Shown here: positions 1 through 64,000 of the stretch, piece by piece
How positions within the stretch are numbered: position 1 is the stretch's first letter
Layout of the letters: each line of letters begins with the position of its first letter
Source of the DNA: an uncultured virus (IMG/VR IMGVR_UViG_2061766007_000968)
Taxonomy: Duplodnaviria; Heunggongvirae; Uroviricota; Caudoviricetes
DNA length: 64,000 nucleotides
IMG/VR virus record: IMGVR_UViG_2061766007_000968
Location: 1-64,000 of that record
Reading direction: 5' to 3' (one strand)
Position numbers and translations under genes: made by a program
The notes under the pieces: model-generated
Databases searched by the model: none
What the model was told of the DNA's origin: nothing
What the model saw: only the letters and a program-made list of their open reading frames with translations

Positions 1-1
1 C

Positions 2-2899
2 GGCGGGAACATCGGCTGGCAGGCGGACGGCGACGGCCACATCCCGGGAATCAGTTGGGAGACGGTCGGGGGAGTCACGAACGTGACCATCGGTGCGAAT
101 GTGAAGCTCGCTCAGACGGGCGGGACGGACAGCTCGGTGACCGACCTGGTGTCTGCCGTGCAGGGCTTCCCGAACGACTACGTCTCGATTGCGACGGCGC
201 AGACGGTCACGGGCAAGAAGACCTTCTCGCACGCGGACGGCATCACCATCGGCGGTGCGACCCTGAAGTGGGTGGCCGGCACGGGCGGCAATCCTGGCTA
301 CCTCCAGATCGACTCCGCCCTCCTGACCCTGGGCGACCAGATCGTCGGTTCCGGGACACCGGGAGGCGGAGGAGATGGAGCGGGGTATCTGTATGAGTTG
401 GGCGATATTTACCACGACACCGACAAGACCAAGGTGCTGCGCACCGACGGGACTACTCCTGCTGCTGTGGGTGATGTCCTTCAACTGACCTCTCTCGCGG
501 GTGGGAACAAGTGGGCGGCTGTGCCTGCCACCGACATCGGAAGGGTGTACTCTGGAGGGACGGGGATAACCATAAATGGGGATACGATCTCCGTGACGGC
601 GAATACCTATGCTCCGTACTATGCCAACGGGTATGTCAAGAAGGACGGGGATACGATGACGGGAGCGCTTACAATGGGGGCAAACTCAGTTGTATTCACT
701 ACAGCCGATGCTACAACTTGGGCCACGACGCAGAACTCTGGGCTTCGGATTCTAAACTCCATCAATAGTGCCGTATCAGGAGCTCCGGCCCGATACTATA
801 CCGGTCTATCCGTCTGGGGCTATTATGGATTTCAGCTTGCATCCAATTCAAATGCGAATGTTTTGAAATTCAGAGGCTCGTCTTCCGCTGAGGGTACATA
901 CGCTGATTGGGTTACGATTTATCACTCCGGCAACCTCACCAAGTCCGTCCTTACCGGATTATTGGATGCAAGTGGCGGGTACTATCTACCACTGGCTGGG
1001 GGAATTATGACAGGCCCAATCGGACTGGACAATTCGGGCTTTCCGTCGGGCGATGGAAAAATCTTTGGTGGAAGCGGTGAAATACTCTTCAAGGCATCGG
1101 GGGGCATTAAACTCTACGACACTGCATGGAGAACGATTTACCACTCCGGCAACTCCAACAAGAGCGATGTGGCGTGGGCGTGTAGCTCACTAAGTGTTTA
1201 CGGAACCTCGTCTATAACGCTGTATAACGGATCTACGGTTGGGGGAGGATTAAATAGAGATGCCAGCAATCAAGTAATTCTTTACTCACAATGTACTGGA
1301 ACCCCGCAAATACAGTTAACTACCGATGCCGCTCCGATTTATCGTAGGAGTGGGACAAATTATACCATTTATCATTCTGGTAACTCCAACAAGATCGATG
1401 TGGCGTGGACTTGCTCTACTCTGACAGCTAAAAGTTATGCTTTATTTAGGAATACTGACAACACGGCAAATGCCGGTTATGTCGGCCGTGGTAGCAACTT
1501 GAGAAACGACATCCAACTTATAGCCTATGCTGGCAACAAACTTGAACTTGGGGCGAATAATGTAACAACGATTACGATAGATAATTCCACCTCGCCTAAT
1601 GTAGGAATTGGGACTGCTTCGCCGAGCTATCCACTTGATGTGTACGGCGCGGCAAGATGCAACTTTATGCGATTCAGAAATTCAGCAGGTACAGGCAATT
1701 CTGGCTATGTCGGCAGAGCTGCTTCATCCTATGATTATATGTACATCTGGAATGAGGCTAATGCTGATATGTACTTTGGCACGAACAATACCACGAGGAT
1801 GATTATAAACTCTTCAGGTAATGTGACCATCGGTGCGTCCGACTTGGCGAGTACGAGTTACAAGTTGTATGTGGATGGCTTTACTTACATAAAATCCATA
1901 TCGGGGAACGATACTCTTACATTAGCAAAAACGGGATGGCCTTCAATTCGTTTCAAGGGAACGAATAGTGATTCTCTATTTGAAGGAGGCGACGATTTAA
2001 AAATATATACCGGGACAACTTTAAACCAAAGGGTGACGATTCTCCAAAACGGCAATGTCGGCATAGCGACGACCAATCCTGGCTACGGGCTCCAAGTAAA
2101 TGCGACAGGATATTTTGCTGGAATTCTGTACACCAACCAAATCATCAACCTCGGAGCGACTTCTGCCGCTATCAGAACGAGAGGATTGGATGGGGCAAAT
2201 ACCGATGGCTCACAAGGCGATTTGTATGTTAATCAGAACCATAATGGTAGTGTCTTTATAAACAACAATTATTCTGGTAATATTTATTTATGTAATGGCG
2301 GAGGTAATGTAGGCATTGGTACTAATAACGCAAGTTATAGGTTGGATGTCCGCGGGAATGCCAGATGCAACTATATGTATTGGTATCACACCGCAACAGC
2401 TGCAACTCCGGGATATTTTGGTTGCGGCACATCTCGTACCGTCGTCCAATTGGCCGTTAACTCTGGGTATAATCTCGAAATAGCACTGGCGACATCGGTA
2501 AACACTTGGTCTACCACAGGTCTGTCTATAGCCGGTTCTCTTACCACCACCGGCGACCAGGTCATCTCCTCGGACATCAACCTAAAGACCCACTTCAATG
2601 ACATCGCCCTCACTTCCGAGCAGATAGCCAACGCCCCTGCGGTGTCCTTCGATTGGAAAGACGGACACGGACACTCCTTTGGCTCAATCGCGCAATACTG
2701 GAAGCCCCTTGTCCCCGAATCCGTGCTTGGAGAGGAAGGGAACTACACCCTCGCCTATGGTCAGTTGGGCACTGTTCTCGGAATCAACAACGGCAAGGCA
2801 ATCTTCAAGTTGGAGCAGCACGAGACCGAGCAGGACAAGGAGATCAAGAAACTGAAAGCAAGGGTCAAGGAATTGGAGAAACAATTAAACATTAGTTAG
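2..2899 (+). CDS. Tail fibre/spike protein, 5'-partial, with C-terminal intramolecular chaperone (peptidase S74-like) domain
   Basis: Frame is open from position 2, so the gene starts before the window. G/T/N/S-rich with repeated (G)NVGIGT and TIYHSGN motifs; ends with SDINLK...APAVSFDWK...GSIAQ and a coiled coil. Confidence 0.85.
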   Translation, partial: GGNIGWQADGDGHIPGISWETVGGVTNVTIGANVKLAQTGGTDSSVTDLVSAVQGFPNDYVSIATAQTVTGKKTFSHADGITIGGATLKWVAGTGGNPGYLQIDSALLTLGDQIVGSGTPGGGGDGAGYLYELGDIYHDTDKTKVLRTDGTTPAAVGDVLQLTSLAGGNKWAAVPATDIGRVYSGGTGITINGDTISVTANTYAPYYANGYVKKDGDTMTGALTMGANSVVFTTADATTWATTQNSGLRILNSINSAVSGAPARYYTGLSVWGYYGFQLASNSNANVLKFRGSSSAEGTYADWVTIYHSGNLTKSVLTGLLDASGGYYLPLAGGIMTGPIGLDNSGFPSGDGKIFGGSGEILFKASGGIKLYDTAWRTIYHSGNSNKSDVAWACSSLSVYGTSSITLYNGSTVGGGLNRDASNQVILYSQCTGTPQIQLTTDAAPIYRRSGTNYTIYHSGNSNKIDVAWTCSTLTAKSYALFRNTDNTANAGYVGRGSNLRNDIQLIAYAGNKLELGANNVTTITIDNSTSPNVGIGTASPSYPLDVYGAARCNFMRFRNSAGTGNSGYVGRAASSYDYMYIWNEANADMYFGTNNTTRMIINSSGNVTIGASDLASTSYKLYVDGFTYIKSISGNDTLTLAKTGWPSIRFKGTNSDSLFEGGDDLKIYTGTTLNQRVTILQNGNVGIATTNPGYGLQVNATGYFAGILYTNQIINLGATSAAIRTRGLDGANTDGSQGDLYVNQNHNGSVFINNNYSGNIYLCNGGGNVGIGTNNASYRLDVRGNARCNYMYWYHTATAATPGYFGCGTSRTVVQLAVNSGYNLEIALATSVNTWSTTGLSIAGSLTTTGDQVISSDINLKTHFNDIALTSEQIANAPAVSFDWKDGHGHSFGSIAQYWKPLVPESVLGEEGNYTLAYGQLGTVLGINNGKAIFKLEQHETEQDKEIKKLKARVKELEKQLNIS
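913..1420 (+). repeat. Three direct repeats inside the tail-fibre gene (TIYHSGN module)
   Basis: acgatttatcactccggcaac (~913), acgatttaccactccggcaactccaacaagagcgatgtggcgtgg (~1133), accatttatcattctggtaactccaacaagatcgatgtggcgtgg (~1364). Confidence 0.85.
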
Positions 2900-2902
2900 A
2901 GT

Positions 2903-4138
2903 ATGAGTGTAAGCAACGGAAAGATAAGCGCCCGAATGGGTAAGAAGATCGGCGTTAACGGCGACGGCGACCTGCAAGTCGTATTTGGCACTTCGCAAAA
3001 GAGCCACGCTTGGTTTTTCACGACCGCCCCTATTAATATGTATTCAGCGCATAAGCCGTTTAGAAGTTCCACCATTTTTACAGATCACTATGATGATACT
3101 AACTCTCAGAGGTATGCGTGGCTTTCAGCGAACTCGTTCGGCGTGTCGGCGAATACAACTCTTAACCGTTCGATAGGCGCACAAGACCCTTATTGGAAAT
3201 ACGCAAGACCGAGAGGGAGTAGCTATAACGAACATTATCGTGCGGAGGATTTCGAGTTGTATAACCACAACGCGGTTTGCCCGATGTTGGCGACCAACAT
3301 CACTCTCAGCACCAACGGAGAGATTCACATAGACCTCAGCACCATTATTAATACATCAAGTAATGTTGAGATACCACTTCATTCTGTCATCCAATATCCA
3401 GACCAGGACTATGTTGGGTTTGTTCTGTGGGATATAACCAAGAAGGTTGGATACTATCTTGTTACAGATGTATATGTCTCTGATTTGTTCGACGGAATCC
3501 CATCTTCTTCTTGGCATGATTTCTATAAAAATATCGTCGAACTTCCATTCTCCGATGAGGATGATGTAGAATTCTTCTGGTGTACGAACCCTACTAATAC
3601 GATAGTTCACGACCAGGGAGGAGATTATCCGGCATTTGTAAAACTAACATCGGGGAATGTGACTGCGATCTCTCTTATGGCCTGTGACAGCACTCACGGT
3701 CATACCACATTTCACATACTTAAATTCAATGTGCATACGGATATTGGATTCGTGAATCTTAATACGATAATCGGTGGTGCGTGGAATGCAAACAGGACGA
3801 ATTTCACATTTAATTCATTCAGCACACGCCTTCAGTGTACTTATTCTTGGAGAACGAATGAGTCATATCCTGTCTCTTTCCGAATGGTGATAGGTTTGAA
3901 TACGACGACTGCGACGCTTTCCAGCAACAGAACTCTTAGCTCCGCGAACGCATCGCAATATTTCGACCTCGCCATGTCGAATGGATCAAAGACTTTCGAC
4001 ATCACGACGCTTCGAGATTTGTATGATTATGTCGTTCCGCTTTATCTCTATGTGAAACTTACAGACTCTGATGACGAGGTGCGGCTCGTAACTATAAACT
4101 ATAATGTGCAGACTGGAACATATACATATTCAACATAG
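2903..4138 (+). CDS. Hypothetical tail-associated protein, 411 aa
   Basis: Long ORF immediately after the tail fibre; INMYSAHKP and PRG..Y..HYR.EDF..YNHNA motifs recalled from Bacteroidales phage tail-distal genes; AT-rich. Confidence 0.7.
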   Translation: MSVSNGKISARMGKKIGVNGDGDLQVVFGTSQKSHAWFFTTAPINMYSAHKPFRSSTIFTDHYDDTNSQRYAWLSANSFGVSANTTLNRSIGAQDPYWKYARPRGSSYNEHYRAEDFELYNHNAVCPMLATNITLSTNGEIHIDLSTIINTSSNVEIPLHSVIQYPDQDYVGFVLWDITKKVGYYLVTDVYVSDLFDGIPSSSWHDFYKNIVELPFSDEDDVEFFWCTNPTNTIVHDQGGDYPAFVKLTSGNVTAISLMACDSTHGHTTFHILKFNVHTDIGFVNLNTIIGGAWNANRTNFTFNSFSTRLQCTYSWRTNESYPVSFRMVIGLNTTTATLSSNRTLSSANASQYFDLAMSNGSKTFDITTLRDLYDYVVPLYLYVKLTDSDDEVRLVTINYNVQTGTYTYST

Positions 4139-4139
4139 T

Positions 4140-4358
4140 ATGAAAAAAGCACTATTTATTACATTAGTTGTTGTGGCGATAATCATCGCCATACTTTCCT
4201 CCGTTGGCTCTATGAACTATGGGACTGATTCTGGACGAGGATTTTTTATCCTTGTTGGACTTCTAAATTTGTTCGTCTGGGCTTCGGCCATCGTTTATTT
4301 CGTGATTAAGCGCAAAGAGAACCAACTCGGTCTCCGTAGAAATGACAATTCCAAGTAG
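4140..4358 (+). CDS. Small protein with two predicted membrane helices
   Basis: ATG at 4140 (MKKALFITLVVV...); two hydrophobic stretches and a basic tail; holin-like size. Confidence 0.6.
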   Translation: MKKALFITLVVVAIIIAILSSVGSMNYGTDSGRGFFILVGLLNLFVWASAIVYFVIKRKENQLGLRRNDNSK

Positions 4359-4361
4359 CCT

Positions 4362-4832
4362 ATGAAACTCAAAAACACAGTTATCGTATCGCTTATCAAC
4401 TTGGGCATCCAGGCGACCACGGAACACGATGTCCCCGTGAAGGATGCGTACAAGGCGTATGCTTTCCGTCACGCGGTGGAGAAGGCCAACAAAGACCTCG
4501 AAGACAAGCGACAGGGCCTTGTGAAATCCGCTGGCATTGAGGACGGGCAGAAGTTCGACGAGCGCATGAAGGAACTCCGCAAGCTGGACAAGCCCACCGA
4601 GAAAGAGAAGAAGGAACTCGCCGAGATGACCGAAAAGCTCAACAAGTTCCAGGAACTCTACACTGAGCTTCTGAACGACGAGTCGGAGATCGGGGACATC
4701 AAGGTCATGTCCTACGAGTCTTACCACGCGCTCGCCAAAGAGAACAGGGGCAAGGAAGGAAAGCCGGACATCTTCTCCATCATGCAGTCGGAACTTGATG
4801 GTAAACTCTGGGAAGCTCCGAAGGAAGAATAA
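4362..4832 (+). CDS. Hypothetical charged helical protein
   Basis: 156 aa ORF, tight operon spacing, phage-typical codon use. Confidence 0.75.
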   Translation: MKLKNTVIVSLINLGIQATTEHDVPVKDAYKAYAFRHAVEKANKDLEDKRQGLVKSAGIEDGQKFDERMKELRKLDKPTEKEKKELAEMTEKLNKFQELYTELLNDESEIGDIKVMSYESYHALAKENRGKEGKPDIFSIMQSELDGKLWEAPKEE

Positions 4833-4874
4833 GGAACTATAAATTTCAATAGAAATCTTCAAGAATTTATAATT

Positions 4875-5171
4875 ATGGCAACAACAATCGTAACCCTCAC
4901 CCAAGGCTCCTACTCCTACGAGAACGGAACCATCAAGTCCAACGGCTCCCTGAACATCAATCAGGACAAGCTCATCATGAACATCAACGGCCCGGTCACG
5001 GACAACAACGCACAGATCGGCTCGTTCTCCGCCAACCGGGACATGCCGGAGAGCCAGGGCAACCTCCAGTTCAACATCGCCTTCACCGACCCGACTAAGG
5101 GAATGATACTGCTCCAGGCAGTGCAGGATGTCGTCGCGGCGGTGCAGAACGAATTGACCCCCGCCGTTTAA
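4875..5171 (+). CDS. Hypothetical protein
   Basis: 98 aa ORF with an A-rich leader and biased codons. Confidence 0.75.
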   Translation: MATTIVTLTQGSYSYENGTIKSNGSLNINQDKLIMNINGPVTDNNAQIGSFSANRDMPESQGNLQFNIAFTDPTKGMILLQAVQDVVAAVQNELTPAV

Positions 5172-5259
5172 CAACCTTTCCGGGCCGGGCAACTTTAGTT
5201 TAACAAAATGAAGTTGGTTCGTGGTCAAATCCGGCCCGGATTATTTTAATTGAAAAAGT

Positions 5260-5733
5260 ATGGGCGAACTTAATGTATACATAAAGCGAGAAATCAAGCG
5301 GGACGGCTACACAATCTCAAAATTGAGGATGGACGAGTCCGGCTACTTCTGCGACATCCTAGAGCCTACTGACCGGGGGCTTACGCAGGATATGACGCTG
5401 GAGGAAGTCAAGAAAATCAAGATTAAGGGCAAGACCGCCATCCCAACGGGGAGATACCAGGTCATCTGGGCCTATTCGCCTTCCCTTTGCAATCGGAGCT
5501 ATGCCAAGGACTACGACGGGAAGTTCCCGTGCATCATCGGGATAACTGGTTTTTCTGGTGTTTTGATGCATCCCGGGAACACCAAGGCCGATACGGATGC
5601 GTGTCTGCTCCCCGGGGTTCACAACTCGCCCGGGAGGGTGACGGACTCAGTGAAGGCGTACAAGGATTTTATGGACTTCTACTTCGTGCCAGCGATGAAG
5701 AGAGGAGATAAGTGTTTCTTCAACATCGAATAG
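5260..5733 (+). CDS. DUF5675-like putative endolysin
   Basis: YTISKL..FCDILEPTDRGL..KGKTAIPTGRY..GVLMHPGNT..DTDACLLPG motif series. Confidence 0.8.
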   Translation: MGELNVYIKREIKRDGYTISKLRMDESGYFCDILEPTDRGLTQDMTLEEVKKIKIKGKTAIPTGRYQVIWAYSPSLCNRSYAKDYDGKFPCIIGITGFSGVLMHPGNTKADTDACLLPGVHNSPGRVTDSVKAYKDFMDFYFVPAMKRGDKCFFNIE

Positions 5734-5734
5734 T

Positions 5735-6364
5735 ATGACAAAGTTCCAGAGAATCTGCCTTGCCTTTATCTTGGCCGTTGGGGTTATCCTTGTCGCCGCC
5801 GTCACGTCGAAGATAAGCCACAAGAACGGCTACAAGCAGGGGTATTCCGATGCCCTCTCGTCCATAAAGCCGGACACCGAGTACGTTGACAAGCCTATCT
5901 ACATCGACAAGCCCGTTCCTGTGGAAGTTACGCCCGCAGGCAAGGAGATGTACCCCGCCGGTACGGTTGCCCAGCTCAAAAAGGTCATCGACTCTCTCGC
6001 GGCGGTCAAGCCCGACACGACACTCATCGAGATACCCGTCCCGTTGGAGACCAAAACCTACCGCGATTCCACCTACGAGGCCCAGGTGTCAGGCTATCAC
6101 GCATCGCTGGACTGGATTAAGGTGAACCAGAAGACGGCCTACATCACCGTCCCCGTTCCCGAATACAAATATCCGACCTTTGCTCTTTCTCCGACTGTCG
6201 GCGTTTTCATCTTCCCCAACGAATATGGGGTTGGTGCGGGGCTGGAACTCGACTACTGGCTGAACCGGTGGGAGATCGCTGGAGGCGGCGGGTATTATGT
6301 TTCCAACAACTCCAGGGGTATGTACGGCGAGATTAGCGTGAAATACAATCTGGTCAGGAAGTAA
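5735..6364 (+). CDS. Membrane-anchored lysis-module protein (DUF6808-like, possibly spanin-like)
   Basis: N-terminal TM helix, KTYRDSTYEAQVSGY..SLDWIKV motif, beta-rich C-terminus; follows the endolysin. Confidence 0.6.
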   Translation: MTKFQRICLAFILAVGVILVAAVTSKISHKNGYKQGYSDALSSIKPDTEYVDKPIYIDKPVPVEVTPAGKEMYPAGTVAQLKKVIDSLAAVKPDTTLIEIPVPLETKTYRDSTYEAQVSGYHASLDWIKVNQKTAYITVPVPEYKYPTFALSPTVGVFIFPNEYGVGAGLELDYWLNRWEIAGGGGYYVSNNSRGMYGEISVKYNLVRK

Positions 6365-6367
6365 TAA

Positions 6368-6571
6368 ATGGCGACGAAGACGAAGGTAAAAGTAACGGTC
6401 AAGACCGGTCGAAAGGGGGATGCTGGCACGCTTGTTGCTAGGATCCCCGTTACCGTCGTCAAGAATGCGCAGCCGAAGGGGGAGATGTTGTTTCAGACGA
6501 GGGCGCAACTTGCAATACATCTGAAGCGTGGATCAAGACCATCGACATTCCAGCCTCGAAGAACTCGTTAG
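6368..6571 (+). CDS. Small basic hypothetical protein
   Basis: ATG 3 nt after the previous stop; K/R/V-rich; overlaps the next ORF. Confidence 0.45.
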   Translation: MATKTKVKVTVKTGRKGDAGTLVARIPVTVVKNAQPKGEMLFQTRAQLAIHLKRGSRPSTFQPRRTR

Positions 6572-6926
6572 GAAGCTGAGATATATCACTATAGCGGTAC
6601 AATTTATGCCGTTTCTATATGGAGGCTTATATCTGATTAATCTTGTTTTATATTTGGTGCTACCAGAGCAGATTATTATGATACTTGACGCGCTGTTCTA
6701 TGTTTCGCCAATAGTGGTTGTCTGTATGCTCGTGTTCTCTCGGATACTAAGGCTATGCGCTTGGCATCGAGCGGCCTGCATTGTTCCGCTCGTGCCACAG
6801 ATTATCTCTTTAGTTGACTATTATGTGGTGGAGTTCCCGCTGAGCGCGGCCAAAATGACCATCATAGTTTGCGTATCACTGGCGGCTCTTCTTTTGGTCG
6901 CCGCCTACAATGTCTTTATGAGATGA
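6528..6926 (+). CDS. Membrane protein with about four TM helices
   Basis: Four hydrophobic segments; LCAWHRAAC motif; stop overlaps the next start (ATGA). Confidence 0.7.
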   Translation: MDQDHRHSSLEELVRKLRYITIAVQFMPFLYGGLYLINLVLYLVLPEQIIMILDALFYVSPIVVVCMLVFSRILRLCAWHRAACIVPLVPQIISLVDYYVVEFPLSAAKMTIIVCVSLAALLLVAAYNVFMR

Positions 6927-7213
6927 CGCCGCAAGAAGAATTCTCCCTCGAAGTTCTCGATTTGCTCGCTTCGAAGATTACGAACAACAGTTGCACAAAG
7001 GAGCAGATGGACGCGATCTACAATGTCGTTTCCGAGAATCTGCCGATTTGGGCGACTGCAGACGAAATAGCCAGGCATTTCGGAAAGTCCCGGGACGCCG
7101 TCCACAGCGTGATAAAAAATCGAATGTTCACAAAGCCGAAGAGGAATGTGACCCTTTACAATTTCAAGGAATTCTGCAGGCGCCTCCCGTCATCTTGGCT
7201 CAAGAAGCGCTGA
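6923..7213 (+). CDS. Putative helix-turn-helix DNA-binding protein
   Basis: TADEIARHFGKSRDAVHSVI HTH-like segment; ATG at 6923 coupled to the upstream stop. Confidence 0.6.
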   Translation: MTPQEEFSLEVLDLLASKITNNSCTKEQMDAIYNVVSENLPIWATADEIARHFGKSRDAVHSVIKNRMFTKPKRNVTLYNFKEFCRRLPSSWLKKR

Positions 7214-7237
7214 TAATCAACACTATGCCATTATTTT

Positions 7238-7266
7238 GCCCACTCCTTCATCGGGGTGGGCTTTTT
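7238..7266 (+). terminator. Intrinsic terminator
   Basis: gcccactcc/ggggtgggc stem followed by ttttt. Confidence 0.7.
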
Positions 7267-7333
7267 CGTGAACTTTGCTGTTGAAAAAGATGAGGCCCAT
7301 CTAACTGATGTTTAACCTTTAATTCTAACCAAA

Positions 7334-8254
7334 ATGGCAGAGTCCGATAAAACAATCATCCTCCCGGACAACCAGAACCACGGGTATCCTTACTATCCCA
7401 TGGCTGGCGGCTTCGGTGGTGGATTCGGTTCTTTCAATTCCATCGCTGACCTCTTCGGCCTGGCGATTATCGCATCAATGTTTGGCTGGGGCAACAACGG
7501 CTTCGGTGGCGGTTTCGGCAACTGGGGCGGTGGTAATGCTGCCGGCTTCCTGTCCAACCAACTCAACAACGACTCTGGTCGCGAACTGATCATGAACGCA
7601 GTCACCTCCCAGGGCGAGGCTTCTCGCTCGGCCATCCAGAATCTGGCCACCATGCTCGGTCAGGACTTCAACCTGGTTAACTCCGGTGTTATGAATGTCC
7701 AGAACGCTCTTAGCAGCCTCGCGCTGCAGCAGGCCGTCTCCGTGCCGCAGATCATCAACCAGATCGCTTCCGGCGACGCCAGCATCATCAGTGCATTCCA
7801 GAACTGTTGCTGCGAGCAGAAGCTCCTCACCGTCGAGCAGGGTTACCAGGCCCAGATTCGCACCATCGAGCAGACCAACGCGCTGTCCGGCCAGGCTGAC
7901 CGCAACACTGCGGCCATCACCGCTGCCATCGCGAACCAGACCACGATGATCAACGATAAGTTCTGCGACCTCGAGAAGCGCGAGATGCAGTCCAAGATCA
8001 ACACACAGGCCGACATCATCGGCCAGCTGCGTGGCCAGATCGACAACGCCAACCAGACGGCGGCCATCACCGGCTATGTCAACAGCCTCGTGACTCCGCT
8101 CGCCCAGAAGGTTGACCAGATCGCCGCGAAGCAGCTCCCGACTGTCAACGTGCAGTGGCCTCAGCTCCAGGCAATCAACACCACCCCGTATGTCAGTGGC
8201 GGCATCTACGGCGCCTATGGCTACGGCTACGGCAACAACGGTCTTGTTTTCTAG
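7334..8254 (+). CDS. Gly/Asn/Gln-rich protein with CCCE motif (cassette gene 1)
   Basis: 306 aa; hydrophobic segment, GGGFG repeats, QNCCCE, coiled coil; strongly biased codons like the capsid gene. Confidence 0.85.
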   Translation: MAESDKTIILPDNQNHGYPYYPMAGGFGGGFGSFNSIADLFGLAIIASMFGWGNNGFGGGFGNWGGGNAAGFLSNQLNNDSGRELIMNAVTSQGEASRSAIQNLATMLGQDFNLVNSGVMNVQNALSSLALQQAVSVPQIINQIASGDASIISAFQNCCCEQKLLTVEQGYQAQIRTIEQTNALSGQADRNTAAITAAIANQTTMINDKFCDLEKREMQSKINTQADIIGQLRGQIDNANQTAAITGYVNSLVTPLAQKVDQIAAKQLPTVNVQWPQLQAINTTPYVSGGIYGAYGYGYGNNGLVF

Positions 8255-8260
8255 GAGGGC

Positions 8261-8602
8261 GTGACCATGTGTGATTGTGTTTGCATTGCAATGACCAACA
8301 CGCGTGGAGTGCCCTATCTCACCACGAACGGTGTGACCGTGGGTACTGACGCGGTGGATTTTTCTCTCGGCATCCGGGAGATTCCCCGCGTCGGGTACCT
8401 CACGATCCGCATCTCCGAGGCGATTCCGGAGGGAACGACCGGCACGCTGCCGGTACGGTTCACCCTTAACGGGCAGACCCGCGCGTTGACTTCGTTTGGC
8501 GGCGTCGCAGTGACCGCTGCCGACCTTACGGGCGCAGGCGTCATCACGGTCTTCTATGACTGGTTCAATGGCATCCTGCAGACCGTATCACCCATCGTTT
8601 AA
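8261..8602 (+). CDS. Beta-rich hypothetical protein (cassette gene 2)
   Basis: 113 aa ORF, operon spacing; start may be the ATG at 8267. Confidence 0.75.
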   Translation: MTMCDCVCIAMTNTRGVPYLTTNGVTVGTDAVDFSLGIREIPRVGYLTIRISEAIPEGTTGTLPVRFTLNGQTRALTSFGGVAVTAADLTGAGVITVFYDWFNGILQTVSPIV

Positions 8603-8620
8603 CAGTAAACAATAACAACA

Positions 8621-9136
8621 ATGCTTTCAGGACTTAGACAAGGTACTCCCGTGTATGTTCTATACAAGAACGAACCGCGATTCGCGGTAGGAAAGGTCGC
8701 TCAAGTCAGCAATCAATACCCGCCGCAGTTCAATTTTCAGCAGCCCCTCAACCCGAGTACGATGGGAATGATGGTTGACCTCTCCATCGAGGTGGACGGC
8801 AAGACGGAAACATACCCAAGGATTCCGATCAATTCTTCTGTCGCCGAATTTCCCGATAAGGGCGTGATTCTCAGCGAAACGAGAGACGGAATCGTCAATG
8901 AAATAAATGTGATCCGAAACGCCAGCCAGACGGCCATTGAGCAGGTGGATTTGCACCGGCGCATAATCGCTTCCTGCGACCAGCTTCTCCTGGATCTGAA
9001 TCCACAGCTCAAGCACGATCAGGAGCAGGCGAATAAGATTGCCAGGCTGGAGGAACAGCTGGCGGGCATGAGCGAGCAAATAGCGGCTATGACGGGACTG
9101 CTGTCTAAGTCCCTGGGCAAAAAAAAGGAGGAATAG
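8621..9136 (+). CDS. SH3-like plus coiled-coil hypothetical protein (cassette gene 3)
   Basis: MLSGLRQGTPVYVL N-terminus and C-terminal heptads. Confidence 0.75.
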   Translation: MLSGLRQGTPVYVLYKNEPRFAVGKVAQVSNQYPPQFNFQQPLNPSTMGMMVDLSIEVDGKTETYPRIPINSSVAEFPDKGVILSETRDGIVNEINVIRNASQTAIEQVDLHRRIIASCDQLLLDLNPQLKHDQEQANKIARLEEQLAGMSEQIAAMTGLLSKSLGKKKEE

Positions 9137-9139
9137 AAA

Positions 9140-9377
9140 ATGGGCTACGCAGTCTATAACCTCAGAGGAGGTAATTATGGCCGGAAATCCGGCGAAATGG
9201 AGTTCGAAGAGGCCGCGCAGATGGTCGAAGAGGGGCTCGAGTGTATGCGTGAACTCGCCGAGGAGATGAAGGAGCAGTATGGCGAACGCCGTGGCTCCTA
9301 TGGCTCCAGGGGCGGGNNNNNNNNNNGACATGTACGGCGAACGCCGCATGCGCGACTCGAGAGGTCGTTATCGTTAG
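9140..9377 (+). CDS. Small YGERR-repeat protein (cassette gene 4), spans an assembly gap
   Basis: N-run at 9317-9326; after it a second frame reads MYGERRMRDSRGRYR* (TAG ending 9377), matching the YGERR repeat before the gap. Confidence 0.7.
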
Positions 9378-9423
9378 TGTAAAACTAGGGGCGGGGAAAC
9401 TCGCCCCTTAAAAACGCAAAGAA

Positions 9424-9825
9424 ATGAACAGGCTAGACTATTACGACGATATTCCGGAAGGAATGCGGAGATATCTCTCTTTTAATGGCTTCCACTTCTC
9501 CAAGCCGATGTATCGCTGGGCCGTTTCGATGATGAAAGACCGGAACGGGAACAAGGTGGAGTTTATGGAGAAGGACCAGGTAATGGATATTCTGAAGCGA
9601 AACGGGGTGACCGATCTTCCGGAGGCCGGCTATGACATCCCCTTCGTGTTTTTGCGCAAGAAGTCGGACGCTATGGGTGGATCCGTCCCGGACGAGGCGC
9701 ATCTCGCTATGGCCGTGAAAGAGTTCTTTACGGACAAGGATGGCTACGACACAATGGCATTCGACGAGTTCCTTGCCAAGATGAGCGCAAAGGGCATTTC
9801 TATCCCCTGGGAAGACCTTCTGTAA
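9424..9825 (+). CDS. Hypothetical protein (cassette gene 5)
   Basis: YLSFNGFHFSKPM..WAVSMM..D.DGY..IPWEDLL pattern; 133 aa. Confidence 0.8.
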   Translation: MNRLDYYDDIPEGMRRYLSFNGFHFSKPMYRWAVSMMKDRNGNKVEFMEKDQVMDILKRNGVTDLPEAGYDIPFVFLRKKSDAMGGSVPDEAHLAMAVKEFFTDKDGYDTMAFDEFLAKMSAKGISIPWEDLL

Positions 9826-9826
9826 A

Positions 9827-10240
9827 ATGACCATCCGCAAGATTCATATCCGGGACTGGCAGATTGCTTTCTACTTTTCTTTCGACGCCTATGATATAGG
9901 GATTATCAAGGACGCTCTTATCTTGGCGGACGCTCCCGCTTCTATCATTCGACAGGCGTTAGAAAGCGTCAGTTCCGGAAACCTTAATGAGGGATTCTGC
10001 TTCAGTAATCCAAAACTACGCAAAAGTGTTATTGGGGTAAGCAACTCCATCTCTGGACCAGAATTCCTCAATACAACTATCCATGAGATAGCGCATGTTT
10101 CAATGCACATCGCTGAAGAGGATAGAATAGACCCATATAGTGAGGAGTTGGCCTATCTTATGGGAGATATATCTCGCGACATATCTTATGTTGTTTGCGA
10201 ACTGTCCTGCCCAAATTGCGGGCATAGAAAAGTTCTTTGA
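9827..10240 (+). CDS. Putative HExxH zinc metallopeptidase-like protein
   Basis: TTIHEIAH motif, downstream EELAYL, C-terminal CPNC. Confidence 0.6.
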   Translation: MTIRKIHIRDWQIAFYFSFDAYDIGIIKDALILADAPASIIRQALESVSSGNLNEGFCFSNPKLRKSVIGVSNSISGPEFLNTTIHEIAHVSMHIAEEDRIDPYSEELAYLMGDISRDISYVVCELSCPNCGHRKVL

Positions 10241-10258
10241 AAATCTGGAAGAAATAGT

Positions 10259-10365
10259 TACCTTTGTGGTAGCGAGATAGGCGGGAGTCATGACCCGCCG
10301 ACAAGGGTAAGCTAATCGCCTTTCTCGCTTTCTTATTGATTAGCGTAACATAAAAATGATTAGCA
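10259..10365 (+). promoter_or_regulatory. Bacteroidetes-type promoter (TACCTTTG) plus structured leader of an HNH gene
   Basis: TAnnTTTG at 10259-10266; hairpin ggcggg-agtcatga-cccgcc competes with the agcgagataggcg/cgcctttctcgct pairing. Confidence 0.6.
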
Positions 10366-10911
10366 ATGGAAGAAGAAAAATGGAGGCCAATTCCGTTTTA
10401 CGATGGCATGTACGATGTTTCAAATTTTGGCAATGTCCGTTCTCATAAGTACGGAAGAACAACAACATTGAAGCAGGGAACAGATAGATACGGATATAAA
10501 ACTGTTGTTCTAAGCGCCGGCGGGAAACAGAAAACATATCGGGTGCATAGGCTTGTTGCTTGCGCTTTTATACCAAAAAGAGAAGGTCGTGATTTTATTG
10601 ACCACATAGACACAAACAAGAGCAATAATCATTACTCAAATTTGCGATGGGTTACTAAAAGCGAGAACAACAGAAATCCAATAACATATCAGAAGTTTCT
10701 TGATAAAACTTCTAATAGAGACCAAGCGATATGTGATAGATATAGAGTCCCAGTATATCAATATACTTTTGATAGATATTTTGTTAAAAAGTATCCGAGC
10801 ATTACAGCTGCTGCTATGGAAAATAATCTTATGAAAAGTGGTATTCGGTTTGTAATTCGCGGAAAGTACAAAAAATGTGGAGGATTCATCTGGACGACAT
10901 CTCCTTTATAA
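10366..10911 (+). CDS. NUMOD4-HNH homing endonuclease
   Basis: EKWRPIP.Y.G.YDVSNFGNVRS, VHRLVA.AFI, IDHIDTNKSNNHYSNLRW; C-terminal NUMOD1-like region; AT-rich. Confidence 0.9.
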   Translation: MEEEKWRPIPFYDGMYDVSNFGNVRSHKYGRTTTLKQGTDRYGYKTVVLSAGGKQKTYRVHRLVACAFIPKREGRDFIDHIDTNKSNNHYSNLRWVTKSENNRNPITYQKFLDKTSNRDQAICDRYRVPVYQYTFDRYFVKKYPSITAAAMENNLMKSGIRFVIRGKYKKCGGFIWTTSPL

Positions 10912-10949
10912 AGAAAGATTAAGGTTGAGCCGGCAAGTTGGCGACCTTA

Positions 10950-10998
10950 AAAGCTCCTCGAGGGTTATTGCGGTTTTCCTTCGAGGAGCTTTCTTTTT
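10950..10998. terminator. Bidirectional terminator at the convergent + / - junction
   Basis: aaagctcctcgaggg / ccttcgaggagcttt inverted repeat with A and T tracts. Confidence 0.75.
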
Positions 10999-11311
10999 AT
11001 TTCGTGAGACGATTCGCGATGCTCTCGATCTCCTCGTCGCTGAAAGAACCGGACTCGCGCATGGCGGTGCAGCAGTCCTTCACGGACGCATACGGGGCGA
11101 AATCGCGGGCCTCAAAGGCGAGAGAGTACAACCGAGCCAACGGCGTTTTTGTCATAAAACAGAAAAACTCTACCGTTGATTTCTTGGGTACCACTCGGTT
11201 GTTCTCAATCTTCCATATGGATGTCGGCGTACATCCCAATTTCTTTGCCAGCTCCGGGCGGGATAATCCGTTCTCCTCCCGAATGATTTTCATTGCTTTA
11301 CCGATGTTCAT
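10997..11311 (-). CDS. XRE-family HTH regulator
   Basis: IREENGLSRPELAKKLGCTPTSIWKIENN. Confidence 0.85.
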   Translation of the reverse strand: MNIGKAMKIIREENGLSRPELAKKLGCTPTSIWKIENNRVVPKKSTVEFFCFMTKTPLARLYSLAFEARDFAPYASVKDCCTAMRESGSFSDEEIESIANRLTK

Positions 11312-11960
11312 TTTCTTGTGTATAATCTTCTTTTATCCAATTTACAATTGATTTTGTCATAGCAGCGACGCATTTCTGGAACTTCTCGTAATGCTTCTCC
11401 GACACGCTCTCCCCGTCCCCGTAAAGCCTTTCGGTGAGGGAGACGGTGTACTTTAGGATTCCGTCTATGTCCCTGTCGGTATCCGGCTTGGTATAGAGGA
11501 CTCCCCTCATCGTGAACCCCGCTTTCTTCCAGGTGCGCTGGTAGAAGCCCTGCGCCTCCGAAGCGAATCGGTTCACGAGCCAGATGTCGGCGATCTTGGT
11601 TTGGATGTCAATGGGCTCGTCATCGCAGCAGTCCATCATGGCAATCCGTGACCGCTCAACGTCGTTCTTGATGTACTCACGCAGCTCGTCGCTCTTGTCC
11701 CCAAGGTATTCCCTCTGCTCGAGTGTGAACGGGGCGAGGAATCTGGTGAAGAAGGAGTCGTAGAGGGCGGACATCTTCTTGACGATGACCTTGGCGTCGT
11801 GCTTGAGCGGGAGGGTCTTGATGTGATGCCGGAATATGTCGTAGGACGCGTCGGCAAGGAAGTAGTGACTTAACGAAGTGAGGACATTCAGGTCGCCCGT
11901 CACGCTCTTGACCCCACGGAAGCGGTTGTAGGTTTGGTTTATCTCGGCGTTGGTGGTCAT
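11298..11960 (-). CDS. Hypothetical protein
   Basis: 220 aa ORF overlapping its neighbours in an operon. Confidence 0.75.
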   Translation of the reverse strand: MTTNAEINQTYNRFRGVKSVTGDLNVLTSLSHYFLADASYDIFRHHIKTLPLKHDAKVIVKKMSALYDSFFTRFLAPFTLEQREYLGDKSDELREYIKNDVERSRIAMMDCCDDEPIDIQTKIADIWLVNRFASEAQGFYQRTWKKAGFTMRGVLYTKPDTDRDIDGILKYTVSLTERLYGDGESVSEKHYEKFQKCVAAMTKSIVNWIKEDYTQENEHR

Positions 11961-12181
11961 AGTTCCTTGCAGGTTACAGTCTTTTCGGCGTCAATCCGCA
12001 AGCGGTATGTTACCTGTTTTACACATTCTCCGATGAAACCAGGGATGAACTCCGTCCAAATGGCCTCGTTCTCCCTCCCGTTAGTGTCGAGAATCCTGTC
12101 CAGCATCTTGTGCAGGATTTCCCTATCTGTTAATTCTGCTAAACTTTCCATATCATTCAAATATCTAAGCTCAATGTCCAT
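11957..12181 (-). CDS. Hypothetical protein
   Basis: 74 aa, coupled to its neighbours. Confidence 0.6.
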   Translation of the reverse strand: MDIELRYLNDMESLAELTDREILHKMLDRILDTNGRENEAIWTEFIPGFIGECVKQVTYRLRIDAEKTVTCKEL

Positions 12182-12641
12182 ATTCGATGAGTTTTGATCG
12201 TATCAGTTCGTAGTTTTCAATCAATTCAAGGTTCTTCAGAACGGTTTCCTTATAGTAAGGCGACTTGTTGTGGAGATAGATAGCCTTATCCAAGTCCCTT
12301 TCCTTGTTGTAGTGGCTCTGGATGGCCTCGAACATGGCGAGTGAGGAATCTATGTCAAAAGCGTCTTCGTGCCTGAAATTCGCCCCGGAAACGCGGTTTG
12401 CCTCGGAGCAATATACCGGGGTTATTTGCAGGCATCCGAAATCTTGTGCGCTCCCAACGGCATCTGTTTTGAATTTGCTCTCGGTGTAGGAGATGGCGAG
12501 GATCAACTTCCCCCATTCGGAGAGTTCCTCCTTGTGCTGATTCCTCAAGAGTTCCACGGCAGACCAGTGGGGTGGCTCTACCGGCTCGGGCTTTGGTGTG
12601 CAGCCCGCCAAGAGGCTAATCAGTATCAGTATTTTTTTCAT
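12171..12641 (-). CDS. Lipoprotein with lytic transglycosylase (SLT/lysozyme-like) domain
   Basis: Start MKKILILISLLAGC (lipobox); AISYTES..AVG..GCLQIT catalytic pattern. The longer ORF in the track overlaps the methyltransferase. Confidence 0.7.
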   Translation of the reverse strand: MKKILILISLLAGCTPKPEPVEPPHWSAVELLRNQHKEELSEWGKLILAISYTESKFKTDAVGSAQDFGCLQITPVYCSEANRVSGANFRHEDAFDIDSSLAMFEAIQSHYNKERDLDKAIYLHNKSPYYKETVLKNLELIENYELIRSKLIEYGH

Positions 12642-12652
12642 GTTTCTTCGTG

Positions 12653-13102
12653 TTAAAAAACTACAACCATCGAGGGAAATGGTGCTCCCTGCGGACTCTC
12701 GTTGAAATGCAACCGGCCTCGGATGAAACGAATCTCCTTTGCCTTTCCGTAGATGTAATCGTGGAAGTAGGCCGTGTCCGTCCGGGCCGGTATGAGCATG
12801 ACCACGACCTCGCAGTTCTTGCTTTCCTCGTAGCACTTCTTGACCCACTTGCCGATTTCCCTTCCGTATGGAGGATTGCAGAACACTCTCTGCCCCCCCC
12901 ATTCTTGCGTAAGTCCGTCATCTTCAATAGTATAGAAATTCCCGCACTTGGCGTTTTCGGATGTAGCGCAAGGGTCAAGAGTGAAGTGGAATTCTGCGTC
13001 CAGGGCCTCGAAGAACGCCTTCGGGGTCGCCCATTCGTTGCTATTCGACGAAAATAGTCCGGCGTTAATCATCTTTCTTGTCCTCCTTGATTTCGGCATC
13101 AA
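12653..13102 (-). CDS. Phage DNA N6-adenine methyltransferase
   Basis: EWATP..F..LD.EF.FTLDPCA, FCNPPYG, MLIPARTDT.YFH, GRL.F..APFPS. Confidence 0.9.
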   Translation of the reverse strand: MMPKSRRTRKMINAGLFSSNSNEWATPKAFFEALDAEFHFTLDPCATSENAKCGNFYTIEDDGLTQEWGGQRVFCNPPYGREIGKWVKKCYEESKNCEVVVMLIPARTDTAYFHDYIYGKAKEIRFIRGRLHFNESPQGAPFPSMVVVF

Positions 13103-13231
13103 TGACGATGCTCCTGTTACCGGCGGTTAATGTGAATATGGCTATAATGAGCCCTATGAAGGCGACTCCAGCAAAGAGCAGGATGACCAGCACGATCGCC
13201 AAGATAATTTTACCTACCATAACTATTCTTC

Positions 13232-13675
13232 TTAATTGCCCCTAAATAAATCCGCATCTTCAAGAGTCCAGTGCAGGACTTTTACTGCCGGTCTATACCC
13301 GACATGCGGAGGATTCTTGAAGTGGTACTCCTTGTCGAGCAGCAGAGCTTGTTTCATCTCCAATCCGTTGCAGCCGTGGGATTTCAGCAGTACGTCCATC
13401 TGCTTTTCACGGATGAGGGCGAAAGGGTGGCCTTGTTCGTCCCATTCGGTTATCTCGGGGAGGAAGTCGCCCGGCTCGAAGCACCAGCCATATAGCACAT
13501 ATTCATGCTCCGTTTTTACGATTCCGGTGATGATATAATGCTCCTCGCAATCTTCATCATAGCCTTCATCGGAAGCCCACTTCCCATTGAGGGTTATTTT
13601 GTCGCATCTTCCCGGATCGTAGTTCCAGAGGACGCACCCGATGAGTTCATTCGGGTATTTCAGTTCTCTTTTCAT
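13232..13675 (-). CDS. Hypothetical protein
   Basis: 147 aa ORF in the - strand operon. Confidence 0.65.
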   Translation of the reverse strand: MKRELKYPNELIGCVLWNYDPGRCDKITLNGKWASDEGYDEDCEEHYIITGIVKTEHEYVLYGWCFEPGDFLPEITEWDEQGHPFALIREKQMDVLLKSHGCNGLEMKQALLLDKEYHFKNPPHVGYRPAVKVLHWTLEDADLFRGN

Positions 13676-14058
13676 CTTGGTTCGTATTTAAGTTTCCCAC
13701 TTTTAACCATGTCAGCGATGCCTTCCGTGTCGTAGAGCCACACGGGACGCCTTCCTTGTTTCCCAAGCTCGCACAAGCCCTCCAGCCTGCCGCGCTTGCG
13801 GAGGTACGGGAACAAGTTGCCGTAGAACTGAATCCAGAGGTTCATGTCATTAAGCCGTCTCGCCGCCAGCCTCGCACAAAGCCATGTCTCTTCCGACTCC
13901 TTGGTCTGGATAATCAGGTTCTGTCTTCCGTCAGCGAAGGGAAGCACCCATGCGCCCGTCGGGATGTAGTCATCTATGCCAGGAGACTGAATCCATATCT
14001 CCGCATCGTCCTTCGCCTGCTTGAAGGCGGGCAGTTCAAGAAATTCCTTTTTTGTCAT
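13672..14058 (-). CDS. Hypothetical protein
   Basis: 128 aa, 4-nt overlap with the next gene. Confidence 0.65.
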   Translation of the reverse strand: MTKKEFLELPAFKQAKDDAEIWIQSPGIDDYIPTGAWVLPFADGRQNLIIQTKESEETWLCARLAARRLNDMNLWIQFYGNLFPYLRKRGRLEGLCELGKQGRRPVWLYDTEGIADMVKSGKLKYEPR

Positions 14059-14329
14059 TTAGAATGGCTTTTAACTTGTCTTTCTTTATCATAAGTTCTG
14101 ACCTCAAGCACTCCTGCCTTGTGTATCTCTCCACGGCATCCACGAGGTCTTTGGCAGCGGATATAATAGCAATTGGGTGAACAGTTATACCAGGACGATT
14201 CACACCCTCCCACGGTTTTGTGTCAGTAGTGGTTACTATTTCCACCCTTTCAGTTTTCTCTCCATTCGGACATCCACCAAGCGGAGTCCTCATGCAGCAT
14301 TCATATAATCCACATTCAGCGCATCTCAT
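14036..14329 (-). CDS. Hypothetical protein with Cys-rich N-terminus
   Basis: CxxC..CC..CP pattern; coupled start. Confidence 0.6.
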   Translation of the reverse strand: MRCAECGLYECCMRTPLGGCPNGEKTERVEIVTTTDTKPWEGVNRPGITVHPIAIISAAKDLVDAVERYTRQECLRSELMIKKDKLKAILNDKKGIS

Positions 14330-14709
14330 TTCTTTTCCTCCTCTTTTTTAATGATTATCTTCGGAATATCAACACCATCGCATCTCAAAGTTGGACTCCG
14401 ATAAACATTGTCTATTCCTTCATTGACTGTGAGGGCGTGTAGCATCTCCCGATAGATGGCATAGGTCGCTGCCTGGAAGTGCGAAAAGGCTTCATTCGGA
14501 TGCCCTCCGCTCCACTTGTAGCTCTGGTTGAAAGACAGCTCCGGGAAGGCTTGTTCTTTCAGTTTCAAGAACAACTCACGGTCTATCTTTTTTGGTACAA
14601 TTCCGTCAAGTTCTTCAACCTGCCCGGCGGAAATCCGATGCACAGATTCCACGCAAAGAGCGATGAGGCTGTATTGTTCCTCGGTCAGTTCAAGGATGTA
14701 CTTCTTCAT
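14326..14709 (-). CDS. Hypothetical protein
   Basis: 127 aa; LELTEEQ..RISAGQ pattern. Confidence 0.7.
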   Translation of the reverse strand: MKKYILELTEEQYSLIALCVESVHRISAGQVEELDGIVPKKIDRELFLKLKEQAFPELSFNQSYKWSGGHPNEAFSHFQAATYAIYREMLHALTVNEGIDNVYRSPTLRCDGVDIPKIIIKKEEEKK

Positions 14710-14713
14710 ATCT

Positions 14714-15016
14714 CTATTTGTTTTTCATTTCACGGAATCTGCGTAGGACTTCTTCATAGAACTTTTGCCCATAAGGGAACGGAAGGTCTTGTTCGATTAA
14801 ATCGTCATCCCTTGCTGCGCTATTCTCCGTGTCAACTTGATAGAACAGGCCGTTGATGGTTTGGAGGTCTTCCCAGGTTAGCGCAAGGTCTTTCTCGGCT
14901 TGCATGTAACCTTGGATATATCCATTCTTCCGGTTGACCATTGATATTACCCGGTCTATCCCGGAACCTCTGTTGACGGGACATGCTTTGTCCGCTTTTT
15001 CTACTGCTTTGCTCAT
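14714..15016 (-). CDS. Hypothetical modular protein (GYxQAEKD)
   Basis: 100 aa; shares the GYxQAEKD module with the next gene. Confidence 0.7.
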   Translation of the reverse strand: MSKAVEKADKACPVNRGSGIDRVISMVNRKNGYIQGYMQAEKDLALTWEDLQTINGLFYQVDTENSAARDDDLIEQDLPFPYGQKFYEEVLRRFREMKNK

Positions 15017-15303
15017 AATTCTTCCTCCATCGCTTTTGTAAGGTCATCAATGAAAGCCTTTTCAAGAAAGACAGTCATAAGATTACCTTCTTCATCGTTT
15101 TGTATGTCGGTGTAGATATATGCGTTCTTCCTTACCCAATCAATGACTCTCTCTATGGTATCTTTCTCGGCCTGCTCGTAGCCTCTTTCACAGGCCCTTC
15201 TACAAGCTAATGTCACTCTCCTATCCTCAAAAATACTGCGTTCCATTGGGCCGCTTGACTCTGGATATAATCTGAGCGCCGCTTCTTCACTTCTCTTGCT
15301 CAT
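15013..15303 (-). CDS. Hypothetical modular protein (GYEQAEKD)
   Basis: 96 aa, coupled. Confidence 0.7.
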   Translation of the reverse strand: MSKRSEEAALRLYPESSGPMERSIFEDRRVTLACRRACERGYEQAEKDTIERVIDWVRKNAYIYTDIQNDEEGNLMTVFLEKAFIDDLTKAMEEEL

Positions 15304-15527
15304 ATCTCGTTCAGTTCTTTCTTCAATTTGCCAAAAATCATTTTCCCATCGTCCCAGAACTTTTCTTCCTCTTCGATGAGTTCCAGCAGATAGTCCTTGC
15401 GGATGTATTCAACATTCTGTACAGGGTAACCACGCATACCTTTTATTTTCGGCTCGGTGTGCCAATCCTTGCAGGGTTCATCGTCAAACGAATACCCGTG
15501 AAGGTAAATCTTGTCCGGTGCTTTCAT
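15300..15527 (-). CDS. Hypothetical protein (APDKIYL..EYIRKD)
   Basis: 75 aa, coupled. Confidence 0.7.
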   Translation of the reverse strand: MKAPDKIYLHGYSFDDEPCKDWHTEPKIKGMRGYPVQNVEYIRKDYLLELIEEEEKFWDDGKMIFGKLKKELNEI

Positions 15528-15530
15528 ATC

Positions 15531-15962
15531 CTAAAGTGTTATTTCTTTTTCAATCCCGCACAAGCGAAGGGCATGCTGGAGTTGGTGGACATACTTGATA
15601 TACCGAGCGCAATCTCCAATTTTAAGCGAAAAATCGGCATCATAAATAGCCAATAAAGAAACTGACGGAGCAAGATAATAAGTGAAATGCCGCTGCTCCC
15701 CCATAAGTCTGGATTTGCTGAACCCGTTCTTCTCCAGGATTTCGGGAGTGAGAGGGATGGGGTCAAGATAATCGCACCAGATTCCTCCAGAAAGCCAAGG
15801 GTCTCCCACCGCTTCACAACGAGCACAACCCTTCAGCCCTTTCTCACGGAAAGTATTCTCGGAATCAATCTCCGTCACTCTTACTATTTTCCCTTCCGGT
15901 ATGCAGAGGCGGTCTCTATTCACGCGGAGATAATCTCCAACCATTAGCTCGTCTGCCTTCAT
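15531..15962 (-). CDS. Hypothetical protein (ELMVGD..PIPLTPEILEKNGF..YVHQLQHAL)
   Basis: Motif set recalled from Bacteroidales phage accessory genes. Confidence 0.75.
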   Translation of the reverse strand: MKADELMVGDYLRVNRDRLCIPEGKIVRVTEIDSENTFREKGLKGCARCEAVGDPWLSGGIWCDYLDPIPLTPEILEKNGFSKSRLMGEQRHFTYYLAPSVSLLAIYDADFSLKIGDCARYIKYVHQLQHALRLCGIEKEITL

Positions 15963-15964
15963 AT

Positions 15965-16375
15965 CTATTTCTCCTCCTTGATTACAATTACCTTAACCTT
16001 GTCGCCATCAGTTAATTTAAACACCGGCTTGAGTCCCATTGTTGGATCAAGGTCTATATATCTCCCATCTCCAAAATTTATGAACTGTCCATCATCTTGC
16101 ACAATTCCTTCCACCGCCTTCTCCATCATCTTGGTCTTCTGCTACTTCGCTCCGGCGATGAATGCCGCTTTATGTGGATAGTTTGGCGCTTCCCACGCCC
16201 AAGACATCATTTCATTATACTTCTCTGCCGCTTCCTCCAGCCCTTCGGGGAATTCTTGTTCTTCCACAAGTATCTGTACGGCTTCTCTTGCTTCAACAGG
16301 TAAGAGCGGAACACCACTGGGCGTTTTCGCATTCACAAGATCTAATAGTAATTCTTTTGCTTCTTCGCGATTCAT
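15965..16375 (-). pseudogene. Accessory gene interrupted by one in-frame TAG
   Basis: Reads ...AFIAGAK*QKTKMMEKAVEG...GDKVKVIVIKEEK*; the internal TAG is at 16142-16144 and the same frame stays open to 15965. Confidence 0.55.
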
Positions 16376-16589
16376 ATTCTTATTTCTTTACATTAATCTT
16401 ATTCGCAGAGCATCTTGAACGGCCTGAAGATACGCGCAATAAAGAGCATCACGGAAATATGCTGGCTCTCCTTTGCTGTGAGAAAGAGCATATTCAACCG
16501 CTTTGTCTCTCCAAAATTGTATTTGTTCTTCGTGTTCTGTCATATTCTATTTCTTTAAGTGTATCCTACTACAATTTGTAGCACGTTCA

Positions 16590-16820
16590 TCAATCCGGGT
16601 CGCCTCCATCATTTGATATTCCGAGGATTCTCGCAACAACCGCATCTTGCGTGTGTTTCCCTATCTCACTTTTCTTCAGTACAACAAGTGACCCAGCCCA
16701 ACTGAAAAGCATAAGGTCTTTTCCGTCTTTCTTCCATCGCCTTGCAAGCCGTTCTAATGAACTGATAAGGGAATTTTCCTCGGGCGTACATTGAACGCCG
16801 TTAATCGTTTCGTATTTCAT
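16590..16820 (-). CDS. Hypothetical protein
   Basis: 76 aa ending in NDGGDPD. Confidence 0.65.
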   Translation of the reverse strand: MKYETINGVQCTPEENSLISSLERLARRWKKDGKDLMLFSWAGSLVVLKKSEIGKHTQDAVVARILGISNDGGDPD

Positions 16821-16824
16821 CTCT

Positions 16825-17337
16825 CTATCGTTTTAAGTGTGTTGCTCCCCACTCCGCGAAGTGGCGGGCGATTTCAGATACTGACGGCTCATTGTCGCTG
16901 GAGCATTTCTCGCGGAGATAGCGGCTAATTTCCTCCTCCAGCCCTTGCTCAAAGTCGTGACAATCCGTCACGGGTTGCCTTCCGAGCATCTCCTTGACCT
17001 GCCGTGTAATCTCCTTGCGGACTGTCTTAACAATCTCCTTCACGGCTTTCTTGTCAGCGGCATTTTCATCATCCAATCCAATGAGTTGCTCCGGCTTGAC
17101 ATCCAGCTTGTACTTTGGCGAAGTTGTCGGGATGCCACAAGATTCTGTATAAGTCGGCCCGCTTATCCCAAGAAACGGATTAACTAAGTCCAAGAGGTTC
17201 CGTAAGGTCTCATACTCTGGTACATTTCTCTTGGCAACTCTTCCGCTCCTGGTGTTGCATATCTCGTGCATCCGCTCTTCAATCTTGTCTCGCATCTTCT
17301 TAAAGACTCGGCTGGTTTCTTTGTCTATTAGAGCCAT
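16825..17337 (-). CDS. Hypothetical modular protein
   Basis: 170 aa; LEEEI..IARHFAEWG module. Confidence 0.65.
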   Translation of the reverse strand: MALIDKETSRVFKKMRDKIEERMHEICNTRSGRVAKRNVPEYETLRNLLDLVNPFLGISGPTYTESCGIPTTSPKYKLDVKPEQLIGLDDENAADKKAVKEIVKTVRKEITRQVKEMLGRQPVTDCHDFEQGLEEEISRYLREKCSSDNEPSVSEIARHFAEWGATHLKR

Positions 17338-17338
17338 G

Positions 17339-18595
17339 TTACAATGCTTTTAGTTGTTCGTAGAGCCTACTTGCACCAGGTGTTACCCATCCGCGTTTGT
17401 TTGCATCATCAATGAGTTCCTTGATCGCATCAAGATCTTCCTCGCTGGGTTTCCAATGGGGACGGAGGGAATTGAGCCAAGAGACATAATAATCTATTTC
17501 TCCAACTCCATAAGTATCTTCTGGATTCTTTGATGCCTCAAGGTAACGCACAATTCCATTTATACACTCCTTATCTTCCTCGCTCCATTTTACGGGCTGA
17601 CCACCCGAGGAAGCACAAGTATGCTCAAGCCAGGAGATGATGTCCGACACCGGAATATTACACCATGTTTTCTTCGTCTTGCTCTTGAAGTGTTCAAGCA
17701 TCTTTGCTCTTATTTTGTCCTCCTCGCTCCACTCTGCGGGCTTCTGGATGAACCTGAAACGGGAAGGGATATTATAGCCGTCCGGAGTCTTAACTATCCA
17801 TGCACCCACCGGCACCTCATAGTGACTACCATCCTCACAGAACAGTTTGAGGATGTCGTCATGGCTGTGTACGTAATTCTCGAACTCTGCCCAGGACTTG
17901 AACCACTCGCCGAACTTCGGGCTTTTGCCCGTAAAGTCGATGACTTCCTTCAAGTTCTTTCCGGTCCACTGGATCATTACGGGCTCCTGCGCTCTAACAT
18001 ACTCTCTTGCAGAACTGTCAAACAGCCGGGCGAATCCTTCCCAATAGATGCGTTGTGGCTCATAGTCTATACCTTTTTTCTTCAAAAGAGTTCGGAATCC
18101 CTCAAACTCACCCTTAATGATGTCCACAAGTTCATTATTCTTGAATTGAAAGGGCTTCTGCTCTTTCAGATTTTCGAGGTAGGCAAGAAAATCATCTATC
18201 TGCTTGGCTTCACTAAATGGTGCATTTTTCACATCACCACACTCAAAGCAAAGATAATGAAGTCTTTCCTTTTTATCCTTAAAGTAGTCTAGCATCTCTT
18301 TCCTTATCCTCTCGTCCTCGCTCTCCTTCTCTTTGACGATGACTTTGCCATCCTTGACAATGGCCTCCATACCCTCAGGAATCGTATATTCCCAGCCCTT
18401 CAGTTCAGAGTCTTTTGCCCCGAAAGGGATTTCTATATCTGTTTTCATTTCATTTGTTTTTTTCTTTGACATTAACATTGCACCAAGCAACCCGAAAGCC
18501 GGGCTGAACCCGAAGCTGCCGAAACTTCCACTGCTGAGAATCGATTTTACCAGATCCAGATCGATGGTGTCTTCTTTCTCGTCCATATTGTTCAT
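17339..18595 (-). CDS. Mosaic hypothetical protein with repeated W(S/KPS)EED linkers
   Basis: 418 aa; ESEDERIR, EWSEEDKIR, KWSEEDKE, WKPSEED repeats. Confidence 0.75.
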   Translation of the reverse strand: MNNMDEKEDTIDLDLVKSILSSGSFGSFGFSPAFGLLGAMLMSKKKTNEMKTDIEIPFGAKDSELKGWEYTIPEGMEAIVKDGKVIVKEKESEDERIRKEMLDYFKDKKERLHYLCFECGDVKNAPFSEAKQIDDFLAYLENLKEQKPFQFKNNELVDIIKGEFEGFRTLLKKKGIDYEPQRIYWEGFARLFDSSAREYVRAQEPVMIQWTGKNLKEVIDFTGKSPKFGEWFKSWAEFENYVHSHDDILKLFCEDGSHYEVPVGAWIVKTPDGYNIPSRFRFIQKPAEWSEEDKIRAKMLEHFKSKTKKTWCNIPVSDIISWLEHTCASSGGQPVKWSEEDKECINGIVRYLEASKNPEDTYGVGEIDYYVSWLNSLRPHWKPSEEDLDAIKELIDDANKRGWVTPGASRLYEQLKAL

Positions 18596-18599
18596 TTCT

Positions 18600-18851
18600 T
18601 TAGACTTTCAAGATAATTAAACTCTCGTCAAAATCAGTTTCCTCCTCATTCTCAGTCCACGCCTCTACCGACCAATAGTCAATGACTTTCTCCGCGTAGT
18701 ATCCAAATCCTTCTTCCCACTCCTTCTCGTAATGAAACTCGACATAGATCTCAAATACAACCCCATCATCTTCGAACTCGCCGCGACTCTCATCCATACC
18801 CAAGATGAACTCGCGGAGTCTTTCGTATGTTTCTTCCTTTATGTGCTTCAT
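18600..18851 (-). CDS. Very acidic hypothetical protein
   Basis: 83 aa, dense E/D and aromatic residues. Confidence 0.65.
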   Translation of the reverse strand: MKHIKEETYERLREFILGMDESRGEFEDDGVVFEIYVEFHYEKEWEEGFGYYAEKVIDYWSVEAWTENEEETDFDESLIILKV

Positions 18852-18869
18852 AACTTTTCCGTTTTGTTA

Positions 18870-19640
18870 TTAGTTGCGGATGAGGATTTCAGACGCCCAT
18901 CCGGATAATACGCCCTCACCAAGCCTTTTCCCCGTTCGTGTCCCATACAAGACAGGGTCTTTCTCATAAAGTTCGCCAGCTGTCTGCAAAATCTTCTTCC
19001 TAGATTCTCCTTTAAGAAGCATATTTGACACCATAAGATACAAAGGAGATTTCATTTTCCAGTCTGTCGCATTCTCTACTTTCTTATCGCACATAGCTCG
19101 AACGGCATTCGGATTCCTGTCTCCTTTCTTTCGACCAAGGTGATCGCAAAAGTTTCCAGATTTTGAGATAAACCCGCCATCTTTCTTTATCTGCTTCTTT
19201 CTCTCCGCAAGGGCGATTTTGGTGTTGACCTGACCCATAATCGCCTGACGCTCCCACATCGCCCACATTACCGTAAGAATGAAGCGGTCTGTACTCGGAA
19301 TGTCACAGAAGATAAGATTCCGCTCTCCGATGGCATCGACGATGTCTAACGCCTCTTGGACATTTCTACAACGATCAGACTTCGCGATTACGAGAACATA
19401 TCCTTCCTTCTTACAAAGCGCGATTGCGTCCCACAAGCCCTTACACTGTCTCAGCTTCGTACCAGAATAGACATCGGTAAAGATTTCCACGGGATCTTTC
19501 CCCATAAACATCTTCGCAATGGATTCCTGAGCCGCTAGGCCGAGTCCGCTCTCGCCCTGACCCTCCGTGGACACTCGGCGCCATAGAACATATGGTCGCG
19601 ACTCCCTAATAGTTTGGAATTCTGATTTCTTCTTTGACAT
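18870..19640 (-). CDS. Serine recombinase (resolvase/invertase family)
   Basis: WRRVST (catalytic Ser)..Q..SGLGLAAQ, D..SG, LVIAKSDRCRN, ER..I...TK.AL. Confidence 0.85.
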   Translation of the reverse strand: MSKKKSEFQTIRESRPYVLWRRVSTEGQGESGLGLAAQESIAKMFMGKDPVEIFTDVYSGTKLRQCKGLWDAIALCKKEGYVLVIAKSDRCRNVQEALDIVDAIGERNLIFCDIPSTDRFILTVMWAMWERQAIMGQVNTKIALAERKKQIKKDGGFISKSGNFCDHLGRKKGDRNPNAVRAMCDKKVENATDWKMKSPLYLMVSNMLLKGESRKKILQTAGELYEKDPVLYGTRTGKRLGEGVLSGWASEILIRN

Positions 19641-19814
19641 AATATGCTTAAACGCTCCTTGTTATTTTGCAATACCCGTAGTCCACGGGCTTCTGACAAG
19701 CCTTCTTGAGTTTGTTATACCACGGGCATGTCAGGCAAAGATTTTTACCGCTTTTCATTGAATAATTCCGGGATGAATGACAGCCCGCAAAGTAGATATA
19801 CTAAAATAAACATA

Positions 19815-20042
19815 TTACTCCTCCTCTACCGTCTTGATTGGGAAATTCCATCTGTCCGTGACAATCAGCGCGCAGGTAGTCCCGGCGCGGTCGAACTTGT
19901 ATCCGAAATACCCGTCCAATTCTTCCGCATTCAGCGTTGCCGAAATGCGCTTGATTTGCTCTATCGCCTCCGGGAGCGTCGGGACTTCTCCGCCGATATT
20001 CGTGCAGAAAATCCCGTTTTCATAAAGCGTGATGTTATACAT
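19815..20042 (-). CDS. Hypothetical protein
   Basis: 75 aa, coupled. Confidence 0.55.
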   Translation of the reverse strand: MYNITLYENGIFCTNIGGEVPTLPEAIEQIKRISATLNAEELDGYFGYKFDRAGTTCALIVTDRWNFPIKTVEEE

Positions 20043-20313
20043 TGGCTTCGAGAGATTTCGTGAAAGCGACTGCCATCGCAGTTGTGGCCTCTATCATCTC
20101 CGGCGTGTCGTACGCGGAGAAATCGAAGGATTTGATGATGTTATTTCCTTCGAAGATTGTCAATATGAAAGATAGGTGCGTGCCGTCTTCCCCGATGCTG
20201 TTGTGAATGGACGCATCCAAGTGAGCGGAATAACCTTTCTTGAGCAGTTCCGGCTGCAGGCCCTGGACTTTTTTGAGCGCGTCCAGGATGACGCTGTCTT
20301 CACTCTTTGTCAT
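20035..20313 (-). CDS. Hypothetical protein
   Basis: 92 aa, aaagttATG start context. Confidence 0.65.
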   Translation of the reverse strand: MTKSEDSVILDALKKVQGLQPELLKKGYSAHLDASIHNSIGEDGTHLSFILTIFEGNNIIKSFDFSAYDTPEMIEATTAMAVAFTKSLEANV

Positions 20314-20360
20314 AACTTTGCTAATTTATAAGTTTTATTGTTTCCTTGCAAGAACTATGC

Positions 20361-20615
20361 CTAAAATTCATTGTATTCTTCTTCCGAAATCGCTTCGACG
20401 AGGAACTCCCCATCGTGCGCCTCGTAGAGTTCACCGATGCAGGCCAACTCGCCCCATCCGTCTACCTCGATTGCGTATGGGATGTAATTTGACGGACATT
20501 TCTTCAGCCCGACAAGCTCGTGGATGACATCGTATAAGATCTGACTCCCCGCCGGTGCCTTGACAACCTTCTCCCTAATGAGGATGTTATCCCTGATGTA
20601 AAAATAAGTTGCCAT
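20361..20615 (-). CDS. Hypothetical protein
   Basis: 84 aa. Confidence 0.6.
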   Translation of the reverse strand: MATYFYIRDNILIREKVVKAPAGSQILYDVIHELVGLKKCPSNYIPYAIEVDGWGELACIGELYEAHDGEFLVEAISEEEYNEF

Positions 20616-20774
20616 ACTATTCGTAAGTTTGTTTGTTCATTTCTTTCCAGATGCCGTATACGGCTTTATAGAAATCGGTTTCCGAGTTCGGAATCCCTTT
20701 GTAGCCTTCGTCGAGCAGGGCGTCGCGGATAAGCCCCTTGATGCGGAAGAGTTCCGCGCGCAGCATTGCTTTTG

Positions 20775-21161
20775 TCATTTCTTCTTTTTTTGTGATTTGA
20801 CAATCGTGACTTTTTTGCCGGCCTCGGCAAGAATCTTGACCGCCTTCCAGATGTCAGCGTCCATCTGGTCTGCGTAAAAGTGAAAGTCATCAGCGCCACG
20901 GTAGCAGTCATCCTTCATCGCACGCTTGAGATGACCGGTGTCACACCAGAACCCGATGAGCTGCACCCTCTTGTCTCCCTTCTTTACCTTCTCTCCGAAC
21001 TCATCGTGGTCCTCCGATACCTTGTAGAAGTACATGTCAGCCCAAAGGTCTACATTGGCGTGACACATCCAGTTCTTGAATTTCTTATCCGGCTCATCCG
21101 GCCAGCGCTCGGTCTTGGTGTAGTAACCGATGCGATTCTTGTAACTTACTCTCAGTGCCAT
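20775..21161 (-). CDS. Hypothetical protein
   Basis: 128 aa. Confidence 0.7.
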   Translation of the reverse strand: MALRVSYKNRIGYYTKTERWPDEPDKKFKNWMCHANVDLWADMYFYKVSEDHDEFGEKVKKGDKRVQLIGFWCDTGHLKRAMKDDCYRGADDFHFYADQMDADIWKAVKILAEAGKKVTIVKSQKKKK

Positions 21162-21163
21162 AA

Positions 21164-21352
21164 TTAATAATCAAACGCCTCCTTAGCGCCGTCTAAAAGT
21201 TGAAGATAAATCTCAGTGTAACGCTCTCTCTCAGCGCCCTCGCAGCATCGCATTCCCTCAAGGAAGAACGCGATAGCCTCTGACCGCTCCCAAATCTTGG
21301 ACTCGCCGTAGCAAGTCACGACCACTAGGTCTGCTTTCTTCTTTCGTGCCAT
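21164..21352 (-). CDS. Hypothetical protein (CEGAERERY motif)
   Basis: VTCYG..W.R..A..FF...CEG.ERERY..I, a small gut-phage family recalled from memory. Confidence 0.7.
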   Translation of the reverse strand: MARKKKADLVVVTCYGESKIWERSEAIAFFLEGMRCCEGAERERYTEIYLQLLDGAKEAFDY

Positions 21353-21354
21353 AA

Positions 21355-21546
21355 CTATTCCTCCCCAATTTTGTTAAGAATCGCCCGATAGTTCTGAATC
21401 TGCCAGTTGAAATCGTATCCGGAGAGACCGGCCTCGATGCACTGGTCTCTCAAGGATGCGATGTGTTTGATGTGTGCGACAAGCGCATTGGCAACCAACT
21501 CCCTATCGTAGCTGCTCAGATAGATATCTCCGCTTGTGTAGTCCAT
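21355..21546 (-). CDS. Hypothetical protein
   Basis: 63 aa. Confidence 0.55.
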   Translation of the reverse strand: MDYTSGDIYLSSYDRELVANALVAHIKHIASLRDQCIEAGLSGYDFNWQIQNYRAILNKIGEE

Positions 21547-21549
21547 ATC

Positions 21550-21852
21550 CTACCCCTCCACCGCTACGAGGTTGAACACATTGAATGACCGCCATCCCTG
21601 CACGGTCAAGTCCCAATACTTAACAAGCGTCGGCACTTCCGGCTGCGCCTTTCCTACGGGCTCCCAGACCTTGCCGTCCTCCTGAATCATCTTCTCGCGG
21701 ACAAGCGTACCGACAGCCTCTCGCAGACTGCCGTCCTTCTTCTTGAACTGAAACCGCACAGCGGTCTCCATCATCTTGCTCTCGAGGAGCATAACCTCAT
21801 CGGCCTTGAACTCATCGAGTCCGAGCTTGACCAATTCTTCACGATTCTTCAT
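21550..21852 (-). CDS. WYL-like SH3 beta-barrel protein (DUF2693-like)
   Basis: VRFQFKKKDGSLREAVGTL..YWDL..GWRSF; likely start is the ATG at 21852. Confidence 0.8.
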   Translation of the reverse strand: MKNREELVKLGLDEFKADEVMLLESKMMETAVRFQFKKKDGSLREAVGTLVREKMIQEDGKVWEPVGKAQPEVPTLVKYWDLTVQGWRSFNVFNLVAVEG

Positions 21853-21993
21853 AACTTTGCTTTCTTTTAATGTTGTCGATATACCTTTTCCACTGGCCGG
21901 CGGAGTCGAACTCGATCCACTTTTCTCCGACCAGACTTTTATAGCCACGCCCCCATTCATAGAGGGCATAGCCTTCGTAAGTGATCAGCGCGC

Positions 21994-22212
21994 TCATTCC
22001 ACATAATCGCTGAGGTAGTCATACGCATCCTGCACGCTGCTCGCGGCATCCTCAAGTGCGGAAATCATATCCGCATACGCCTCACCCTTCTCGCTTTCCT
22101 GCCAACGCTCGGTGCGGTTGTCAAACACATCCTGCGCATCCTGCGCCATCTGCTCCAATTCTTCCTGAAGATCGAGCAACTTGTCTGTAATCTTGTCAAT
22201 TTTCTTTTTCAT
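21994..22212 (-). CDS. Acidic helical hypothetical protein
   Basis: 72 aa; FDNR.E.WQESEKGE motif. Confidence 0.7.
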   Translation of the reverse strand: MKKKIDKITDKLLDLQEELEQMAQDAQDVFDNRTERWQESEKGEAYADMISALEDAASSVQDAYDYLSDYVE

Positions 22213-22256
22213 AACTCATATTTTTATGGTGTTTCCTAGCAAGAAATATGCCGTCT

Positions 22257-22523
22257 CTAACGAACTCGCTCCCGTACAACATTAAGTTTGAACTCGGCAT
22301 CCGGAATAAACTTGAGAACGCTCTCCCTTGCAAGCCGGAATGCGGAATCCTTTCTTGTCCGAGAGCCGACCTCCTCGAAGAACGGCCAGCCGGCAAAGAC
22401 TACATACTTGCCATCCTTCCGGTCTACTACAGCCACCAAATCACCGCTCTCCTTGACAGTAAATTTCGTGTACTTGCCTTGCCGGCAAAGCACCTCGGTA
22501 ATGATGATTCTAGTTGTTTCCAT
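22257..22523 (-). CDS. Hypothetical protein
   Basis: Likely start METTRII (agttATG context). Confidence 0.6.
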   Translation of the reverse strand: METTRIIITEVLCRQGKYTKFTVKESGDLVAVVDRKDGKYVVFAGWPFFEEVGSRTRKDSAFRLARESVLKFIPDAEFKLNVVRERVR

Positions 22524-22685
22524 AACTAACAGATTATTGCCTTCCCCGTAATAATGTCGTTCCACTGTTTTGCAGTGCATACGCAGTACATCTCTTTCGA
22601 GGTTAAGTAGTGTACCTCAAGCCCGAGATACCAAGAGGCGTCTTTATTTGCCTCCTCCCTAGTCGCATACCATTTGGGTTTCATA

Positions 22686-23402
22686 TCAGTGTGCTTCAAA
22701 TAAGATTCTCTCGCCGGGTTTCAGGGACCAGCAGCCCTCGTCCTTTACGGCACAGGCGGAGCAATCTCCACCGCACCAGATGCCGCTCGGCACAAGCTCT
22801 CCCTTCCACACCGGCCTCGATGTCGGCAAGTTGTGCGGATTCGGCACATCCAAGCCACGCCACTCGCTGAAGATGATGTGCAGGTTCTCCGGCAATTCTC
22901 CGTTGTAGTCAATCCATCGGTTCACGATATCAAACTGCTTCGTGAACGCAAGCACCTGGCAGTGAGGATTACGCTTGGATACCTCGACCATGCCATCAAA
23001 GAAGTCTCCGCTCAATATGTCTCCCGAAACGAAAAACCGGAACCACTTGTTCTTCTTCATTTCCCCGTCCACCTCTCGGAAGAACTTCTCCGGATCTCTC
23101 CTGGCGATTGCGCTGTTGTTGGCGAACGCGGCCCGGCTCGCCTCGTAGCAGGCGATGTTCCGCGCTGCATAACAGCCCTTCGCGCAGCATGCGCAATTTC
23201 GGCCACAATCGGCAATCGGGATAAGCGACACCGACGGTACAAGGTTGCCAGTCTTGCGGTTGCCGTAGGAGAACTTGACATGCGCGTTCTCCACATCCAC
23301 CTGACCGCGCAGGTCTACCATCTTCTTGACTCTGGTCGCGATGGTCTCTTCCTTAAATTCGACATAGTTGTGTATGCCGGTGAGTGCTTTGTGTGTTGCC
23401 AT
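22686..23402 (-). CDS. Gp88-like Cys-rich protein
   Basis: GNRKTG..SL.P..C..C..C..GCYA, FRFFVSGDI, AFTK, NL.I.FS, C.GDC.AC..GCW. Confidence 0.75.
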   Translation of the reverse strand: MATHKALTGIHNYVEFKEETIATRVKKMVDLRGQVDVENAHVKFSYGNRKTGNLVPSVSLIPIADCGRNCACCAKGCYAARNIACYEASRAAFANNSAIARRDPEKFFREVDGEMKKNKWFRFFVSGDILSGDFFDGMVEVSKRNPHCQVLAFTKQFDIVNRWIDYNGELPENLHIIFSEWRGLDVPNPHNLPTSRPVWKGELVPSGIWCGGDCSACAVKDEGCWSLKPGERILFEAH

Positions 23403-23403
23403 G

Positions 23404-23640
23404 TTAACGTAAAATTGTGTGTTCTATATAATTGATATAAAAGTCTTTCTTGTCGTACTCGAAGACTCTGTTGAAGCGCTTCCTTTTACTGGGAGACAAA
23501 GCAGTGTCCGCCCAGGCGAACCATGCGAAATTCTTCGGATTTTCCCTAGGCATTGATTCAAACTCCTCTTTCGACAACCGGAATGTTTCAAAGTTCCAGC
23601 CCTGAGTGATTATAACCTTGTAGTTTAATACCTTTGCCAT
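23404..23640 (-). CDS. Hypothetical protein
   Basis: 78 aa. Confidence 0.6.
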   Translation of the reverse strand: MAKVLNYKVIITQGWNFETFRLSKEEFESMPRENPKNFAWFAWADTALSPSKRKRFNRVFEYDKKDFYINYIEHTILR

Positions 23641-23645
23641 AACTC

Positions 23646-23882
23646 TTACTTTAAAATTGTCCTTGTCACTACATAATAATCGCGGAAGAACTCTCCGCCG
23701 CTCTTCATAACATGAATCAGTCCATTGATGCCTTCCTTCACAATCATCCCCTTCTCTTTCCAGTAGTCGCGAATCTGATCCATCCTCTCGCGCGCTCCGT
23801 CAAAGGTCGCGTGCGGTGTCTGCAACTGCTTATCTCCGTTCTGATATTCGCAGTAGACCAGATAGATAATGTTGCCAATCAT
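23646..23882 (-). CDS. Hypothetical protein
   Basis: 78 aa. Confidence 0.6.
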   Translation of the reverse strand: MIGNIIYLVYCEYQNGDKQLQTPHATFDGARERMDQIRDYWKEKGMIVKEGINGLIHVMKSGGEFFRDYYVVTRTILK

Positions 23883-23885
23883 AAT

Positions 23886-24233
23886 CTAGAATATGTAGTG
23901 AAACTGTCTGTCCTCTGGCGTGTCTTTCGTCTCCTTGACGATATAACACCAGAGTGTGCTACGCGCCCCGTACCACTCCTCTCGGGCAATGTGGTAGCCC
24001 TTCTTCTTGAACTCTTCGAATGCGGCCTGGCGTTCATCCATCGTGAATTCTTTGAATGTCCGCTTGTCGTTGGGGTCGTGGTAGTCGTGGTATCCGGTAA
24101 ATCCAGGCTTCCCGTCCATTGACACGTGCGTGTCGCAGTAGTTAAGATGTCCTTTCGTAAACATAGCGGCCACAAGTCGATTGACCACCTCCGGCCTCAC
24201 TTGAGGCTTGCTGTTGTTGGGTAATTCAAACAT
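23886..24233 (-). CDS. Hypothetical protein
   Basis: 115 aa. Confidence 0.65.
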   Translation of the reverse strand: MFELPNNSKPQVRPEVVNRLVAAMFTKGHLNYCDTHVSMDGKPGFTGYHDYHDPNDKRTFKEFTMDERQAAFEEFKKKGYHIAREEWYGARSTLWCYIVKETKDTPEDRQFHYIF

Positions 24234-24235
24234 AT

Positions 24236-24430
24236 CTACTCAAATTTAATCGTTACTTTCAACCCGAGCGCATCAGCATAAGCGAGCATGCGTTTCAGTG
24301 TCAGACCGACTCTGCCGTTCTCGATTTCCGAGATTTTCGTGCGGACAGTGCCCATCCTACGAGCAACTTCCGTAATGCTCAGATGCTGCCGTATCCGGTG
24401 CATCTTCAGTTCGTTGATAATTTCTTCCAT
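24236..24430 (-). CDS. XRE-family HTH protein
   Basis: RIRQHLSITEVARRMGTVRTKISEIENG..TL..YADALG; start MEEIIN at 24430. Confidence 0.8.
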   Translation of the reverse strand: MEEIINELKMHRIRQHLSITEVARRMGTVRTKISEIENGRVGLTLKRMLAYADALGLKVTIKFE

Positions 24431-24621
24431 TACTTGAATATCTCTAAAATGTCCGTGAAGAAGAAACTGACCTTCGGGAACGTTCCGTTCTCGCAGTCGG
24501 TTTTGTAGTGCTGGTCGAAATAGGACAGGAAGTCCTCCATCGTGAGATCGTTCCATTCAATCTCGATGCCCTGCTCTTTCAGTATCGAAACAGCCTGGCG
24601 CAATGTCACTCTTTGTGCCAT
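24430..24621 (-). CDS. Hypothetical protein
   Basis: Likely start MAQRVTL; coupled to the HTH gene. Confidence 0.55.
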   Translation of the reverse strand: MAQRVTLRQAVSILKEQGIEIEWNDLTMEDFLSYFDQHYKTDCENGTFPKVSFFFTDILEIFK

Positions 24622-24798
24622 AGCATCAGAAGCAAAGTTGATCGAAGTAGTCCATCTCCAGCCCGTAGCCGAGGAGCAAATCCTCGACATCGCCGTAGTT
24701 CACATCCTCCGTGTTCAGGAGGTCATTGAAGTCCTTGCGCAAGTTCTTCGCCTCGCGCTCGCCGATTACACTTGAAATTGATTTTGCCATAACTTTGA

Positions 24799-25059
24799 TT
24801 ATTTGAGTTCTACTTCCTGAAGATACACACCATAATGACTCGTGCCCCAGTATCCCTCTGGATAGGTCTCATAATATGCGGCGCCCTGCGACTCTTCCCA
24901 CTCTTCCTCCGCGAACTCTCTCTTTGCGTCCTCTACGATGTCCTCATACCGCCTCAACGCATCCTCCTTTTTGGCGAACGCCTCCGGTTTGTGGCTGAAA
25001 CTCTCGAAGTCAAAAACTTCGTCGATAGTGATAATATAAATCTTCATAACTCTGTCCAT
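24799..25059 (-). CDS. Acidic hypothetical protein
   Basis: 86 aa. Confidence 0.65.
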   Translation of the reverse strand: MDRVMKIYIITIDEVFDFESFSHKPEAFAKKEDALRRYEDIVEDAKREFAEEEWEESQGAAYYETYPEGYWGTSHYGVYLQEVELK

Positions 25060-25216
25060 TTATTTGGTTAAACCCATTCGATTTTTTCCGTTTTTTGAAT
25101 CCTCTCCCACTCATCCATGCACCTCTTGTTGTCCTTCCAGACCGCTCCGCACAGATATTTGCATGAGCGCGTCGTGTATAGGCCGATGTACCGGCCGTTG
25201 TCCCTTGCGTACATGG

Positions 25217-25474
25217 CTAATTCACATTCTGATTAAACCACTTGCAATAATCCGCATAGGTGTTGAACACCCTGTAAGAGTCATTCCGCATCTGGCCCGG
25301 ATCGAACCCTTCCTTCGAGTTCGCGGTCAGTTTGTCCAGCGGAATCAGGTAGATAGTAGGCTCGCTCCCTGGGGAAATAGCCAGCTCAATGTCGTCCTCG
25401 TACTGGACGTCCTTGATGATGTCAGCGTACAGGCCGCTCTCGACCTCCACGCACTCGGCAATTAACTTATACAT
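25217..25474 (-). CDS. Hypothetical protein
   Basis: 85 aa. Confidence 0.6.
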   Translation of the reverse strand: MYKLIAECVEVESGLYADIIKDVQYEDDIELAISPGSEPTIYLIPLDKLTANSKEGFDPGQMRNDSYRVFNTYADYCKWFNQNVN

Positions 25475-25633
25475 GTGTCCTTTTCATCGTTAACATTCCT
25501 CGTCCCTCATATCATACTCCAACAATGTCTCCAAGTTCTCGGTCGTAAGCTCTTCCTCCGTCCAACCGTCAGCCAAAAGCCCGGCCAGAAACACCTCCGG
25601 AACGGGCTGTCCAAATGCAACTGCTTTCATATT

Positions 25634-25867
25634 CTATTCCTCCCAGATGATTTCATCAATCAACTCCTCTAGATCAATTCCCTCAAGGAAGTCAACCGCG
25701 TATCCGTTCTCTTCCGCCCACTCCATCGCGCAGTTCTCTATCTCGTTGCGGAACCAAGCCGGAATCGGCATCCGCTTTCCAATGTAACTCAGTGCCATCC
25801 CGCACTTAATGTCCAAATCCTCTATGTTCGCAGCACAATAGGCCGCGATTTCTTTCATCTGGTCCAT
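25634..25867 (-). CDS. Acidic hypothetical protein
   Basis: 77 aa. Confidence 0.6.
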   Translation of the reverse strand: MDQMKEIAAYCAANIEDLDIKCGMALSYIGKRMPIPAWFRNEIENCAMEWAEENGYAVDFLEGIDLEELIDEIIWEE

Positions 25868-25869
25868 AA

Positions 25870-26196
25870 TTACTCTACATAAAAGTCCCTAACAAATCCA
25901 CCCTTGAACCGGGCGCACAACTCAGCCCATTCCGGCATAGAAAACCGCTGGCCGTTCCTGCTCAAGCATACCGGGTACAACCCGCCAGGCACATGCGTGA
26001 AGCAGTCGCCAGCCTTCGTTCCGTTAAATCCTACCGCGAAGTAAAGGTTCACAGGATCAACCTGCTCGCCCGCATCATTCACATAGTACAGGTCCCCAAC
26101 CATCTGAGGACCTGACTTATTCAGACCTTCGCACTTGTCAAGCAAGGCCATCTTCTCTGCCCGGGTCTGCTCGGCCCATTCTTCCCATGTGCTCAT
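25870..26196 (-). CDS. Hypothetical protein
   Basis: 108 aa, coupled. Confidence 0.6.
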   Translation of the reverse strand: MSTWEEWAEQTRAEKMALLDKCEGLNKSGPQMVGDLYYVNDAGEQVDPVNLYFAVGFNGTKAGDCFTHVPGGLYPVCLSRNGQRFSMPEWAELCARFKGGFVRDFYVE

Positions 26197-26507
26197 TTTA
26201 TTTCCTCCAGCAATTCGTTGAGTTCGTCTTCTGAATCAAAGTGACCGCCAAGGCTCGTCCTCTGGCCGTCCATTGTCAGCACCGTCAGCCAGGCGCCACA
26301 ATCCCCAAACATCATATTGAAGATCGCAAGAGGCGTATGGCTCAACTGTCTCTCGGTTTCTCGTGCCATTTCAGCATTAGAGGCCGAATTGGCAACCTCG
26401 CATAGGTATCCGTTTCGCTCAAAGTAACTGTACGGATGACAGAAGATAGGATTCGGCATCCCGTTGAACGTGCGGTCGAATACCGCCTTGATTTCTTTGG
26501 TTTCCAT
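26193..26507 (-). CDS. Hypothetical protein
   Basis: 104 aa. Confidence 0.6.
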   Translation of the reverse strand: METKEIKAVFDRTFNGMPNPIFCHPYSYFERNGYLCEVANSASNAEMARETERQLSHTPLAIFNMMFGDCGAWLTVLTMDGQRTSLGGHFDSEDELNELLEEIK

Positions 26508-26651
26508 ATTATTCGTTATTTACTCGGTTATACAATTCCTCCGGGACGAAGGTGTAAATCACATTGTCATCGCTCGCGGCCACAATCACATCTTCCGACC
26601 ACATCCACTCCTGACTCTCCGGCCAGTCGACTCTTATGTACTTATCCATAA

Positions 26652-26846
26652 CTATTCCTCGTTAATGTTTCCAATTCTTTCGACCTCTTCATCGAAAAAC
26701 CCTCCGCCAGTATACACATACATTCCGGAGAGAACATAGAACCGCTCTCCCATCGTGCCCAGGATTGCACCGCCCTTCACATAGAATCCGCTGTCCTGCC
26801 CAGGATACCTGAACTTGTCGCCTTGCTTTAATGCTCCTAGTTTCAT
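26652..26846 (-). CDS. Hypothetical protein
   Basis: 64 aa; LKQGDKF SH3-like start. Confidence 0.55.
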   Translation of the reverse strand: MKLGALKQGDKFRYPGQDSGFYVKGGAILGTMGERFYVLSGMYVYTGGGFFDEEVERIGNINEE

Positions 26847-26927
26847 TTTACTTTACTTTTTATTGTTGTCCTTACGCCTCATCCAATTTGCAAGCGGACA
26901 GCCTGTCACAGCCGTCCGCCCGATCCT

Positions 26928-27101
26928 CTACTCCGCTACATCCACCGCCTCGTTCGACACATAATCGACCTGGTCGAGCGTGCCGTAGCCCTTGTCCTCG
27001 GCGTACTTAATCGCCGCCCCGAAAGTCTTCGCGACAATCTTCGAGTAATGGTAATCGCCACCTTCCTCGATAAACTTGATAGTCCAATTCTTGTACTCCA
27101 T
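26928..27101 (-). CDS. Hypothetical protein
   Basis: Likely start MEYKNW (agttATG context). Confidence 0.55.
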   Translation of the reverse strand: MEYKNWTIKFIEEGGDYHYSKIVAKTFGAAIKYAEDKGYGTLDQVDYVSNEAVDVAE

Positions 27102-27317
27102 AACTAAAACATTAAATAAAGTGAAACAATTGCCGTTACAATTCCAAGGAGAGCCATTACGGCATCCTCCCACCATTTACGATTCGTTTTCATCGCTCAC
27201 AACCTCTATAGTTACTCCGTTCATCAACATCATCCAAGCGCAGTAATCCACCACCGCCAGCTCCGCCACGAGAACCATCCCGAGCAGACCTCTACGAATA
27301 TCTTTCTTGTCCATCGC

Positions 27318-27641
27318 CTAGTCCATATGATCCGCCCAAATCGGCTGTCCGTCCCACTTCTCGAGGTTGTAGTGGTCGTGCCTCGCGTAACTGCCGGTCT
27401 CAAGACCTCGCTTGCCCTGGCGGATTGTAGCCTCCCCACGGTCGTACCACAATTCGTTCTCATCGGGCACTTCGTACCCCTGCTGTCCGTATCCGCCATC
27501 GGTCGGCTGAACCATCCGACTGCCTAAACGGACTGCCTTCGCTGACTTCGCGGTCACTTTTGTCACTCTGAACCACACCGGAAAATGCATCGTGTAATGC
27601 CACATCCCCACGAGGATGTCACCAACTTTGATCTGTTCCAT
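27318..27641 (-). CDS. SH3-like hypothetical protein
   Basis: IKVGDILVG.W.Y....WFRVTKVT.KS..WDGQP pattern. Confidence 0.7.
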   Translation of the reverse strand: MEQIKVGDILVGMWHYTMHFPVWFRVTKVTAKSAKAVRLGSRMVQPTDGGYGQQGYEVPDENELWYDRGEATIRQGKRGLETGSYARHDHYNLEKWDGQPIWADHMD

Positions 27642-27660
27642 AATCGTTGCTTGTTTATTG

Positions 27661-27816
27661 TTAGTTAATAGTCCTGACTCTCCACTCCACTCCCGTCCGC
27701 CACTCCATATCCTTGCGCACCTTCATCGCGCACTCCATCGTCCGGCAAAAGGTCGGACAAAATCCCTTGACATATGCCACGGGGTAAATCTTGAATTTGT
27801 AGTTGTTCGTTTCCAT
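27661..27816 (-). CDS. Small hypothetical protein (not in the ORF track)
   Basis: agttATG start; reads METNNYKFKIYP...VRTIN*. Confidence 0.5.
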   Translation of the reverse strand: METNNYKFKIYPVAYVKGFCPTFCRTMECAMKVRKDMEWRTGVEWRVRTIN

Positions 27817-27889
27817 AACTATTTGAATTAGTGACTTTGGACACTCCGAGCACTCGCTCGGGTAACATTAAAGCGAAGCGAATCATTTC

Positions 27890-28376
27890 ATCCTGATCCG
27901 CCCCGCTCCCATCTGTTTTCGGCTATTTATATCAACGGCTCGGATTTATTGCAGTCATCGCGTCTTACGGCTTTTGCCCACACCGCTCTTGCATACCTAC
28001 CTCGTTTGTTGCTCTGGCACTTTATCCGTGTTGTCCTCCCACGGCTTTGTGCGCGGTCTCCTCCTTACTTTGATGGTCATTCGCTCGCTCGTTCCGTTGT
28101 GATTCAAGCAACCGCTCAAGGTTATTCGACCTATTCGCATATGCTCGTTTCAGGTTCGGTCGGGGCACAGTTATCCCCCATCGTTTCGGGCATTCCGCTC
28201 TGCACTTGCTTACCTATAACCCCAACGGTGCAGTATCGGGGCGGCTCTTATTTAATCGTGCTTGCGTTTGTTGGTATCGTGCAATTGCTTGCAGTCCTCC
28301 GCGAAGTCGCTTGCAGTCTTAAAAAGTCCGATTAATTCTTTGTAATTGTGTGGACACATTCAAGTCCACACAATTA
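27890..28376 (-). ncRNA. Candidate large structured non-coding RNA
   Basis: No ORF of 60 aa or more on the transcribed strand; long-range pairing 27898-27905 / 28237-28244 and several internal hairpins. Confidence 0.35.
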
Positions 28377-28380
28377 GACA

Positions 28381-28788
28381 TTATTCGCTTACTTCCACAA
28401 TAGTAACCAATTCAGAAACGCGGTTTGTTTTGTAGTCAATGAAATTTTTAACCGCATCTTTTACAACCTTATAAGCGCACGCCGTCCCTTTTAAGGTTTT
28501 AACTTTGTAGCCGTCTTTCGTTTTTACGCATAATTTGCCGTCGCTCGTTTGGTAGGGATAACAATTTATAACCACATTAAGCGCGGTTTTATAAGTCCCT
28601 TTGCAAGCGTTTGCGGTGTTTCTTGCAGTACTTCCAACCGCCGTCAATTGCTTGTAAGCACTTTCGAGAGAGAGCGCAAAATCGCTCAATGTGTTTTGCA
28701 CATTCTTTTTCTCGTTTGCGCGTGCAGATGCAATTTCCTTTTTGGTGTAATTCTCTACACCTTTGTAAATGTTAACTTTAGTAGCCAT
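28381..28788 (-). CDS. Basic hypothetical protein, first gene of the leftward arm
   Basis: 135 aa, K-rich, AT-rich, A-rich leader. Confidence 0.7.
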   Translation of the reverse strand: MATKVNIYKGVENYTKKEIASARANEKKNVQNTLSDFALSLESAYKQLTAVGSTARNTANACKGTYKTALNVVINCYPYQTSDGKLCVKTKDGYKVKTLKGTACAYKVVKDAVKNFIDYKTNRVSELVTIVEVSE

Positions 28789-28789
28789 A

Positions 28790-29860
28790 ACTTAAAAATT
28801 TTAAAATGTTAGTAAAATATTTTATTAATGTGTTTTGTCTTGCTTTGTTTGTGTTTCTGCTCTATACTATTTCTAAATTCGTACCAAATTGGTAACGCCC
28901 AGGGAAATTGCACCCCATTTTATCGCATTTTCATAGCATTTTTTTTAAAATGTGCCTCCCAGTGCTCTACAAGCCAAATTTTGGCATATATAAAAAATCG
29001 CATTTTCACCCCATTTTATCGCATTTAATTTTTAGACTTTGGCACACTGACAAAATGTCAAAAATACCACTGACAAAATGTCCTGACAAAATGTCACAAA
29101 GTTCCCACACACATATACATACGCGCGCGCGAGAGAAACCACGCCAAAAATGCCCGTAAACGCCATTTCTAGCCAGATCTGGGAACTTATGGCGCACTTT
29201 GGTATAATTATACCTAAAAAGGTTTATGCCCGTAGAATCGAGCGTAACACGGCAAAAACGCGGCGCGCGCTAAATTAGAATGCTTCTAAATGTAACTGCT
29301 TGAAAATCAATGAGTTACGATATTGATATATCATCTTTGTCCACCGTTATAGATATGCAAGTACTTGATTTTCAGTGTATTACGCTTGATTTTGGAAGGG
29401 TGGCGGGGTGTCACATAGCACCCCTCCCGGGACGCCTAGTGGGATCCTGAAATTTTTTTTATTTTTATTTTTCTGACGCGACCTATTCGCGGGATTGACA
29501 AAACCTGTCAAAAGCGTGGTAGATTTTCGAAAAAATGGCAAAATTGGAGTATTGATTATCAGCCAGTTAGCGAATTGTGGTTATCTTTTTGCCACTATTT
29601 TTACCAAAGATGCGTTTGTAAGTTATTGATTTTCAGCGTAGTGGTTAAGTGGTTATAAGTAACTTAATATATGAAACATTGTTATAAGGGGGGTATGTGT
29701 ATATAGGTCTATATATATAGAACATAGCCACACAATAAATCGCCATCCCACGGCACTCTGTTGAGGAAAATGTAGGTAGTTGCCGATTTTATCAAAAACG
29801 CAAAGAATCGCGACTCTACGCACATCTATGCAGAAAAGTGTAGGTAATTTGAAAATAATT
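28790..29860. other. AT-rich non-coding divergence region (candidate origin or packaging terminus)
   Basis: Strand switch point with several repeat sets and a lone GC hairpin followed by T-tracts. Confidence 0.55.
28911..29095. repeat. Direct repeats: caccccattttatcgcattt x2 and ctgacaaaatgtc x3
   Basis: 20-mer at 28911-28930 and 29007-29026; 13-mer at 29047, 29070 and 29083. Confidence 0.85.
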
Positions 29861-29876
29861 CCTATATTTGCCCCGT

Positions 29877-30224
29877 ATGACAAGAAAGAGCATCAAAGTG
29901 AAGGAGGTTCGCTCCGGTCTGACCAGAATTTTCCGCTCTCCGAGGGAGGCGGCGTATTTTATAGGGGTGACCGACGGGGCGATCCGGTACGCCGTGCAGA
30001 ACTCGAGCATCTGTCGCGGGTGGCTGGTCGAGGAAGTCCCGACCGTATATGTCGTGAGGATGAAGGATGATGGGAACTATTATGTGTGCGAGAAGACCGA
30101 GGGCGGCGGAGGGTTCGATATGCTCGGAGAGGACGGCGGGTACTTGCAGGAGAGCGATGTCGCCGAGGTATGGGATGTGACCGAGAATTTCAATAGAGTC
30201 AGAAATGGGAAGAATGAAAAATGA
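29877..30224 (+). CDS. Hypothetical protein with NUMOD1-like HTH
   Basis: FRSPREAAYFIGV...IRYA; TATATTTG at 29863-29870 just upstream. Confidence 0.65.
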   Translation: MTRKSIKVKEVRSGLTRIFRSPREAAYFIGVTDGAIRYAVQNSSICRGWLVEEVPTVYVVRMKDDGNYYVCEKTEGGGGFDMLGEDGGYLQESDVAEVWDVTENFNRVRNGKNEK

Positions 30225-30528
30225 CAGGCCAATCGAGTTCTTCGTCGTCGCGAAGGAAGCCGATAGCGGGAGAGAGGTCTGGTTTAGGACGGCCCACCTG
30301 CAAGGGTTCTCGAAGAAGACTCTTGCGGAGGCGTTTGCGACGGGGAAGGTTGTTTCTGGATATTGCTGGCGGAAGGTGCCGGTGCGCTATCGGCTCGTCA
30401 CGGAGTTCGGGCAGATGTTCGACGCGAGATGGGACGCCGGAAGAAAGGCGTTCGTGACGGAGGACGGGCTGCTGGTCGGTAGGAAATGGTGCAAGGAAAT
30501 AGAAGAATATGCCGATGTTCAGGGTTGA
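30205..30528 (+). CDS. Hypothetical protein
   Basis: About 107 aa, overlapping its neighbours. Confidence 0.55.
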   Translation: MGRMKNDRPIEFFVVAKEADSGREVWFRTAHLQGFSKKTLAEAFATGKVVSGYCWRKVPVRYRLVTEFGQMFDARWDAGRKAFVTEDGLLVGRKWCKEIEEYADVQG

Positions 30529-31000
30529 GCGCCCCGAGAGGCGCAAGCAGATACCGGGATATGGCGGTCGTTACGAGGTTAGCGACCTGGGGAGGGTGTA
30601 CTCGGGCGGGTTCGAGTTGAGCGTGGTTGGCGGAAGGTATGTGAACCTGAGCTGGAAGGGAGCGGTAGAGCGGGTTTCGGTGAGTTATTTGGTGGCGAGG
30701 GCGTTCCTGCCGAATCTGGAGATGCGGCCGTACGTGCGGCACAGGAACGGGGATGTCTCGGACAACCGGGTGGAGAACTTGGAGTGGTGCGAGGTGAAGG
30801 AGAGGTGCGGTGCGAAAGCCGGGAGGAAGGAGATCGGGAAGGCGGTGGTCGCGTATGATGTGGAGAGCGGGGAGTTCGTCGGAAGGTGGAGGAGCGTGAA
30901 AGAGGCGTCGGAAGCGCTCGGTGTGGCACGGTCTTTGATTAGGAACTGCGCCGAGGGGAGGGCGAAGCGGGCGAAGCAGTGGATATTCAGGTATGCTTAA
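30509..31000 (+). CDS. NUMOD4-HNH-NUMOD1 endonuclease-like protein
   Basis: IPGYGGRYEVSDLGRV, LVARAFLPN..VRHRNGD.SDNRVENLEW, SVKEASEALG. Confidence 0.8.
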   Translation: MPMFRVERPERRKQIPGYGGRYEVSDLGRVYSGGFELSVVGGRYVNLSWKGAVERVSVSYLVARAFLPNLEMRPYVRHRNGDVSDNRVENLEWCEVKERCGAKAGRKEIGKAVVAYDVESGEFVGRWRSVKEASEALGVARSLIRNCAEGRAKRAKQWIFRYA

Positions 31001-31184
31001 TTACAAGGTAAGGAGATATGCCGGCTCGGAAGTGAGCGTGGAGAGCGCGAAGGAGATGTGCGTCGATGCTCTGAAGGAGATGTTGTGGCGTGAGGTCTGG
31101 AGGGATGAAATCGACCTGGAGGGGGTTCGGTGGACTGTCAGGGAGTGTGAGGACGGTATTGTAGAGATAACTGCAGAGATATGA
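30993..31184 (+). CDS. Hypothetical protein
   Basis: 63 aa, coupled. Confidence 0.55.
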   Translation: MLNYKVRRYAGSEVSVESAKEMCVDALKEMLWREVWRDEIDLEGVRWTVRECEDGIVEITAEI

Positions 31185-31188
31185 AGAT

Positions 31189-31626
31189 ATGGTAGTAAAA
31201 GTGAAGAAACTGGTGCCGGGCGCGGCGTTGCCGAAGAAGGCGCATGCGACAGACGCAGGGTATGACCTGGTGGCGGTGAGTGGCGGATGGGTCGAGGAAG
31301 AAAGATTGTATGTGTACCACACCGGGCTGGCGTTTGAGATCCCGGAAGGGTATGTCGGGCTGGTGTTCCCGAGGAGCAGTGTGGCGAAGAAGGACTTGAT
31401 TCTGTCGAACTGCGTGGGTGTGATTGACGCGGGGTATCGCGGAGAGGTAACCGCGAAGTTCGGGCTTGCGCAAAGACCGTTGATGAGTGGAGATTTGATT
31501 TATCACGCTGGTGACCGGATTGCCCAGATCGTGTTCGTGAAGCTGCCGGATGTGCAGCTGGTGGAGAGCGAGGAGCTGGGAGAGAGCGAGAGGGGTACAG
31601 GGGGTTATGGAAGCAGCGGGAGGTAG
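31189..31626 (+). CDS. dut: Trimeric dUTPase
   Basis: DAGYDL, PRSS, GVIDAGYRGE, RIAQ, ERG.GGYGSSG motifs. Confidence 0.95.
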   Translation: MVVKVKKLVPGAALPKKAHATDAGYDLVAVSGGWVEEERLYVYHTGLAFEIPEGYVGLVFPRSSVAKKDLILSNCVGVIDAGYRGEVTAKFGLAQRPLMSGDLIYHAGDRIAQIVFVKLPDVQLVESEELGESERGTGGYGSSGR

Positions 31627-31630
31627 CGGT

Positions 31631-32170
31631 ATGGTGAAGATAGAAACTTTGGAGATCGCCGGGTTTGTAAGCGCGTTCAAGGCGCTTCGGCTGAGTTATG
31701 GGAAGGAGGAGCGGAGCAGGTCGCAGGTGGATTTCCGCGAGGTCGGTGACGGTGGCGCGGAGGAATATTGGGCTTTTGATGCGGACCCGCGGGATATGGA
31801 GTTGCTCCAGAAGCTGGTTCGCGCGGGCGATGAGCACGCGAAGGTGCTGAGAGGGGTGGTCGTGTGGGCGAAGGTGACTGCGCCGGTGTACTGGTGGTGC
31901 GAGCAGGAGACCTACCGGGCTGGTCATGAGCGGCTGATGAGCGAGTCGACGATGCACATCGACTGCAAGGGGCTGAGTGGCGAGGAACTGCAGAAGGCTA
32001 AGGCGGAGATTCCTATGGGGAAAGAGCTGACGAAAGTGGATTTCTTCTCGTATCAGTGTCTGAGGAGGATATGGCAGCAGCGGAAGAACCACAGGTTGCC
32101 GGAATGGAGGGAGTTCTGCGAGTGGATCGAGTCGCTGCCGATGGCTGGAGAGTTGATAACCTTAAAATAA
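31631..32170 (+). CDS. Conserved phage protein, possibly ThyX-like fold
   Basis: GDEHAKVLR, APVYWW.E.ETYR, SESTMH, QRKNHRLPEW..FC; adjacent to dut. Confidence 0.55.
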   Translation: MVKIETLEIAGFVSAFKALRLSYGKEERSRSQVDFREVGDGGAEEYWAFDADPRDMELLQKLVRAGDEHAKVLRGVVVWAKVTAPVYWWCEQETYRAGHERLMSESTMHIDCKGLSGEELQKAKAEIPMGKELTKVDFFSYQCLRRIWQQRKNHRLPEWREFCEWIESLPMAGELITLK

Positions 32171-32177
32171 TGTAGAA

Positions 32178-32432
32178 ATGGAGATTAAGTTTCAGATTTG
32201 TGACAAGGTGTTTTATTTCAACACCGCAGAGTGCAGGGTGATGAGCGCCGAGGTCAAGGGTATTCAGGTTGTTCCGACCGGAATCAGCAAGGATGAGAAC
32301 GGAGAGAATGTGCTGGACGGTGTCGTCGTGCTGTATCAGACTTTTGACGGCCCGGTTCTGTCGGAGGCTGAGTGCTTCCGGAGCGAGGCGGAGTGCCTGG
32401 CTTGGTATAAGGAGTATTTCGAGAAGAAATAG
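32178..32432 (+). CDS. Hypothetical SH3-like protein
   Basis: KFQICDKVFY start; 84 aa. Confidence 0.65.
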   Translation: MEIKFQICDKVFYFNTAECRVMSAEVKGIQVVPTGISKDENGENVLDGVVVLYQTFDGPVLSEAECFRSEAECLAWYKEYFEKK

Positions 32433-32611
32433 GGTCGCGGCGCGTGAAGGCGGCGGTCCCCGACCGTGGACGGCGTCTAGGGTAGGTTCGCAATATGGGG
32501 TCGTCGTATCCCGGACTTTTTGTTACGGCGTCTCCGGATGAAAGCGGGCGCAGCATAAAGACATATCCGCAATTGCGAGCAACGGTTGGCAGCCGGGAAA
32601 GACCGGCGAAT

Positions 32612-32694
32612 GGGGGAGACCGCGCGTACATGGAGGTCCGACGGGAACAGGCCAAAATATCGGACTACTGCGGGTTCGAGTCCCGCCTCCCCCG
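32612..32694 (+). ncRNA. tRNA-like element lacking a D-stem and a normal anticodon loop
   Basis: Acceptor GGGGGAG/CTCCCCC, T-arm GCGGG-TTCGAGT-CCCGC, 7-bp helix with an 18-nt loop. Confidence 0.6.
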
Positions 32695-32717
32695 CTTGGA
32701 AATTAGAAATGTTTTCG

Positions 32718-32828
32718 TAACTTTGTAGTCCGCGCTTTGGGTACGGCGCGAATAGAGAGATTTGGGCAGAGTGTTCGGGGATGTACCCTCCTTTCTTCGG
32801 AAAGGCCCCCGGACGCTCTGCCTTTTTG
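32718..32828 (+). promoter_or_regulatory. Promoter plus structured, attenuator-like leader of the helicase gene
   Basis: TAACTTTG; hairpin with GGGTAC loop; long stem gggcagagtgttc/ggacgctctgcct with a U-tract; internal C(TTCG)G hairpin. Confidence 0.55.
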
Positions 32829-32846
32829 ACTCAAAAACCGCAAGTT

Positions 32847-34307
32847 TTGTCAAAGAATAATGATGTCATAGACTACCTGGAGTCGGTTCTCGAGCCGGAA
32901 TTAAACGGCAAGGGCGCGACGGACAACAAGGTGGACAAACTGAAGGAGGCCGAGATCTGCGATGCGTTCGATTCGTACATCTGCGGGCGTCCGGATGATC
33001 AGGGATGCGACTTTTTCAAGGTCGCTGAGGGTGATGTCATGTATATGTTCAACGGCAAGTGGTACGAGAAGATAGACGATGTGCGGTTGAGGTATGTGGT
33101 GAAGGAGGTGATGCGGAGGGTGCATGTCGGGGTGGTCTACATACGGAATTCTGCGGAAAAGGTTGCCAAGGAGTGCAAGGAATCGCTACTTTCATGCGAA
33201 TGGTGCAAATTTGAGCCGGACAGACGGTATGTGGTGTTCAAAAACGGGGTGCTGGATGTCGAGCGGAAGGGTTTCTACGAGCATAATATCAAGTACAAGA
33301 CGGACATTGTCTTGAATTTCAACTATATGTCGAGCGAGCGGAGCGCGTTATGGGACAGGGTAATCCAGCAAACCGTTCCGGATGACGGTATGCGGAGCGC
33401 GATGCAGCAGTTCTGCGGTGCAATGTTGGCTGATAGGAAGAAGTTCAAGATCGAGTATATGCTCATGATGGTCGGATCTGGACGGAACGGAAAGTCAGTT
33501 GTGACAGATGCCATCGCGGGCGTGTTCGGGGACGATCTTGTGAGTTCGTACAGCCCCGAGCAGCTCTTCGGGAGCAGCAGTCACAGCCTTTATAACCTCG
33601 CGGACATCAACGGCAAACTCGCGAACATCTGCGATGATTTGAAGAACAAGGATTTCTCCGGCGGTGAGTTCAAGCAGTTCATCTCCGGCCATAAGTTCCA
33701 GGCCCGCCATATCTATGGCCGGCCTTTTGTTGTGTCCAAGATCCCTCTGATGGTCTGCTGTATGAACGAAATTCCGCCGACTACGGATGACACGATGGGT
33801 CATTATCGGCGGTTACTGCCGGTCTTGTGCCCGAACCAGGTTGCTGAAAAGGATGTGGATTACGAACTTCCTGTCAAATTGGCGACGGAGGAGAACAAGG
33901 CGGCCATCTTCAATTGGCTTCTTGAGGGTTATAAGGAATTCGTTGCGAACAAGGGAAGAATTGATGTCAGCGACAGCATTAAGAGCATTCGCGAGGAAAT
34001 CAAGGCGGACGCCAACTCGGCGCGTCGGTGGATTCGAGAGATGGGTTATAGGCCGATCAGCGCTCCGGACAAGACCGACCCGAGCTGGAAGCCCATCAAT
34101 GAGTGGATGAAGATTTACATCGAGTGGTGCAAGGAATGCTCCGAGAACCCGAAGACCGCGAAGGCTGTCGGGACGGTCTTGAGAGACCTCGGGTTCGCGA
34201 GCGAAAAGCGCCGCAGCACCACCTGGTACTGCATAGGCTCTCCAGAAGAGGAGAAGCCGGCGTATAGTTTCTTTGGGACTGACGATAATACGGACGCTCC
34301 GTTCTAG
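32847..34307 (+). CDS. P4/D5-family SF3 helicase (primase-associated)
   Basis: FKNGVLD, GSGRNGKS Walker A, FKQFISG, MNEIP..DDT.G.YRRL; probable TTG start at 32847 because the ATG at 32781 lies inside the leader structure. Confidence 0.9.
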   Translation: MSKNNDVIDYLESVLEPELNGKGATDNKVDKLKEAEICDAFDSYICGRPDDQGCDFFKVAEGDVMYMFNGKWYEKIDDVRLRYVVKEVMRRVHVGVVYIRNSAEKVAKECKESLLSCEWCKFEPDRRYVVFKNGVLDVERKGFYEHNIKYKTDIVLNFNYMSSERSALWDRVIQQTVPDDGMRSAMQQFCGAMLADRKKFKIEYMLMMVGSGRNGKSVVTDAIAGVFGDDLVSSYSPEQLFGSSSHSLYNLADINGKLANICDDLKNKDFSGGEFKQFISGHKFQARHIYGRPFVVSKIPLMVCCMNEIPPTTDDTMGHYRRLLPVLCPNQVAEKDVDYELPVKLATEENKAAIFNWLLEGYKEFVANKGRIDVSDSIKSIREEIKADANSARRWIREMGYRPISAPDKTDPSWKPINEWMKIYIEWCKECSENPKTAKAVGTVLRDLGFASEKRRSTTWYCIGSPEEEKPAYSFFGTDDNTDAPF

Positions 34308-34310
34308 GAT

Positions 34311-35231
34311 ATGGCTGATTACAGGATAGCAAGGGCATTCGAGCGGATCCCGGAGATAACTGGGCTGGAACTTACGCGGAACGGCGGCAAGTGGCAGGGG
34401 CCGTATTATATCGACGGCGCGAGGCATCCGATTCGGCGCGATAAATTGAAGATTTTTATCAGTCGCGGAACCATCTGGGTATACGAGGAGGGCGGCCACG
34501 GAATGAGTCTTCCGAACTGGCTTCAGCAATATGCCGGCGCGAGTGATTACTGGGACGCAATCAAGATAATCGAGGGAGAGTCAAGGGGGTTTGTATGGGA
34601 CAAGTCAGTCCGCCAGAAGCAGCTCAAGACAGAATATGTCGACCCGAATGTTGTTCTCGGGGCAAAGCAGTACCCGCTGGAGCGCTGCCCGCTGTTCCGG
34701 TGGATGTGCTCTATGTTCCCGGAAGATAAGGTTCGGGCGACCTGGGAGAAGTACGGGGTAACGACCGATTCGAACGGATTTTGCGTGTATTGGTATATCG
34801 ATCAGCAGGGAAGAGTTCTGTTCGACAAGCGCATAAAGTACGATGAGACGGGTCACAGAACGAAGGATTTCTTCCCTTCAAGGCAATATCGGGTCGCAGA
34901 TGGATACACGGGGCGGTGTATGTATGGCGCAAATGTTGCCGATATGGACAAGAAACTATATGTAGCGGAGAGCGAGAAGGCCGTGCTGCTAATAGACCTT
35001 ATGTATGGACGACAGGCGGTTGCTACTGGCGGAAAGTCGAATCTTCGCGACCTTGAAAAAAACATGGTATTATTGCCAGACTATGATGCTAGGGATGATT
35101 GGAGTATCAAGGCTCAAGAGGCCGGCATTGAAGTATGGCCATGGTGGGAGCGCTGGCCGGGCGGTAATGTGCCGGAGCACGCCGACATCGCCGATCTCAT
35201 AGAACTGAAAATGTTGCATAATAATAAATGA
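34311..35231 (+). CDS. Putative primase/Toprim-domain protein
   Basis: YWYID..G....K.IKY...GHR, VAESEKAV, ATGG, LLPDYD, DIAD. Confidence 0.7.
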   Translation: MADYRIARAFERIPEITGLELTRNGGKWQGPYYIDGARHPIRRDKLKIFISRGTIWVYEEGGHGMSLPNWLQQYAGASDYWDAIKIIEGESRGFVWDKSVRQKQLKTEYVDPNVVLGAKQYPLERCPLFRWMCSMFPEDKVRATWEKYGVTTDSNGFCVYWYIDQQGRVLFDKRIKYDETGHRTKDFFPSRQYRVADGYTGRCMYGANVADMDKKLYVAESEKAVLLIDLMYGRQAVATGGKSNLRDLEKNMVLLPDYDARDDWSIKAQEAGIEVWPWWERWPGGNVPEHADIADLIELKMLHNNK

Positions 35232-35236
35232 TTCCG

Positions 35237-35346
35237 TATATTTGCATAGTAAAGGTATGTGAGAGATACCGAGTAAGAACGATACGGCCCCTGCAAGTAG
35301 ACGGTTGCTCTCACCTTCCGTTGAACGCTGGGGCCTGATTTTTATT
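35237..35346 (+). promoter_or_regulatory. Promoter plus kissing-loop leader, copy A
   Basis: TATATTTG; loops GTGAGAG (35259-65) and CTCTCAC (35308-14); AGTAG/TGAA. Confidence 0.75.
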
Positions 35347-35973
35347 ATGGGGAAGTTTGTCGATCTTTCCGGGAAAAGATTCGGAAGACTTGTTGTTTTG
35401 GAATACCTCGGGTACTCGAAATGGAGGTGTGTTTGTGATTGTGGAAAAGAAAAGCATGTTAAAGGCGACGCCCTCAAATCGGGGCGAACGGTTTCGTGCG
35501 GTTGTTATCACATGGACATACTCTCTGGAAAACCGGCACACAACAGAACACATAACATGAAAGATACTCCGGAGTTTAATATTTGGTCAATGATGAAGAA
35601 TCGTTGTACAAACCCAAACTGTAATAGACACAAGTTCTATAAGGATAAGGGAATAAAAGTCTGTGATAGGTGGCTTGGTCCAAACGGTTTTCAGAATTTC
35701 ATAGCGGATATGGGAATGCGTCCCGGCCCATCATATTCTATAGACCGAATAGATAATGAAGGAGATTATACACCGGGGAATTGTAGATGGGCCACTAAAA
35801 AAGAGCAATCAAACAACCAGAGTCGGAATCTTATTATTTGCTATAACGGTAGGGAACAAACGCTCGCTTTATGGTGCGATGAACTTGGGCTCAACTATCA
35901 GAGAACATGGAAAAGGCTTAAAGACGGTTGGGACACAAAACGCGCATTCGAAGAGCCTTGTAGAGCGTGGTAA
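35347..35973 (+). CDS. HNH-type homing endonuclease (DLxGxRFGRL/CDCG family)
   Basis: DLSGKRFGRLVV, W.C.CDCG, SCGC, W..M..RC, SIDRIDNEGDY.P.NCRWAT..Q.NN. Confidence 0.85.
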   Translation: MGKFVDLSGKRFGRLVVLEYLGYSKWRCVCDCGKEKHVKGDALKSGRTVSCGCYHMDILSGKPAHNRTHNMKDTPEFNIWSMMKNRCTNPNCNRHKFYKDKGIKVCDRWLGPNGFQNFIADMGMRPGPSYSIDRIDNEGDYTPGNCRWATKKEQSNNQSRNLIICYNGREQTLALWCDELGLNYQRTWKRLKDGWDTKRAFEEPCRAW

Positions 35974-35996
35974 TTTAGAATAATTCCAAATTAGAT

Positions 35997-36383
35997 ATGT
36001 GTATTTGGCGTGTAAATAAGGAAGATAGGCTGTGCGGGTATTGCATTTATCGGCAGTGCGTTGACAGGCCGAGGCCAATCGACCAGGCTCAAGAGGCGTG
36101 CAATAGGTACGCGGTTATCTTGAATCGGCTGATGGGTGTGGATGTATTGGAGGACTCAAGGAAACAGGCGGTCGTATGGGGTCGGAATATGATTGCTTAC
36201 CAGATGTGTCTTGACGGTTTTACGCAGGAGCTGATAGCATCGTGCATTGGTCGCGATCGGTGTACTGTCGTGCATTGCGTCAAGAGCGTCGAGGCGATGA
36301 TGAACAACCCGCATCAGTATTGGCGTGAGAATGAAATTTGGAACAAATTCCGGGAAAAGCTATCTTTGGGAAAAAACACATAG
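35997..36383 (+). CDS. Protein with DnaA C-terminal-like HTH
   Basis: SRKQAVVWGRNMIAY...IASCIGRDRCTVVHCVKSV resembles DnaA domain IV (GGRDHTTVLHA). Confidence 0.65.
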   Translation: MCIWRVNKEDRLCGYCIYRQCVDRPRPIDQAQEACNRYAVILNRLMGVDVLEDSRKQAVVWGRNMIAYQMCLDGFTQELIASCIGRDRCTVVHCVKSVEAMMNNPHQYWRENEIWNKFREKLSLGKNT

Positions 36384-36387
36384 TATT

Positions 36388-36876
36388 ATGAGTAAATTTC
36401 AAACATGGTGGTGGTTCACATTTAGGAATCCGGTAATCCGCAAGGGGGAGTCCGGCGGATTCAAATGGTGCTTCAGGCGTCTGGATATGGAAATTCGGAC
36501 GGTAAGCGGGAATTTCAAGGCCAGATTCACGGCGGCAGAGAATCCTTATGCGTATTTGCTTGCGAGCGACGATGATTCGCAGGTGGAGGGATTCTGCCAG
36601 ATTCTTTATAGCGTAGGCATGCTACTGACGACCGACCAAGAATTTGTTGATTCCATCACGAAGGCTCTGCGAGACTATGACAAGCGCTTGAACAAGAAGG
36701 CTGCGTCCGAGGTCGCCGAAGACGAAACAGAAGAGAAGATTGCGCTCGAAGAGGTAAAGCAGGTGCAGGCGTATGTCGAGATGCCGGAGAAGGAACGGAA
36801 GAAGAGGGAGCGGGATGTCAATGGACGATTCAAGAAAGCGGTACGGAATTTGCAGGAAGAGTCCGAAAAAGAATAG
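36388..36876 (+). CDS. Hypothetical protein
   Basis: Likely start MSKFQTW at 36388. Confidence 0.7.
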   Translation: MSKFQTWWWFTFRNPVIRKGESGGFKWCFRRLDMEIRTVSGNFKARFTAAENPYAYLLASDDDSQVEGFCQILYSVGMLLTTDQEFVDSITKALRDYDKRLNKKAASEVAEDETEEKIALEEVKQVQAYVEMPEKERKKRERDVNGRFKKAVRNLQEESEKE

Positions 36877-36878
36877 TT

Positions 36879-37430
36879 ATGGAATCTCAAGAAAACGTTT
36901 ACTATCGGGTTGGCGGAAAGTTGACCCACTGCGGCGTTGAATGTCTGCCCCAGGGTCATGATATTCCGCGCATCGTCATCGAGCGGATTGAGTACAAGGA
37001 GAGCGAGATGATCAACGGGCGTTCTGAATTCGGCGTTTGGGTGGCGCATTTCGCACCGAACCCGTACACCAGCCTTCCGCTTATTTTGAACGCGACGAAC
37101 CGGAAACGGCTAATCAAGCAGTTCCCGGAATGCGACGGCTATCCTGCCCGTCTGAAGAATATCGCCGTTCGTCTCACGAAGGAGAAGTGCCGCGATATAC
37201 AGGACGGAGGCGAAACCTGGGGTCTGCGCATCAGCAAGATTCCGGCAGACCCGGAAAGCGCTCCGGCAAAAAAGAAGGTCATCACCCCAGATAAGGTAGA
37301 CATTGTCATAAATTGGGCGCGCGAGAACGGAAAAGGGATGTCGGATATTGCGTCAATGTATGACTTCGAGTCTGATACTGTGCGCGACGCGATTGCGGAT
37401 GCTCTGAATGTTAACGATTTACCGGAATAG
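36879..37430 (+). CDS. Putative ssDNA-annealing/recombination protein
   Basis: LILNATNRK motif, GLRI; lies upstream of the YqaJ-like exonuclease. Confidence 0.5.
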   Translation: MESQENVYYRVGGKLTHCGVECLPQGHDIPRIVIERIEYKESEMINGRSEFGVWVAHFAPNPYTSLPLILNATNRKRLIKQFPECDGYPARLKNIAVRLTKEKCRDIQDGGETWGLRISKIPADPESAPAKKKVITPDKVDIVINWARENGKGMSDIASMYDFESDTVRDAIADALNVNDLPE

Positions 37431-37433
37431 CAT

Positions 37434-37607
37434 ATGTTTAAAGAAGCAGAAATTTGGATTAAGTTCGCTTGTGCCGCGATTTCGGCGACCGACGGGCTTT
37501 ATTATGACAAGAAAAGTGTGAAGGATGAGTGCGCTGCGGCCTCCGCTTATGCGGACGAGATGATGGAGCAGTTTTACAAACGGTTCCCTGAGGAGGACGA
37601 ACTATGA
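37434..37607 (+). CDS. Small hypothetical protein (not in the ORF track)
   Basis: MFKEAEIWIKF...AYADEMM...EEDEL*, coupled to the next gene. Confidence 0.55.
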   Translation: MFKEAEIWIKFACAAISATDGLYYDKKSVKDECAAASAYADEMMEQFYKRFPEEDEL

Positions 37608-37819
37608 CAAACAAGGAGCTTGTCGTTAATATGTACGAGCACTTCAAGGAAGAAGCGGCTCTGCATAAAGAGGATCCCGAAAAGTTTGCTGCCGGGACGC
37701 TACAGGCAATGTTGATTTTTGCTTATGACTTGCTCGATAGGATTGAGTGCGCCACTGCAACTCCGTCTGACTGGACAAGGATGAAGGCAGGGATTATTAG
37801 GAATCACGGAGAGCGATGA
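37604..37819 (+). CDS. Hypothetical protein
   Basis: 71 aa, coupled on both sides. Confidence 0.6.
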   Translation: MTNKELVVNMYEHFKEEAALHKEDPEKFAAGTLQAMLIFAYDLLDRIECATATPSDWTRMKAGIIRNHGER

Positions 37820-38544
37820 CAAAGGAAGATAAATGGCTTCGGAAGAGGCTCGGTATGATTACCGCATCGGAACTAGGGGACATAACATCGGCTTCCGGGA
37901 AGATTATCGACAGCAACCTGTCCTACATACGCGCAAAGCGCTGGGAGCGGAAGCACGGATTCTCTCACCCTGTGTCCGCGCGCGCGATGGACATTGGAAA
38001 CGAGCAGGAGCCGATGATTGCAGAGTGGTGCCGGAAAAACCTTGGCATCGGAGAGATCGTTTATAGCAAGGAGTTGCCCGAAATTCCGTTTTGGATCTCC
38101 ACCGACAGCAGGGTGGGTGCATCCCCGGATGCGTTTACGCCAGACAAGCGCATTGTTATCGAGATGAAGACGCTTGTAGGCGCTACATCCATCGAGTTCT
38201 TCGGTGATGACTATACGCCGTATGAGGAGAAGAAACTTGCCGTCTGGAAGGATCATGGCGACCAGATTCTTGGCCAGTTTATCTCGAACTCTGCCGTACA
38301 GGAAATTTGGTTGGTAAAGTATATCTATCAGGACGACGATATAATGGCTGACACGGATTCTCCATTAGCTTCTTGGCGCGGGCTTGTGTTCAAGTTCGAT
38401 CGGAAGGACTATGAGAGTAGCATTGAAGAGATGCGCGAGCGCATTAGGCTCTTCGACGCTATGATTGATGCGCCCATTAACCCATCAGAGTTTAAGAAGG
38501 GCGAGTGGCATATTTTACCGGATGGACAACTCTCAAGGAAATGA
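37816..38544 (+). CDS. YqaJ/lambda-type exonuclease
   Basis: WL.KRLG.ITAS, AM..G..QEP, GASPDA, IEMK. Confidence 0.85.
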   Translation: MTKEDKWLRKRLGMITASELGDITSASGKIIDSNLSYIRAKRWERKHGFSHPVSARAMDIGNEQEPMIAEWCRKNLGIGEIVYSKELPEIPFWISTDSRVGASPDAFTPDKRIVIEMKTLVGATSIEFFGDDYTPYEEKKLAVWKDHGDQILGQFISNSAVQEIWLVKYIYQDDDIMADTDSPLASWRGLVFKFDRKDYESSIEEMRERIRLFDAMIDAPINPSEFKKGEWHILPDGQLSRK

Positions 38545-38697
38545 AATTTAAAAAGAAAGACGGCATTATCTACGACGAGAAAGGAAGAGCGCTTGTAAAG
38601 ACCGTATATTATGGTAAACGCAAGGTTCTTGAAAGGACTCCGACATGTACAATCGGAGAGTATTTCGCCGTTCTGTCTTGGATTTTTGATAAGGAAA

Positions 38698-39309
38698 ATG
38701 GCTAGGCTTCCCCTAAATAGGACTACAGCTCCGCAGGTCATCAGGCTCTTCGACTCGTGCTTCAAGCGCGGGGTTTTGGATGCATGTTCCCAAGATGACG
38801 ACTACGGCGTTAGGGAATGGCTTAACAGGCATAAGACGGACGGATCGTATGGCTTGGTATACGACGACGAGGATTTTGATTGGCGTCGTTGGCGGTTTAC
38901 GATAGAAAGGTGGTGCAGAGAAGACAGGCTGGGGTCTGTCGGGGATACATATATCAATTCGATATATGTTAGGAGAAATAGCCATAATTTTTTGTTTGCA
39001 GTCCTTCCGATGACAATGCGCTTCTATCTGATGGGTGTTGAGGAGTGGCTTGAATATCCGAACCCGTTGGGTATTGAGCGTTTCAAGCACACGAAGAAGA
39101 TCCATTGGAAGCAGATGCCGTCGCATATGGTGAATATGACAACGGCGGACTTTTTGAGTTATCTGCAGGAGTTTGTATACGAAAGGCAGAAGAAGAAACT
39201 CGAAGACGATTTGACGGAGTCGCAGTATGACAGCTTCTCTATTGCTATGTATAAATATACGAGAAAGTATGAGATACCTTACGACGAGCAGGCAGAAGAA
39301 GACATTTAA
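38698..39309 (+). CDS. Hypothetical protein
   Basis: Likely start MARLPLN. Confidence 0.7.
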   Translation: MARLPLNRTTAPQVIRLFDSCFKRGVLDACSQDDDYGVREWLNRHKTDGSYGLVYDDEDFDWRRWRFTIERWCREDRLGSVGDTYINSIYVRRNSHNFLFAVLPMTMRFYLMGVEEWLEYPNPLGIERFKHTKKIHWKQMPSHMVNMTTADFLSYLQEFVYERQKKKLEDDLTESQYDSFSIAMYKYTRKYEIPYDEQAEEDI

Positions 39310-39640
39310 AATCGCGCACATGGATCCCGGCTCATTGCATCTTGATTTCATCATATTGCCCGTCGGGTATTCATACAATTCCGATATAGCAAGCGCGAAG
39401 AAGAGCGACATCCTCCGGCTTGGAGATGGGTCTGAACATGAAATTTTTACAGTTCAGAAGATTCAGACCAAAAAACCTATCGCTGATCTTTTATGTAGGA
39501 TTCGCTACGGGATTACGCTTCGTGGATGTATAATGCGATGGAAGATGAATGCGCGACTAGAGGGGCACGGAGAAAAAGCGATAAGCGAAGACGAATGTTT
39601 ATTAGTAGTATATTCGATTGATGAATACGATAAAGGCTAA
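39269..39640 (+). CDS. Hypothetical protein
   Basis: About 123 aa, overlapping its neighbours. Confidence 0.55.
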   Translation: MRYLTTSRQKKTFKIAHMDPGSLHLDFIILPVGYSYNSDIASAKKSDILRLGDGSEHEIFTVQKIQTKKPIADLLCRIRYGITLRGCIMRWKMNARLEGHGEKAISEDECLLVVYSIDEYDKG

Positions 39641-39908
39641 ATACGCAGAATATGTTCTTGTCCCGAAAGAAGGGCTGTCCGGCATAGAGCCTGGTGCATA
39701 TGAAACGGCAGACGGGAAGACCTGTTTCGCCACATTCATTGCAGGCTGGGATAATCGAGACGGAGTGTACGACGAACAACTCGACCATATCTGTCAAAAG
39801 AGATGGAATTTGCCTTTTTCCTACATCAAGTCTCTTTGGATGGAGAGGTGTTGGGAGATTGAGGGGTATTGGTACTTATTGAATTTAAGGCTTAGTGTAA
39901 CAGGGTAA
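39621..39908 (+). CDS. Hypothetical protein
   Basis: 95 aa. Confidence 0.55.
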   Translation: MNTIKAKYAEYVLVPKEGLSGIEPGAYETADGKTCFATFIAGWDNRDGVYDEQLDHICQKRWNLPFSYIKSLWMERCWEIEGYWYLLNLRLSVTG

Positions 39909-39972
39909 TGGACCGGCCTAAACAACATACCGCTATAATGGCGGAGATCCCGTGAAAGCCGGGGGCCTTTCT

Positions 39973-40071
39973 GGATGGGTACCTCAGATGGTTAGAGGTC
40001 GGGAGGTGGCGAAATTGTGCTGAAATAAGCTCAGCCTTCCGAAGTCGCAGGTTCGAGTCCTGTCCCATCCG
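39973..40071 (+). ncRNA. tRNA-like RNA with an extended anticodon arm
   Basis: Acceptor GGATGGG/CCCATCC, D-arm CCTC-AGATGGTTA-GAGG, T-arm GCAGG-TTCGAGT-CCTGT; 32 nt where a 7-nt anticodon loop belongs. Confidence 0.75.
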
Positions 40072-40100
40072 CGAAATTTGTTTATATCGTAAATTCTTCT

Positions 40101-40210
40101 TATCTTTGCATAAACATTGTGTCGCAGACAATGAGTAGAAATTTAACACCCAGGACGAGTAGTGCAGAGCTGCGACCTCTGCGTGAAAGTTCTGGGATTG
40201 TTTTATAGAG
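40101..40210 (+). promoter_or_regulatory. Promoter plus kissing-loop leader, copy B
   Basis: TATCTTTG; loops GTCGCAG (40121-27) and CTGCGAC (40170-76); AGTAG/TGAA. Confidence 0.8.
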
Positions 40211-40801
40211 ATGGAAGAAATTTGGAAACCAATTGAAGGCTATGAAGGGAGATATGAGGCCGGAAATCTTGGGAACATAAAGAGCCTTAATTACCTTAAC
40301 ACTGGTATGGAAAAGGTAATGAAACCTTATTTGGTTGTGAGTAAGCACGGGAATGTCCCATATCTACAGGTCGATCTCTTTAAAAACGGCATAAGGCGTT
40401 CTCTCAAGGTACATGTTCTTGTATGTTCTGCATTTCATGGCGCACGGCCATCCGATATTGACGGAGACGATCATGTGGAAGCAATGCATTTGAACGGAAA
40501 TTCGTTAGACAACCGCGCGGTTAATCTCGCATGGGGAAGGCACATTGATAATGTCCGCGAGAAGAATTTTGTGGTAAAGCAAGTGGCGGCACAAAAGAAA
40601 AGATGGGAGAACGGAGAGTATGATTACCAAAAGAAGCCAGTAATGCAGTTTACTTTGGAAGGTGTTTTTGTTGCAAAATATGAGTCCGCATCATCCGCTC
40701 AAAGAGAGACGGGATGCAATCAAAGTGATATATCTAAACAGTGTCGCGGAGTAAGAAGATGGCCCGTTGGTGGCTTTAATTGGAAATTTGCTGATAAATA
40801 A
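40211..40801 (+). CDS. NUMOD4-HNH homing endonuclease
   Basis: EEIWKPIEGYEGRYE, VHVLV..AFHG, HLNGNSLDNRAVNLAW. Confidence 0.9.
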   Translation: MEEIWKPIEGYEGRYEAGNLGNIKSLNYLNTGMEKVMKPYLVVSKHGNVPYLQVDLFKNGIRRSLKVHVLVCSAFHGARPSDIDGDDHVEAMHLNGNSLDNRAVNLAWGRHIDNVREKNFVVKQVAAQKKRWENGEYDYQKKPVMQFTLEGVFVAKYESASSAQRETGCNQSDISKQCRGVRRWPVGGFNWKFADK

Positions 40802-40803
40802 TC

Positions 40804-42300
40804 ATGCAGTTACGCGATTATCAAAAGGAAATGCTTTCAGAGGCTCGTGAAGCGCTCAAGAAGTATAAACATATTATTGTTCAAGGGCCAACCGGAATGG
40901 GGAAGGGTGTCCTTATCGGTTCGATGGCATCGATGAGCAAGTATCGTGTATTAATTCTGGCGCATAGCGAGGAAATCCTGAAGCAAGATGCAGGTCACGC
41001 TCGCAAATGGGGTATAGAAGTCGCAGAGGTTTTTGCGAAAACTCGCAAGATGCCCGAGGCTCGCTGTGTTACAATGATGGCTCAGACGCTTCGGCAGAGG
41101 CTGAAGAAAGCGGAGTGGGCGAGATGGTTTGATGAGTTCGGGTTCATTATTTTGGACGAGTGCCACAGGGCCGAATTCGACTTTGTATTTGAGCAGCCAG
41201 GCGCGGACTGCAAATATGTCGTAGGGTTGTCCGCTTCTCCGGCAAGATATGGCCAAATGCGACAGCTCGGCTTGGACTATGGTGCAATCGTCATCGGCCC
41301 GCAGGTTTCCGAATTAATAGATCAAGGGTATCTGTGCAAGTGTCGGCTTTTCTCCTTGGACGCGCCGAACTTGGATGATGTTGAGTGGTCGTATGGACGC
41401 GGGGATTACAATCTCAGCCAGATGGCCGCGAAATTTAAATCAAGGGCGCGGTATGTCGGAGCAGTGGAGAACTACAAGCGCATCTGTCCAGGAGAGAAGA
41501 CTTTGGTGTTCTGCTGCAGCTCAGAGCAGACGATTGAATTGACGAAGGCTTTTTGTGAGGCCGGCATCGATGCCCGCTACTGCCTTTCCGGCGACTTTGA
41601 CGAGGACGACGATTACAGCGGTGATCGAAAGGATGTCGTTGATTCCTTCGCACGAGGAGATTTCCCAGTTTTGGTCAATTTTGGCCTATTCACGACCGGA
41701 ATCGACATTCCGGACATCAAGGTTGTGATGCTGATGTTCTCGACGACATCGCTGGTCAAGTACCTGCAGTGCCTTGGACGTGCCAGTCGGCCGGCTGAGG
41801 GCAAGAACGGAGAATTCATCTGCCTGGACTTTGGGCGCAACTATGAGCGGCTTGGCCGGTACGAGGATGACCGCATATGGTCCGTCTGGCACAATACCGG
41901 CGCTGGCGGCGGCGTCGCGCCTACGAAGGAATGCCCGCAGTGTGGAAGGCTGGTGCCGGTGTCATGGAAGCAGTGCCAGTTTTGCCAGTATGTCTGGCCG
42001 ACGCAGCAGGAAATATACAATGCCGAACTTAACGAAATCGTAGCGAGGGAAGATGAGGAATCTCTAGAATCTTATGTGGCGAGAAAGAAGTTAGAGGGGA
42101 AGTCGAATAACTGGATATTGGTACAGTGCTGCATAAAGAATCCGGATAATCAAAAGGAAGCCTTTATGAGAGCCATTGAGGTGCTAAGAACAAAGCACGG
42201 GGCGAACATCAGCCCGAAGTACTACTTCTTTTTTAAGAAAGAAATCCTAAGCAAGGTCAAGTTCAAGAAAAAAGACGAAGGCCCTTCTTTATTCAAATAA
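40804..42300 (+). CDS. SF2 DEAD/DEAH-like helicase with C-terminal zinc finger
   Basis: LRDYQ, PTGMGKG, DECH, SASP, TGIDIP, Q.LGR..R, CPQC..CQFC. Confidence 0.92.
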   Translation: MQLRDYQKEMLSEAREALKKYKHIIVQGPTGMGKGVLIGSMASMSKYRVLILAHSEEILKQDAGHARKWGIEVAEVFAKTRKMPEARCVTMMAQTLRQRLKKAEWARWFDEFGFIILDECHRAEFDFVFEQPGADCKYVVGLSASPARYGQMRQLGLDYGAIVIGPQVSELIDQGYLCKCRLFSLDAPNLDDVEWSYGRGDYNLSQMAAKFKSRARYVGAVENYKRICPGEKTLVFCCSSEQTIELTKAFCEAGIDARYCLSGDFDEDDDYSGDRKDVVDSFARGDFPVLVNFGLFTTGIDIPDIKVVMLMFSTTSLVKYLQCLGRASRPAEGKNGEFICLDFGRNYERLGRYEDDRIWSVWHNTGAGGGVAPTKECPQCGRLVPVSWKQCQFCQYVWPTQQEIYNAELNEIVAREDEESLESYVARKKLEGKSNNWILVQCCIKNPDNQKEAFMRAIEVLRTKHGANISPKYYFFFKKEILSKVKFKKKDEGPSLFK

Positions 42301-42307
42301 TTCTTCT

Positions 42308-42421
42308 TATCTTTGCATACACACTCGTGTTGCAGACGAGGAAGAGAAATATAAGAGCCCCGAATGAGTAGGAAGGTGCTGCAACCACCTTTTGAAAATT
42401 CGGGGATTCGTTTTTTTTGAT
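42308..42421 (+). promoter_or_regulatory. Promoter plus kissing-loop leader, copy C
   Basis: TATCTTTG; loops GTTGCAG (42329-35) and CTGCAAC (42379-85); AGTAG/TGAA. Confidence 0.8.
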
Positions 42422-43012
42422 ATGGAAGAAATTTGGAAGGATGTAAAGGGGTACGAAGGAGAATATCTGGTTTCAAATCATCAGCGGGTAAAAAGAGTAA
42501 GAGACGGCTATATATTGCAGCCTGTTATATCAACAGCAGGATACAAGGTAATCGGGCTTCGGCACAGACAGTTTCAATTGTCAAGAATTATTGCTACTGC
42601 GTTTATACCGAACCCTGATAATAAACCGCAAATTGACCACATAGATGGAAACCCTTTGAATAATAGTATATCAAATTTGAGGTGGGCAACAAGTAAAGAA
42701 AATATCAATAACCCAATCACGAAAATTCGTCAAAAGGCGGCTATGAGAAAGAAGTGGAAGGATGGAGTTTACGATGGTAATAAACGCAGTATTTTTCAAT
42801 ACACAAAGGCTGGAACTTTTATTAGAGAATGGAATAGCATAAAGGATGCAGCAGACTTTCTCGGTAAAAATAGGGCGACAATTATAAATGCTTTATCTCA
42901 CCCAGATAAGAGAAAGACAATGCATGGATATATCTGGTGCTACGCTGACGACACTAAGCGCATAAAAGAAATCGAATCATTGCGCGAGGACTCCTCGCAG
43001 AAACTGTTTTAG
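42422..43012 (+). CDS. NUMOD4-HNH homing endonuclease
   Basis: EEIWKDVKGYEGEYLVSN, AFIPNP.NKPQIDHIDGNPLNN..SNLRW. Confidence 0.9.
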   Translation: MEEIWKDVKGYEGEYLVSNHQRVKRVRDGYILQPVISTAGYKVIGLRHRQFQLSRIIATAFIPNPDNKPQIDHIDGNPLNNSISNLRWATSKENINNPITKIRQKAAMRKKWKDGVYDGNKRSIFQYTKAGTFIREWNSIKDAADFLGKNRATIINALSHPDKRKTMHGYIWCYADDTKRIKEIESLREDSSQKLF

Positions 43013-43038
43013 GCATATTCTTTGTAGGTCTCCCGGGC

Positions 43039-43749
43039 ATGATACTATCTACTGACAATTACCAGCGCATCTACGACCAGCTTCTGGACGAGCGGGTAAA
43101 GGTGCATTATTATTTGCAAAAGAACGCAAATAAGATGAATAAGCAACTCCGCTCCGCAAAGAGCATACCTGTATGGTATTGCGAAACCATTACGATGCCG
43201 AAGACCAACAACACTTACCTATTGTATTACTATGCTGCGACAAAAGGAGAGGTTGCGACCGGATCTTGTTGGTCTGGCGCGCCGCTTCTCATAAACGACG
43301 AGAACGGACACAGGGTTGCCGTAATGCTCCGAAAGATGACAGAGTCTGATCCGCGCGCCAAAACCGAGACAAAGTACATGTCGCTGCAGGTCTATTCCGG
43401 TCATTTTTTTAGTCGTTACAGAGAGCGGATGAATCTTTCTGCCAGTCTTTCATCTAACGATGTAATAACTGCGTACTTCGGTCGTAATGAGGGTTATTTT
43501 TCAGAATTGGATTATGACAAAATCGTGCTGGAGAAGAACCGACATAAAGGCAACAGCGCATTTGGCATAGATGACGGTGTAACGCTCGCGGAGGTAACGA
43601 GATTGGATGGCGGTCTTGTCGTGTTCAAGCATAACACATTTCTGTCAAGAAGCGAGTTGAAGGACAGCCAAGAGGAGGCGACCCCTTCCAAGGAAATGAT
43701 GAGGACAATGGCTCTTGCGTGGGAATTGAAAGGTATGGCGAAAAAGTAA
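43039..43749 (+). CDS. Hypothetical protein (HFFSRYRER motif)
   Basis: 236 aa. Confidence 0.75.
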   Translation: MILSTDNYQRIYDQLLDERVKVHYYLQKNANKMNKQLRSAKSIPVWYCETITMPKTNNTYLLYYYAATKGEVATGSCWSGAPLLINDENGHRVAVMLRKMTESDPRAKTETKYMSLQVYSGHFFSRYRERMNLSASLSSNDVITAYFGRNEGYFSELDYDKIVLEKNRHKGNSAFGIDDGVTLAEVTRLDGGLVVFKHNTFLSRSELKDSQEEATPSKEMMRTMALAWELKGMAKK

Positions 43750-43912
43750 GGAAGATGACAATTGAAGAATACAAGACCCAGCCATTTAAATATGACGGAG
43801 AGGGAAGACCCGTCCCGATAAGCGAAATCTGGTCAGACCTGTCTCGCCGCGACCGCCGAGAGATGGAACGGCTCGTCAAGAAAGGGAAGAATCCCGATAT
43901 AATGAAGTATTT

Positions 43913-44140
43913 ATGAGTGAACAAGTAAACCACCCATCTCACTACTTGAAGAACGGTAGGGAGTGCATAGATGTAATGATAGAAAAGTTCGGCATCCAGG
44001 CAGTAATTAACTTCTGCGAGTGCAACCAGTTCAAATACGAGTGGCGTGCGGGGCTGAAGGAAGGCAATTCTGCGGAGCAGGATTACCAAAAAGCGGAATG
44101 GTACAAAAGGAAAGCCGCAGAACTTCGCGCTTCAAAATAA
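43913..44140 (+). CDS. DUF3310-like protein
   Basis: VNHPSHY..ECID..KY.WR.G.K..D..KA.WY. Confidence 0.85.
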   Translation: MSEQVNHPSHYLKNGRECIDVMIEKFGIQAVINFCECNQFKYEWRAGLKEGNSAEQDYQKAEWYKRKAAELRASK

Positions 44141-44343
44141 TTTTGCTATCTTTGCAAAAACCGTAATGTTATGGAAAAAGAATGGATTAGCCCGTATGTC
44201 CACCCGAATGTTGGTATGCAGGTAAGGATGTGGATTCGAAACAAGCGCTCCGGAAAGAGTTCTTACAGAAAGGCGACTTGGGACGGAACGCATTGGTCTC
44301 TTGAGAAAATATCAACCGACTACGAGTTGGTGGGTTGGCACGA

Positions 44344-44739
44344 ATGATTATAGAAACTCCAGAGCAGCCGAAAAAGCGCCGGCATTCGCAGCCGGAAATG
44401 AAACTCCAGGCTGAATGCTTTCGCATGGCGTGGAACGATTTTCCTATTACAAGAAAACTTCTTTTTCATGTTGAAAACGAACTGAATTTTGCCGGGGACA
44501 ATTCCATTCGCGGGGCGATTCGCAGATCAGAAGGGATTGTAAAGGGCGTGTCTGACTTGATTCTGCTTATACCACGCCGGGACTGGCACGGTCTAATGAT
44601 CGAACTTAAAACAGAGGATGGCCGGCAGTCACTTGCCCAGAAAGAATGGCAGTCACTTGTCGAGGCGCAGGGATACCGTTACGAAATAATCCGAACTTTG
44701 GATGATTTTCGATCTCTTCTCTGGGATTATCTCGGATAA
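44344..44739 (+). CDS. VRR-NUC nuclease
   Basis: E..LQ, EG..KGVSDL, IELK...GRQS..Q..W. Confidence 0.85.
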   Translation: MIIETPEQPKKRRHSQPEMKLQAECFRMAWNDFPITRKLLFHVENELNFAGDNSIRGAIRRSEGIVKGVSDLILLIPRRDWHGLMIELKTEDGRQSLAQKEWQSLVEAQGYRYEIIRTLDDFRSLLWDYLG

Positions 44740-44757
44740 ATTCTTATCTTTGTCATT

Positions 44758-45369
44758 ATGCCTGGGATTTTACCGATGCGCCCGAAATCGGGCAAATTTG
44801 ACCTCAGACCGGAAGAGATGGATGGTCTGTCGTATTATGTTTTGTCTGGATGTCCCCGTGAGGTAGCATTTCTCAAGTTTATGCGACCAGACTTTATTGG
44901 TTCAAAAGCCCAGACGGTCATCAAGAATGCCGTGTCGCAATTCTTTGCGATGAAGGATGTGAAGGATTACTTGGACGCATATAGGGCAACCATAGAAGAA
45001 TTATTGAGCCCATCTAAAAGGGAGGACAAACCCAGCGGCACTCTTGAGGAGCGGAAGGCGAGGGCAAAGACGAAGATAGTCGAGTTCGCAATGGAGTTGG
45101 CGGACAATATAGAAAACGCAAGTGACAAGGAGTTCGTTTTAAAGATGGCAGACAAGGCCGGACTTCTCGACCAGGAAGAACAGGTCGAAGAGCAGCCTAG
45201 GAGGTATCTCCCTGTAAGCTGCCAGTCCGGGTGCGCGTATAGGATGTTCTGCGAGGAGAGCGCCGATGATATGTGTCAATACTGCAAGTATCACGCATTC
45301 GGAGAGGAGAATGGGGTTCACTTCGAAAAAACAGAAATTCTCGATGTTCCTATTGCTAATTCGGAATAA
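44758..45369 (+). CDS. Hypothetical protein, possible terminase small subunit
   Basis: Helical HTH-like N-terminus and Cys-rich tail (RYLP..C..C.Y); upstream of the large terminase. Confidence 0.45.
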   Translation: MPGILPMRPKSGKFDLRPEEMDGLSYYVLSGCPREVAFLKFMRPDFIGSKAQTVIKNAVSQFFAMKDVKDYLDAYRATIEELLSPSKREDKPSGTLEERKARAKTKIVEFAMELADNIENASDKEFVLKMADKAGLLDQEEQVEEQPRRYLPVSCQSGCAYRMFCEESADDMCQYCKYHAFGEENGVHFEKTEILDVPIANSE

Positions 45370-45374
45370 TTTCG

Positions 45375-45482
45375 TATCTTTGCTTTCGCCAAGTACGAGA
45401 TGGCGAAATGGACACATAGAGGCCCGGATAAGTAGGCGTTTGCTCGTACCACTCGCTGAACATTCGGGCACTTTTTGTAAAA
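45375..45482 (+). promoter_or_regulatory. Promoter plus kissing-loop leader, copy D
   Basis: TATCTTTG; loops GTACGAG (45393-99) and CTCGTAC (45443-49); AGTAG/TGAA. Confidence 0.75.
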
Positions 45483-46257
45483 ATGGGAAAGATAAATGAC
45501 CTTACTGGTCGCAGATTTGGCCGACTTATAGCCCTTGAGTATATGGGGAGAAGAAACGGGAGGACATTGTGGCGGTGCGCGTGTGATTGCGGGAAGGAAA
45601 CTATCGTTGGATATTCCAGTCTTTTGAGCGGTGGCACGCGCTCTTGCGGATGTCTTGAAAAAGAAAATTTAGCATTTATTCAGAAGAATTCAGCCAACCG
45701 GGTATCTGCATCGAAAGATTTTCCCGGAAGTCTTAATAAACATCCCTTATACGGGACATGGTCTAGCATGTTGACTAGGTGCTATAATCAAAACAGCATT
45801 TCATATAGGAATTATGGCGGGCNNNNNNNNNNNNNNNNNNNNNNNNNNNNNNNNNNNGTTTCAGCATTTTGTAGATGATGTGGGAGAAAGACCGTCCTCG
45901 AACCATACGATTGACAGGATAGATGTCAATGGGGATTATTCCCCAGATAATTGTCGGTGGGCAACGGTCGATCAGCAGTCAAACAATAGACGCGACTCTG
46001 TCATTGTTTATTATAATGGAAATAGAGTACCCCTTACGCATGTTTGCACTGCACTTGGCCTGAATTATAGTAGGGTTTCGCATCAGATTCAGAAAGGGTT
46101 TGACATAAATGCGATTGTAGAACATGGCGGAATCGATTTTCGCCGAAAGGGGTTTAGTGGGAACACGGAAAAGTATAAGAATTTTAATAGAAATATTACT
46201 ATCTTTGTTCCACAACTAAACGCTGGCACGGAACTTGAAGAAGAAAATGTCGGATAG
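45483..46257 (+). CDS. HNH-type homing endonuclease (same family as 35347), spans an assembly gap
   Basis: DLTGRRFGRL..CDCG..SCGC..W.SM..RC..YGG [N-run] F..DVGERP..TIDRIDVNGDYSPDNCRWAT; the two track ORFs are one gene. Confidence 0.8.
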
Positions 46258-46333
46258 TTACCATAACTTTGCTTTCGGGCGGTGAGGCTTTCGAAGCGCA
46301 GCCGCCCATTTTGATGAAACTTTTTTATAAAAT

Positions 46334-46651
46334 ATGGAGATTAAAGGAAAAATTACAGCAATCCCGCCGGAAAAGACCGGGGTGTCAACAAGAGGCCCTT
46401 GGCGGAAGGTCTTTATTGTCGTGGAGTACGATGGAGGACAATATCCGAAGCAGGTCATCTTGTCGAACATGAACAAGGCGGAAGATTTTTCTCGGCTGAA
46501 GATCGGAGATGTGTGTACATTCAAGTTTGACGGATCTGTCAACGAAAGGAATGGTAACTACTATATGGATTTGAATTGTTGGTCTTGGAGGCTAGAGTCC
46601 GGTCAGCCGCAGACAGCCCCTCCTGCGCAGGGCGGGAGTCAACCGTTTTAA
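46334..46651 (+). CDS. DUF3127-like OB-fold ssDNA-binding protein
   Basis: MEIKGKI..G.S....W.K..QYPK..L.CW, C-terminal PF. Confidence 0.8.
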   Translation: MEIKGKITAIPPEKTGVSTRGPWRKVFIVVEYDGGQYPKQVILSNMNKAEDFSRLKIGDVCTFKFDGSVNERNGNYYMDLNCWSWRLESGQPQTAPPAQGGSQPF

Positions 46652-46718
46652 AATACGCCGTGAGGCGGTTTCCCATAGTTTTAGTGTTTAGTTGATGACT
46701 GCTGGAAAGACAGCTGAC

Positions 46719-46824
46719 GGAGGAACGGCCCGGTTGGTCTGGGCGAGAAGCGGATGGTGAAATCTGTCGTGTTGCAAGCACGCAGTCCGCGAGACAGGCG
46801 GGGGTCCGATTCCCCCTTCCTCTG
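46719..46824 (+). ncRNA. tRNA-like RNA with an extended anticodon arm
   Basis: Acceptor GGAGGAA/TTCCTCT, D-arm GCCC-GGTTGGTCT-GGGC, T-arm GGGGG-TCCGATT-CCCCC; long bulged central arm. Confidence 0.65.
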
Positions 46825-46923
46825 CTAACCGCAGGGATGCGCTACGGGCGAAATAATGAGTGAAAGCTTTTTTTTTCGAACATAATTTATCCTCCCCGGG
46901 CTGCCCGACCGGGGATTTGTAAT

Positions 46924-47157
46924 ATGAAACACGCACATAATTTTGATGACTTGACGGGGAGACGGTTTTGGAAAGTCGTCGTTATTGAATTTGAAGGTCG
47001 CATGGATAATGGCATGAGCCTTTGGCGGTGCAGGTGCGATTGCGGTCGAGAGTTTATCGCTGTCGGGGCAAACCTTAAAAGCGGAGCGACAAAATCGTGC
47101 GGGTGTCTTCGTCGAGACTCGATGAAAGGGAATCATAGAAACGCTGTGAAGCGGTAA
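46924..47157 (+). CDS. Stand-alone N-terminal domain of the DLTGRRF/CDCG HNH family (no nuclease domain)
   Basis: DLTGRRF..W.C.CDCG..L.SG.T.SCGC followed by a stop. Confidence 0.65.
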   Translation: MKHAHNFDDLTGRRFWKVVVIEFEGRMDNGMSLWRCRCDCGREFIAVGANLKSGATKSCGCLRRDSMKGNHRNAVKR

Positions 47158-47215
47158 GGGCGGCAAGACTACTTTTGGTTCAGGATACTCTTATACGCGC
47201 CGCCCTTTTTTATTT
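47157..47215 (+). terminator. Terminator-like stem with a large loop
   Basis: agggcggc / gccgccct followed by a T-tract. Confidence 0.55.
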
Positions 47216-47242
47216 TCTACGAATTTTATATATTTGCGGTGT

Positions 47243-48994
47243 ATGTTCCGACTTCGAAAAAATCATGCACCATTCCCGCCGCTTTACGAGCATGTAGAGC
47301 GGAAATTGCCTACTGTCAAGGACAAAGGTTGGGATAAGGTTGGTGGTTTTACGCTAAGAGAGAAGCGAGATTTCATTCCACAGCCAGGACTTCAGGAGAG
47401 GTTTATACAGTGTGATAGCAATATCATTTTTCTGTGCGGAGCCGCGACGATGGGAAAGACATATGCCATGCTCATGAAGTTTCTCGGCGGAATGGATAAG
47501 CCCGGGTTTGCGGGCCGATTCATATCGATGCGTCTAGCGGACTCAAAAAAAGGTACATCCATCTATCGTGACGCGATGGAGTTGCTCGGAAACTACGCAA
47601 ACTGCGAGGTGTCTTCTAGCGACTCTCCAACATTTGCCTGGTCGAAGTATAACTCGGCCGTGCAGCTTATACACAGCAATTTCAATATTGATAATCCGAC
47701 GGAGTGGGATGATTTCAAAGAGCTGGCCAAGAAAAATCAGGCAAGCGAAATACAAATAGATGAAGGCTCCGACATGCCGTTTCGGATGTTCACATACTGG
47801 ATGTCTCGTAATCGTGATTCATCTGGAATGAAGCCGCAAATCACGATGTCCTTCAACCCAGAGTACGCGCACTGGACTACTACATTTCTTCTTAACGGAG
47901 GATATATTGATCCAATGACATATTATATCAAGCCGGAAATGAACGGCAGGACAAGATATGTCTATTTCAAAGGCGATGAAGTTAACGATGTTCTTTGGGG
48001 AGATACACCGGAAGAGGTTGCTGAGGCCGCAGGAATAGTTCTTTCGGAGGCGGACATCAAGGCCGGGCTTACGGCGAAGGACATGGTGAAGAGCTTCACG
48101 ATGTTTACCGGAGAAGCGTCAGACAACTTAAAGTTAGTTTCCGCGACCGGAGGCGGTTCTGTCGCGAACCTGCACGCAACTGGAGCTACGCAGCGCAACA
48201 TCCTTAAGGGCGCATATTTTGGCCCAGTAGACAATGAGCGCTCGCCTATCACGAAGCAGATGATTGTGGAGTTGCCGAACAACCCAGTCAACGACGACGA
48301 GAACATGTACGCCACGATGGATATCTCTGGCGCGGCTTCGTCAAAGGATCCGGATGTCTGTCAGATGGTGATATGGAAGGGCCTTCGATTCATTGCAATC
48401 GAGTCGTATCATGGCAACATGAAGGATATTGTTCCATGGATAGAGTCTATGCTATCAAAGTATGGCGTACCTGTTGAGAACTTTGCTTTCGATGCTACAG
48501 GTATGGGTTTCTTCCTTAAGGACTATGTCAAGGGCTATCCGGTTACGGCGAACAAGACCGCCATCCAGGAATACGACGAGAATGGCAACCCGGTCACGCT
48601 CGAGCAATACTTCAATGTGAGAAGTCAACTTCTCGGGAAGATGAAGGTTCTTATAGAGACAGGCCGGATAAGCACAAGCATGGATCTCGACACTAGGATT
48701 CCGTATGGTAAGAAGGGGGAACTTCGGACAATTCGAGACATCTTGTTCGATGCTATCGACCTGTTTGTCTGCACAACAAAGAACAAGCGCATCTATTATC
48801 TGTCAAAGGACGAATACAAGGCCAGGCATCAGAAAAACTCTCCAGACCTCATGGACTGCCTATGCCTCCGGGCCGTGTTTGAACTTGACGCCCGGCCAAA
48901 GAAGGCTCCGCCTCAAGAAATTGAGGACGATGCATACGACAATATTTTTACGGACTATCTCGGCGGACGCGTCGGTGCGGTAGTCTGGGTTTAA
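47243..48994 (+). CDS. terL: Terminase large subunit
   Basis: PQPG.Q, GAATMGKT Walker A, IDEG Walker B, SFNP, RNase H-like DISG..D, FDATG.G, SPDLMD; precedes the portal. Confidence 0.88.
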   Translation: MFRLRKNHAPFPPLYEHVERKLPTVKDKGWDKVGGFTLREKRDFIPQPGLQERFIQCDSNIIFLCGAATMGKTYAMLMKFLGGMDKPGFAGRFISMRLADSKKGTSIYRDAMELLGNYANCEVSSSDSPTFAWSKYNSAVQLIHSNFNIDNPTEWDDFKELAKKNQASEIQIDEGSDMPFRMFTYWMSRNRDSSGMKPQITMSFNPEYAHWTTTFLLNGGYIDPMTYYIKPEMNGRTRYVYFKGDEVNDVLWGDTPEEVAEAAGIVLSEADIKAGLTAKDMVKSFTMFTGEASDNLKLVSATGGGSVANLHATGATQRNILKGAYFGPVDNERSPITKQMIVELPNNPVNDDENMYATMDISGAASSKDPDVCQMVIWKGLRFIAIESYHGNMKDIVPWIESMLSKYGVPVENFAFDATGMGFFLKDYVKGYPVTANKTAIQEYDENGNPVTLEQYFNVRSQLLGKMKVLIETGRISTSMDLDTRIPYGKKGELRTIRDILFDAIDLFVCTTKNKRIYYLSKDEYKARHQKNSPDLMDCLCLRAVFELDARPKKAPPQEIEDDAYDNIFTDYLGGRVGAVVWV

Positions 48995-49017
48995 TATAAA
49001 AATCGCGATTTTAACCT

Positions 49018-50583
49018 ATGAACATTTCCAGTTACATCAACCAATCAAAGAAGAAGCCCTGGGTCAGGCTCGTCAAGGACGATTCCCCCGGCGGCTCAGG
49101 CTCGAAACCTAAGGTAATGACACAGCAGGACTTCCTGAACGAGGTCTGCTCAGCAGCGCACAAGGTTAATTCTTCGACGATGTCGAGACGGCCAATCTAC
49201 GGGCCGACCGGCGAGAAGGACAAGAACGGCAAGGAGAAATGGGCCATCGTTGGCTATGACGATATTGAAACCGTCCCGATTAGCAAGCAGTGGGAGATTA
49301 TATCGAAGAAGATTTCCCATTTCGCCGCAGACGGCTTTTGGACAGCATCAGAGTCCGAAGACGAAGAGGCGTTCCAAAAGATGATGTCCTGGGCCGATAC
49401 TGCCGGTATGAAGACAGCGTTCATCGAGGCTATGTGGCACGCTATGCGAACCGGGGACAGCGCTGTCTATTGGTATCAGACTGATGACAAAGACGACCCA
49501 CTACAGTACGAGGTGTACGGCTACGAGGAGGGTAGCGTGCTGTTCCCAAGCACTGATTTTAATGGGAGGAAAACTCTCGCTCGAAAGTATAAGTTTAACA
49601 CACACGACGCCGTAGACATATTCACTCCTGATAAAATCGAAACGTGGATGATGCTGGACGAAAAAATGGACGACTACCGCCAGTTCGTGCCAGAGGGGAA
49701 GAAGCCAGAGATATCCGAAGACGGTTACACGCTTGTAAGAAGGAAGGATGCCCAGGCGGGAGATTTGTGCCAATGCATCTATTTTCGTTTCAACGACATC
49801 CCGTCCGGCGTTGTGCAGCCCAGCATCGAGAAACTCGAGGACGCAAAGACATATGTCGGAGAGCATCTGAAGGGAACGGCTATGCCTATCTTGTTCATGA
49901 AGGCCGAAAAGACGACCAGTCTTCCGCCATCTTCACTGGCGAATAAGGCCATCGGTGTCAAAGGCACATCGGATAGCTTGGCTCATGCGGATGCTAAATT
50001 CCTTGCCCCGCCAGACGCAAGCAATATTGCCGACCTTCATATCGACGGGTTGGAGGCAGACATTAGGGATGGCGCTATGTCTGTCAAGATTGATCCAGAG
50101 ATTATAAAACAGGGATCGGACAGCAGCAGTACCATGCGCATATTGTATGCTCCCGAAATTCAGTGGTGTCAGATTCATTGGCCGGAGGTGTTCAAAAGCG
50201 TTAAGCAGATGATGTTGGTATTTAAGGCTCTTGTCGGAAAAGTCGAGGAGAATGTCCCTCGGTACAGCGCCATGAGAATCTCTGTCGGAGCAAACACTTG
50301 GGTGCCTCAGAATTCTTCAGAAGAACTGAAGATGGAACTCGATCAGGTCTATGCAAGAGTAAAATCCCGTCGGGCGGCGATGCAGGATATTGGCAATGTG
50401 CATCTCGGGGACTACGAGCAGATTAAGAAGGAATGGGAAGAGGAGCTGACAATGAAGGCAGAGGCCGGTCCGAAGGCCAAGGCGAAATTCGGCGACACTT
50501 CGGATACCTTTGGAACGGATGAAACGAAAGAAAACCCAGCGAAGGTTGACAATAATGCTCCTGGAAAGAGTATCCAGAACTAG
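49018..50583 (+). CDS. Portal protein
   Basis: 521 aa directly after terL; synteny. Confidence 0.8.
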   Translation: MNISSYINQSKKKPWVRLVKDDSPGGSGSKPKVMTQQDFLNEVCSAAHKVNSSTMSRRPIYGPTGEKDKNGKEKWAIVGYDDIETVPISKQWEIISKKISHFAADGFWTASESEDEEAFQKMMSWADTAGMKTAFIEAMWHAMRTGDSAVYWYQTDDKDDPLQYEVYGYEEGSVLFPSTDFNGRKTLARKYKFNTHDAVDIFTPDKIETWMMLDEKMDDYRQFVPEGKKPEISEDGYTLVRRKDAQAGDLCQCIYFRFNDIPSGVVQPSIEKLEDAKTYVGEHLKGTAMPILFMKAEKTTSLPPSSLANKAIGVKGTSDSLAHADAKFLAPPDASNIADLHIDGLEADIRDGAMSVKIDPEIIKQGSDSSSTMRILYAPEIQWCQIHWPEVFKSVKQMMLVFKALVGKVEENVPRYSAMRISVGANTWVPQNSSEELKMELDQVYARVKSRRAAMQDIGNVHLGDYEQIKKEWEEELTMKAEAGPKAKAKFGDTSDTFGTDETKENPAKVDNNAPGKSIQN

Positions 50584-50586
50584 ACT

Positions 50587-50620
50587 AGGTGGGCACCACG
50601 AAAAATGGTGCTCACCTCTT
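50587..50620 (+). terminator. Hairpin/terminator after the portal gene
   Basis: aggtgggcacca/tggtgctcacct. Confidence 0.6.
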
Positions 50621-50683
50621 GCAAATTAAATGCCAAACATTTATATTTGCGGCAAAGAATCCAATTCTAACTAATAAATATTT

Positions 50684-51385
50684 ATGAAAAAGAAAATCGA
50701 AGAAGCCTTGAGCGCCGAATACAAAGGGCTTGGGCTTAGCGAAAAAACAATTGGTAGGCTCGCGGACTATCTTCTGGGGTCTATCGAAAAGGAGGAAGAC
50801 ATCGCTACCGCTGTAAAGGGTGACGCCGTAAAACTCCTTGCCACGTCAATCCAGGGCGAAATCGCAGGTATCAAACGCGCAAAAGAAACCGCCGAAGCAG
50901 CCCTTGCGGATTACAAGGCAAAGCATCCAGAGAAAAACGATCCAGATCCTAAAACGGACCCCGACCCAGACCCGGACGCAGACAAGACCCTCATTGAGAG
51001 GATTCAGGCTGCCGTGACCGCTGCCGTCACTCCGCTGAACGAGAAGATCGCCGCTCTGGAAAACCTCAATTCAACAAAGGCCGCGCTGACCAGCGCTCGT
51101 GAGTCTTTCTTTGGTGGCGATTACGCCAAGAAATACAAAGATGAGGCTGACGATGCGTGGGAGCGGGCGGTCGAGATGAACGAGGCAACGGGAAACAAGA
51201 TGACCGCCGAAGAACTGGCCGCCAAGGCCACCGGTTATTTCAACAAGGCCGTTTCCAGAAAAGGTGTTGACACCTCCAAGCCTTTTGTCGCTGACAAAAC
51301 GGGCGAAGAAGATGAAGGCACAATTGATTGGAGCGCCGAGAAGAAACGACTGCAGGATTCGGGTCGTCTTCCCAAAGAACAGTAA
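50684..51385 (+). CDS. Capsid scaffolding protein
   Basis: Charged helical protein with DP repeats, upstream of the capsid genes; TATATTTG at 50642. Confidence 0.7.
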   Translation: MKKKIEEALSAEYKGLGLSEKTIGRLADYLLGSIEKEEDIATAVKGDAVKLLATSIQGEIAGIKRAKETAEAALADYKAKHPEKNDPDPKTDPDPDPDADKTLIERIQAAVTAAVTPLNEKIAALENLNSTKAALTSARESFFGGDYAKKYKDEADDAWERAVEMNEATGNKMTAEELAAKATGYFNKAVSRKGVDTSKPFVADKTGEEDEGTIDWSAEKKRLQDSGRLPKEQ

Positions 51386-51408
51386 GTCTAACCAAAAATT
51401 GAATTGAA

Positions 51409-52050
51409 ATGAGCAATTACGGAAACGCTTTTTTCTCTCCTGAAACCAAGCAGTACCCGGGCGGTGTTGTTCCCGTGTGGCTTGAGGTCAAGGAGCGCAA
51501 GACCGCTGGCGGCACGTTCTCTCTGAACGGTGTCCAGAAGGGGACTATCTTCCCCGCCGGTATGCCCGTGCGTCTTGACAAGATGGGCGGCGAAGTTACC
51601 ATCCTGCCCACCTTCGAGGTGGTCGGTGCAGTCGCATCCGATGGCACCACGCTCGTGCTGAAGCCGTCCGCCGGTGTCATTCCTGCCCAGGGTATGATTG
51701 TCGGCAAGATGTCTTCCGCCGGAGTGGCCGCGAAGGCCGTCGCCCTCGGCGCGGCCACTCCGCTGACCGGCGCTGACGCTGGCAAGTACCAGTTCACCAT
51801 CACGGCTAATTCCCTCGGCGAGCTCGCTGACGGCGATGTCCTCGTGATTGTCTCCGCCTCCGGTTCCAACAAGGCCGCCGTTCTCCCGAACGGACTGTCT
51901 TGGCGTCAGGTGGTCGTAGACAGTGACAACGCCACTATCGGCACCATTGCCGTCGTGACCAAGGGCCAGATTCTGGCCGACCGCATCCCGCAGATGCCGG
52001 ACTTCTACAAGGCTGCGATGCCGGGTATCACCTTTGAGTATGAACTTTAA
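51409..52050 (+). CDS. Head decoration protein
   Basis: A/G/V-rich; sits between scaffold and major capsid; high-expression codon bias. Confidence 0.65.
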   Translation: MSNYGNAFFSPETKQYPGGVVPVWLEVKERKTAGGTFSLNGVQKGTIFPAGMPVRLDKMGGEVTILPTFEVVGAVASDGTTLVLKPSAGVIPAQGMIVGKMSSAGVAAKAVALGAATPLTGADAGKYQFTITANSLGELADGDVLVIVSASGSNKAAVLPNGLSWRQVVVDSDNATIGTIAVVTKGQILADRIPQMPDFYKAAMPGITFEYEL

Positions 52051-52067
52051 TTAGGAGGAAAAGAATT

Positions 52068-53288
52068 ATGGCAAATCGTTACAGTCAGGGTTTCTACACC
52101 CTTATGGATGAGGCTGGAATCCTTTCTTCCAAGAGCTTCAGCCTGTATATCCGCGACGTTGTCGGCTTCGGCAACATTCAGGATCTCAATCTCGACGGCT
52201 TCTCCTGGGATCCCGTCTCTTCTCTCACTTTCGACTACGAGCAGCTGATTGCCAGCAACCGCCTCAAGGTTATGGCCACCTATGTGGACAAGGATTCCGA
52301 GGCGATTCCGTTCGGTACGGAAGGCTTTGAGAGCGCCCGTGGCGTCGTGCCTCGCCAGAAGGCCCGCTTCATCTGGGACGAGGATGACTACCGCAAGTAT
52401 CTTGACGCGGTCAGCAAGCTGGATTTCCAGAACACCACCGCCAAGCAGTACGCTCTCGACCTCCTGTTCAACGGCCTGTCCGACATCAAGAACGCTCACG
52501 AACTGTCGATGACCTATCAGCGCGACCAGATGGTTTCCAACCGCGCCCTCACGCTGACAGCCGACAACAACCCTCGCGGTATCAAGGGTCTGACCTTCTC
52601 CGCGAATGTTCCGGCCGCGAATGTCACCACGCTGACCAGCACTGCCCGTTGGTACACCGACGCGTCCCACAAGGACTCCTCCCACGAGGGATCCGATGCT
52701 GACCCTGTTAAAGACATCCGCACCATCGTTCGCAACATGAAGCGCAAGGGCTTCAACAACATCATCCTCGAGGTTGACGAGCAGTCCTGGCTGGAGGATA
52801 TGGATCACAGCAAGTGGCGCACCGCCATCGGCTATGTGCTCCGTCCCGACCTGGTTCTGGCCCCCAACAACAATGCCAACGCTCTTGCCGTAGGCAACAA
52901 CGCTGGTGACGACGAGGTGAAGGTAGCGTTCGCGAAGATCATCGGCATTCCTCTGGCCAACATCAAGTTCCGTCAGGGTCTCGCCGCTGTCGAAACGCTG
53001 TCCGGCAAGGGCCCCGATGCCACGCTTGTCCGCACTTCAATGCGTACCTTCAATGCCAACACCTATGTGTTCTACCCGGCTGGTCCTCTTGGTACAATCA
53101 AGTCCGTCCTCCCGCTGGTTCCCGATTCCTCCGCGATGTACGCTACGTTCTTCGGCGGCAAGGGTCTCATCCAGTACGAGTACGACGCAAAGTCCAAGAC
53201 CCAGGATTGGTGGTCTGAGCTGACCGCTCTGTGCGTGCCCAACCGCCCGCAGGAGATGTACTACCTGATCACCATTTCCGCTTCTTAA
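52068..53288 (+). CDS. Major capsid protein
   Basis: 406 aa, strong codon bias, synteny. Confidence 0.82.
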   Translation: MANRYSQGFYTLMDEAGILSSKSFSLYIRDVVGFGNIQDLNLDGFSWDPVSSLTFDYEQLIASNRLKVMATYVDKDSEAIPFGTEGFESARGVVPRQKARFIWDEDDYRKYLDAVSKLDFQNTTAKQYALDLLFNGLSDIKNAHELSMTYQRDQMVSNRALTLTADNNPRGIKGLTFSANVPAANVTTLTSTARWYTDASHKDSSHEGSDADPVKDIRTIVRNMKRKGFNNIILEVDEQSWLEDMDHSKWRTAIGYVLRPDLVLAPNNNANALAVGNNAGDDEVKVAFAKIIGIPLANIKFRQGLAAVETLSGKGPDATLVRTSMRTFNANTYVFYPAGPLGTIKSVLPLVPDSSAMYATFFGGKGLIQYEYDAKSKTQDWWSELTALCVPNRPQEMYYLITISAS

Positions 53289-53302
53289 AAACCTAAAGGA
53301 GT

Positions 53303-53734
53303 ATGACTGTCGAAGAATATCTGCGTAGTCTTGTCCCTGGACTCGATCTACAGGAAAATGTTGTGGCGAGAGCCGCTAGAAGTCCGAAAGAGGTCGGCCT
53401 CGACCCGCTTCCATTGGATGATGACATCGATTATGTCATCGACCCGGAAACGGAGGAGAAAGTTCCGAGGGAAGACCCTGATAACATTTACCAGATGCGT
53501 TTGGACTACGCATCTTCGACAATCTTTTATTCGGTGTTGGGGGTTTTCGCTGGCGGCGGCTATTCCGAACAGGTCGGAGATGTTCGCGCCTCTCGCGGAG
53601 GTTACACAATTACTATGGCTGACCGTGCTCGGTTTAAGTCCATGGGAGATGAACTCCGCAAGAAGTGGGGCTTCGATGTCCCCGAGGATGAGTCCTCCAG
53701 TGAGATGTACGACGCAACTTATATGAGACGATAA
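53303..53734 (+). CDS. Head-tail connector/adaptor
   Basis: Synteny after the capsid gene. Confidence 0.6.
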   Translation: MTVEEYLRSLVPGLDLQENVVARAARSPKEVGLDPLPLDDDIDYVIDPETEEKVPREDPDNIYQMRLDYASSTIFYSVLGVFAGGGYSEQVGDVRASRGGYTITMADRARFKSMGDELRKKWGFDVPEDESSSEMYDATYMRR

Positions 53735-54072
53735 TGCAGTTCATTGATTTTCGTGACCATTGCGTTATCACTAGGGATAACGGCGGAAGGGATGAGTGGG
53801 ATAATCCGCTCGACCCGGAAACTATCTACGACGGCCCGTGCCTTTATGAGGAGGGCGGTACGAGTTACACCCGGGTTTTCACGGTGCGAAATCCCGCCGT
53901 CTTCCTCCCCGGCGTCGATGTCCAGGTTAGAATCAACGATGCGGTTACGGTCACCACGGAGTTTGACCGCGAGATCAAGTCCATCGTGAAGATTGTTAGG
54001 GACATCAATATGCCTTGGAGAACTAATGTGAAAATTACGAGAATCGAGTTGAAGCAGGCGCAAGGAGATTAG
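53734..54072 (+). CDS. Head closure/stopper protein
   Basis: DEWDNP....IY.G.C pattern; synteny. Confidence 0.6.
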   Translation: MQFIDFRDHCVITRDNGGRDEWDNPLDPETIYDGPCLYEEGGTSYTRVFTVRNPAVFLPGVDVQVRINDAVTVTTEFDREIKSIVKIVRDINMPWRTNVKITRIELKQAQGD

Positions 54073-54075
54073 GTG

Positions 54076-54606
54076 ATGGCGAGACCGAGTAAATATGAAG
54101 GGCAAGCTTGGAAGAAGGCTTCCAAGTCTTTCCAAAAAGCGTTTTTTGAAGCAAACAAACAAATTAGCACTTTTGCGATTAACGCTTTAGACTCGGCGGC
54201 CGGGCAATTTATCCGGGACATTGGCTATAACCCAAATGGTGCGACCGGATCCATACCGTACTACACTGGAAACCTTTTGGACAGTATCGGAGTTCGCATT
54301 CTTCAGGGCAACACGCTGATGAGATACCGGACAATGGAAACAGAGGAATTGCTGCACGCGACAAGGTCTCAGCATATGAACAACCAAAAGGACATTTGGG
54401 GGCGCATTGAGATTATGAAGAGAATCAATAGGCCGTCCAGGCGAACCGGTAATGGTGTTGTTTCTCAACTTATCGTAGGTGTTCCTTATGCGCAAGAGGT
54501 TGACTGGACGCATGATTATTTCCCGGAGCTTCGTGACAAGTTTGTCAATACGATGAACGAGACCGCACAACTTTTGAACAAGCAAAAATGGCTGGTTGAT
54601 GTATGA
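54076..54606 (+). CDS. Neck/tail-completion protein
   Basis: TGNLLDSIG..G.PYA motif; synteny. Confidence 0.65.
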   Translation: MARPSKYEGQAWKKASKSFQKAFFEANKQISTFAINALDSAAGQFIRDIGYNPNGATGSIPYYTGNLLDSIGVRILQGNTLMRYRTMETEELLHATRSQHMNNQKDIWGRIEIMKRINRPSRRTGNGVVSQLIVGVPYAQEVDWTHDYFPELRDKFVNTMNETAQLLNKQKWLVDV

Positions 54607-55097
54607 TTACACCTTCTTCCATACACCCCGATACTGAACTGCGGGACTTCCTGCAGGGGTTGAATATCTATGTTGTCGCTCCCAGCGGCGAGACTGTTCC
54701 AGTCGCTATTTACGGAGACTGGGAAAAGCCGACCAACGAGGTGCCAGACGATTTCATTATCGTGATGAACAACGGCGACATAGGCGGTGTCGGGAACACG
54801 GTATCGTATGCTGATGGCTACATCATGGTCAGTCTGTACTGCAAACTTAACGACGACGGATCTGTAAAGAAGAACCGCGTGAATAAAATACTGCAGCAAC
54901 TCGACGAGATGTTCATAGAGCGCATCGAAGAAGAACAGACGGGTATAGTAACAGAGTACTACAAAAGCCTTGTGACAGACAACTACGTATACAAGTACGA
55001 CGCACAGCGATTCATAACCCCCACCACACCGAATATTACTTCGGGATATTCTATTACCAACCTCAATTTGAGGTGGCACACGAACAATGATGTATAA
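54603..55097 (+). CDS. Tail terminator protein
   Basis: Synteny before the tail tube gene. Confidence 0.55.
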   Translation: MITPSSIHPDTELRDFLQGLNIYVVAPSGETVPVAIYGDWEKPTNEVPDDFIIVMNNGDIGGVGNTVSYADGYIMVSLYCKLNDDGSVKKNRVNKILQQLDEMFIERIEEEQTGIVTEYYKSLVTDNYVYKYDAQRFITPTTPNITSGYSITNLNLRWHTNNDV

Positions 55098-55117
55098 CGC
55101 ATAAAAATTGACATACT

Positions 55118-55726
55118 ATGGCAATTGCAAAACTTGAAGCAGCTGGCAAGCTGTTCGCCGGTCAGGGAGACCTCGTTATCTTCGATGTTATCTCTGACTA
55201 CGCGGGCAAGACCCTCGCGGATCTTGCGAATCCGAAGTCCCTGGGCCAGATTGTCCAGGACTCCACCACCTGGGAAGGCGAGGACGTGAACACCGACCAG
55301 ATTCTGGACGAGCAGGGCAACCTGATCACCGCCCGTGTCACTGCCGGTACTCTTGGCTTCTCCTTCGACATCGCCTCCACCTCCCGCGAGATGGTAAAGA
55401 CCTTCCTCGCTGGCGAGAACATCGGCGTGGCCGCCACTGGCGCTGCGACTCTGAATGGCGTGTTCTTTGACGGTGACACCCCGGACACTTCCGTGTATGC
55501 GGCTGGTTACGGTGTTGCTCTTCCGGTTATTACTCGCCCGATCGCCGTTCTCAACGACGAGCTGAACCGCGCGTGGATTTACCCGAAGGCGAAGATTACC
55601 GCCAACCTGACTCTCTCCGACGGTCTGTACCGCATCCACGCGGTCGTGCTTGCGGAGAATGTTGAGGTGCGCGACTCCAACGGCGTCGCCCAGCTGACCA
55701 CTGGTATGATTGTCGACAAGAGCTAG
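55118..55726 (+). CDS. Major tail tube protein
   Basis: 202 aa, strong codon bias, followed by a terminator. Confidence 0.75.
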   Translation: MAIAKLEAAGKLFAGQGDLVIFDVISDYAGKTLADLANPKSLGQIVQDSTTWEGEDVNTDQILDEQGNLITARVTAGTLGFSFDIASTSREMVKTFLAGENIGVAATGAATLNGVFFDGDTPDTSVYAAGYGVALPVITRPIAVLNDELNRAWIYPKAKITANLTLSDGLYRIHAVVLAENVEVRDSNGVAQLTTGMIVDKS

Positions 55727-55750
55727 TCTCTTTACGCGAGTTATTAAATG

Positions 55751-55776
55751 GGGCGGGCCGTGCGCCCGCCCTTTTT
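55751..55776 (+). terminator. Intrinsic terminator
   Basis: gggcgggc/gcccgccc followed by ttttt. Confidence 0.8.
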
Positions 55777-55790
55777 CCAATTAAGAAAGC

Positions 55791-56318
55791 ATGGAAAAAT
55801 CGCAACAGTTCCTAAAAGGCGCGTACGATACAATCACTGGCGCTCCGTGCATAATACATGTCGGGCGAAGAAAATATAAAGTACGGCAGGTAGCGCAGGC
55901 CGTGAAGACAAAGATAGTTCTCCTTGAGCAGGAAGCGCAGATTCTCGAAGCAAGGGGAAAGGAAGGCGTACCGAAGAAAGAGGCGAAGAAGATAACAAAA
56001 AAACTGTACGCGCTACATTCGAAAAAGGCAGCGTATTACCTTCTTGGGAATTGGGCGCTTTTTGTTCCCGGGCTATGGTCGCTTAAATGGAGAATCCTGC
56101 AGCTGAGAGGGAACGAAACGACGATGAAGATAAACGAGGCGGGAGTCGTGAGCGCTGATTTGGGTTTTTCCAAAGCCAACTGGGATTCCTCAAGGCTGGA
56201 ACGCGAGCTTTATATGAGACCGGTTGGCGAAGTCGCCAAGCAGGCGCAAGAGCGGCTGGAAAGCGTAATGAATATGTTGGAGACGGACGCTTTGGGGATA
56301 AGAGAGGAAAGCAGGTAG
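55791..56318 (+). CDS. Tail assembly chaperone (gpG-like)
   Basis: Lies between tail tube and tape measure; contains in-phase slippery heptamers. Confidence 0.65.
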   Translation: MEKSQQFLKGAYDTITGAPCIIHVGRRKYKVRQVAQAVKTKIVLLEQEAQILEARGKEGVPKKEAKKITKKLYALHSKKAAYYLLGNWALFVPGLWSLKWRILQLRGNETTMKINEAGVVSADLGFSKANWDSSRLERELYMRPVGEVAKQAQERLESVMNMLETDALGIREESR

Positions 56319-56641
56319 GGGCGGCGTTTACATTCTCTGAGCACAACGAGCGAATCAAGTATGTGTACGGCAATTATTGCTGGTGGTCTTGGTTTCGTTA
56401 TTGGTATTTGGATTCCTGCAATCTCGTAACGATGATGCTTATGGATAAAGGCTACTTCGATTACGATTTTGAGAGATGTGGAGTCCTCGAAGAGGGGAAG
56501 GACTGGATAGAGACGGTGAAGTCCGACGATGAGGTAGATGATATGTTAAAGGGCTTTGGCTTCGGTAAAAGAACGAAGAAGCCGGAAACCTTGGAAGAAA
56601 TACAGAGTCACATTCTAAAACAAGAAAGTTATGGCAGTTGA
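56159..56641 (+). CDS. -1 frame ORF, candidate gpT-like frameshift extension
   Basis: The -1 frame is open from 56159 to 56641. Confidence 0.55.
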   Translation, partial: FGFFQSQLGFLKAGTRALYETGWRSRQAGARAAGKRNEYVGDGRFGDKRGKQVGAAFTFSEHNERIKYVYGNYCWWSWFRYWYLDSCNLVTMMLMDKGYFDYDFERCGVLEEGKDWIETVKSDDEVDDMLKGFGFGKRTKKPETLEEIQSHILKQESYGS

Positions 56642-59600
56642 GATACCCGTATATGTTGATATTCTCGGAGGCATTAATGATGCCATCAAGAAACAACTTC
56701 CAGAAGCAATGAAGTCGATGCAGTCAGCGATGGACTCTAATCCATTGGTGGCTAATATTTCTATCGGGAATGTCGATCAGGCAAACAAAGAATTGCAGAA
56801 ACTGAATGATTGGTATAGGAAGCTTGAGAATGAAGATTGGGAGAAAATCGGAAGCGCCATCGATTTGAGTCCATATGTTAATCAGGCTATTATGGAGCTC
56901 AGGAGATTGGAAGAAGAGCTGGACGAAATTCAGGAGCTTAGAAAAATGGAGGGCGGTAGCGGCGATTTCCAATTCGCAGAGGAATATCGCAGAGTGAACG
57001 ACCAGATAAACTCCGTACTCGCAAGTATTCGTGCAATGCAAGGTGCGCAGTCCCAGTTAAATGGGACTCTTAACAATTCCGGATTCCAGCAATACATCAG
57101 CAGTCTTACTGAAACAAACGAAGAGCTTCGCCAAATGCGGGAATATTATTCCGAGTTAGAAAGTTATTCCGACAAGTATGCAAGTAGCATAAACGCAATT
57201 AGGGATAGGATGGCTGGGTTGGTGGGACAATGGAATGCAATGACGAAGGCAGAGAGGGAGTCCATAGAAGGTTCAGATATTATTACAAGATACAAAAACG
57301 AGCGGAAGGAGCTGGAAGAGGTCGCCCATACTCTTGATGAAATATACAGCAAAGAACAGAGGAGACAACAGGGGCTACAACGAATAGCTCAAAAAGTCAA
57401 AACCGAGGACATTATTCTTAAATCGAATGTCAAAACCATTGACATTCTTGAGAAGAAGGAGCGCATTTTGTCCGAACGATTGAGCAAAGCGCGGATTGGT
57501 TCGACGAAATACAACCAGCTAAAAAAAGATTTAGAAGATGTCAGAAAAGAACTCGAACAACTTGACGGGCAGGCAGGCAAGACGGATTCAAAACTCGCTT
57601 CCTTAATTAAGAACTCGATTCGTCTCTTTGCTCTCCACACTGCGTCTCAATTTATTAGAAGCGTAAGAGAAGTTACAGCAGAGTTCGAACTTCAGAGGGT
57701 TGCTCTTGGATCAATTATTCAGGACACAGAACGAGCAGAGGGTTTGTTCCGGCAAATTAAGGCCGCTGCTATTGAGTCTCCGTTTGAAATCAAAGATTTG
57801 GTTTCCTACACGAAGCAGTTGTCCGCATACAGAATCGAAACAGACAAACTGTTTGATGTCACAATGCGTCTCGCTGACATATCCGCTGGTCTTGGCGTTG
57901 ACATGTCCCGCTTGGTGCTAGCTTACGGACAGGTGCGGGCAGCCTCCGTTCTTCGCGGGCAGGAATTGCGCCAGTTCACTGAGGCTGGAATTCCTTTGGT
58001 CGATGAGTTGGCCAAAAAATTTACAAAACTTAGAGGAGAGACTGTTAAGACTGGAGAGGTCTTCCAACTCATATCGGAGCGGGCTGTCCCCTTCCGAATG
58101 ATAGAAGAGATTTTTGAGGATATGACGAGCGCTGGTGGCATGTTCTATAAGATGCAGGAAAAGCAGGCCAAGACGCTTGCCGGTCAGTGGGCGAACCTCA
58201 AGGATGCTGTGAGCATTATGTATGATGAAATCGGAAATACCGACACGGTTCATAATGCAATGGAAACGCTAATCAGAGATGCTCGAAATATCTTTAAAAA
58301 TTGGAGGACTATTGCTGATGTTATAAAGATTGTAGGAAATTCTGTTCTGGCATATATCTCCATCTCAAAGCTCGCGACGCTTCAGATAAAGTTACAGGAA
58401 TATGCAGAAGCCAAGCTGACAGTGGTAGAGTCTGAGAGAGAGAAAGGGATGAAGCGGATGATAACCACGATTATCGGAGAAACAGCAGCAGAGAAAGTTT
58501 CAACAGCGGCCAAACAAGCACACCTTTTTGCGACAAACAAACTTGCCGCCGCGAATACCGTCCTCGGAAAGACCTTTTGGTCGCTGACAGCGGCGATGTT
58601 AAGTAATCCATTCGGTGCGATAGCAGTAGCGGTTGGTGCTCTCGTGGGCTTATTTTCTATCCTTTCCAGAAAGGCAAGAGATGTCAATAAGGACATAGAT
58701 GCCGCAAATGCTTCTATTTCTTCTTTGAATAAGTCCCGCACAGAGACGCAGCGACTGATTGACTCGTACGAGGAATTGTCGAAGAAACAGAGTCTAACCG
58801 TAGACGAGTCGAAAAAACTCAAGGATATTTCTTCAGAGTTGGCTACTACATTCCCAAAGGCTTCTGAAGGAATTGACAAAAACACAAATTCTCTCGCTCT
58901 TAACATTGAAAAGTTAAAAGAGTACAATAAACAGGCCCAAGAAGCAACGAAGGTCGGTTTACAGGCGCAAATAAAGACAGATGAGCGCGAGATGAGAAAA
59001 AACCAAAGGCAGATTGATAAACTGTCCAGAGATTTGATACGAGGATATGGTACAAACAAATATAATAGAACCGCCCGCGTTCTTAGCCCTATCGCTCTTC
59101 CTTTTTCGGCCAAGCAAAAGGCTGAGATGAACGAGGAACTTACAGAGCTAATAAAAAAGAATGAGCAATATGCGGCATCTATTAAAGAAATGCAAGATGC
59201 AATTGAAGGTCTGAATAAAAAGACTGGCGATGCGGAGGAGAGCATGACGCTATGGCAGAAGAAACTTGTTGAGTTTAACAGCCGTATTGATGAGAGCGGG
59301 AAAGCGATTCAAGTCTTATCGCCAGACCAGATTGAAGGATATTCTAGGCTTGATGATGTCCTTGAAGATTTGGCGAAAAAGTACAAGGAGCAGGCGACGC
59401 AGGTCGAGGTCCTTGAAAAAGCCAAAGAGGGGAAGAACGCAGAAGAGGCGGCTGAACTTGCTATATCCCTACGGCTTGCTACGGCTAGAAAAAATTTGAC
59501 CAAGGAGATTCTTGATTATTATCACGCGTTTTATCTTACTCAGAAAAACAATAATGGCAGAGGTTACCAGAAAGACGCGTTCATCACCCTTATGGAGAAC

Positions 59601-62063
59601 CGCATCAGGTTCATGAAGGATTTCAAGAAAGGTTATGATGACTTGAACAAGTATCTGTCCGAAGAGGGTGCCTTGTCCGAGCAGAGTTGGATTATGCTCG
59701 GACGCGGAATGTCGCTTGGCATGAGCGCGGCAGAACAGGCTCGCGCTGCAAAGGAACTGTCAGATTGGTATACCGATCAAATCAATAAGGTCGTGAAGGA
59801 GATGCAAAGCAAGGGTCTGGTTGGAAAGACTGTCACGGAAATGCTGAGCCATCAGATTACTGGAGAATCCAACCGATCCAAGATGCTGCGGGATTACCAG
59901 GCTCTTCTTCAATCTTTGTGGGATGCTAAAACGGACTTTGACACCACGCAGGCGGAAAAGAATATTGAGGACGCTATTAAGAAGATTACGGATGACATCA
60001 AAAGGTCGGAGGTCGCTCGAGATTTCTATAAGAATATCCTTGATTTAACCGGCGACGAGAATCTCGCAGAGAATCTTACCGTCAGCGTCTACGGCGGTAT
60101 CGGAAAGGATTTCAAGGACAGAATCCAAGAGCAACTTTATCGTGCGCTCAACGAAATCGATCCAAGTGGAATCAACAAAGACCTAATGTCAACCCTTCTT
60201 GGAGATATAGCCATTTTCGATATAAAAGACATTCAGGAGAACATCGAAAAACTGCCTCCAAAAGTCAAGGAAATGTTCGAGAAAATTCTCGAGGAGAATC
60301 AGAAATATGACGCAGAATGGCTTGTCGATTTCGAGAAGACATACGCGAAGGCAATGACATACCAAGAGAGGGTAGACAGACTAAACGCGCAGCGGTTGCA
60401 AAAGGAAAAAGAGGCTGCGTCTATGGGCAAATCTCCCGAAGAAACCGCGAGGGTCACAGAATACTACAATCGCGAAATTGCCAAGGTTCAACTTGAGGCG
60501 ATGAAGGATACCTATACATGGACAAAGGCATTCGAGGATTTGGAGAACGTATCTGACAGGACGCTTGAGAACCTAATCAGCTTAATCGATGAGTATATCG
60601 AAAAGAACGGGAAGTACTTAGAACCCCAGCAGCTCCGCGAACTTGTGCGCTCCAAGGAAAGAGCCAAGCAGCAGAAACTTGAGCGTAACTCAATAAAGGG
60701 AATTATTTCTGCTTTGCGCGATTATAATAATTTCGCTAAAATAAAGAAGGTTCTGGACAAGGCATTTCTCGACAGCGGGGAAGACTACAATAAGGTTCTT
60801 GATGACCAGCAGGAGGCTCTCCATAGATTGAGCGAGGCATATGCCGAGGCTATGAATGAGTTGAGCCAGTATGTTTCAAGCGTAAAGGATTTGCTCAATG
60901 TCTTCTCCAGTGATGCCGACGCATCGTTCTGGGGCCAACAGCTTGACGATATCTCCAAGACATTTGCAGGTCTTGGCAAGGCTGGTATTGGAATTGCTCA
61001 ACTTGCTATGGGTCAAATTACCCCTCAGGCAATTATGAACACTATTACTGGACTCTCTGATGTTGTTTCAAGCATTTTTAGCGCTATTAAGCGGGCTAAT
61101 ATTAGAAAAATCAACAAGGACATCGAAGACCAGCAGCGATTGATTGACGGACTCGAGAAATCCTACGATCGCCTCGAGAAAGCAATGGAGAAGGCTTTCG
61201 GCTCTGACTATATCGAGAACTACAACAAGCAGCTTGACAATCTCCAAGCGAAAGTCGACGCTTACAACAAACAGGCAGACCTCGAGGAAAGTAAGGGTAA
61301 GAAGGCAGATGCGGACAAGGCCCGTGAGTACCGAGAAGCAGCTGCAGAGGCGGAGGAGCAGATTGCCGAGATGGGTGACCAGCTCTCTCGTTATTTCACC
61401 GAAACCGATTTGTCATCCGCTGCCAAGGACTTCGCGAATTCCTGGATCGAGGCGTATAAGGAGTTCGGCAGTACGACGGATGCCATGCGCGAGAAGTTCC
61501 AGGATATGATTCAGTCTATGATTGAGCAGTCTCTCGGAGCAAAAATCATGCAGACCATTCTGCAGCCTCTCTTTGACTCCATCGACGAGATGGCTCAAAC
61601 CGGAGGCGAACTGACATCGCAGGAAATTGCTCAAATTAGCCAGATGGCGCCGGAGTACATCGACAAGATTAACAATGCCATGACCAACCTGATGAACTCC
61701 CTTGCCGCTTCCGGATACAATGTCCGTCAGGGTCTCGGTCAGTTCACGGGCATCTCCCGCGACATCGCCGGAGCGAGCGAAGAGTCCATCAATGGTCTCG
61801 CCGCCGGAATCAACACACAAAACTTCTATATGTCCCTCATCAGCCAGAATGTCGCAGCGATTTTGGCATCGATGACCGGACAGGAGGTAAACGGAGTCGC
61901 TGGTGCTGCCACGCCGACGGATCCGTACAAGGATGCCGTGTTGGAGCATATGAGCATGATACCTCTGATGCACGAGGACATGTACGCAATCCGGTCGATG
62001 TTGGAGAAGGTAATCCGCCCGAATGGAACAACGGCGACGCATTATGTCGCGACAAGGTCATAG
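56631..62063 (+). CDS. Tape measure protein
   Basis: 1810 aa, coiled-coil rich; LAYGQV....LRGQELRQFTEAGIPL..T..GG.F tape-measure motif. Confidence 0.92.
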   Translation: MAVEIPVYVDILGGINDAIKKQLPEAMKSMQSAMDSNPLVANISIGNVDQANKELQKLNDWYRKLENEDWEKIGSAIDLSPYVNQAIMELRRLEEELDEIQELRKMEGGSGDFQFAEEYRRVNDQINSVLASIRAMQGAQSQLNGTLNNSGFQQYISSLTETNEELRQMREYYSELESYSDKYASSINAIRDRMAGLVGQWNAMTKAERESIEGSDIITRYKNERKELEEVAHTLDEIYSKEQRRQQGLQRIAQKVKTEDIILKSNVKTIDILEKKERILSERLSKARIGSTKYNQLKKDLEDVRKELEQLDGQAGKTDSKLASLIKNSIRLFALHTASQFIRSVREVTAEFELQRVALGSIIQDTERAEGLFRQIKAAAIESPFEIKDLVSYTKQLSAYRIETDKLFDVTMRLADISAGLGVDMSRLVLAYGQVRAASVLRGQELRQFTEAGIPLVDELAKKFTKLRGETVKTGEVFQLISERAVPFRMIEEIFEDMTSAGGMFYKMQEKQAKTLAGQWANLKDAVSIMYDEIGNTDTVHNAMETLIRDARNIFKNWRTIADVIKIVGNSVLAYISISKLATLQIKLQEYAEAKLTVVESEREKGMKRMITTIIGETAAEKVSTAAKQAHLFATNKLAAANTVLGKTFWSLTAAMLSNPFGAIAVAVGALVGLFSILSRKARDVNKDIDAANASISSLNKSRTETQRLIDSYEELSKKQSLTVDESKKLKDISSELATTFPKASEGIDKNTNSLALNIEKLKEYNKQAQEATKVGLQAQIKTDEREMRKNQRQIDKLSRDLIRGYGTNKYNRTARVLSPIALPFSAKQKAEMNEELTELIKKNEQYAASIKEMQDAIEGLNKKTGDAEESMTLWQKKLVEFNSRIDESGKAIQVLSPDQIEGYSRLDDVLEDLAKKYKEQATQVEVLEKAKEGKNAEEAAELAISLRLATARKNLTKEILDYYHAFYLTQKNNNGRGYQKDAFITLMENRIRFMKDFKKGYDDLNKYLSEEGALSEQSWIMLGRGMSLGMSAAEQARAAKELSDWYTDQINKVVKEMQSKGLVGKTVTEMLSHQITGESNRSKMLRDYQALLQSLWDAKTDFDTTQAEKNIEDAIKKITDDIKRSEVARDFYKNILDLTGDENLAENLTVSVYGGIGKDFKDRIQEQLYRALNEIDPSGINKDLMSTLLGDIAIFDIKDIQENIEKLPPKVKEMFEKILEENQKYDAEWLVDFEKTYAKAMTYQERVDRLNAQRLQKEKEAASMGKSPEETARVTEYYNREIAKVQLEAMKDTYTWTKAFEDLENVSDRTLENLISLIDEYIEKNGKYLEPQQLRELVRSKERAKQQKLERNSIKGIISALRDYNNFAKIKKVLDKAFLDSGEDYNKVLDDQQEALHRLSEAYAEAMNELSQYVSSVKDLLNVFSSDADASFWGQQLDDISKTFAGLGKAGIGIAQLAMGQITPQAIMNTITGLSDVVSSIFSAIKRANIRKINKDIEDQQRLIDGLEKSYDRLEKAMEKAFGSDYIENYNKQLDNLQAKVDAYNKQADLEESKGKKADADKAREYREAAAEAEEQIAEMGDQLSRYFTETDLSSAAKDFANSWIEAYKEFGSTTDAMREKFQDMIQSMIEQSLGAKIMQTILQPLFDSIDEMAQTGGELTSQEIAQISQMAPEYIDKINNAMTNLMNSLAASGYNVRQGLGQFTGISRDIAGASEESINGLAAGINTQNFYMSLISQNVAAILASMTGQEVNGVAGAATPTDPYKDAVLEHMSMIPLMHEDMYAIRSMLEKVIRPNGTTATHYVATRS

Positions 62064-62122
62064 TCTGGCATCATATTTGAAGGAAATCAGAAGATCCGAA
62101 AAGCTATTCATATTATCTTTTT

Positions 62123-62164
62123 GACTCGGGTAGTTGTGAAATTCCCCGAGTTTTTTTATATTTG
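62123..62164 (+). terminator. Terminator overlapping a TATATTTG promoter element
   Basis: gactcggg/cccgagtt plus T-tract, then TATATTTG at 62157-62164. Confidence 0.6.
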
Positions 62165-62171
62165 TGGCATC

Positions 62172-62654
62172 ATGGAACAAGAATGGATTCGTCAGCTGCG
62201 TCGTGAGGCTTCTGCCCACGGCATGTGCAAGGAGAACAGGGACGCTCTTTCGTCTGTTGAGTCCCTGGAAGACGCCATCGACCTTTACAAGAAAACCATT
62301 GACTGGGCGCTGGAGGAGGGCTATCCGAATTTCGGGACGCTCCAAAGATATTTCTCCGGCTGCAGTAAATACGGCATCTTCATCGACCGTGATTTCCACG
62401 GTGAATTGCTGAACGAACAGCAGGTCTATGTGTTCCACCACTGCACGGGATGGATCCGAACCGGTATCAATACCGAGAAGCGGATCATCCCGATGCTTTA
62501 TTTTGCGAACAACTGTGACATGACGCTACGCTCCGGAGGTGCTACCGACATCGAGAATGTTCGCGTTCCTTTGTATGTTTTCGGTCGCAACCTTGTTAAG
62601 ATCGACGCGTCCGGGAATGTTGTTTTCAAGACCTATAAATTTGACGCGAAGTAA
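62172..62654 (+). CDS. Hypothetical protein
   Basis: A...GMC.E..Y.K.IDW.LE..YP pattern; ATG at 62172. Confidence 0.7.
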   Translation: MEQEWIRQLRREASAHGMCKENRDALSSVESLEDAIDLYKKTIDWALEEGYPNFGTLQRYFSGCSKYGIFIDRDFHGELLNEQQVYVFHHCTGWIRTGINTEKRIIPMLYFANNCDMTLRSGGATDIENVRVPLYVFGRNLVKIDASGNVVFKTYKFDAK

Positions 62655-63040
62655 TGGAACAATCCAATATATTTATCGTAATTATGAAGGAGGTCGGCAT
62701 TCCTTTGCTGACTCTCATAGGCGGATGGTTTTTGCATCTGTGGCGCTCACGGCAGAAGAAGCAGCAGGACATCCTTTCCAATGTCCAGCAGATTCTCCAG
62801 ATGCAGAAGAACTACATAGCCGAGCAGGATGCGCAGAACAAGAAGAATTGCGATATGATTGCCCGTCTGGAGCGCAAACTCGACGAGAAGCGCGAGTCCA
62901 TCCGCCAGGCAAACAAGTGTCCTCATACGGCCTCCGAGGCCGGCTGTCCCGTCCTGATTCACGAGGACTACATCGACGAGAAGTGTAAAAACTGCAATTA
63001 TAAGGAAGAAGATGCTCACGGCGAAAATCAAGATCGGTAG
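62654..63040 (+). CDS. Single-TM coiled-coil protein with Cys-rich tail (holin-like)
   Basis: N-terminal TM helix, heptads, KCP..GCP..C..C. Confidence 0.55.
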   Translation: MEQSNIFIVIMKEVGIPLLTLIGGWFLHLWRSRQKKQQDILSNVQQILQMQKNYIAEQDAQNKKNCDMIARLERKLDEKRESIRQANKCPHTASEAGCPVLIHEDYIDEKCKNCNYKEEDAHGENQDR

Positions 63041-63479
63041 CGGGAATGTCGTCGATACGCAGACCTACGGATTGGTTTATCTGGATTCTGACAAGGTCAC
63101 TGGCGCTCCGTCGAAGGGTTTTGAGACCACTTCCTATCCGGAGGAAGAGGGCGAGCATATCATTCCAAAGACGGTAGACGCGGCCTTCGACTACAAGGTC
63201 AAATTCTTCATCCAGGCCACGTCGCTGAAAGACGCGAACCAGCGCATCAGCGAATTCAACGCATCGCTGTACACTAAATCAGGCGATGTGAAGACCTACA
63301 AGCAGGTAGAGTTCTACAACATCTACAAGCGGCACAAGATTGTCGGCTATCCTTCAGAGATCTCCGAAGCGACGGAGTTCTGGCGCGATATGAAGAACCA
63401 GGTAAACGATGTCGTCGTGGTCGAGTGGAATATCCGGGTGAACAAGCCCGGCCTTTGTGATTTCTCCTATACCGAGTAA
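63012..63479 (+). CDS. Distal tail-like protein
   Basis: YPEEEGE..FDYKV.F; synteny after the tape measure. Confidence 0.55.
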   Translation: MLTAKIKIGSGNVVDTQTYGLVYLDSDKVTGAPSKGFETTSYPEEEGEHIIPKTVDAAFDYKVKFFIQATSLKDANQRISEFNASLYTKSGDVKTYKQVEFYNIYKRHKIVGYPSEISEATEFWRDMKNQVNDVVVVEWNIRVNKPGLCDFSYTE

Positions 63480-63482
63480 GCC

Positions 63483-64000
63483 ATGATTCCAGCGATAACA
63501 GAAGTCAATTTCCCGTCCTATGCGACACTGCATCAGGCGACCGTATCCCTTCAGGACATGGGCGACCGCGTCATCTCGACGCAGGTGAGGATCGACGGCG
63601 ATGTGGTGCCGGACTTCAGCGGCTGGGAACTCCGTTTCAAAGGCGAGCGGTTCGTCCTTCCGAGCGACAACCCGCAGGCGATGAAGGACAACACTACGAG
63701 GAATTCTCTCGTCGACCTGCAGTTCCAGTCTTGGGCGATACAGGAGCTGAAGAGATATTACTTCTTCGAGGCCGCTTCCGTTTCTGCCGGAGTGGCAATT
63801 GCTGACAAATATGTTGCACCAGTCCGTCTAAATGTCGAGGACTTCGTGGCCATGCTCAACGATGTCCTGGACTACTACTTCGATGGGAAGATTGTGGCAG
63901 ACCTTTACCTCTCCGGGACGGGAATCTACTCCCAGGAGAAGAAGGATATGGAAATCAACTATTCCTATCTGTGGGAGGTCATCGGCAAGGTCTTTGAGGT
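63483..64000 (+). CDS. Tail tip/baseplate hub protein, 3'-partial
   Basis: ATG at 63483 (MIPAITEVNFPSYATL...) with the frame running toward the window end; synteny. Confidence 0.6.
   Translation, partial: MIPAITEVNFPSYATLHQATVSLQDMGDRVISTQVRIDGDVVPDFSGWELRFKGERFVLPSDNPQAMKDNTTRNSLVDLQFQSWAIQELKRYYFFEAASVSAGVAIADKYVAPVRLNVEDFVAMLNDVLDYYFDGKIVADLYLSGTGIYSQEKKDMEINYSYLWEVIGKVFE

What the first reader, a model, noticed from the sequence alone, without database searches (positions are those of the whole stretch)
35237..45482. Four HNH genes share a promoter plus kissing-loop/loop-E leader, each with its own loop triplet
Seen in sequence: upstream of the endonuclease genes at 35347, 40211, 42422 and 45483 the same arrangement recurs. 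It consists of TAnnTTTG, hairpin 1 with loop GTnnnAG, a purine-rich linker, an outer stem, AGTAG, an inner stem closed by G-C around loop CTnnnAC, TGAA, the outer stem partner, a T-rich spacer and the ATG. The loop pairs are GTGAGAG/CTCTCAC (35259/35308), GTCGCAG/CTGCGAC (40121/40170), GTTGCAG/CTGCAAC (42329/42379) and GTACGAG/CTCGTAC (45393/45443). All four are perfect 7-bp complements, and stem sequences differ between copies while pairing is kept, which is covariation within one genome. Established: AGUA/GAA is the loop-E (sarcin-ricin type) motif, and TAnnTTTG is the Bacteroidetes -7 promoter element. Inference: this is a structured RNA module that controls or assists mobile endonucleases, with copy-specific loops that limit cross-talk. 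I do not recognise it as a named RNA family.
Basis: partly seen in the sequence, partly recalled or inferred. Interest (0 to 1): 0.92.

Follow-up and report, generated by a model that had tools for sequence, protein, structure and literature searches.

The report
Kissing-loop leader RNA of phage nucleases
Four selfish DNA-cutting-enzyme genes in this rumen/gut-type phage each carry their own promoter and the same folded RNA leader of about 100 bases, whose two hairpin tips always pair with each other and which ends like a transcription stop signal, so it most likely limits how much nuclease is made.

Summary
Each of the four leaders has a TAnnTTTG box, a 5' hairpin, an A-rich linker and a long hairpin, followed by a U-tract and the ATG. 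The long hairpin is an outer stem, AGUAG/UGAA and an inner stem. The fold is real. On 26 distinct leaders from this and related phages, 96% of cells are paired, 24 of 28 pairs covary, and the 7-bp loop-loop helix is paired in 182 of 182 cells. Searches that ignored the loops recovered only members with 7/7 complementary loops, apart from one variant that has lost hairpin 1. I saw 16 loop sequences. Rfam 15 has no match. A 2023 list of unnamed phage RNA candidates may include it (DNAVirus_8377); I could not verify this. A relative with empty sites shows that promoter, leader and nuclease gene insert as one unit. The leader precedes three HNH families, and in other phages a DNA methylase and a replication initiator. 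The A-rich linker, GC-rich stem base and U-tract together look like an intrinsic terminator. My best reading is a leaky transcription attenuator (confidence 0.45). The claim that copy-specific loops limit cross-talk is not supported (P=0.09).

The parts
35237..35244 (+). copy 1: TATATTTG, Bacteroidota-type -7 promoter box
   Evidence: it starts 6 nt after the stop codon of the upstream gene (34311-35231)
35254..35270 (+). copy 1: hairpin 1 (GGTAT / ATACC) with loop L1 GTGAGAG at 35259-35265
35271..35285 (+). copy 1: A/purine-rich linker (A-tract of the terminator-like unit)
35286..35335 (+). copy 1: long hairpin. Outer stem GGCCCC..GGGGCC, AGTAG 35296-35300, inner stem, loop L2 CTCTCAC 35308-35314, TGAA 35322-35325
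35336..35346 (+). copy 1: U-rich tract up to the ATG
35347..35973 (+). HNH endonuclease, phrog_374 type (208 aa)
   Evidence: E 1.8e-68
40101..40108 (+). copy 2: TATCTTTG promoter box
40115..40133 (+). copy 2: hairpin 1 (CATTGT / ACAATG) with L1 GTCGCAG at 40121-40127
40149..40196 (+). copy 2: long hairpin. Outer stem CCCAGGAC/GTTCTGGG, AGTAG 40158-40162, inner stem TGCAGAG/CTCTGCG, L2 CTGCGAC 40170-40176, TGAA 40184-40187
40197..40210 (+). copy 2: U-rich tract
40211..40801 (+). NUMOD4-HNH_3-NUMOD1 endonuclease (196 aa). The helicase gene starts 3 nt later, at 40804, with no promoter box of its own
42308..42315 (+). copy 3: TATCTTTG promoter box
42324..42340 (+). copy 3: hairpin 1 (CTCGT / ACGAG) with L1 GTTGCAG at 42329-42335
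42358..42405 (+). copy 3: long hairpin. Outer stem CCCCGAAT/ATTCGGGG, AGTAG 42367-42371, inner stem GAAGGTG/CACCTTT, L2 CTGCAAC 42379-42385, TGAA 42393-42396
42406..42421 (+). copy 3: U-tract (ATTCGTTTTTTTTGAT)
42422..43012 (+). NUMOD4-HNH_3-NUMOD1 endonuclease (196 aa)
45375..45382 (+). copy 4: TATCTTTG promoter box
45385..45407 (+). copy 4: hairpin 1 (TTCGCCA / TGGCGAA, with an A.A closing the loop) with L1 GTACGAG at 45393-45399
45422..45469 (+). copy 4: long hairpin. Outer stem GCCCGGAT/ATTCGGGC, AGTAG 45431-45435, inner stem GCGTTTG/CACTCGC, L2 CTCGTAC 45443-45449, TGAA 45457-45460
45470..45482 (+). copy 4: U-tract
45483..46257 (+). phrog_374-type HNH gene broken into two overlapping ORFs (45483-45878, 45814-46257)
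   Evidence: the two ORFs match consecutive parts of the profile

Best explanation
Each unit is a free-standing homing-endonuclease cassette that brings its own expression control. That control is a host-type promoter followed by a leader RNA of about 100 nt, running from the transcription start region to the ATG. The leader folds into a 5'-terminal hairpin and a long hairpin. The GC-rich base of the long hairpin lies between an A-rich tract and a U-tract, which is the anatomy of an intrinsic terminator. The tip of the long hairpin pairs with the loop of the 5' hairpin through 7 Watson-Crick pairs. A sarcin-ricin/loop-E-like AGUAG/UGAA internal loop lies between the two stems. I propose that the leader is a leaky transcription attenuator. 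Most polymerases that start at the cassette promoter, and those arriving from upstream genes, stop at the U-tract. The rest read on and give a low, buffered level of nuclease mRNA. The loop-loop pairing sets the stop/read-through ratio. It could do so by pre-organising the terminator hairpin. Alternatively, as proposed for the guanidine-IV riboswitch, it could compete sterically with closure of the terminator base, because the 15-19-nt linker barely spans the stacked helices. Shown: the fold, its covariation, its place inside the mobile unit, and the terminator-like sequence features. Inferred: that transcription starts at the box, that termination occurs, and the direction in which the loop-loop helix acts.
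For: Structure: on 26 distinct leaders, 96.0% of 728 cells are paired against 70.0% in shuffles (0 of 500 shuffles reach the observed value). 24 of 28 pairs change on both sides. Slid controls give 37-48% paired. The loop-loop helix is paired in 100% of cells and 6 of 7 of its pairs covary. Loop-blind tests: a pattern without loop letters gave 28 viral loci. 25 of them are family members, all with 7/7 complementary loops, and 3 are chance hits without an inner stem. A covariance model without the loop-loop helix found 41 sites in 26 virus records. The 15 sites re-aligned (9 distinct leaders that no pattern scan had found, 2 identical repeats of them, and 4 known from the patterns or the seed alignment) all have 7/7 complementary loops. 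RNA on the + strand: the G.U at columns 56-78 is present in 26 of 26 leaders, and G.U pairs are frequent in the stems. Terminator features: all 39 distinct leaders have a T-rich tail directly after the stem. The mean is 6.2 T in the first 10 nt, and the median tail score of -4.25 lies in the top 1.5% of window positions. MFE folds of copies 3 and 4 pair the A-rich linker with the U-tract. A distant member (L098) keeps the U-tract and then adds a separate AGGAGG site before its ATG, so the U-tract is not simply the ribosome-binding region. Cassette: relative G017 has empty sites at positions 1 and 2, so promoter, leader and HNH form one indel. Other TAnnTTTG boxes in the window lie 13-70 nt before genes with no such leader. 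[quoted passage not shown] In guanidine-IV a loop-loop helix between a 5' hairpin and the terminator hairpin decides termination (PMC11611296, passages). A probable listing of the family (DNAVirus_8377) is flagged 'RNIE terminator: yes' (PMC10690425, supplement table; identity not verified).
Against: There are no transcript data, because no RNA run was listed. Start, stop and read-through are therefore all inferred. The hairpin is atypical for a terminator: it is about 50 nt long with an internal loop, and the simple terminator scan did not flag it. In most copies the U-tract is interrupted, and it starts 1-5 nt after the stem. The helicase gene at 40804 follows the copy-2 HNH gene by 3 nt and has no TAnnTTTG box of its own. 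An efficient terminator there would starve an essential gene, so termination must be weak or relieved. No alternative antiterminator pairing was found. A plain terminator needs neither loop E nor a 7-bp loop-loop helix, so these conserved parts are not explained by attenuation alone. The nearly constant ATG distance (21-25 nt after TGAA in 35 of 39 leaders) would also fit a role in translation.
Confidence: 0.45

Rival explanations
1. A translation or mRNA-stability element. The compact 5'-terminal fold protects the message from 5'-end-dependent decay. It may also hold an unstructured U/A-rich landing pad at a fixed distance before the AUG, for ribosomes of a host that does not use Shine-Dalgarno pairing.
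For: Hairpin 1 starts 2-9 nt after the -7 box, so the RNA probably begins at its foot. The ATG lies 21-25 nt after TGAA in 35 of 39 leaders. The ATG is unpaired in the MFE folds of copies 2-4. Genes after the cassettes need transcription to pass through the leader.
Against: L098 keeps the U-tract and adds its own AGGAGG site, so the tract is not the ribosome site there. The constant spacing may only reflect shared ancestry. A simple 5' hairpin would be enough for protection.
Confidence: 0.2
2. A docking site for a protein (a phage regulator, a host factor or the nucleases themselves). The protein reads the invariant loop-E/G.U platform and so represses or times the expression of all cassettes together.
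For: The only invariant unpaired letters are AGUAG, UGAA and the G.U beside them (26 of 26), while every helix varies. From general knowledge (recalled), bulged-G/loop-E motifs are common protein platforms. This reading is compatible with attenuation.
Against: Three unrelated HNH families, a methylase and a replication initiator share the leader, so autoregulation by the encoded protein is unlikely. No candidate binding protein was identified.
Confidence: 0.15
3. A small RNA in its own right, with a promoter, a 105-nt RNA and a terminator. It would act in trans or assemble with itself. The two complementary loops would pair between molecules ('hand in hand'), not within one, giving dimers addressed by the loop sequence.
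For: A promoter plus a terminator-like end define a discrete unit. My own geometric estimate puts the stacked helices (5-7 + 7 + 8 + about 5 + 8-9 layers) at about 90-100 A. That is close to the maximal reach of a 15-19-nt linker, so pairing in cis with all helices formed would be strained. The loop-loop helix has no wobble pairs. Short natural phage-associated RNAs can oligomerise (bioRxiv 10.64898/2026.07.01.735769, abstract).
Against: Within-genome loop diversity is not significant (P=0.09). Pairing in cis is favoured by local concentration. Guanidine-IV has a comparable layout and is taken to pair in cis. One natural variant (L241) has lost hairpin 1 but keeps the rest and an intact ORF. 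No target for the linker was sought.
Confidence: 0.1
4. A DNA-level element (a cruciform, or a recognition or recombination site of the homing endonucleases) and not an RNA.
For: Inverted repeats lie at the 5' edge of the mobile unit.
Against: G.U pairs are kept on the + strand only, including one invariant G.U. Orientation relative to promoter and ATG is fixed in all 39 leaders. Three HNH families with different DNA-binding modules share the element.
Confidence: 0.03

Closest known systems
Guanidine-IV riboswitch (mepA motif)
   Same: A 5' hairpin, a linker and a second hairpin that is part of an intrinsic terminator. A loop-loop helix between the two hairpin loops decides between termination and read-through, and linker length creates steric competition (PMC11611296, passages read).
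   Different: Here the loop letters vary freely (16 loop sequences), so no conserved ligand pocket lies at the loop-loop helix. The helix is 7 perfect Watson-Crick pairs. A loop-E-like internal loop is present. The downstream genes are nucleases, not guanidine exporters. No Rfam model matches, even at E<=10.
Internal intrinsic terminator of T4 mobE (free-standing HNH homing endonuclease)
   Same: A terminator limits the transcript level of a free-standing HNH gene lying between essential phage genes (PMC2790892, abstract).
   Different: mobE is described there as promoterless, with the terminator inside the gene. Here the cassette has its own promoter, and the terminator-like hairpin lies in a 5' leader with tertiary pairing.
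Unnamed candidate DNAVirus_8377 in 'Identification of over ten thousand candidate structured RNAs in viruses and phages' (PMC10690425)
   Same: It is 105 nt long, has 88 sequences, is flagged 'RNIE terminator yes', and has Bacteroidetes as predicted host. It lies within 25 bp upstream of HNH_3, NUMOD4, AP2 and GIY-YIG genes (supplement tables).
   Different: Identity is not verified, because the alignment files could not be read. Its sequences come mostly from freshwater. The main text contains no occurrence of its name, of 'HNH' or of 'kissing' (term searches).
Antisense-controlled kissing systems (ColE1 RNA I/II, R1 CopA/CopT, IncB/IncI rep leaders)
   Same: 7-nt loops that pair completely; a leader upstream of a gene whose dose must be kept low (recalled, not read here).
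   Different: No antisense promoter box lies within 150 nt of any copy, and there is no conserved leader ORF. Both loops are on the same transcript.
   Same: Two complementary loops on one phage RNA that covary between relatives (recalled, not read here).
   Different: pRNA is a packaging-motor component, not an mRNA leader. There is no sequence or Rfam match. Pairing between molecules is untested here.

Membership tests
Any Rfam 15 family | Covariance-model match at or near the gathering score | tested here: not met
   0 matches at gathering score over the whole window. At E<=10 over 35000-45700 there were only two unrelated weak hits, neither at a leader.
Guanidine-IV riboswitch (mepA motif) | Two hairpins whose loops can form a loop-loop helix, the second hairpin belonging to a terminator | tested here: met
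   (architecture only)
Guanidine-IV riboswitch (mepA motif) | Highly conserved nucleotides around the loop-loop helix that are crucial for its formation (PMC11611296 passage) | tested here: not met
   The loop cores vary (3-4 pair types at each of the three central positions in 26 leaders). In distant members all 7 positions change.
Guanidine-IV riboswitch (mepA motif) | Association with guanidine export/detoxification genes | tested here: not met
   The ORFs downstream of the 39 distinct leaders are mostly HNH endonucleases, with one methylase and one replication initiator.
Intrinsic (Rho-independent) terminator | GC-rich stem followed at once by a U-tract, often preceded by an A-tract | tested here: met
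   39 of 39 leaders have a T-rich tail; the median tail score is in the top 1.5% of window positions. The A-rich linker pairs with the U-tract in the MFE folds of copies 3 and 4.
Intrinsic (Rho-independent) terminator | Simple hairpin with a short loop (3-8 nt) | tested here: not met
   The consensus scan lists none of the four sites. The 'loop' closed by the outer stem is a structured insert of about 33 nt.
Intrinsic (Rho-independent) terminator | RNA 3' ends at the U-tract | not testable with these tools
   No RNA run was listed.
Loop E / sarcin-ricin (bulged-G) motif | AGUA opposite GAA between two helices | tested here: met
   AGTAG and TGAA are invariant in 26 of 26 aligned leaders and are flanked by covarying stems. 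The consensus itself is recalled; one literature search gave no usable source.
Loop E / sarcin-ricin (bulged-G) motif | Non-Watson-Crick pairs and the S-turn backbone | not testable with these tools
   Needs chemical probing or a solved structure.
T-even style control of homing endonucleases by an RBS-sequestering hairpin | The start codon or ribosome site is paired inside the regulatory hairpin | tested here: not met
   The ATG lies 12-15 nt beyond the outer stem (counted from the sequence) and is unpaired in the MFE folds of copies 2-4.
Antisense-RNA kissing control | A promoter on the opposite strand giving a countertranscript | tested here: not met
   No TAnnTTTG box on the - strand within 50 nt upstream to 150 nt downstream of any copy. 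Other promoter types were not tested.
Leader-peptide attenuation | A conserved short ORF in the leader | tested here: not met
   Leader ATGs give unrelated peptides of 1-25 aa; copy 1 gives 'M-stop'.

The most novel reading that the evidence does not exclude
The two complementary loops pair between molecules and not within one. With all helices stacked, the 15-19-nt linker barely reaches, so each leader RNA would form a head-to-tail dimer (or ring) with copies carrying the same 7-nt 'address'. The loop sequence would then act as an identity code for each homing-endonuclease lineage. The result would be a natural self-addressed RNA assembly that gates transcription or translation of a selfish gene.
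Probability: 0.1. Interest if true: 0.85.

Novelty: new variant of a known kind. Interest (0 to 1): 0.6.

Why it matters
How free-standing homing endonucleases keep their toxic enzyme low without harming the operons they invade has so far been worked out only in T-even-type phages. This family offers a portable, RNA-encoded solution in Bacteroidota-type phages. Promoter, structured leader and terminator-like stop travel with the nuclease gene and are reused by at least three nuclease families. The fold is unusually well supported: all four helices covary, including a 7-bp loop-loop helix. It is small enough for direct biochemistry. It also resembles the guanidine-IV design without a conserved ligand pocket, so it can test whether a loop-loop helix alone can tune an intrinsic terminator. 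It is also a candidate new Rfam family and a possible tunable expression part for Bacteroides and Prevotella.

Tried and rejected
- **RNA-seq evidence:** no RNA holder was listed for window 35200-45199.
- **Cultured phages:** megablast of 34000-46500 and blastn of the copy-3 leader against 50,697 phage records gave no match.
- **tRNA mimicry of the 7-nt loops:** the loop triplets show no pattern, and ARAGORN finds nothing at the leaders. I dropped this idea.
- **Leader peptide:** no conserved ORF.
- **Antisense promoter:** none found.
- **Extension of loop complementarity into the stems:** checked by eye on copies 1-4; none.
- **Cross-talk avoidance:** permutation of 45 copies over 27 records gives P=0.09 for 'no duplicate within a genome'. 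Loops do not evolve faster than stems. Counted in sequence pairs, same loops with a different inner stem occurs 30 times and the reverse 6 times; same hairpin-1 stem with different loops occurs 47 times and the reverse 10 times.
- **Chance hits:** 49 of the 74 viral loci lack the upstream complement. I inspected the 7 with 5 or more inner-stem pairs, and none has a promoter, outer stem or U-tract. The other 42 had 4 or fewer pairs and were not inspected.
- **Genome-contig scan:** 43 loci gave 1 family member, on a 41-kb contig labelled uncultured Prevotellaceae. This is the same length as virus record G025.
- **Metagenome scan:** of the 80 loci fetched, 28 have 7/7 complementary loops, 1 is a member without hairpin 1 (L241), and 51 are chance hits.
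- **Literature searches:** searches found no description of the motif. The candidate-RNA alignments of PMC10690425 (mmc4/mmc5 zip files) could not be read, so a prior listing cannot be excluded.
- **Earlier scan notes:** one words query was rejected for having too many words and was repeated in a shorter form.

Full report
**What is there.** The window is 64 kb of a 67-kb uncultured virus record. Its genes are phage replication, packaging and structural genes. TAnnTTTG boxes occur 32 times on the + strand and 10 times on the - strand, often just before genes. That this box is the Bacteroides -7 promoter element rests on recall. A literature search listed 24 papers that hold the term, and I read none of them.

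Each of the four units reads as follows:
- a TAnnTTTG box;
- 2-9 nt;
- hairpin 1 (5-7 bp, 7-nt loop L1);
- a 15-17-nt A/purine-rich linker;
- an 8-9-bp GC-rich outer stem;
- R-AGUAG;
- a 7-bp inner stem closed by G-C around the 7-nt loop L2;
- UGAA-M;
- the outer stem partner;
- a U-rich tract of 11-16 nt;
- the ATG.

L1 and L2 are exact reverse complements in all four copies. The core pattern occurs exactly four times in the window, against 0.03 expected.

**Is the fold real?** I collected relatives in three ways.
- A pattern with fixed CT..AC loop letters gave 74 viral loci. 25 of them have the exact L2 complement upstream. I inspected the 7 of the other 49 loci that had 5 or more inner-stem pairs, and they are chance matches.
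- A pattern that says nothing about the loops (CCCC-N4-5-AGTAG-N21-TGAA-N4-5-GGGG) gave 28 viral loci. 25 are family members, all with 7/7 complementary loops. The other 3 are chance hits without an inner stem. This set includes members in which even the 'constant' loop letters have changed together: ATGACGG/CCGTCAT, CTGGCAC/GTGCCAG and AGTAACG/CGTTACT.
- A covariance model built without the loop-loop helix found exactly the four sites in the window. It found 41 sites in 26 related virus records.

I re-aligned 15 of those 41 sites. They comprise 9 distinct leaders that no pattern scan had found, 2 identical repeats of them, and 4 already known from the patterns or the seed alignment. All 15 have 7/7 complementary loops, and they add five new loop sequences.

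On an alignment of 26 distinct leaders, 96.0% of 728 cells are paired, against 70.0% in shuffles (0 of 500 shuffles reach the observed value). Sliding the partners gives 37-48% paired. 24 of 28 pairs change on both sides. The loop-loop helix is paired in every cell with Watson-Crick pairs only, and 6 of its 7 pairs covary. Part of that alignment was selected for loop complementarity, so the loop-blind sets above are the fair test.

G.U pairs in the stems, and an invariant G.U next to AGUA/GAA, show that the RNA of the + strand is what is conserved, not a DNA cruciform.

The metagenome scan gave 28 further hits with 7/7 complementary loops, many of them the same phages. It also gave one real exception, L241, which has the promoter, linker, long hairpin, U-tract and an intact NUMOD4 ORF but no hairpin 1. 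Its close relative L357 still has hairpin 1.

**What it belongs to.** Of the 39 distinct leaders, most precede HNH endonucleases of three families: phrog_59 (NUMOD4-HNH_3), phrog_374, and phrog_953/559 with DUF723. I scanned 18 of the 39 downstream ORFs against Pfam and 14 against PHROGs. The rest I classed by their N-terminal 'EIWK' motif. The exceptions are:
- one N6/N4 DNA methyltransferase (L009);
- one replication-initiation protein (L095);
- three leaders followed only by a short ORF (L042, L098, L136).

The same leader type is found before different HNH families. For example, copy 1 here is phrog_374, while L053 and L026 carry the same leader before NUMOD4 genes. The modules therefore recombine.

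Relative G017 (about 70% nucleotide identity) has empty sites at positions 1 and 2. There the flanking genes are 13 nt apart, or the helicase ATG directly follows the tRNA-like gene. The whole promoter-leader-HNH unit is therefore the insertion.

Other promoters of this phage have no such leader. Three other HNH-like genes of the phage lack it.

**How it probably works.** The outer stem is GC-rich and is followed at once by a U-rich tract in 39 of 39 leaders. The mean is 6.2 T in 10 nt. A TransTermHP-style tail score, with the formula recalled, has a median of -4.25, which lies in the top 1.5% of all window positions. The linker in front of the stem is A-rich, and it pairs with the U-tract in the MFE folds of copies 3 and 4. 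A-tract, GC stem and U-tract make up the anatomy of an intrinsic terminator.

The distant member L098 keeps the U-tract and then has its own AGGAGG site. This argues that the tract belongs to the RNA element and is not the ribosome site. I therefore read the leader as a leaky attenuator that keeps nuclease expression low.

Two precedents support this reading. T4 mobE has an internal terminator that regulates its transcript level (PMC2790892, abstract). In the guanidine-IV riboswitch, a loop-loop helix between a 5' hairpin and the terminator hairpin competes with closure of the terminator, partly through the length of the linker (PMC11611296, passages). My own estimate puts the stacked helices here at about 90-100 A, near the limit of a 15-19-nt linker. 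The same kind of steric competition is therefore conceivable, but the sign of the effect is unknown.

Against strong termination: the helicase gene follows the copy-2 HNH gene by 3 nt and has no promoter box of its own, so transcription must pass the leader. The loop-E-like platform is unexplained by attenuation alone and may bind a protein. I found no antisense promoter and no conserved leader ORF.

**The cross-talk idea.** I saw 16 loop sequences. In the 11 records with more than one copy, none of the 27 within-genome pairs shares a loop type. Random dealing gives that result with P=0.09. The copies are also not independent, because related phages share cassettes. Loops do not evolve faster than stems. 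Loop diversity is explained by old cassette lineages with compensated drift. Selection for orthogonality is neither needed nor excluded.

**Known or new.** Rfam 15 has no match, at gathering score or at E<=10. Three full-text searches found no description of the motif. The supplement of PMC10690425 lists an unnamed candidate, DNAVirus_8377. It is 105 nt long, has 88 sequences, is flagged RNIE terminator 'yes', has Bacteroidetes as predicted host, and lies upstream of HNH_3/NUMOD4/AP2/GIY-YIG genes. It may be this family. Its alignment could not be read, and term searches of the main text found no occurrence of its name, of 'HNH' or of 'kissing'.

Earlier notes of this scan describe the same design in at least 21 other genomes. 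They are unchecked leads and not independent evidence. They pointed me to the guanidine-IV and mobE comparisons, which I then read myself.

**Verdict.** This is a real, covariation-supported leader RNA family that has no name. The mechanism is inferred. Attenuation is the best-supported reading (confidence 0.45). Translation or stability control, protein docking and RNA-RNA assembly remain open.

Noticed in passing
window 39973-40072 (+); relative G017 66632-66750: A tRNA-like gene with an insert in the anticodon arm: 25 nt here and 43 nt in G017. It is found only when ARAGORN is allowed introns. Plain ARAGORN finds nothing, and Rfam gives only a weak tRNA-Sec hit at E=1. In G017 the helicase ATG follows it directly.
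   Followed up: partly
window 45483-46257 (+): The HNH gene behind leader copy 4 is split into two overlapping ORFs that match consecutive parts of phrog_374. It is either a frameshifted, probably decaying homing endonuclease that keeps an intact leader, or a case of programmed frameshifting. I did not test which.
   Followed up: partly
window 10259-10365 (+): A different structured leader lies before another NUMOD4-type HNH gene (10366-10911). It has a TACCTTTG box, an outer stem AGCGAGA/TCTCGCT, an inner hairpin GGCGGG/CCCGCC whose loop holds the palindrome TCATGA, a GCTAAT...ATTAGC pairing that reaches towards the start codon, and a T-rich tail (read by eye). It is not a match to model R1.
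   Followed up: no
window 46690-46930 (+): A GC-rich stretch that looks structured, with a T-arm-like GGGGGTCCGATTCCCCC and a run of nine T. It lies between the SSB-like gene and a 77-aa fragment of a phrog_374 HNH gene (46924-47157). No Rfam or tRNA hit.
   Followed up: no
L241 (metagenome locus), around 880-960: A family member that has lost hairpin 1 altogether but keeps the promoter box, linker, long hairpin, U-tract and an intact NUMOD4 ORF. Relative L357 still has the hairpin with the matching loop. This is a natural 'loop-1 deletion' mutant.
   Followed up: partly
window 47150-47236 (+): A canonical simple terminator (GGGCGGC...GCCGCCC followed by TTTTTTATTTT) lies directly before the TATATTTG box of the terminase gene. 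It shows what an ordinary terminator of this phage looks like.
   Followed up: no
window 30509-31000 (+): An HNH_3 gene that overlaps the end of the upstream ORF and has neither its own promoter box nor a leader. It is a homing endonuclease expressed differently from the four cassettes.
   Followed up: no

What the first reader, a model, noticed from the sequence alone, without database searches (positions are those of the whole stretch)
39973..40071. tRNA scaffold with an elongated, bulged anticodon arm (copy 1)
Acceptor, D and T arms are canonical. The anticodon arm instead reads CGGGAG / bulge GTGGCGAAATTGT / GCTGA-AATAAGC-TCAGC / CTTCCG, which is 25 nt longer than normal, and no CCA is encoded. 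It is far too short for a group I intron. It lies 30 nt upstream of leader B. Inference: a tRNA-framed functional RNA (decoy or protein-binding aptamer) and not a decoding tRNA.
Basis: partly seen in the sequence, partly recalled or inferred. Interest (0 to 1): 0.75.

Follow-up and report, generated by a model that had tools for sequence, protein, structure and literature searches.

The report
Phage tRNA-shaped RNA with rod arm
This is a phage gene for an RNA that keeps the body of a transfer RNA but has a conserved bulged hairpin where the decoding loop should be, so it almost certainly does a job other than reading codons; that job is not yet known.

Summary
Window 39973-40071 (+) has a canonical acceptor stem, D arm and T arm, a 42-nt "anticodon" arm and no encoded CCA. 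Only the inner pairing register needs correcting.

It is not a decoding or intron-bearing tRNA. ARAGORN finds it only in intron mode, and calls it Leu(CAG) here but Ala(GGC) in two homologues. The one loop that would give U33 loses U33 in every homologue.

It is a real, selected RNA:
- In 8 related elements, 10 of 19 frame pairs show compensatory changes.
- The same insert recurs in 2 other contigs and 2 run contigs. Its outer stem and 8-nt bulge never vary there, and its tip hairpin changes only in ways that keep or improve pairing.
- A near-identical relative lacks exactly this element.

The window holds three tRNA-like elements and related phages hold 1-3 (one has none below E 1e-3). All 12 are intergenic. 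They often sit behind a hairpin plus U-run and 5-26 nt before a start codon, and twice beside true tRNAs.

Best reading (confidence 0.45): host tRNA-end enzymes cut out a T4 RNAC-like small RNA, which also punctuates the mRNA, and the rod tip is a specific recognition module. Nothing shows expression.

This scan has noted similar tRNA-framed phage RNAs on other DNA.

The parts
39973..40071 (+). tRNA-like element copy 1 (whole, including discriminator G at 40071)
   Evidence: Sequence. Fold gives -39.1 kcal/mol, z -3.0. Model R1 scores 102.3 bits, but this copy was in the seed alignment. Homologues.
39973..39979 (+). Acceptor stem, 5' strand. It pairs with 40064-40070.
   Evidence: 7 bp. In the 8-sequence alignment, 5 of 7 acceptor pairs change on both sides.
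39982..39998 (+). D arm CCTC-AGATGGTTA-GAGG
   Evidence: Invariant stem in 8 of 8 sequences. The same D-arm word occurs in 65 viral loci. At least 10 of these carry a normal loop CUUAUAA, the tRNA-Ile(UAU) type.
40000..40007 (+). Outer stem of the rod, 5' strand (CGGGAGGU). It pairs with 40034-40041 (GCCUUCCG).
   Evidence: 8 of 8 pairs are invariant in 3 aligned homologues. No difference is listed there in two further run contigs.
40008..40015 (+). One-sided 8-nt bulge GGCGAAAU
   Evidence: Unpaired in the MFE fold. Invariant in W, L052 and L215, and no difference is listed in X20 or X6 contigs.
40016..40033 (+). Tip hairpin UGUGCU-GAAAUA-AGCUCA
   Evidence: Pair 40018/40031 goes from U.U to C-G in L052, L215, X20 and X6. 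Pair 40017/40032 goes from G-C to A-U in X6. Pair 40019/40030 goes from G-C to G.U in L215. Loop base 40026 goes from U to C in L215.
40034..40041 (+). Outer stem of the rod, 3' strand
40047..40063 (+). T arm GCAGG-TTCGAGT-CCTGT
   Evidence: 2 of 5 pairs change on both sides and 1 changes on one side.
40064..40070 (+). Acceptor stem, 3' strand
39886..39970 (+). Motif X: a conserved structured element ending in GCCUUUCU, directly 5' of the tRNA-like element
   Evidence: 93% identical in L011 and 82% in L053, where it lies 3' of a tRNA-like element. Folded.
40077..40108 (+). Promoter-like TTTG, 20 nt, TATCTTTG, just after the element
   Evidence: Read. TATCTTTG is conserved at the head of 5 of 7 leader B copies. 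That this matches a Bacteroidota promoter consensus is recalled, not tested.
40097..40210 (+). Leader B, the structured 5' leader of the HNH endonuclease gene 40211-40801
   Evidence: 7 copies aligned. 8 of 22 predicted pairs have compensatory changes. HNH assignment.
32612..32694 (+). Second tRNA-like element (copy 2), upstream of the primase-like gene 32781-34307
   Evidence: R1 scores 24.9 bits, E 4.4e-4.
46719..46825 (+). Third tRNA-like element, upstream of the packaging module
   Evidence: R1 scores 29.2 bits, E 2.8e-5. Fold. A positional homologue lies in L013.

Best explanation
The element is a cassette encoding a non-decoding, tRNA-shaped small RNA. A frame of phage tRNA-Ile type keeps every feature of the L-shaped upper body. 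The anticodon arm is replaced by a conserved 42-nt bulged rod.

Proposed mechanism:
1. It is transcribed as part of the replication-gene transcript.
2. It is cut out by the host enzymes that mature tRNA ends (RNase P at G39973; RNase Z or trimming plus CCA addition after G40071).
3. The cut leaves the upstream mRNA ending in a hairpin plus U-run.
4. In relatives, the cut leaves the downstream mRNA starting a few bases before its start codon.
5. The cut also frees a stable RNA whose rod tip is a type-specific recognition module for a partner that is still unknown.

Shown: the anatomy, selection on frame and insert, the intergenic position, and presence/absence as a unit. Inferred: transcription, processing, stability and the existence of a partner.
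For: 1. The frame is under RNA-level selection. It is 98% paired, 10 of 19 pairs have compensatory changes, and 0 of 500 shuffles reach the observed score. G.U pairs fit only this strand.

2. The insert is conserved. W, L052 and L215 sit in unrelated flanks (before an HNH gene plus helicase, before a small ORF plus helicase, and before a primase-like gene). All three share the rod. All 8 outer-stem pairs and the bulge are invariant, while the frame differs at 5 sites (L052) and 11 sites (L215), by my count on the alignment. Run contigs add a G-C to A-U swap and a U.U to C-G change in the tip hairpin.

3. A second insert type (L004, L053, L129) keeps a 27-nt tip core with one covarying pair, while its basal stem is unalignable.

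4. The element behaves as a unit. L011 and one run contig are 77-93% alike in the flanks but lack just the element.

5. Context. All 12 of 12 model hits in six phage records are intergenic. In 6 of them the next gene starts 5-26 nt away. The helicase ATG lies 5 nt after the discriminator in L129 and in the X20 contig. In 8 of 14 elements, G1 is preceded by a hairpin plus U-run.

6. Neighbours. One relative's element lies between tRNA-Met and tRNA-Gln. The L215 copy lies 30 nt before a tRNA-Ser. This fits shared tRNA-type processing.

7. A precedent exists. T4 RNAC has a tRNA-type T arm and long rods.
Against: - There is no evidence of transcription, processing or stability. No RNA run holds the region.
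- In this window the element is not next to a start codon. A promoter-like site and a 139-nt gap follow it.
- A related phage manages without the element, so any processing role is dispensable.
- Conservation of the insert rests on few sequences: 3 loci plus 2 contigs. It could partly reflect recent spread combined with gene conversion of the frame.
- Rod tips across the wider family are very diverse, and some are plain GNRA-type caps. This fits "any stable cap will do" as well as it fits specific partners.
- No partner or target was found.
Confidence: 0.45

Rival explanations
1. Its main role is as a trans-acting decoy or sponge. The tRNA body draws a host tRNA-binding factor, such as a tRNA-targeting defence nuclease or a modification or charging enzyme. 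The rod removes the cleavable or decodable loop, or adds specificity.
For: The intact upper body with the anticodon loop abolished is the common theme of the wider family: 33 of 65 loci with this D-arm word have complete frames of 78-139 nt with rod arms. The window has three such elements and no canonical tRNA. Insert types turn over between close relatives at one genomic site, as expected in an arms race.
Against: No defence or counter-defence gene was linked to it. No host is known. Conserved, type-specific tips are not needed for a plain decoy. Nothing tests binding.
Confidence: 0.2
2. It is a selfish or decaying tRNA-derived cassette: a former phage tRNA-Ile gene disabled by an insertion. 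It spreads by recombination or with homing-endonuclease cassettes and serves no function for the phage.
For: Presence/absence is precise between near-identical relatives. The same cassette occurs at different sites, before the helicase and before the primase. HNH cassettes lie next to it. The bases after the discriminator read CGA, CAA, CGC or CCA, like a drifting CCA.
Against: Compensatory substitutions keep every stem. The tertiary-contact bases are kept. The insert is at least as conserved as the frame. These patterns mean selection on the folded RNA, although a selfish element could itself need the fold.
Confidence: 0.15
3. It is a cis-acting leader. The tRNA-like fold just upstream of replication genes is an operator bound by a tRNA-binding or phage protein, which sets translation or stability of the downstream gene without being cut out.
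For: Start codons lie 5-26 nt after the element in 6 of 12 cases. The elements stand before primase, helicase and packaging genes.
Against: In this window a promoter-like site and another gene's leader lie between the element and the helicase gene. Elements also occur inside tRNA clusters. A bulky fold 5 nt from the AUG would more likely block initiation unless it is removed (inference).
Confidence: 0.1
4. It is a decoding tRNA whose 23-25-nt insert is an intron removed after transcription.
For: ARAGORN in intron mode can model it as tRNA-Leu(CAG) with a 25-nt intron and loop CUCAGCC.
Against: The same program calls the homologues Ala(GGC) with a different intron. The CUCAGCC loop becomes CGCAGCC or UGCAGCC in homologues, so U33 is lost. 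A Leu tRNA should have a long variable arm, and this one has 5 nt. The insert is far too short for a group I intron and has no bulge-helix-bulge motif (read). Contigs covering the element all keep the insert (their run kind is unknown).
Confidence: 0.04
5. It acts at the DNA level, as a recombination boundary, homing-endonuclease target or origin element, not as RNA.
For: It lies at module boundaries beside homing endonuclease genes. Shared frame words could serve as recombination sites.
Against: Stems are kept through G.U pairs, which would be A.C mismatches on the other strand, and through compensatory changes. This points to a single-stranded RNA of this strand.
Confidence: 0.05

Closest known systems
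Bacteriophage T4 RNAC and RNAD (species 1 and 2 small stable RNAs of the T4 tRNA region)
   Same: Both are phage-encoded. RNAC has a tRNA-type T arm (CCGGG-UUCGAAU-CCCGG) near its 3' end and long hairpins where the D and anticodon arms would be. Its role is still unknown (passages seen in PMC3014915 and PMC9697503). Relatives of the present element also sit among tRNA genes.
   Different: There is no sequence relation: R1 gives only 15.7 bits on RNAC, while T4's true tRNAs score 10-36 bits. The present element keeps a full canonical D arm and has a single rod. In this window it lies outside any tRNA cluster, between protein genes. The host is probably Bacteroidales, not Escherichia.
Phage-encoded tRNA-Ile(UAU)
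   Same: The same D-arm word (TACCTCAG..GGTTAGAGG) and the same overall frame. At least 10 of 65 viral loci with this word have a normal arm with loop CUUAUAA.
   Different: The present element has no anticodon loop, its discriminator is G, and its arm is 42 nt long.
tRNA punctuation of mitochondrial transcripts and the MALAT1-mascRNA module (RNase P makes the 3' end of the upstream RNA and frees a tRNA-like small RNA). Recalled; PMC11144196 and bioRxiv 10.64898/2026.01.19.700226 were seen as search-listing abstracts only.
   Same: It works alike if the inference holds: a tRNA-like fold inside a longer transcript, a stabilising structure just 5' of the cut, and a small tRNA-like RNA as by-product.
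   Different: Processing is not shown here. The setting is a bacterial virus. The tRNA-like RNA carries a large conserved rod.
P1/P7 C4 and P4 CI antisense RNAs, cut from longer transcripts by RNase P (recalled, not read here)
   Same: Phage regulatory RNAs matured by RNase P out of an operon transcript.
   Different: Those act by base pairing to nearby targets. No complementary target was found here: the longest match was 10 nt, at the level of shuffled controls.
Decoding tRNAs with elongated anticodon stems (tRNA-Pyl, mitochondrial tRNA-Ser(UCN))
   Same: The anticodon stem is longer than 5 bp.
   Different: Those have 6 bp and a normal loop (passages of PMC7609411). This element has about 14 pairs, an 8-nt bulge and a 6-nt loop.

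Membership tests
Canonical decoding tRNA (Rfam RF00005) | 7-bp acceptor stem, D arm with G18G19, T arm with the T-loop, U8 | tested here: met
   Read. Covariation.
Canonical decoding tRNA (Rfam RF00005) | 5-bp anticodon stem with a 7-nt loop, U33 and a purine at position 37 | tested here: not met
   The arm is a 42-nt bulged rod with a 6-nt loop. The only 7-nt reading has C37 and loses U33 in homologues.
Canonical decoding tRNA (Rfam RF00005) | Detected by standard tRNA finders at their thresholds | tested here: not met
   Default ARAGORN finds 0 genes. No Rfam gathering-score match. Homologues L052 and L053 pass at 45 bits only by skipping the insert. tRNAscan-SE was not available.
Intron-containing tRNA (group I or bulge-helix-bulge intron) | A group I intron of roughly 200 nt or more with a catalytic core, or a bulge-helix-bulge motif at the exon-intron joints | tested here: not met
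   The insert is 23-25 nt. The bulge is one-sided and 8 nt. No intron family appears in Rfam at E up to 10.
Intron-containing tRNA (group I or bulge-helix-bulge intron) | The same anticodon and intron position in homologues | tested here: not met
   Leu(CAG) in the window against Ala(GGC) in L052 and L215.
T4 RNAC-type phage small stable RNA (a loosely defined kind) | tRNA-type acceptor and T arm with non-tRNA hairpins in between | tested here: met
T4 RNAC-type phage small stable RNA (a loosely defined kind) | Encoded among tRNA genes and co-processed with them | tested here: inconclusive
   Not so in this window, which has no tRNA genes. True for a relative's element in G005 and for the L215 copy.
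T4 RNAC-type phage small stable RNA (a loosely defined kind) | Accumulates as a discrete stable RNA | not testable with these tools
   No RNA run holds the region.
tmRNA | tRNA-Ala-like ends with a tag reading frame | tested here: not met
   ARAGORN in tmRNA mode finds none in six phage records. There is no G3.U70.
Bacterial Y RNA (YrlA-type tRNA mimic) | RNA ends lie in the long protein-binding stem, the acceptor-like stem is closed by a loop, and a Ro60 gene lies nearby | tested here: not met
   Here the ends are at the acceptor stem. No Rfam match. No TROVE domain among the 61 ORFs scanned. The architecture of YrlA is recalled.

The most novel reading that the evidence does not exclude
Phages of Bacteroidales-type hosts carry a modular RNA platform. 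A tRNA-Ile-derived body guarantees excision and stability through the host's own tRNA-end enzymes. In the place of the anticodon arm, swappable type-specific hairpins are displayed as ligands or decoys for host or phage proteins. The same cut also shapes the ends of the neighbouring replication mRNAs. This would be a natural bacterial-virus counterpart of both the MALAT1-mascRNA module and laboratory "tRNA scaffold" aptamers.
Probability: 0.25. Interest if true: 0.8.

Novelty: new variant of a known kind. Interest (0 to 1): 0.6.

Why it matters
Phage small RNAs built on tRNA frames have been known since T4 RNAC and RNAD, but no function has been assigned (passages). This family gives a cleaner entry point:
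- The frame is fully canonical.
- The foreign part is one short rod with a handful of conserved unpaired bases.
- There are natural with/without pairs of phages.
- The elements stand at fixed points in front of primase, helicase and packaging genes.

If processing by RNase P and RNase Z is confirmed, it would show tRNA-style punctuation of mRNAs in a bacterial virus. If the rods bind partners, it would reveal a natural aptamer-display system. In practical terms, such genes are missed by default tRNA finders and mislabelled as intron-bearing tRNAs in intron mode.

Tried and rejected
- **Antisense target.** The longest match of the insert or its complement elsewhere in the window was 10 nt. Shuffled inserts mostly give 10-11. 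A 9-nt complement 250 nt upstream has no counterpart in L052. One search timed out and was rerun.
- **Known RNA families.** No gathering-score match in the window. Only weak tRNA-Sec, RAGATH-35 and ceN65 matches near the element. Only tRNA matches in 5 related loci.
- **Theta/HDV-like ribozyme idea for motif X.** Passages of PMC10879173 were read. I could draw no HDV-like pairing by eye, and Rfam gave nothing. Left open.
- **GenBank phages.** Nothing beyond short HNH matches for the 5-kb region, and none for the element. The nearest cultured relative by terminase is Parabacteroides phage PF672P1, at 39% identity. It has no R1 match.
- **Exact-word scans.** The first viral scan found nothing because of one variable base. 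The metagenome scan returned 58 loci, of which 57 were chance matches without a tRNA frame and 1 (L215) was real.
- **Expression.** No RNA holder is listed. The four runs laid are contigs of unknown kind. They gave variants and one deletion form but no information on RNA ends or splicing.
- **Host.** The genome-contig scan with the terminase gave a single 3-kb contig of a metagenome bin, which is not reliable.
- **Ideas considered and not pursued.** GGAGG-type Shine-Dalgarno mimicry: this phage rarely uses such motifs, with 11 of 54 starts having even a loose 4-mer. Likeness of the tip hairpin to lambdoid boxB, and of the type-B loop to the 16S rRNA 3' end. Both of these are recalled likenesses and were not tested.
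- **Literature.** Six searches found no description of this family. Supplements were not consulted.

Full report
**Observation**

Window 39973-40071 (+) reads, in order:
- GGATGGG, TA
- CCTC-AGATGGTTA-GAGG, T
- a 42-nt arm
- AAGTC
- GCAGG-TTCGAGT-CCTGT
- CCCATCC, G, then CGA.

The acceptor stem, D arm and T arm are canonical. So are the bases that hold the tRNA corner together: U8, G18G19, G15 with C48, and the T-loop. No CCA is encoded. On its own the RNA folds to -39.1 kcal/mol (z -3.0; 3 of 200 shuffles fold as well).

Standard detectors do not report it:
- Default ARAGORN finds no tRNA in the window.
- No Rfam family reaches its gathering score.
- The best local Rfam match is tRNA-Sec at 22.4 bits, E 0.11.

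The genome is a 67-kb viral record. It encodes a tail tape measure, terminase, portal, primase-like and helicase genes and several HNH endonucleases.

**Not a decoding or intron-bearing tRNA**

- ARAGORN models the element only when introns are allowed. It then calls tRNA-Leu(CAG) with a 25-nt intron and loop CUCAGCC.
- For the two homologues with the same insert it calls tRNA-Ala(GGC) with a different 23-nt intron.
- In those homologues the supposed loop reads CGCAGCC or UGCAGCC, so U33 is lost.
- A Leu tRNA should have a long variable arm. This one has 5 nt.
- The insert is far too short for a group I intron and has no bulge-helix-bulge anatomy.
- Known decoding tRNAs with long anticodon stems have only 6 bp (passages of PMC7609411).

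**The frame is a selected RNA fold**

Relatives were found through the helicase (15 close loci) and through frame words. On eight elements sharing the D arm (alignment A4), the stems I specified give the following:
- 98.0% of cells are paired.
- 10 of 19 pairs change on both sides.
- The covariation score is 0.462, against 0.160 in shuffles (0 of 500 reach it) and at most 0.126 when partners are slid.
- G.U pairs occur in the stems, which fits an RNA of this strand.

Rfam's own tRNA model scores homologues L052 and L053 at 45.0 and 44.5 bits by skipping the insert.

**The insert is conserved**

The same insert (type A) occurs in two further loci:
- L052, a viral contig, where it stands before a 64-aa ORF and the helicase.
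- L215, a metagenome contig that appears to be the same record as viral locus L319. There it stands before a primase-like ORF and 30 nt before a canonical tRNA-Ser(UGA), and CCA is encoded.

The flanks of the three copies are unrelated.

By my count on the alignment, the frame differs from the window copy at 5 sites in L052 and 11 sites in L215, nearly all of them keeping a pair. In the same alignment all 8 outer-stem pairs and the 8-nt bulge GGCGAAAU are invariant.

The tip hairpin changes only in ways that keep or improve pairing:
- U.U to C-G at 40018/40031.
- G-C to G.U at 40019/40030.
- In one run contig, G-C to A-U at 40017/40032.
- The loop varies at one base.

A second insert type (L004, L053, L129) behaves the same way. 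A 27-nt tip core is invariant except for one covarying pair, while the basal part of the rod cannot be aligned between L004 and L129. Scans for either tip sequence found it only inside these tRNA frames.

The sample is small: three loci and two contigs for type A. Gene conversion of frame segments between paralogous elements could inflate the contrast between frame and insert.

**A family, and a unit**

At the same place upstream of the helicase, relatives carry the same kind of frame with quite different central parts of 10 to about 85 nt.

A covariance model of the frame (R1) gives these counts at E below 1e-3:

| Record | Hits |
|---|---|
| Window | 3 (39973, 46719, 32612) |
| G001 | 3 |
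| G002 | 2 |
| G003 | 1 |
| G004 | 0 (one hit at E 0.046) |
| G005 | 3 |

As a control, R1 also scores true T4 tRNAs at 10-36 bits. Hits below about 45 bits therefore mean "tRNA-like frame", not membership of this subfamily.

In the wider viral collection the D-arm word occurs in 65 loci:
- 10 loci have frames of 70-76 nt.
- 33 loci (26 distinct sequences) have complete frames of 78-139 nt with rod-like arms. The rods are capped by varied loops, including UAUA, GCAA, UUAAAAC, GAAAUA and CGGUUGA.
- 22 loci were not resolved by my strict finder.
- At least 10 of the 65 loci carry the loop CUUAUAA, so the frame is of tRNA-Ile(UAU) type.

L011 is 77% identical to the window over the aligned region and 93% in motif X. 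It lacks about 105 nt that correspond to the element alone. One run contig shows the same gap, with 20 other bases in its place. The element is therefore gained or lost as a unit.

**Context**

- All 12 of 12 model hits are intergenic and lie between genes of the same direction in most cases.
- The downstream gene begins 5-26 nt after the element in 6 cases and 86-140 nt after it in 5.
- In L129 and in the X20 contig the helicase ATG is 5 nt after the discriminator. In L004 a methylase-like ORF starts 6 nt after it.
- In 8 of 14 elements, G1 is preceded by a hairpin and a U-run. Position -1 is U in 13 of 14.
- In this window the element follows motif X (39886-39970). It is followed by TTTG, 20 nt, TATCTTTG, and then by the structured leader of an HNH gene. 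That leader has compensatory changes in 8 of 22 pairs across 7 copies.
- Start regions are A-rich and rarely have Shine-Dalgarno-like words: 11 of 54 starts have even a loose 4-mer.
- The nearest cultured phages by terminase infect Parabacteroides and Bacteroides.

Together these fit a Bacteroidales-type host. The promoter consensus and the initiation rules of that group are recalled, not tested.

**Mechanism**

What is conserved is exactly the part of a tRNA that RNase P, RNase Z and the CCA-adding enzyme read: the acceptor/T helix and the corner. That these enzymes read this part is established knowledge and was not tested here.

Several findings point the same way: placement in operons, U at -1, a hairpin plus U-run on the 5' side, start codons just 3' of the element, and neighbours that are true tRNAs. 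I therefore infer three things:
- The element is cut out of the transcript.
- The cut gives the upstream mRNA a terminator-like protected end and the downstream mRNA a short leader.
- A stable tRNA-shaped RNA is released.

The conserved bulge and tip argue that this RNA has a specific partner. What that partner is remains open.

None of transcription, cleavage, stability or binding is shown. No RNA run holds the region.

**Comparison with what is known**

The closest known kind is T4 RNAC/RNAD. RNAC has a tRNA-type T arm and long rods, and its role is unknown. The present element differs in four ways:
- It has a full D arm.
- It has a single rod.
- It lies between protein genes.
- It shows no sequence relation to RNAC.

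It would work like mitochondrial tRNA punctuation or the MALAT1-mascRNA module, but that is a likeness of mechanism only.

Six literature searches found no description of this family. Earlier notes of this scan report similar tRNA-framed phage RNAs on other DNA.

**Verdict**

- "Not a decoding tRNA" and "functional RNA" are supported.
- "Decoy or aptamer" is open.

I file it as a new variant of a known, poorly understood kind. Interest 0.6.

Noticed in passing
window 40097-40210 and 42304-42414: Leader B is a conserved structured 5' leader that begins with TATCTTTG and stands before HNH endonuclease genes. Across 7 copies in the window and relatives, 8 of 22 predicted pairs have compensatory changes and the loops GCUGCGACC and GAGUAG are conserved. 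It has no Rfam match. It looks like an RNA motif that travels with the HNH cassette.
   Followed up: partly
window 39886-39970: Motif X is an 85-nt structured element ending in GCCUUU. It is 93% identical in L011 and 82% in L053, where it lies after a tRNA-like element instead of before it. One inner hairpin covaries: CCGC..GCGG against CCGG..CCGG. Function unknown. No Rfam match.
   Followed up: partly
L052 1527-1631 (-), L014 3541-3630, L129 511-536, L012 3256-3295: Motif Y is a GC-rich long-range stem (GCCGCCG...CGGCGGC) with a conserved loop (CCCAGGAGUGCACUAA) and a variable inner insertion. It usually lies just 5' of the tRNA-like element. A third hairpin type (GGUGCGG...CCGCACC-GAUUUUU) plays the same positional role in L002, L012 and L015.
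   Followed up: no
window 32612-32694 and 46719-46825: Two further tRNA-like elements with non-canonical central parts. One stands before the primase-like gene and one before the packaging genes. Copy 2 lacks a proper D stem. The third has the T-loop UCCGAUU.
   Followed up: partly
L054-L133, for example L068 321-433: More than 35 of the first 80 viral loci sharing the T-arm word carry another tRNA-like type of 109-113 nt (ACCCAAG...CTTGGGT-G-CCA). It has a 26-30-nt insert and an inner CUUCAAA or CUUUAAA word. That word resembles the anticodon loop of a UGA- or UAA-reading tRNA. It may relate to the two-armed suppressor tRNAs noted earlier in this scan.
   Followed up: no
window 30001-32000: This 2-kb bin (within the 30001-34000 stretch of raised G+C and GC skew) has unusually high G+C (0.585) and GC skew (+0.41). 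It lies at the switch from minus-strand to plus-strand genes.
   Followed up: no
window 44736-44757: The same TTCTTATCTTTG word as at the head of leader B lies 6 nt before the ATG of ORF 44758-45369. If it is a promoter, that mRNA would have almost no leader.
   Followed up: no

Follow-up and report, generated by a model that had tools for sequence, protein, structure and literature searches.

A conserved, apparently non-decoding tRNA-shaped RNA with an enlarged middle arm in a siphovirus-type phage of the rumen, and its possible role in RNA processing

The window, i.e., the whole stretch of DNA analysed (64,000 nucleotides), covers nearly the whole of a 67,223-base IMG/VR virus record (IMGVR_UViG_2061766007_000968), and the DNA runs containing this record come from bovine and sheep gut; among the 20 runs listed, none was an RNA run. 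The 24 ORFs examined between 37.8 and 62 kb include those for terminase (47234-48994), portal, major head protein and tape measure of a siphovirus-type phage. Four of the 24 belong to the HNH family (40211-40801, 42392-43012, 45483-46257 and 46924-47157), the sequence of the gene at 45483-46257 being interrupted by a run of N. The motif TAnnTTTG, which we take to be the -7 promoter box of Bacteroidota, occurs 32 times on the plus strand and 10 times on the minus strand, often immediately 5' of genes, and judged by this motif the promoters of this clade of rumen phages look Bacteroidota-type. Comparison of the region 44000-49000 with 50,697 phage records by blastn gave no match, and two 22-mer pattern scans of genome contigs gave none either.

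The feature of interest, hereafter copy 2, is a predicted gene for a 106-nt tRNA-like RNA on the plus strand (46719-46824), in which acceptor, D and T arms are intact and the central arm is elongated. All canonical elements of the outer body are present: a 7-bp acceptor stem (GGAGGAA/TTCCTCT, 46719-25 and 46817-23, including G1.U72), a D arm with GG (46728-44) and a T arm with 5-bp stem and 7-nt loop (GGGGG-TCCGATT-CCCCC, 46800-16). The central arm (46750-46790) consists of an outer helix (GCGGA/TCCGC, 46750-54 and 46786-90), a 9-nt bulge on the 5' side (TGGTGAAAT, 46755-63) identical to the word that Leu-type tRNAs carry at positions 8-16, an inner 7-bp helix with a bulged U (CTG.CGTG/CACGCAG, 46764-71 and 46779-85) and a 7-nt loop TTGCAAG (46772-78), of which TTGCAA is self-complementary. 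Stems, bulge and loop all lie where the original prediction had placed them, and the loop, likened there to a Cys anticodon loop, shares U33, GCA and A37 with tRNA-Cys genes of the loci examined. The minimum-energy structure computed by RNAfold is exactly this cloverleaf with a two-part central arm, at an energy not better than chance (z = -1.2; 22 of 200 shuffled sequences fold equally well). A cloverleaf scan of the window for acceptor and T arms returned three tRNA-likes (32612-32694, 39973-40072 and 46719-46824); the D arm found in the second, hereafter copy 1, and in copy 2 is a weak test, as 20 shuffled windows gave 0-2 D-arm hits each.

Several small hairpins accompany copy 2 on the same strand. 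The hairpin CGCC-GTGA-GGCG (46656-46667), with a GNRA-type loop, lies just 3' of a DUF3127/SSB-like gene and makes up the left part of the cassette described below; a leader hairpin, GCTG-GAAAGA-CAGC (46701-46714), ends 4 nt 5' of the start of copy 2; CGCA-GGGA-TGCG (46830-46841), again with a GNRA-type loop, follows 6 nt 3' of it; and CCCCGG...CCGGGG (46894-46914) is found about 10 nt 5' of the next ORF. The latter (46924-47157, plus strand) encodes 77 aa and corresponds to a stand-alone N-terminal Cys-rich (zinc-ribbon) domain of phrog_374 'HNH endonucleases' (E 2e-19, profile positions 192-259 of 617 only). No nuclease domain was detected in it, nor did any Pfam family match, HNH included. 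Two metagenome loci with the copy 2 element, L311 and L312, were found via this ORF, whose orthologs have 80 and 83 aa. The Pfam CapR domain PF21817 was matched below its cut-off of 24.2 by the L312 ORF (18.6 bits) and by the paralog at 45483 (21.0 bits). The earlier description of the ORF as HNH-related agrees with its match to a PHROG of HNH endonucleases, but what is predicted is a DNA-binding-type domain and not a nuclease.

In the window phage, copy 2 and the ORF follow the DUF3127 gene and precede the terminase gene. The copy 2-type unit of L311 also follows a DUF3127 gene and is followed by a minus-strand gene, that of L312 comes after an HTH-like ORF, and the downstream gene differs in all three. 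At the locus L246, whose terminase is 89% identical, about 84 nt are found instead of the 580 nt with copy 2 and the ORF, and the related phage G001 has no room for the pair. From this distribution, copy 2 and the 77-aa ORF are seen to have been inherited and moved together as an indel cassette, in three genomic contexts. Distant homologs of the two zinc-ribbon genes (19 and 19 loci) had no upstream tRNA-like.

The ortholog of copy 2 in L312 likewise measures 106 nt and is identical at 97 of 106 positions without gaps; the loci L312, L343 and L348 provide one distinct sequence here, the last two being the same contig. The surroundings are gap-rich and diverged, with 69% identity over 80 nt upstream, 64% over 99 nt downstream and 68% in the ORF. 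All 28 base pairs of copy 2 form in L312 as well, and none of the nine differences breaks a stem. Four of them make up two compensatory pairs, one in the inner helix (C46768-G46782, T-A in L312) and one in the T stem (G-C to A-T), and the others fall into the bulged U, the variable region and the T loop (TCCGATT in copy 2, TTCGAGC in L312). This covariation rests on two distinct orthologous sequences and is not significant in a shuffle control (129/500), and an inverted repeat in DNA would be just as likely to show the compensation seen in the inner helix. The 9-mer TGGYGAAAT of the bulge and the TTGCAAG loop are 100% kept between the two, and a rival CTGTC/GACAG pairing, named earlier as a fold that might compete, is lost in L312 (CTGAT/GAAAG). 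Contigs of X5 and X7, two of the four DNA runs compared, span 46719-46824 without internal indels.

Counterparts of the hairpins were found as well, including those around a tRNA-like of G001 at 60182. The leader hairpin reads GATG-GAGAGA-CATC in L312, with one pair changed on both sides; the upstream GTGA hairpin reads CCGCA-GTGA-TGCGG in L312 and GCC-GTGA-GGC before the G001 tRNA-like; the downstream hairpin is CGCA-GCGA-TGCG in L312 and CGCA-GTGA-TGCG both in L311 and after the G001 tRNA-like; and CCCCGG...CCGGGG is kept in L311 and L312 and present before the G001 tRNA-like. Pattern scans with the T arm of copy 2 hit 13 loci, none of them homologous, those with the D arm three loci, with L343 as the only ortholog, and those with a flank motif 16 loci, of which only L348 lies on the L343 contig. 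With fold energy and cloverleaf scan both weak, it is the comparative evidence that provides real support. Because the identity of the ortholog far exceeds that of the flanks, stems have changed in a compensatory manner and the rival pairing has been lost, copy 2 is on these comparisons a genuine, selected gene for a predicted tRNA-shaped RNA and not a product of decay.

ARAGORN called no tRNA in the window, and Rfam searches at the gathering score returned nothing for copy 2. With a relaxed threshold, both copies matched tRNA-Sec only (RF01852, gathering score 47), with 21.3 bits for copy 2 (E 0.068) and 22.4 bits for copy 1; this class was rejected, as the scores are below the gathering score and a UCA loop is missing, the 6-bp D stem in the RNAfold structure being the sole likeness. 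Also rejected were YrlA or Y RNA (no RF02553 match for copy 2 and no TROVE in the 67-kb record, with controls matched), tmRNA (no RF00023 match for copy 2, no G3.U70 and no tag reading frame) and an intron-containing tRNA (no group I or other Rfam match, with extra bases flanking the loop on both sides). Inspection by eye gave no support for readings of the 9-mer as a K-turn, T-loop, GNRA-receptor, pseudoknot or D-arm-like element. The discriminator of copy 2 is G, and position 3:70 is A-U. Its Cys-like loop is displaced by the extra 7-bp helix and the 9-nt bulge, and a 5-bp anticodon stem with 7-nt loop directly under the D stem is absent. Since the middle arm is overlong and bulged, copy 2 is predicted to be no working tRNA and to be incapable of reading codons.

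Copy 2 has a number of relatives in shape. The central arm of copy 1 (39973-40072, plus strand) is composed of CGGGAGG / TGGCGAAAT... / CCTTCCG, and on the same strand, 3' of this gene, lie a promoter-like TATCTTTG (40101) and a NUMOD4/HNH_3 gene (40211-40801). The third tRNA-like (32612-32694, plus strand) has a 7-bp central stem, an 18-nt loop and a reduced D arm, with a promoter-like TAACTTTG 3' of it (32718, plus strand). Further tRNA-likes were detected by the acceptor and T-arm scan in the relatives G001 and G002. An element at L250 (11688-11802) has both outer halves 96% identical to copy 1 around an unrelated central hairpin of 57 nt. The acceptor and T arm of copy 1 are common to L250/L340, L336 and L333/L335/L339, all with unrelated central arms; in L334 they carry a GCGA tetraloop, and in L337 and L341 they belong to an ordinary tRNA-Ser(GGA). 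L311 has, after the DUF3127 gene, a free-standing hairpin (GCGG-TGGTG-TAT-CTG, loop TTGCAAG, CAG-CGCCA-TCGC) in which TGGTG is base-paired, and then a tRNA-like of 75 nt, which has a single long arm besides its acceptor and T arm and lacks a D arm. The G001 tRNA-like (60182-60254) scores 43.6 bits as an Rfam tRNA of 71 nt and carries a GAGG tetraloop instead of an anticodon loop; judged by eye, with its same flanking hairpins, it is the positional counterpart of copy 2. G001 also encodes a real tmRNA (67.9 bits) between two odd tRNAs, and the more distant relatives G003-G005 possess normal tRNAs (Met, Asn, Phe, Leu and Ile).

As MAFFT misaligned the central arms of copies 1 and 2, copy 2 and L312 alone went into the covariance model. 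It scored these two sequences at 135-136 bits, the L250 element at 40.7 and copy 1 at 39.2, with other tRNA-likes and tRNAs at 14-32 bits (third tRNA-like 21.2); copy 1 thus scores no better than the L250 element, which lacks the motif. Several tRNA-likes of the phage and its relatives are, in these comparisons, alike in keeping acceptor, D and T arms while their central arms are hypervariable, and the set probably descends from an ordinary phage tRNA cluster. In the open-access literature, no report was found of phage tRNA-likes with enlarged anticodon arms.

The 9-mer deserves separate consideration. Its copy 1 version, TGGCGAAAT, lies at 40007-15, and the 67,223-base record has three sites in total, all on the plus strand (1.5 expected in the window; 20 of 100 shuffles reach 3). 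All three are located 82-204 nt upstream of HNH-family genes, i.e., of three of the four found in the 24 ORFs. The third site (45393-45449, plus strand) lies in the 5' leader of the HNH gene at 45483, and there a 7-bp stem, GTACGAG/CTCGTAC, surrounds A-TGGCGAAAT..., with the 9-mer at 45401. This stem covaries (GAGCGAG/CTCGCTC in L256 and L277, GGACGAG/CTCGTCC in L278); the 9-mer itself is not kept in the same orthologs, with 4 extra bases in L256 and L277 and a different sequence in L278. The longer word GATGGYGAAAT is found upstream of both genes with the zinc-ribbon domain (46924 and 45483).

A search for TGGYGAAAT followed by a T loop within 25-55 nt matched more than 118 and more than 123 viral stretches. 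Among the 244 matches listed, 234 fall within ARAGORN tRNAs, 220 of them at position 8 and 14 at position 9, and tRNA-Leu accounts for 185; the ten listed matches outside called tRNAs include none with the architecture of copy 2. Because so many of the listed matches sit at tRNA position 8 or 9, the 9-mer is, by its distribution, a stock tRNA word, namely the standard U8-to-U16 word of Leu-type (and some other) tRNAs. In both copies it stands directly 3' of a helix strand, as U8 does after the acceptor stem, and the match to real tRNA 5' ends reaches 3-5 nt into this preceding strand, with 14-mers identical to phage tRNA 5' ends at five loci for copy 1 and one locus for copy 2. A global alignment of the two inserts beat all but 5 of 5000 shuffles; with the 9-mer taken out, 764 of 5000 reached the score, which is not significant. 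Of the earlier argument, that the same insert on two scaffolds speaks against decay, the conclusion holds, the fold being real and selected, but the shared insert is this ordinary tRNA word.

Most likely, copy 2 serves as an RNA-processing signal or mimic and not in translation. Our preferred reading, to which we assign a probability of roughly 0.4, is that of a tRNA-shaped processing element for RNase P and RNase Z that no longer decodes. On a tRNA, RNase P, RNase Z and the CCA-adding enzyme engage with the half made up of acceptor stem, T arm and D arm, and copy 2 combines a tRNA shape and intact RNase P/Z determinants with a non-decoding anticodon arm. It would be co-transcribed with the upstream gene and excised from the transcript by RNase P and RNase Z. 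Through this excision the upstream mRNA would acquire its 3' end, with the small leader hairpin as terminus, and the downstream ORF would no longer be coupled to it. In the course of evolution the anticodon arm would have been replaced by a long bulged hairpin with the processing half kept, and the central arm, free to vary, may have taken up pieces of tRNAs: an acceptor-like helix leading into the position 8-16 word, and an anticodon hairpin of Cys type.

This role, similar to tRNA punctuation or to mascRNA, is favoured because the parts kept are the processing determinants and the part that varies is the decoding one. It is favoured also because the plus strand from the upstream gene to copy 1 or copy 2 showed neither an intrinsic terminator nor a promoter of the sigma-70-like or TAnnTTTG kind, because hairpins end 4-5 nt 5' of all three tRNA-likes of the window (as well as in L311, L312, G001 60182 and G002 44962), and because TAnnTTTG promoters follow copy 1 and the third tRNA-like within about 30 nt. 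Two observations run counter to it: in G002 (44962 and 48972), L250 and G001 (66632), TTTT comes after the hairpin that precedes the tRNA-like, a layout suggestive of termination ahead of the tRNA-like and not of read-through, and the third tRNA-like possibly misses a co-oriented upstream gene. Moreover, a pure processing signal leaves the strict conservation of the 9-mer and TTGCAAG in L312 (the loop also in L311) unexplained.

Three other readings do address this conservation. Copy 2 may act in trans, as a mimic or decoy whose nested mini-tRNA, carried on a stable tRNA body, occupies a tRNA-cutting defence nuclease of the host or a tRNA-binding enzyme and would itself never reach the ribosome; we regard this as possible, though on the unlikely side. 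The nested parts would be the acceptor-like helix, the position 8-16 word and the Cys-type anticodon hairpin (Leu-like in copy 1). The genuine tRNA origin of the word and its extension into the helix strand fit well, the TTGCAAG loop is kept in the window phage, L312 and L311 despite differing helices around it, and phage tRNAs are described as countering tRNA-targeting defences in PMC10264068, PMC11464382 and PMC11555353. Yet the searches made named no defence system targeting tRNA-Cys or tRNA-Leu, most tRNA-likes of the clade do without the motif, a tetraloop is all that the 71-nt G001 counterpart carries, and structural support for a D-arm-like folding of the 9-mer was not found. By tRNA identity rules, aminoacylation identity also differs, with G3.U70 and A73 in G001 and A3-U70 and G73 in copy 2. 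Comparably unlikely, if worth weighing, is a footprint of homing endonucleases: the central arm would have been left after HNH-type cassettes cut and rebuilt the anticodon arm of a tRNA gene, the 9-mer being a remnant or copy of the tRNA-gene target of the nuclease, conserved at DNA level for cleavage immunity or homing homology, and the RNA would be jobless. The position of the three plus-strand 9-mers ahead of HNH-family genes points this way, as do the swap of a central arm within an otherwise 96%-identical scaffold and the fact that the third 9-mer site with HNH gene 45483 and copy 2 with its ORF are both indels versus relatives (a contig of run X5 is without 45217-46223, which holds that site and gene, and keeps copy 2). 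The compensatory change in the T stem and a tRNA-like far better kept than the adjoining ORF argue against it, as do the 9-mer lost in orthologs of the third site, an ORF beside copy 2 without a nuclease domain, and a contig of run X11 which has copy 1 (8 differences, no gaps), element E and about 614 letters to the helicase, i.e., no room for an HNH gene.

Rather improbable in our view is an operator or leader, in which the TTGCAAG inverted repeat in DNA, or a structured leader in RNA, would be bound by the 77-aa zinc-ribbon protein, a domesticated homing-endonuclease DNA-binding domain that would regulate itself or guard the site. Repeat and ORF co-occur in the window phage, L312 and L311 and are both absent at G001 60182; in L311 the repeat is still located upstream of the ORF although no longer part of the tRNA-like; and the sub-threshold CapR matches and the word GATGGYGAAAT ahead of both zinc-ribbon genes agree with such a function. 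However, it leaves the intact acceptor, D and T arms and the T-stem covariation unexplained, no promoter motif was found at or 3' of the repeat, the 77-aa protein itself has no Pfam match, and the neighbour of copy 1 is a different HNH type (NUMOD4/HNH_3). It is doubtful to a similar degree that the central arm displays, on a processing-competent body, an armless mini-tRNA, in effect a 'tRNA within a tRNA', and moves with a domesticated homing-endonuclease DNA-binding protein; if true, this would be a mobile phage RNA-protein module baiting or blocking factors, of the host or of rival phages, which read tRNAs or tRNA genes. That copy 2 is a tRNA pseudogene in decay, or folds as it does by chance, is very improbable: the modest z-score and the D-arm hits of shuffled windows in the loose scan would allow it, but copy 2 is 92% identical to its ortholog against 64-69% in the flanks, with no indels and no stem broken by any substitution. 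Hardly credible is a working tRNA-Cys(GCA) with the insert removed as an intron or tolerated, for all that the loop has the residues of tRNA-Cys genes, the outer helix presumably resembles the anticodon stem of bacterial tRNA-Cys and ARAGORN with introns allowed reads copy 1 as 'tRNA-Leu(cag), 25-nt intron'. In that solution position 37 is a C and the intron site is non-canonical, the Cys identity element is U73 and copy 2 has G, and in L311 the TTGCAAG hairpin lies outside the tRNA body. No single excision restores the 5-bp stem and 7-nt loop, because the insert of copy 2 flanks the loop on both sides, with 17 nt on one and 7 nt on the other.

Should the preferred reading of copy 2 as a non-decoding processing element hold, a clade of rumen phages would have kept the tRNA shape after abandoning decoding, and would provide a natural 'tRNA scaffold' with an exchangeable middle arm. 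It would also be a warning for annotation, as tRNA finders miss such genes (0 calls here), and would offer a tractable system for the question why homing-endonuclease-type genes and tRNA or tRNA-like genes travel together.

Phage tRNA clusters are known to harbour free-standing homing endonucleases, such as T4 SegB and the T5 F-Tfl enzymes. The present locus is similar to these in the HNH-type genes beside tRNA or tRNA-like genes, the variation in presence and absence and the rearrangement centred on the anticodon arm; in contrast, the neighbour of copy 2 is nuclease-less, and copy 2 is neither split nor dead but has an intact fold under apparent purifying selection. The 'species 1 and 2' of T4, small stable RNAs with no function assigned that are encoded among tRNA genes, are a further parallel, by description only. 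The tRNA-like domain of tmRNA also has acceptor and T arm and a long helix instead of the anticodon arm, whereas copy 2 is without G3.U70, a tag reading frame or a match to Rfam tmRNA.

YrlA is described as imitating acceptor, D and T arms without decoding, as serving tRNA enzymes for a substrate and as being encoded by phages in some cases (PMC4201824), and as a non-decoding RNA with these three arms copy 2 is comparable. According to the same source, however, the 'acceptor' of YrlA is a closed stem-loop, both ends of the RNA belong to the Ro-binding stem and its gene adjoins Ro60; here no TROVE protein is present, and Rfam YrlA matches the T arm of the third tRNA-like only (12.7 bits). For the protein half of the cassette, CapR offers a parallel: it is reported as a stand-alone Cys-rich DNA-binding domain of the kind that phage homing endonucleases carry N-terminally, which PLE, a Vibrio satellite, has domesticated to repress phage genes (PMC8096241). 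Like CapR, the 77-aa ORF is a stand-alone Cys-rich domain found elsewhere at the N-terminus of phage homing endonucleases, but Pfam matches in its family are below the cut-off or absent, and CapR is described there without a linked RNA.

Closest to the preferred reading is the mascRNA of MALAT1, described as a tRNA-shaped part of a longer transcript, with a non-functional anticodon arm, and a substrate of RNase P and RNase Z; its excision leaves the upstream RNA with a 3' end that a structure close by then protects (PMC8457004). The mascRNA system is eukaryotic and nuclear, whereas the processing of copy 2 is only inferred and the structure that would protect the upstream end is a simple hairpin; its central arm is, moreover, longer and not shorter. 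Common to both are the tRNA shape and the non-functional anticodon arm, and copy 2 would, if the reading is correct, represent a natural counterpart of mascRNA-type processing signals in a bacterial virus.

The HNH gene at 45483-46257 is preceded by a structured 5' leader (45393-45482), with counterparts in three matched loci, L256 (approximately 3395-3480), L277 and L278. Its 7-bp stem covaries and exists in three versions: GTACGAG/CTCGTAC in the window, GAGCGAG/CTCGCTC in L256 and L277, and GGACGAG/CTCGTCC in L278. A second long-range pairing (GCCCG...CGGGC; AAGGCTT...AAGCCTT; GCCCTG...CAGGGC) crosses this stem, and a stretch rich in T comes after it; with its crossing pairings, the leader may represent a pseudoknot or an attenuator. 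A promoter box, TATCTTTG, is located upstream of the leader. The gene itself is broken by one of the two N runs of the window (45823-45857; the other is at 9317-9326).

A near-identical pair of promoter regions, ATTCTTCTTATCTTTGCATA, lies upstream of both NUMOD4/HNH_3 genes (40083-40110 and 42297-42325). The same stretch occurs with 86% identity in the related phage genome G002, at another position, which suggests that the HNH cassettes are mobile, each bringing its own promoter.

A conserved non-coding element of about 86 nt (39885-39970) shares 82% identity with locus L250 (11604-11687, minus strand) and had no match in Rfam. Its hairpin is changed on both strands (CCGC-TATAAT-GGCGG in the window versus CCGGA-TTGAG-TTCCGG in L250). 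The element is placed upstream of the tRNA-like copy 1 in our record, but L250 and a contig of sequencing run X11 have it 3' of the tRNA-like gene.

A third tRNA-like gene (32612-32694) was found in a divergent intergenic region. It combines an acceptor stem GGGGGAG/CTCCCCC and a T arm GCGGG-TTCGAGT-CCCGC with a reduced D arm and a 7-bp central stem closed by an 18-nt loop. Locus L239, on a viral contig from an unrelated phage, contains at approximately 90-240 a tRNA-like RNA of different layout, which may be another one with an enlarged arm: TGGTGAAAT stands immediately 3' of the D arm, at the start of a central region of 55 nt.

A tmRNA gene is present in the related phage G001 (L261:223-579, equivalent to G001 59623-59979; Rfam score 67.9 bits against the 47 needed), flanked on each side by a tRNA with an abnormal anticodon arm. 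One of the two (60182-60254) possesses G3.U70, A73 and a GAGG tetraloop, and hence may be an alanine acceptor that is unable to decode.
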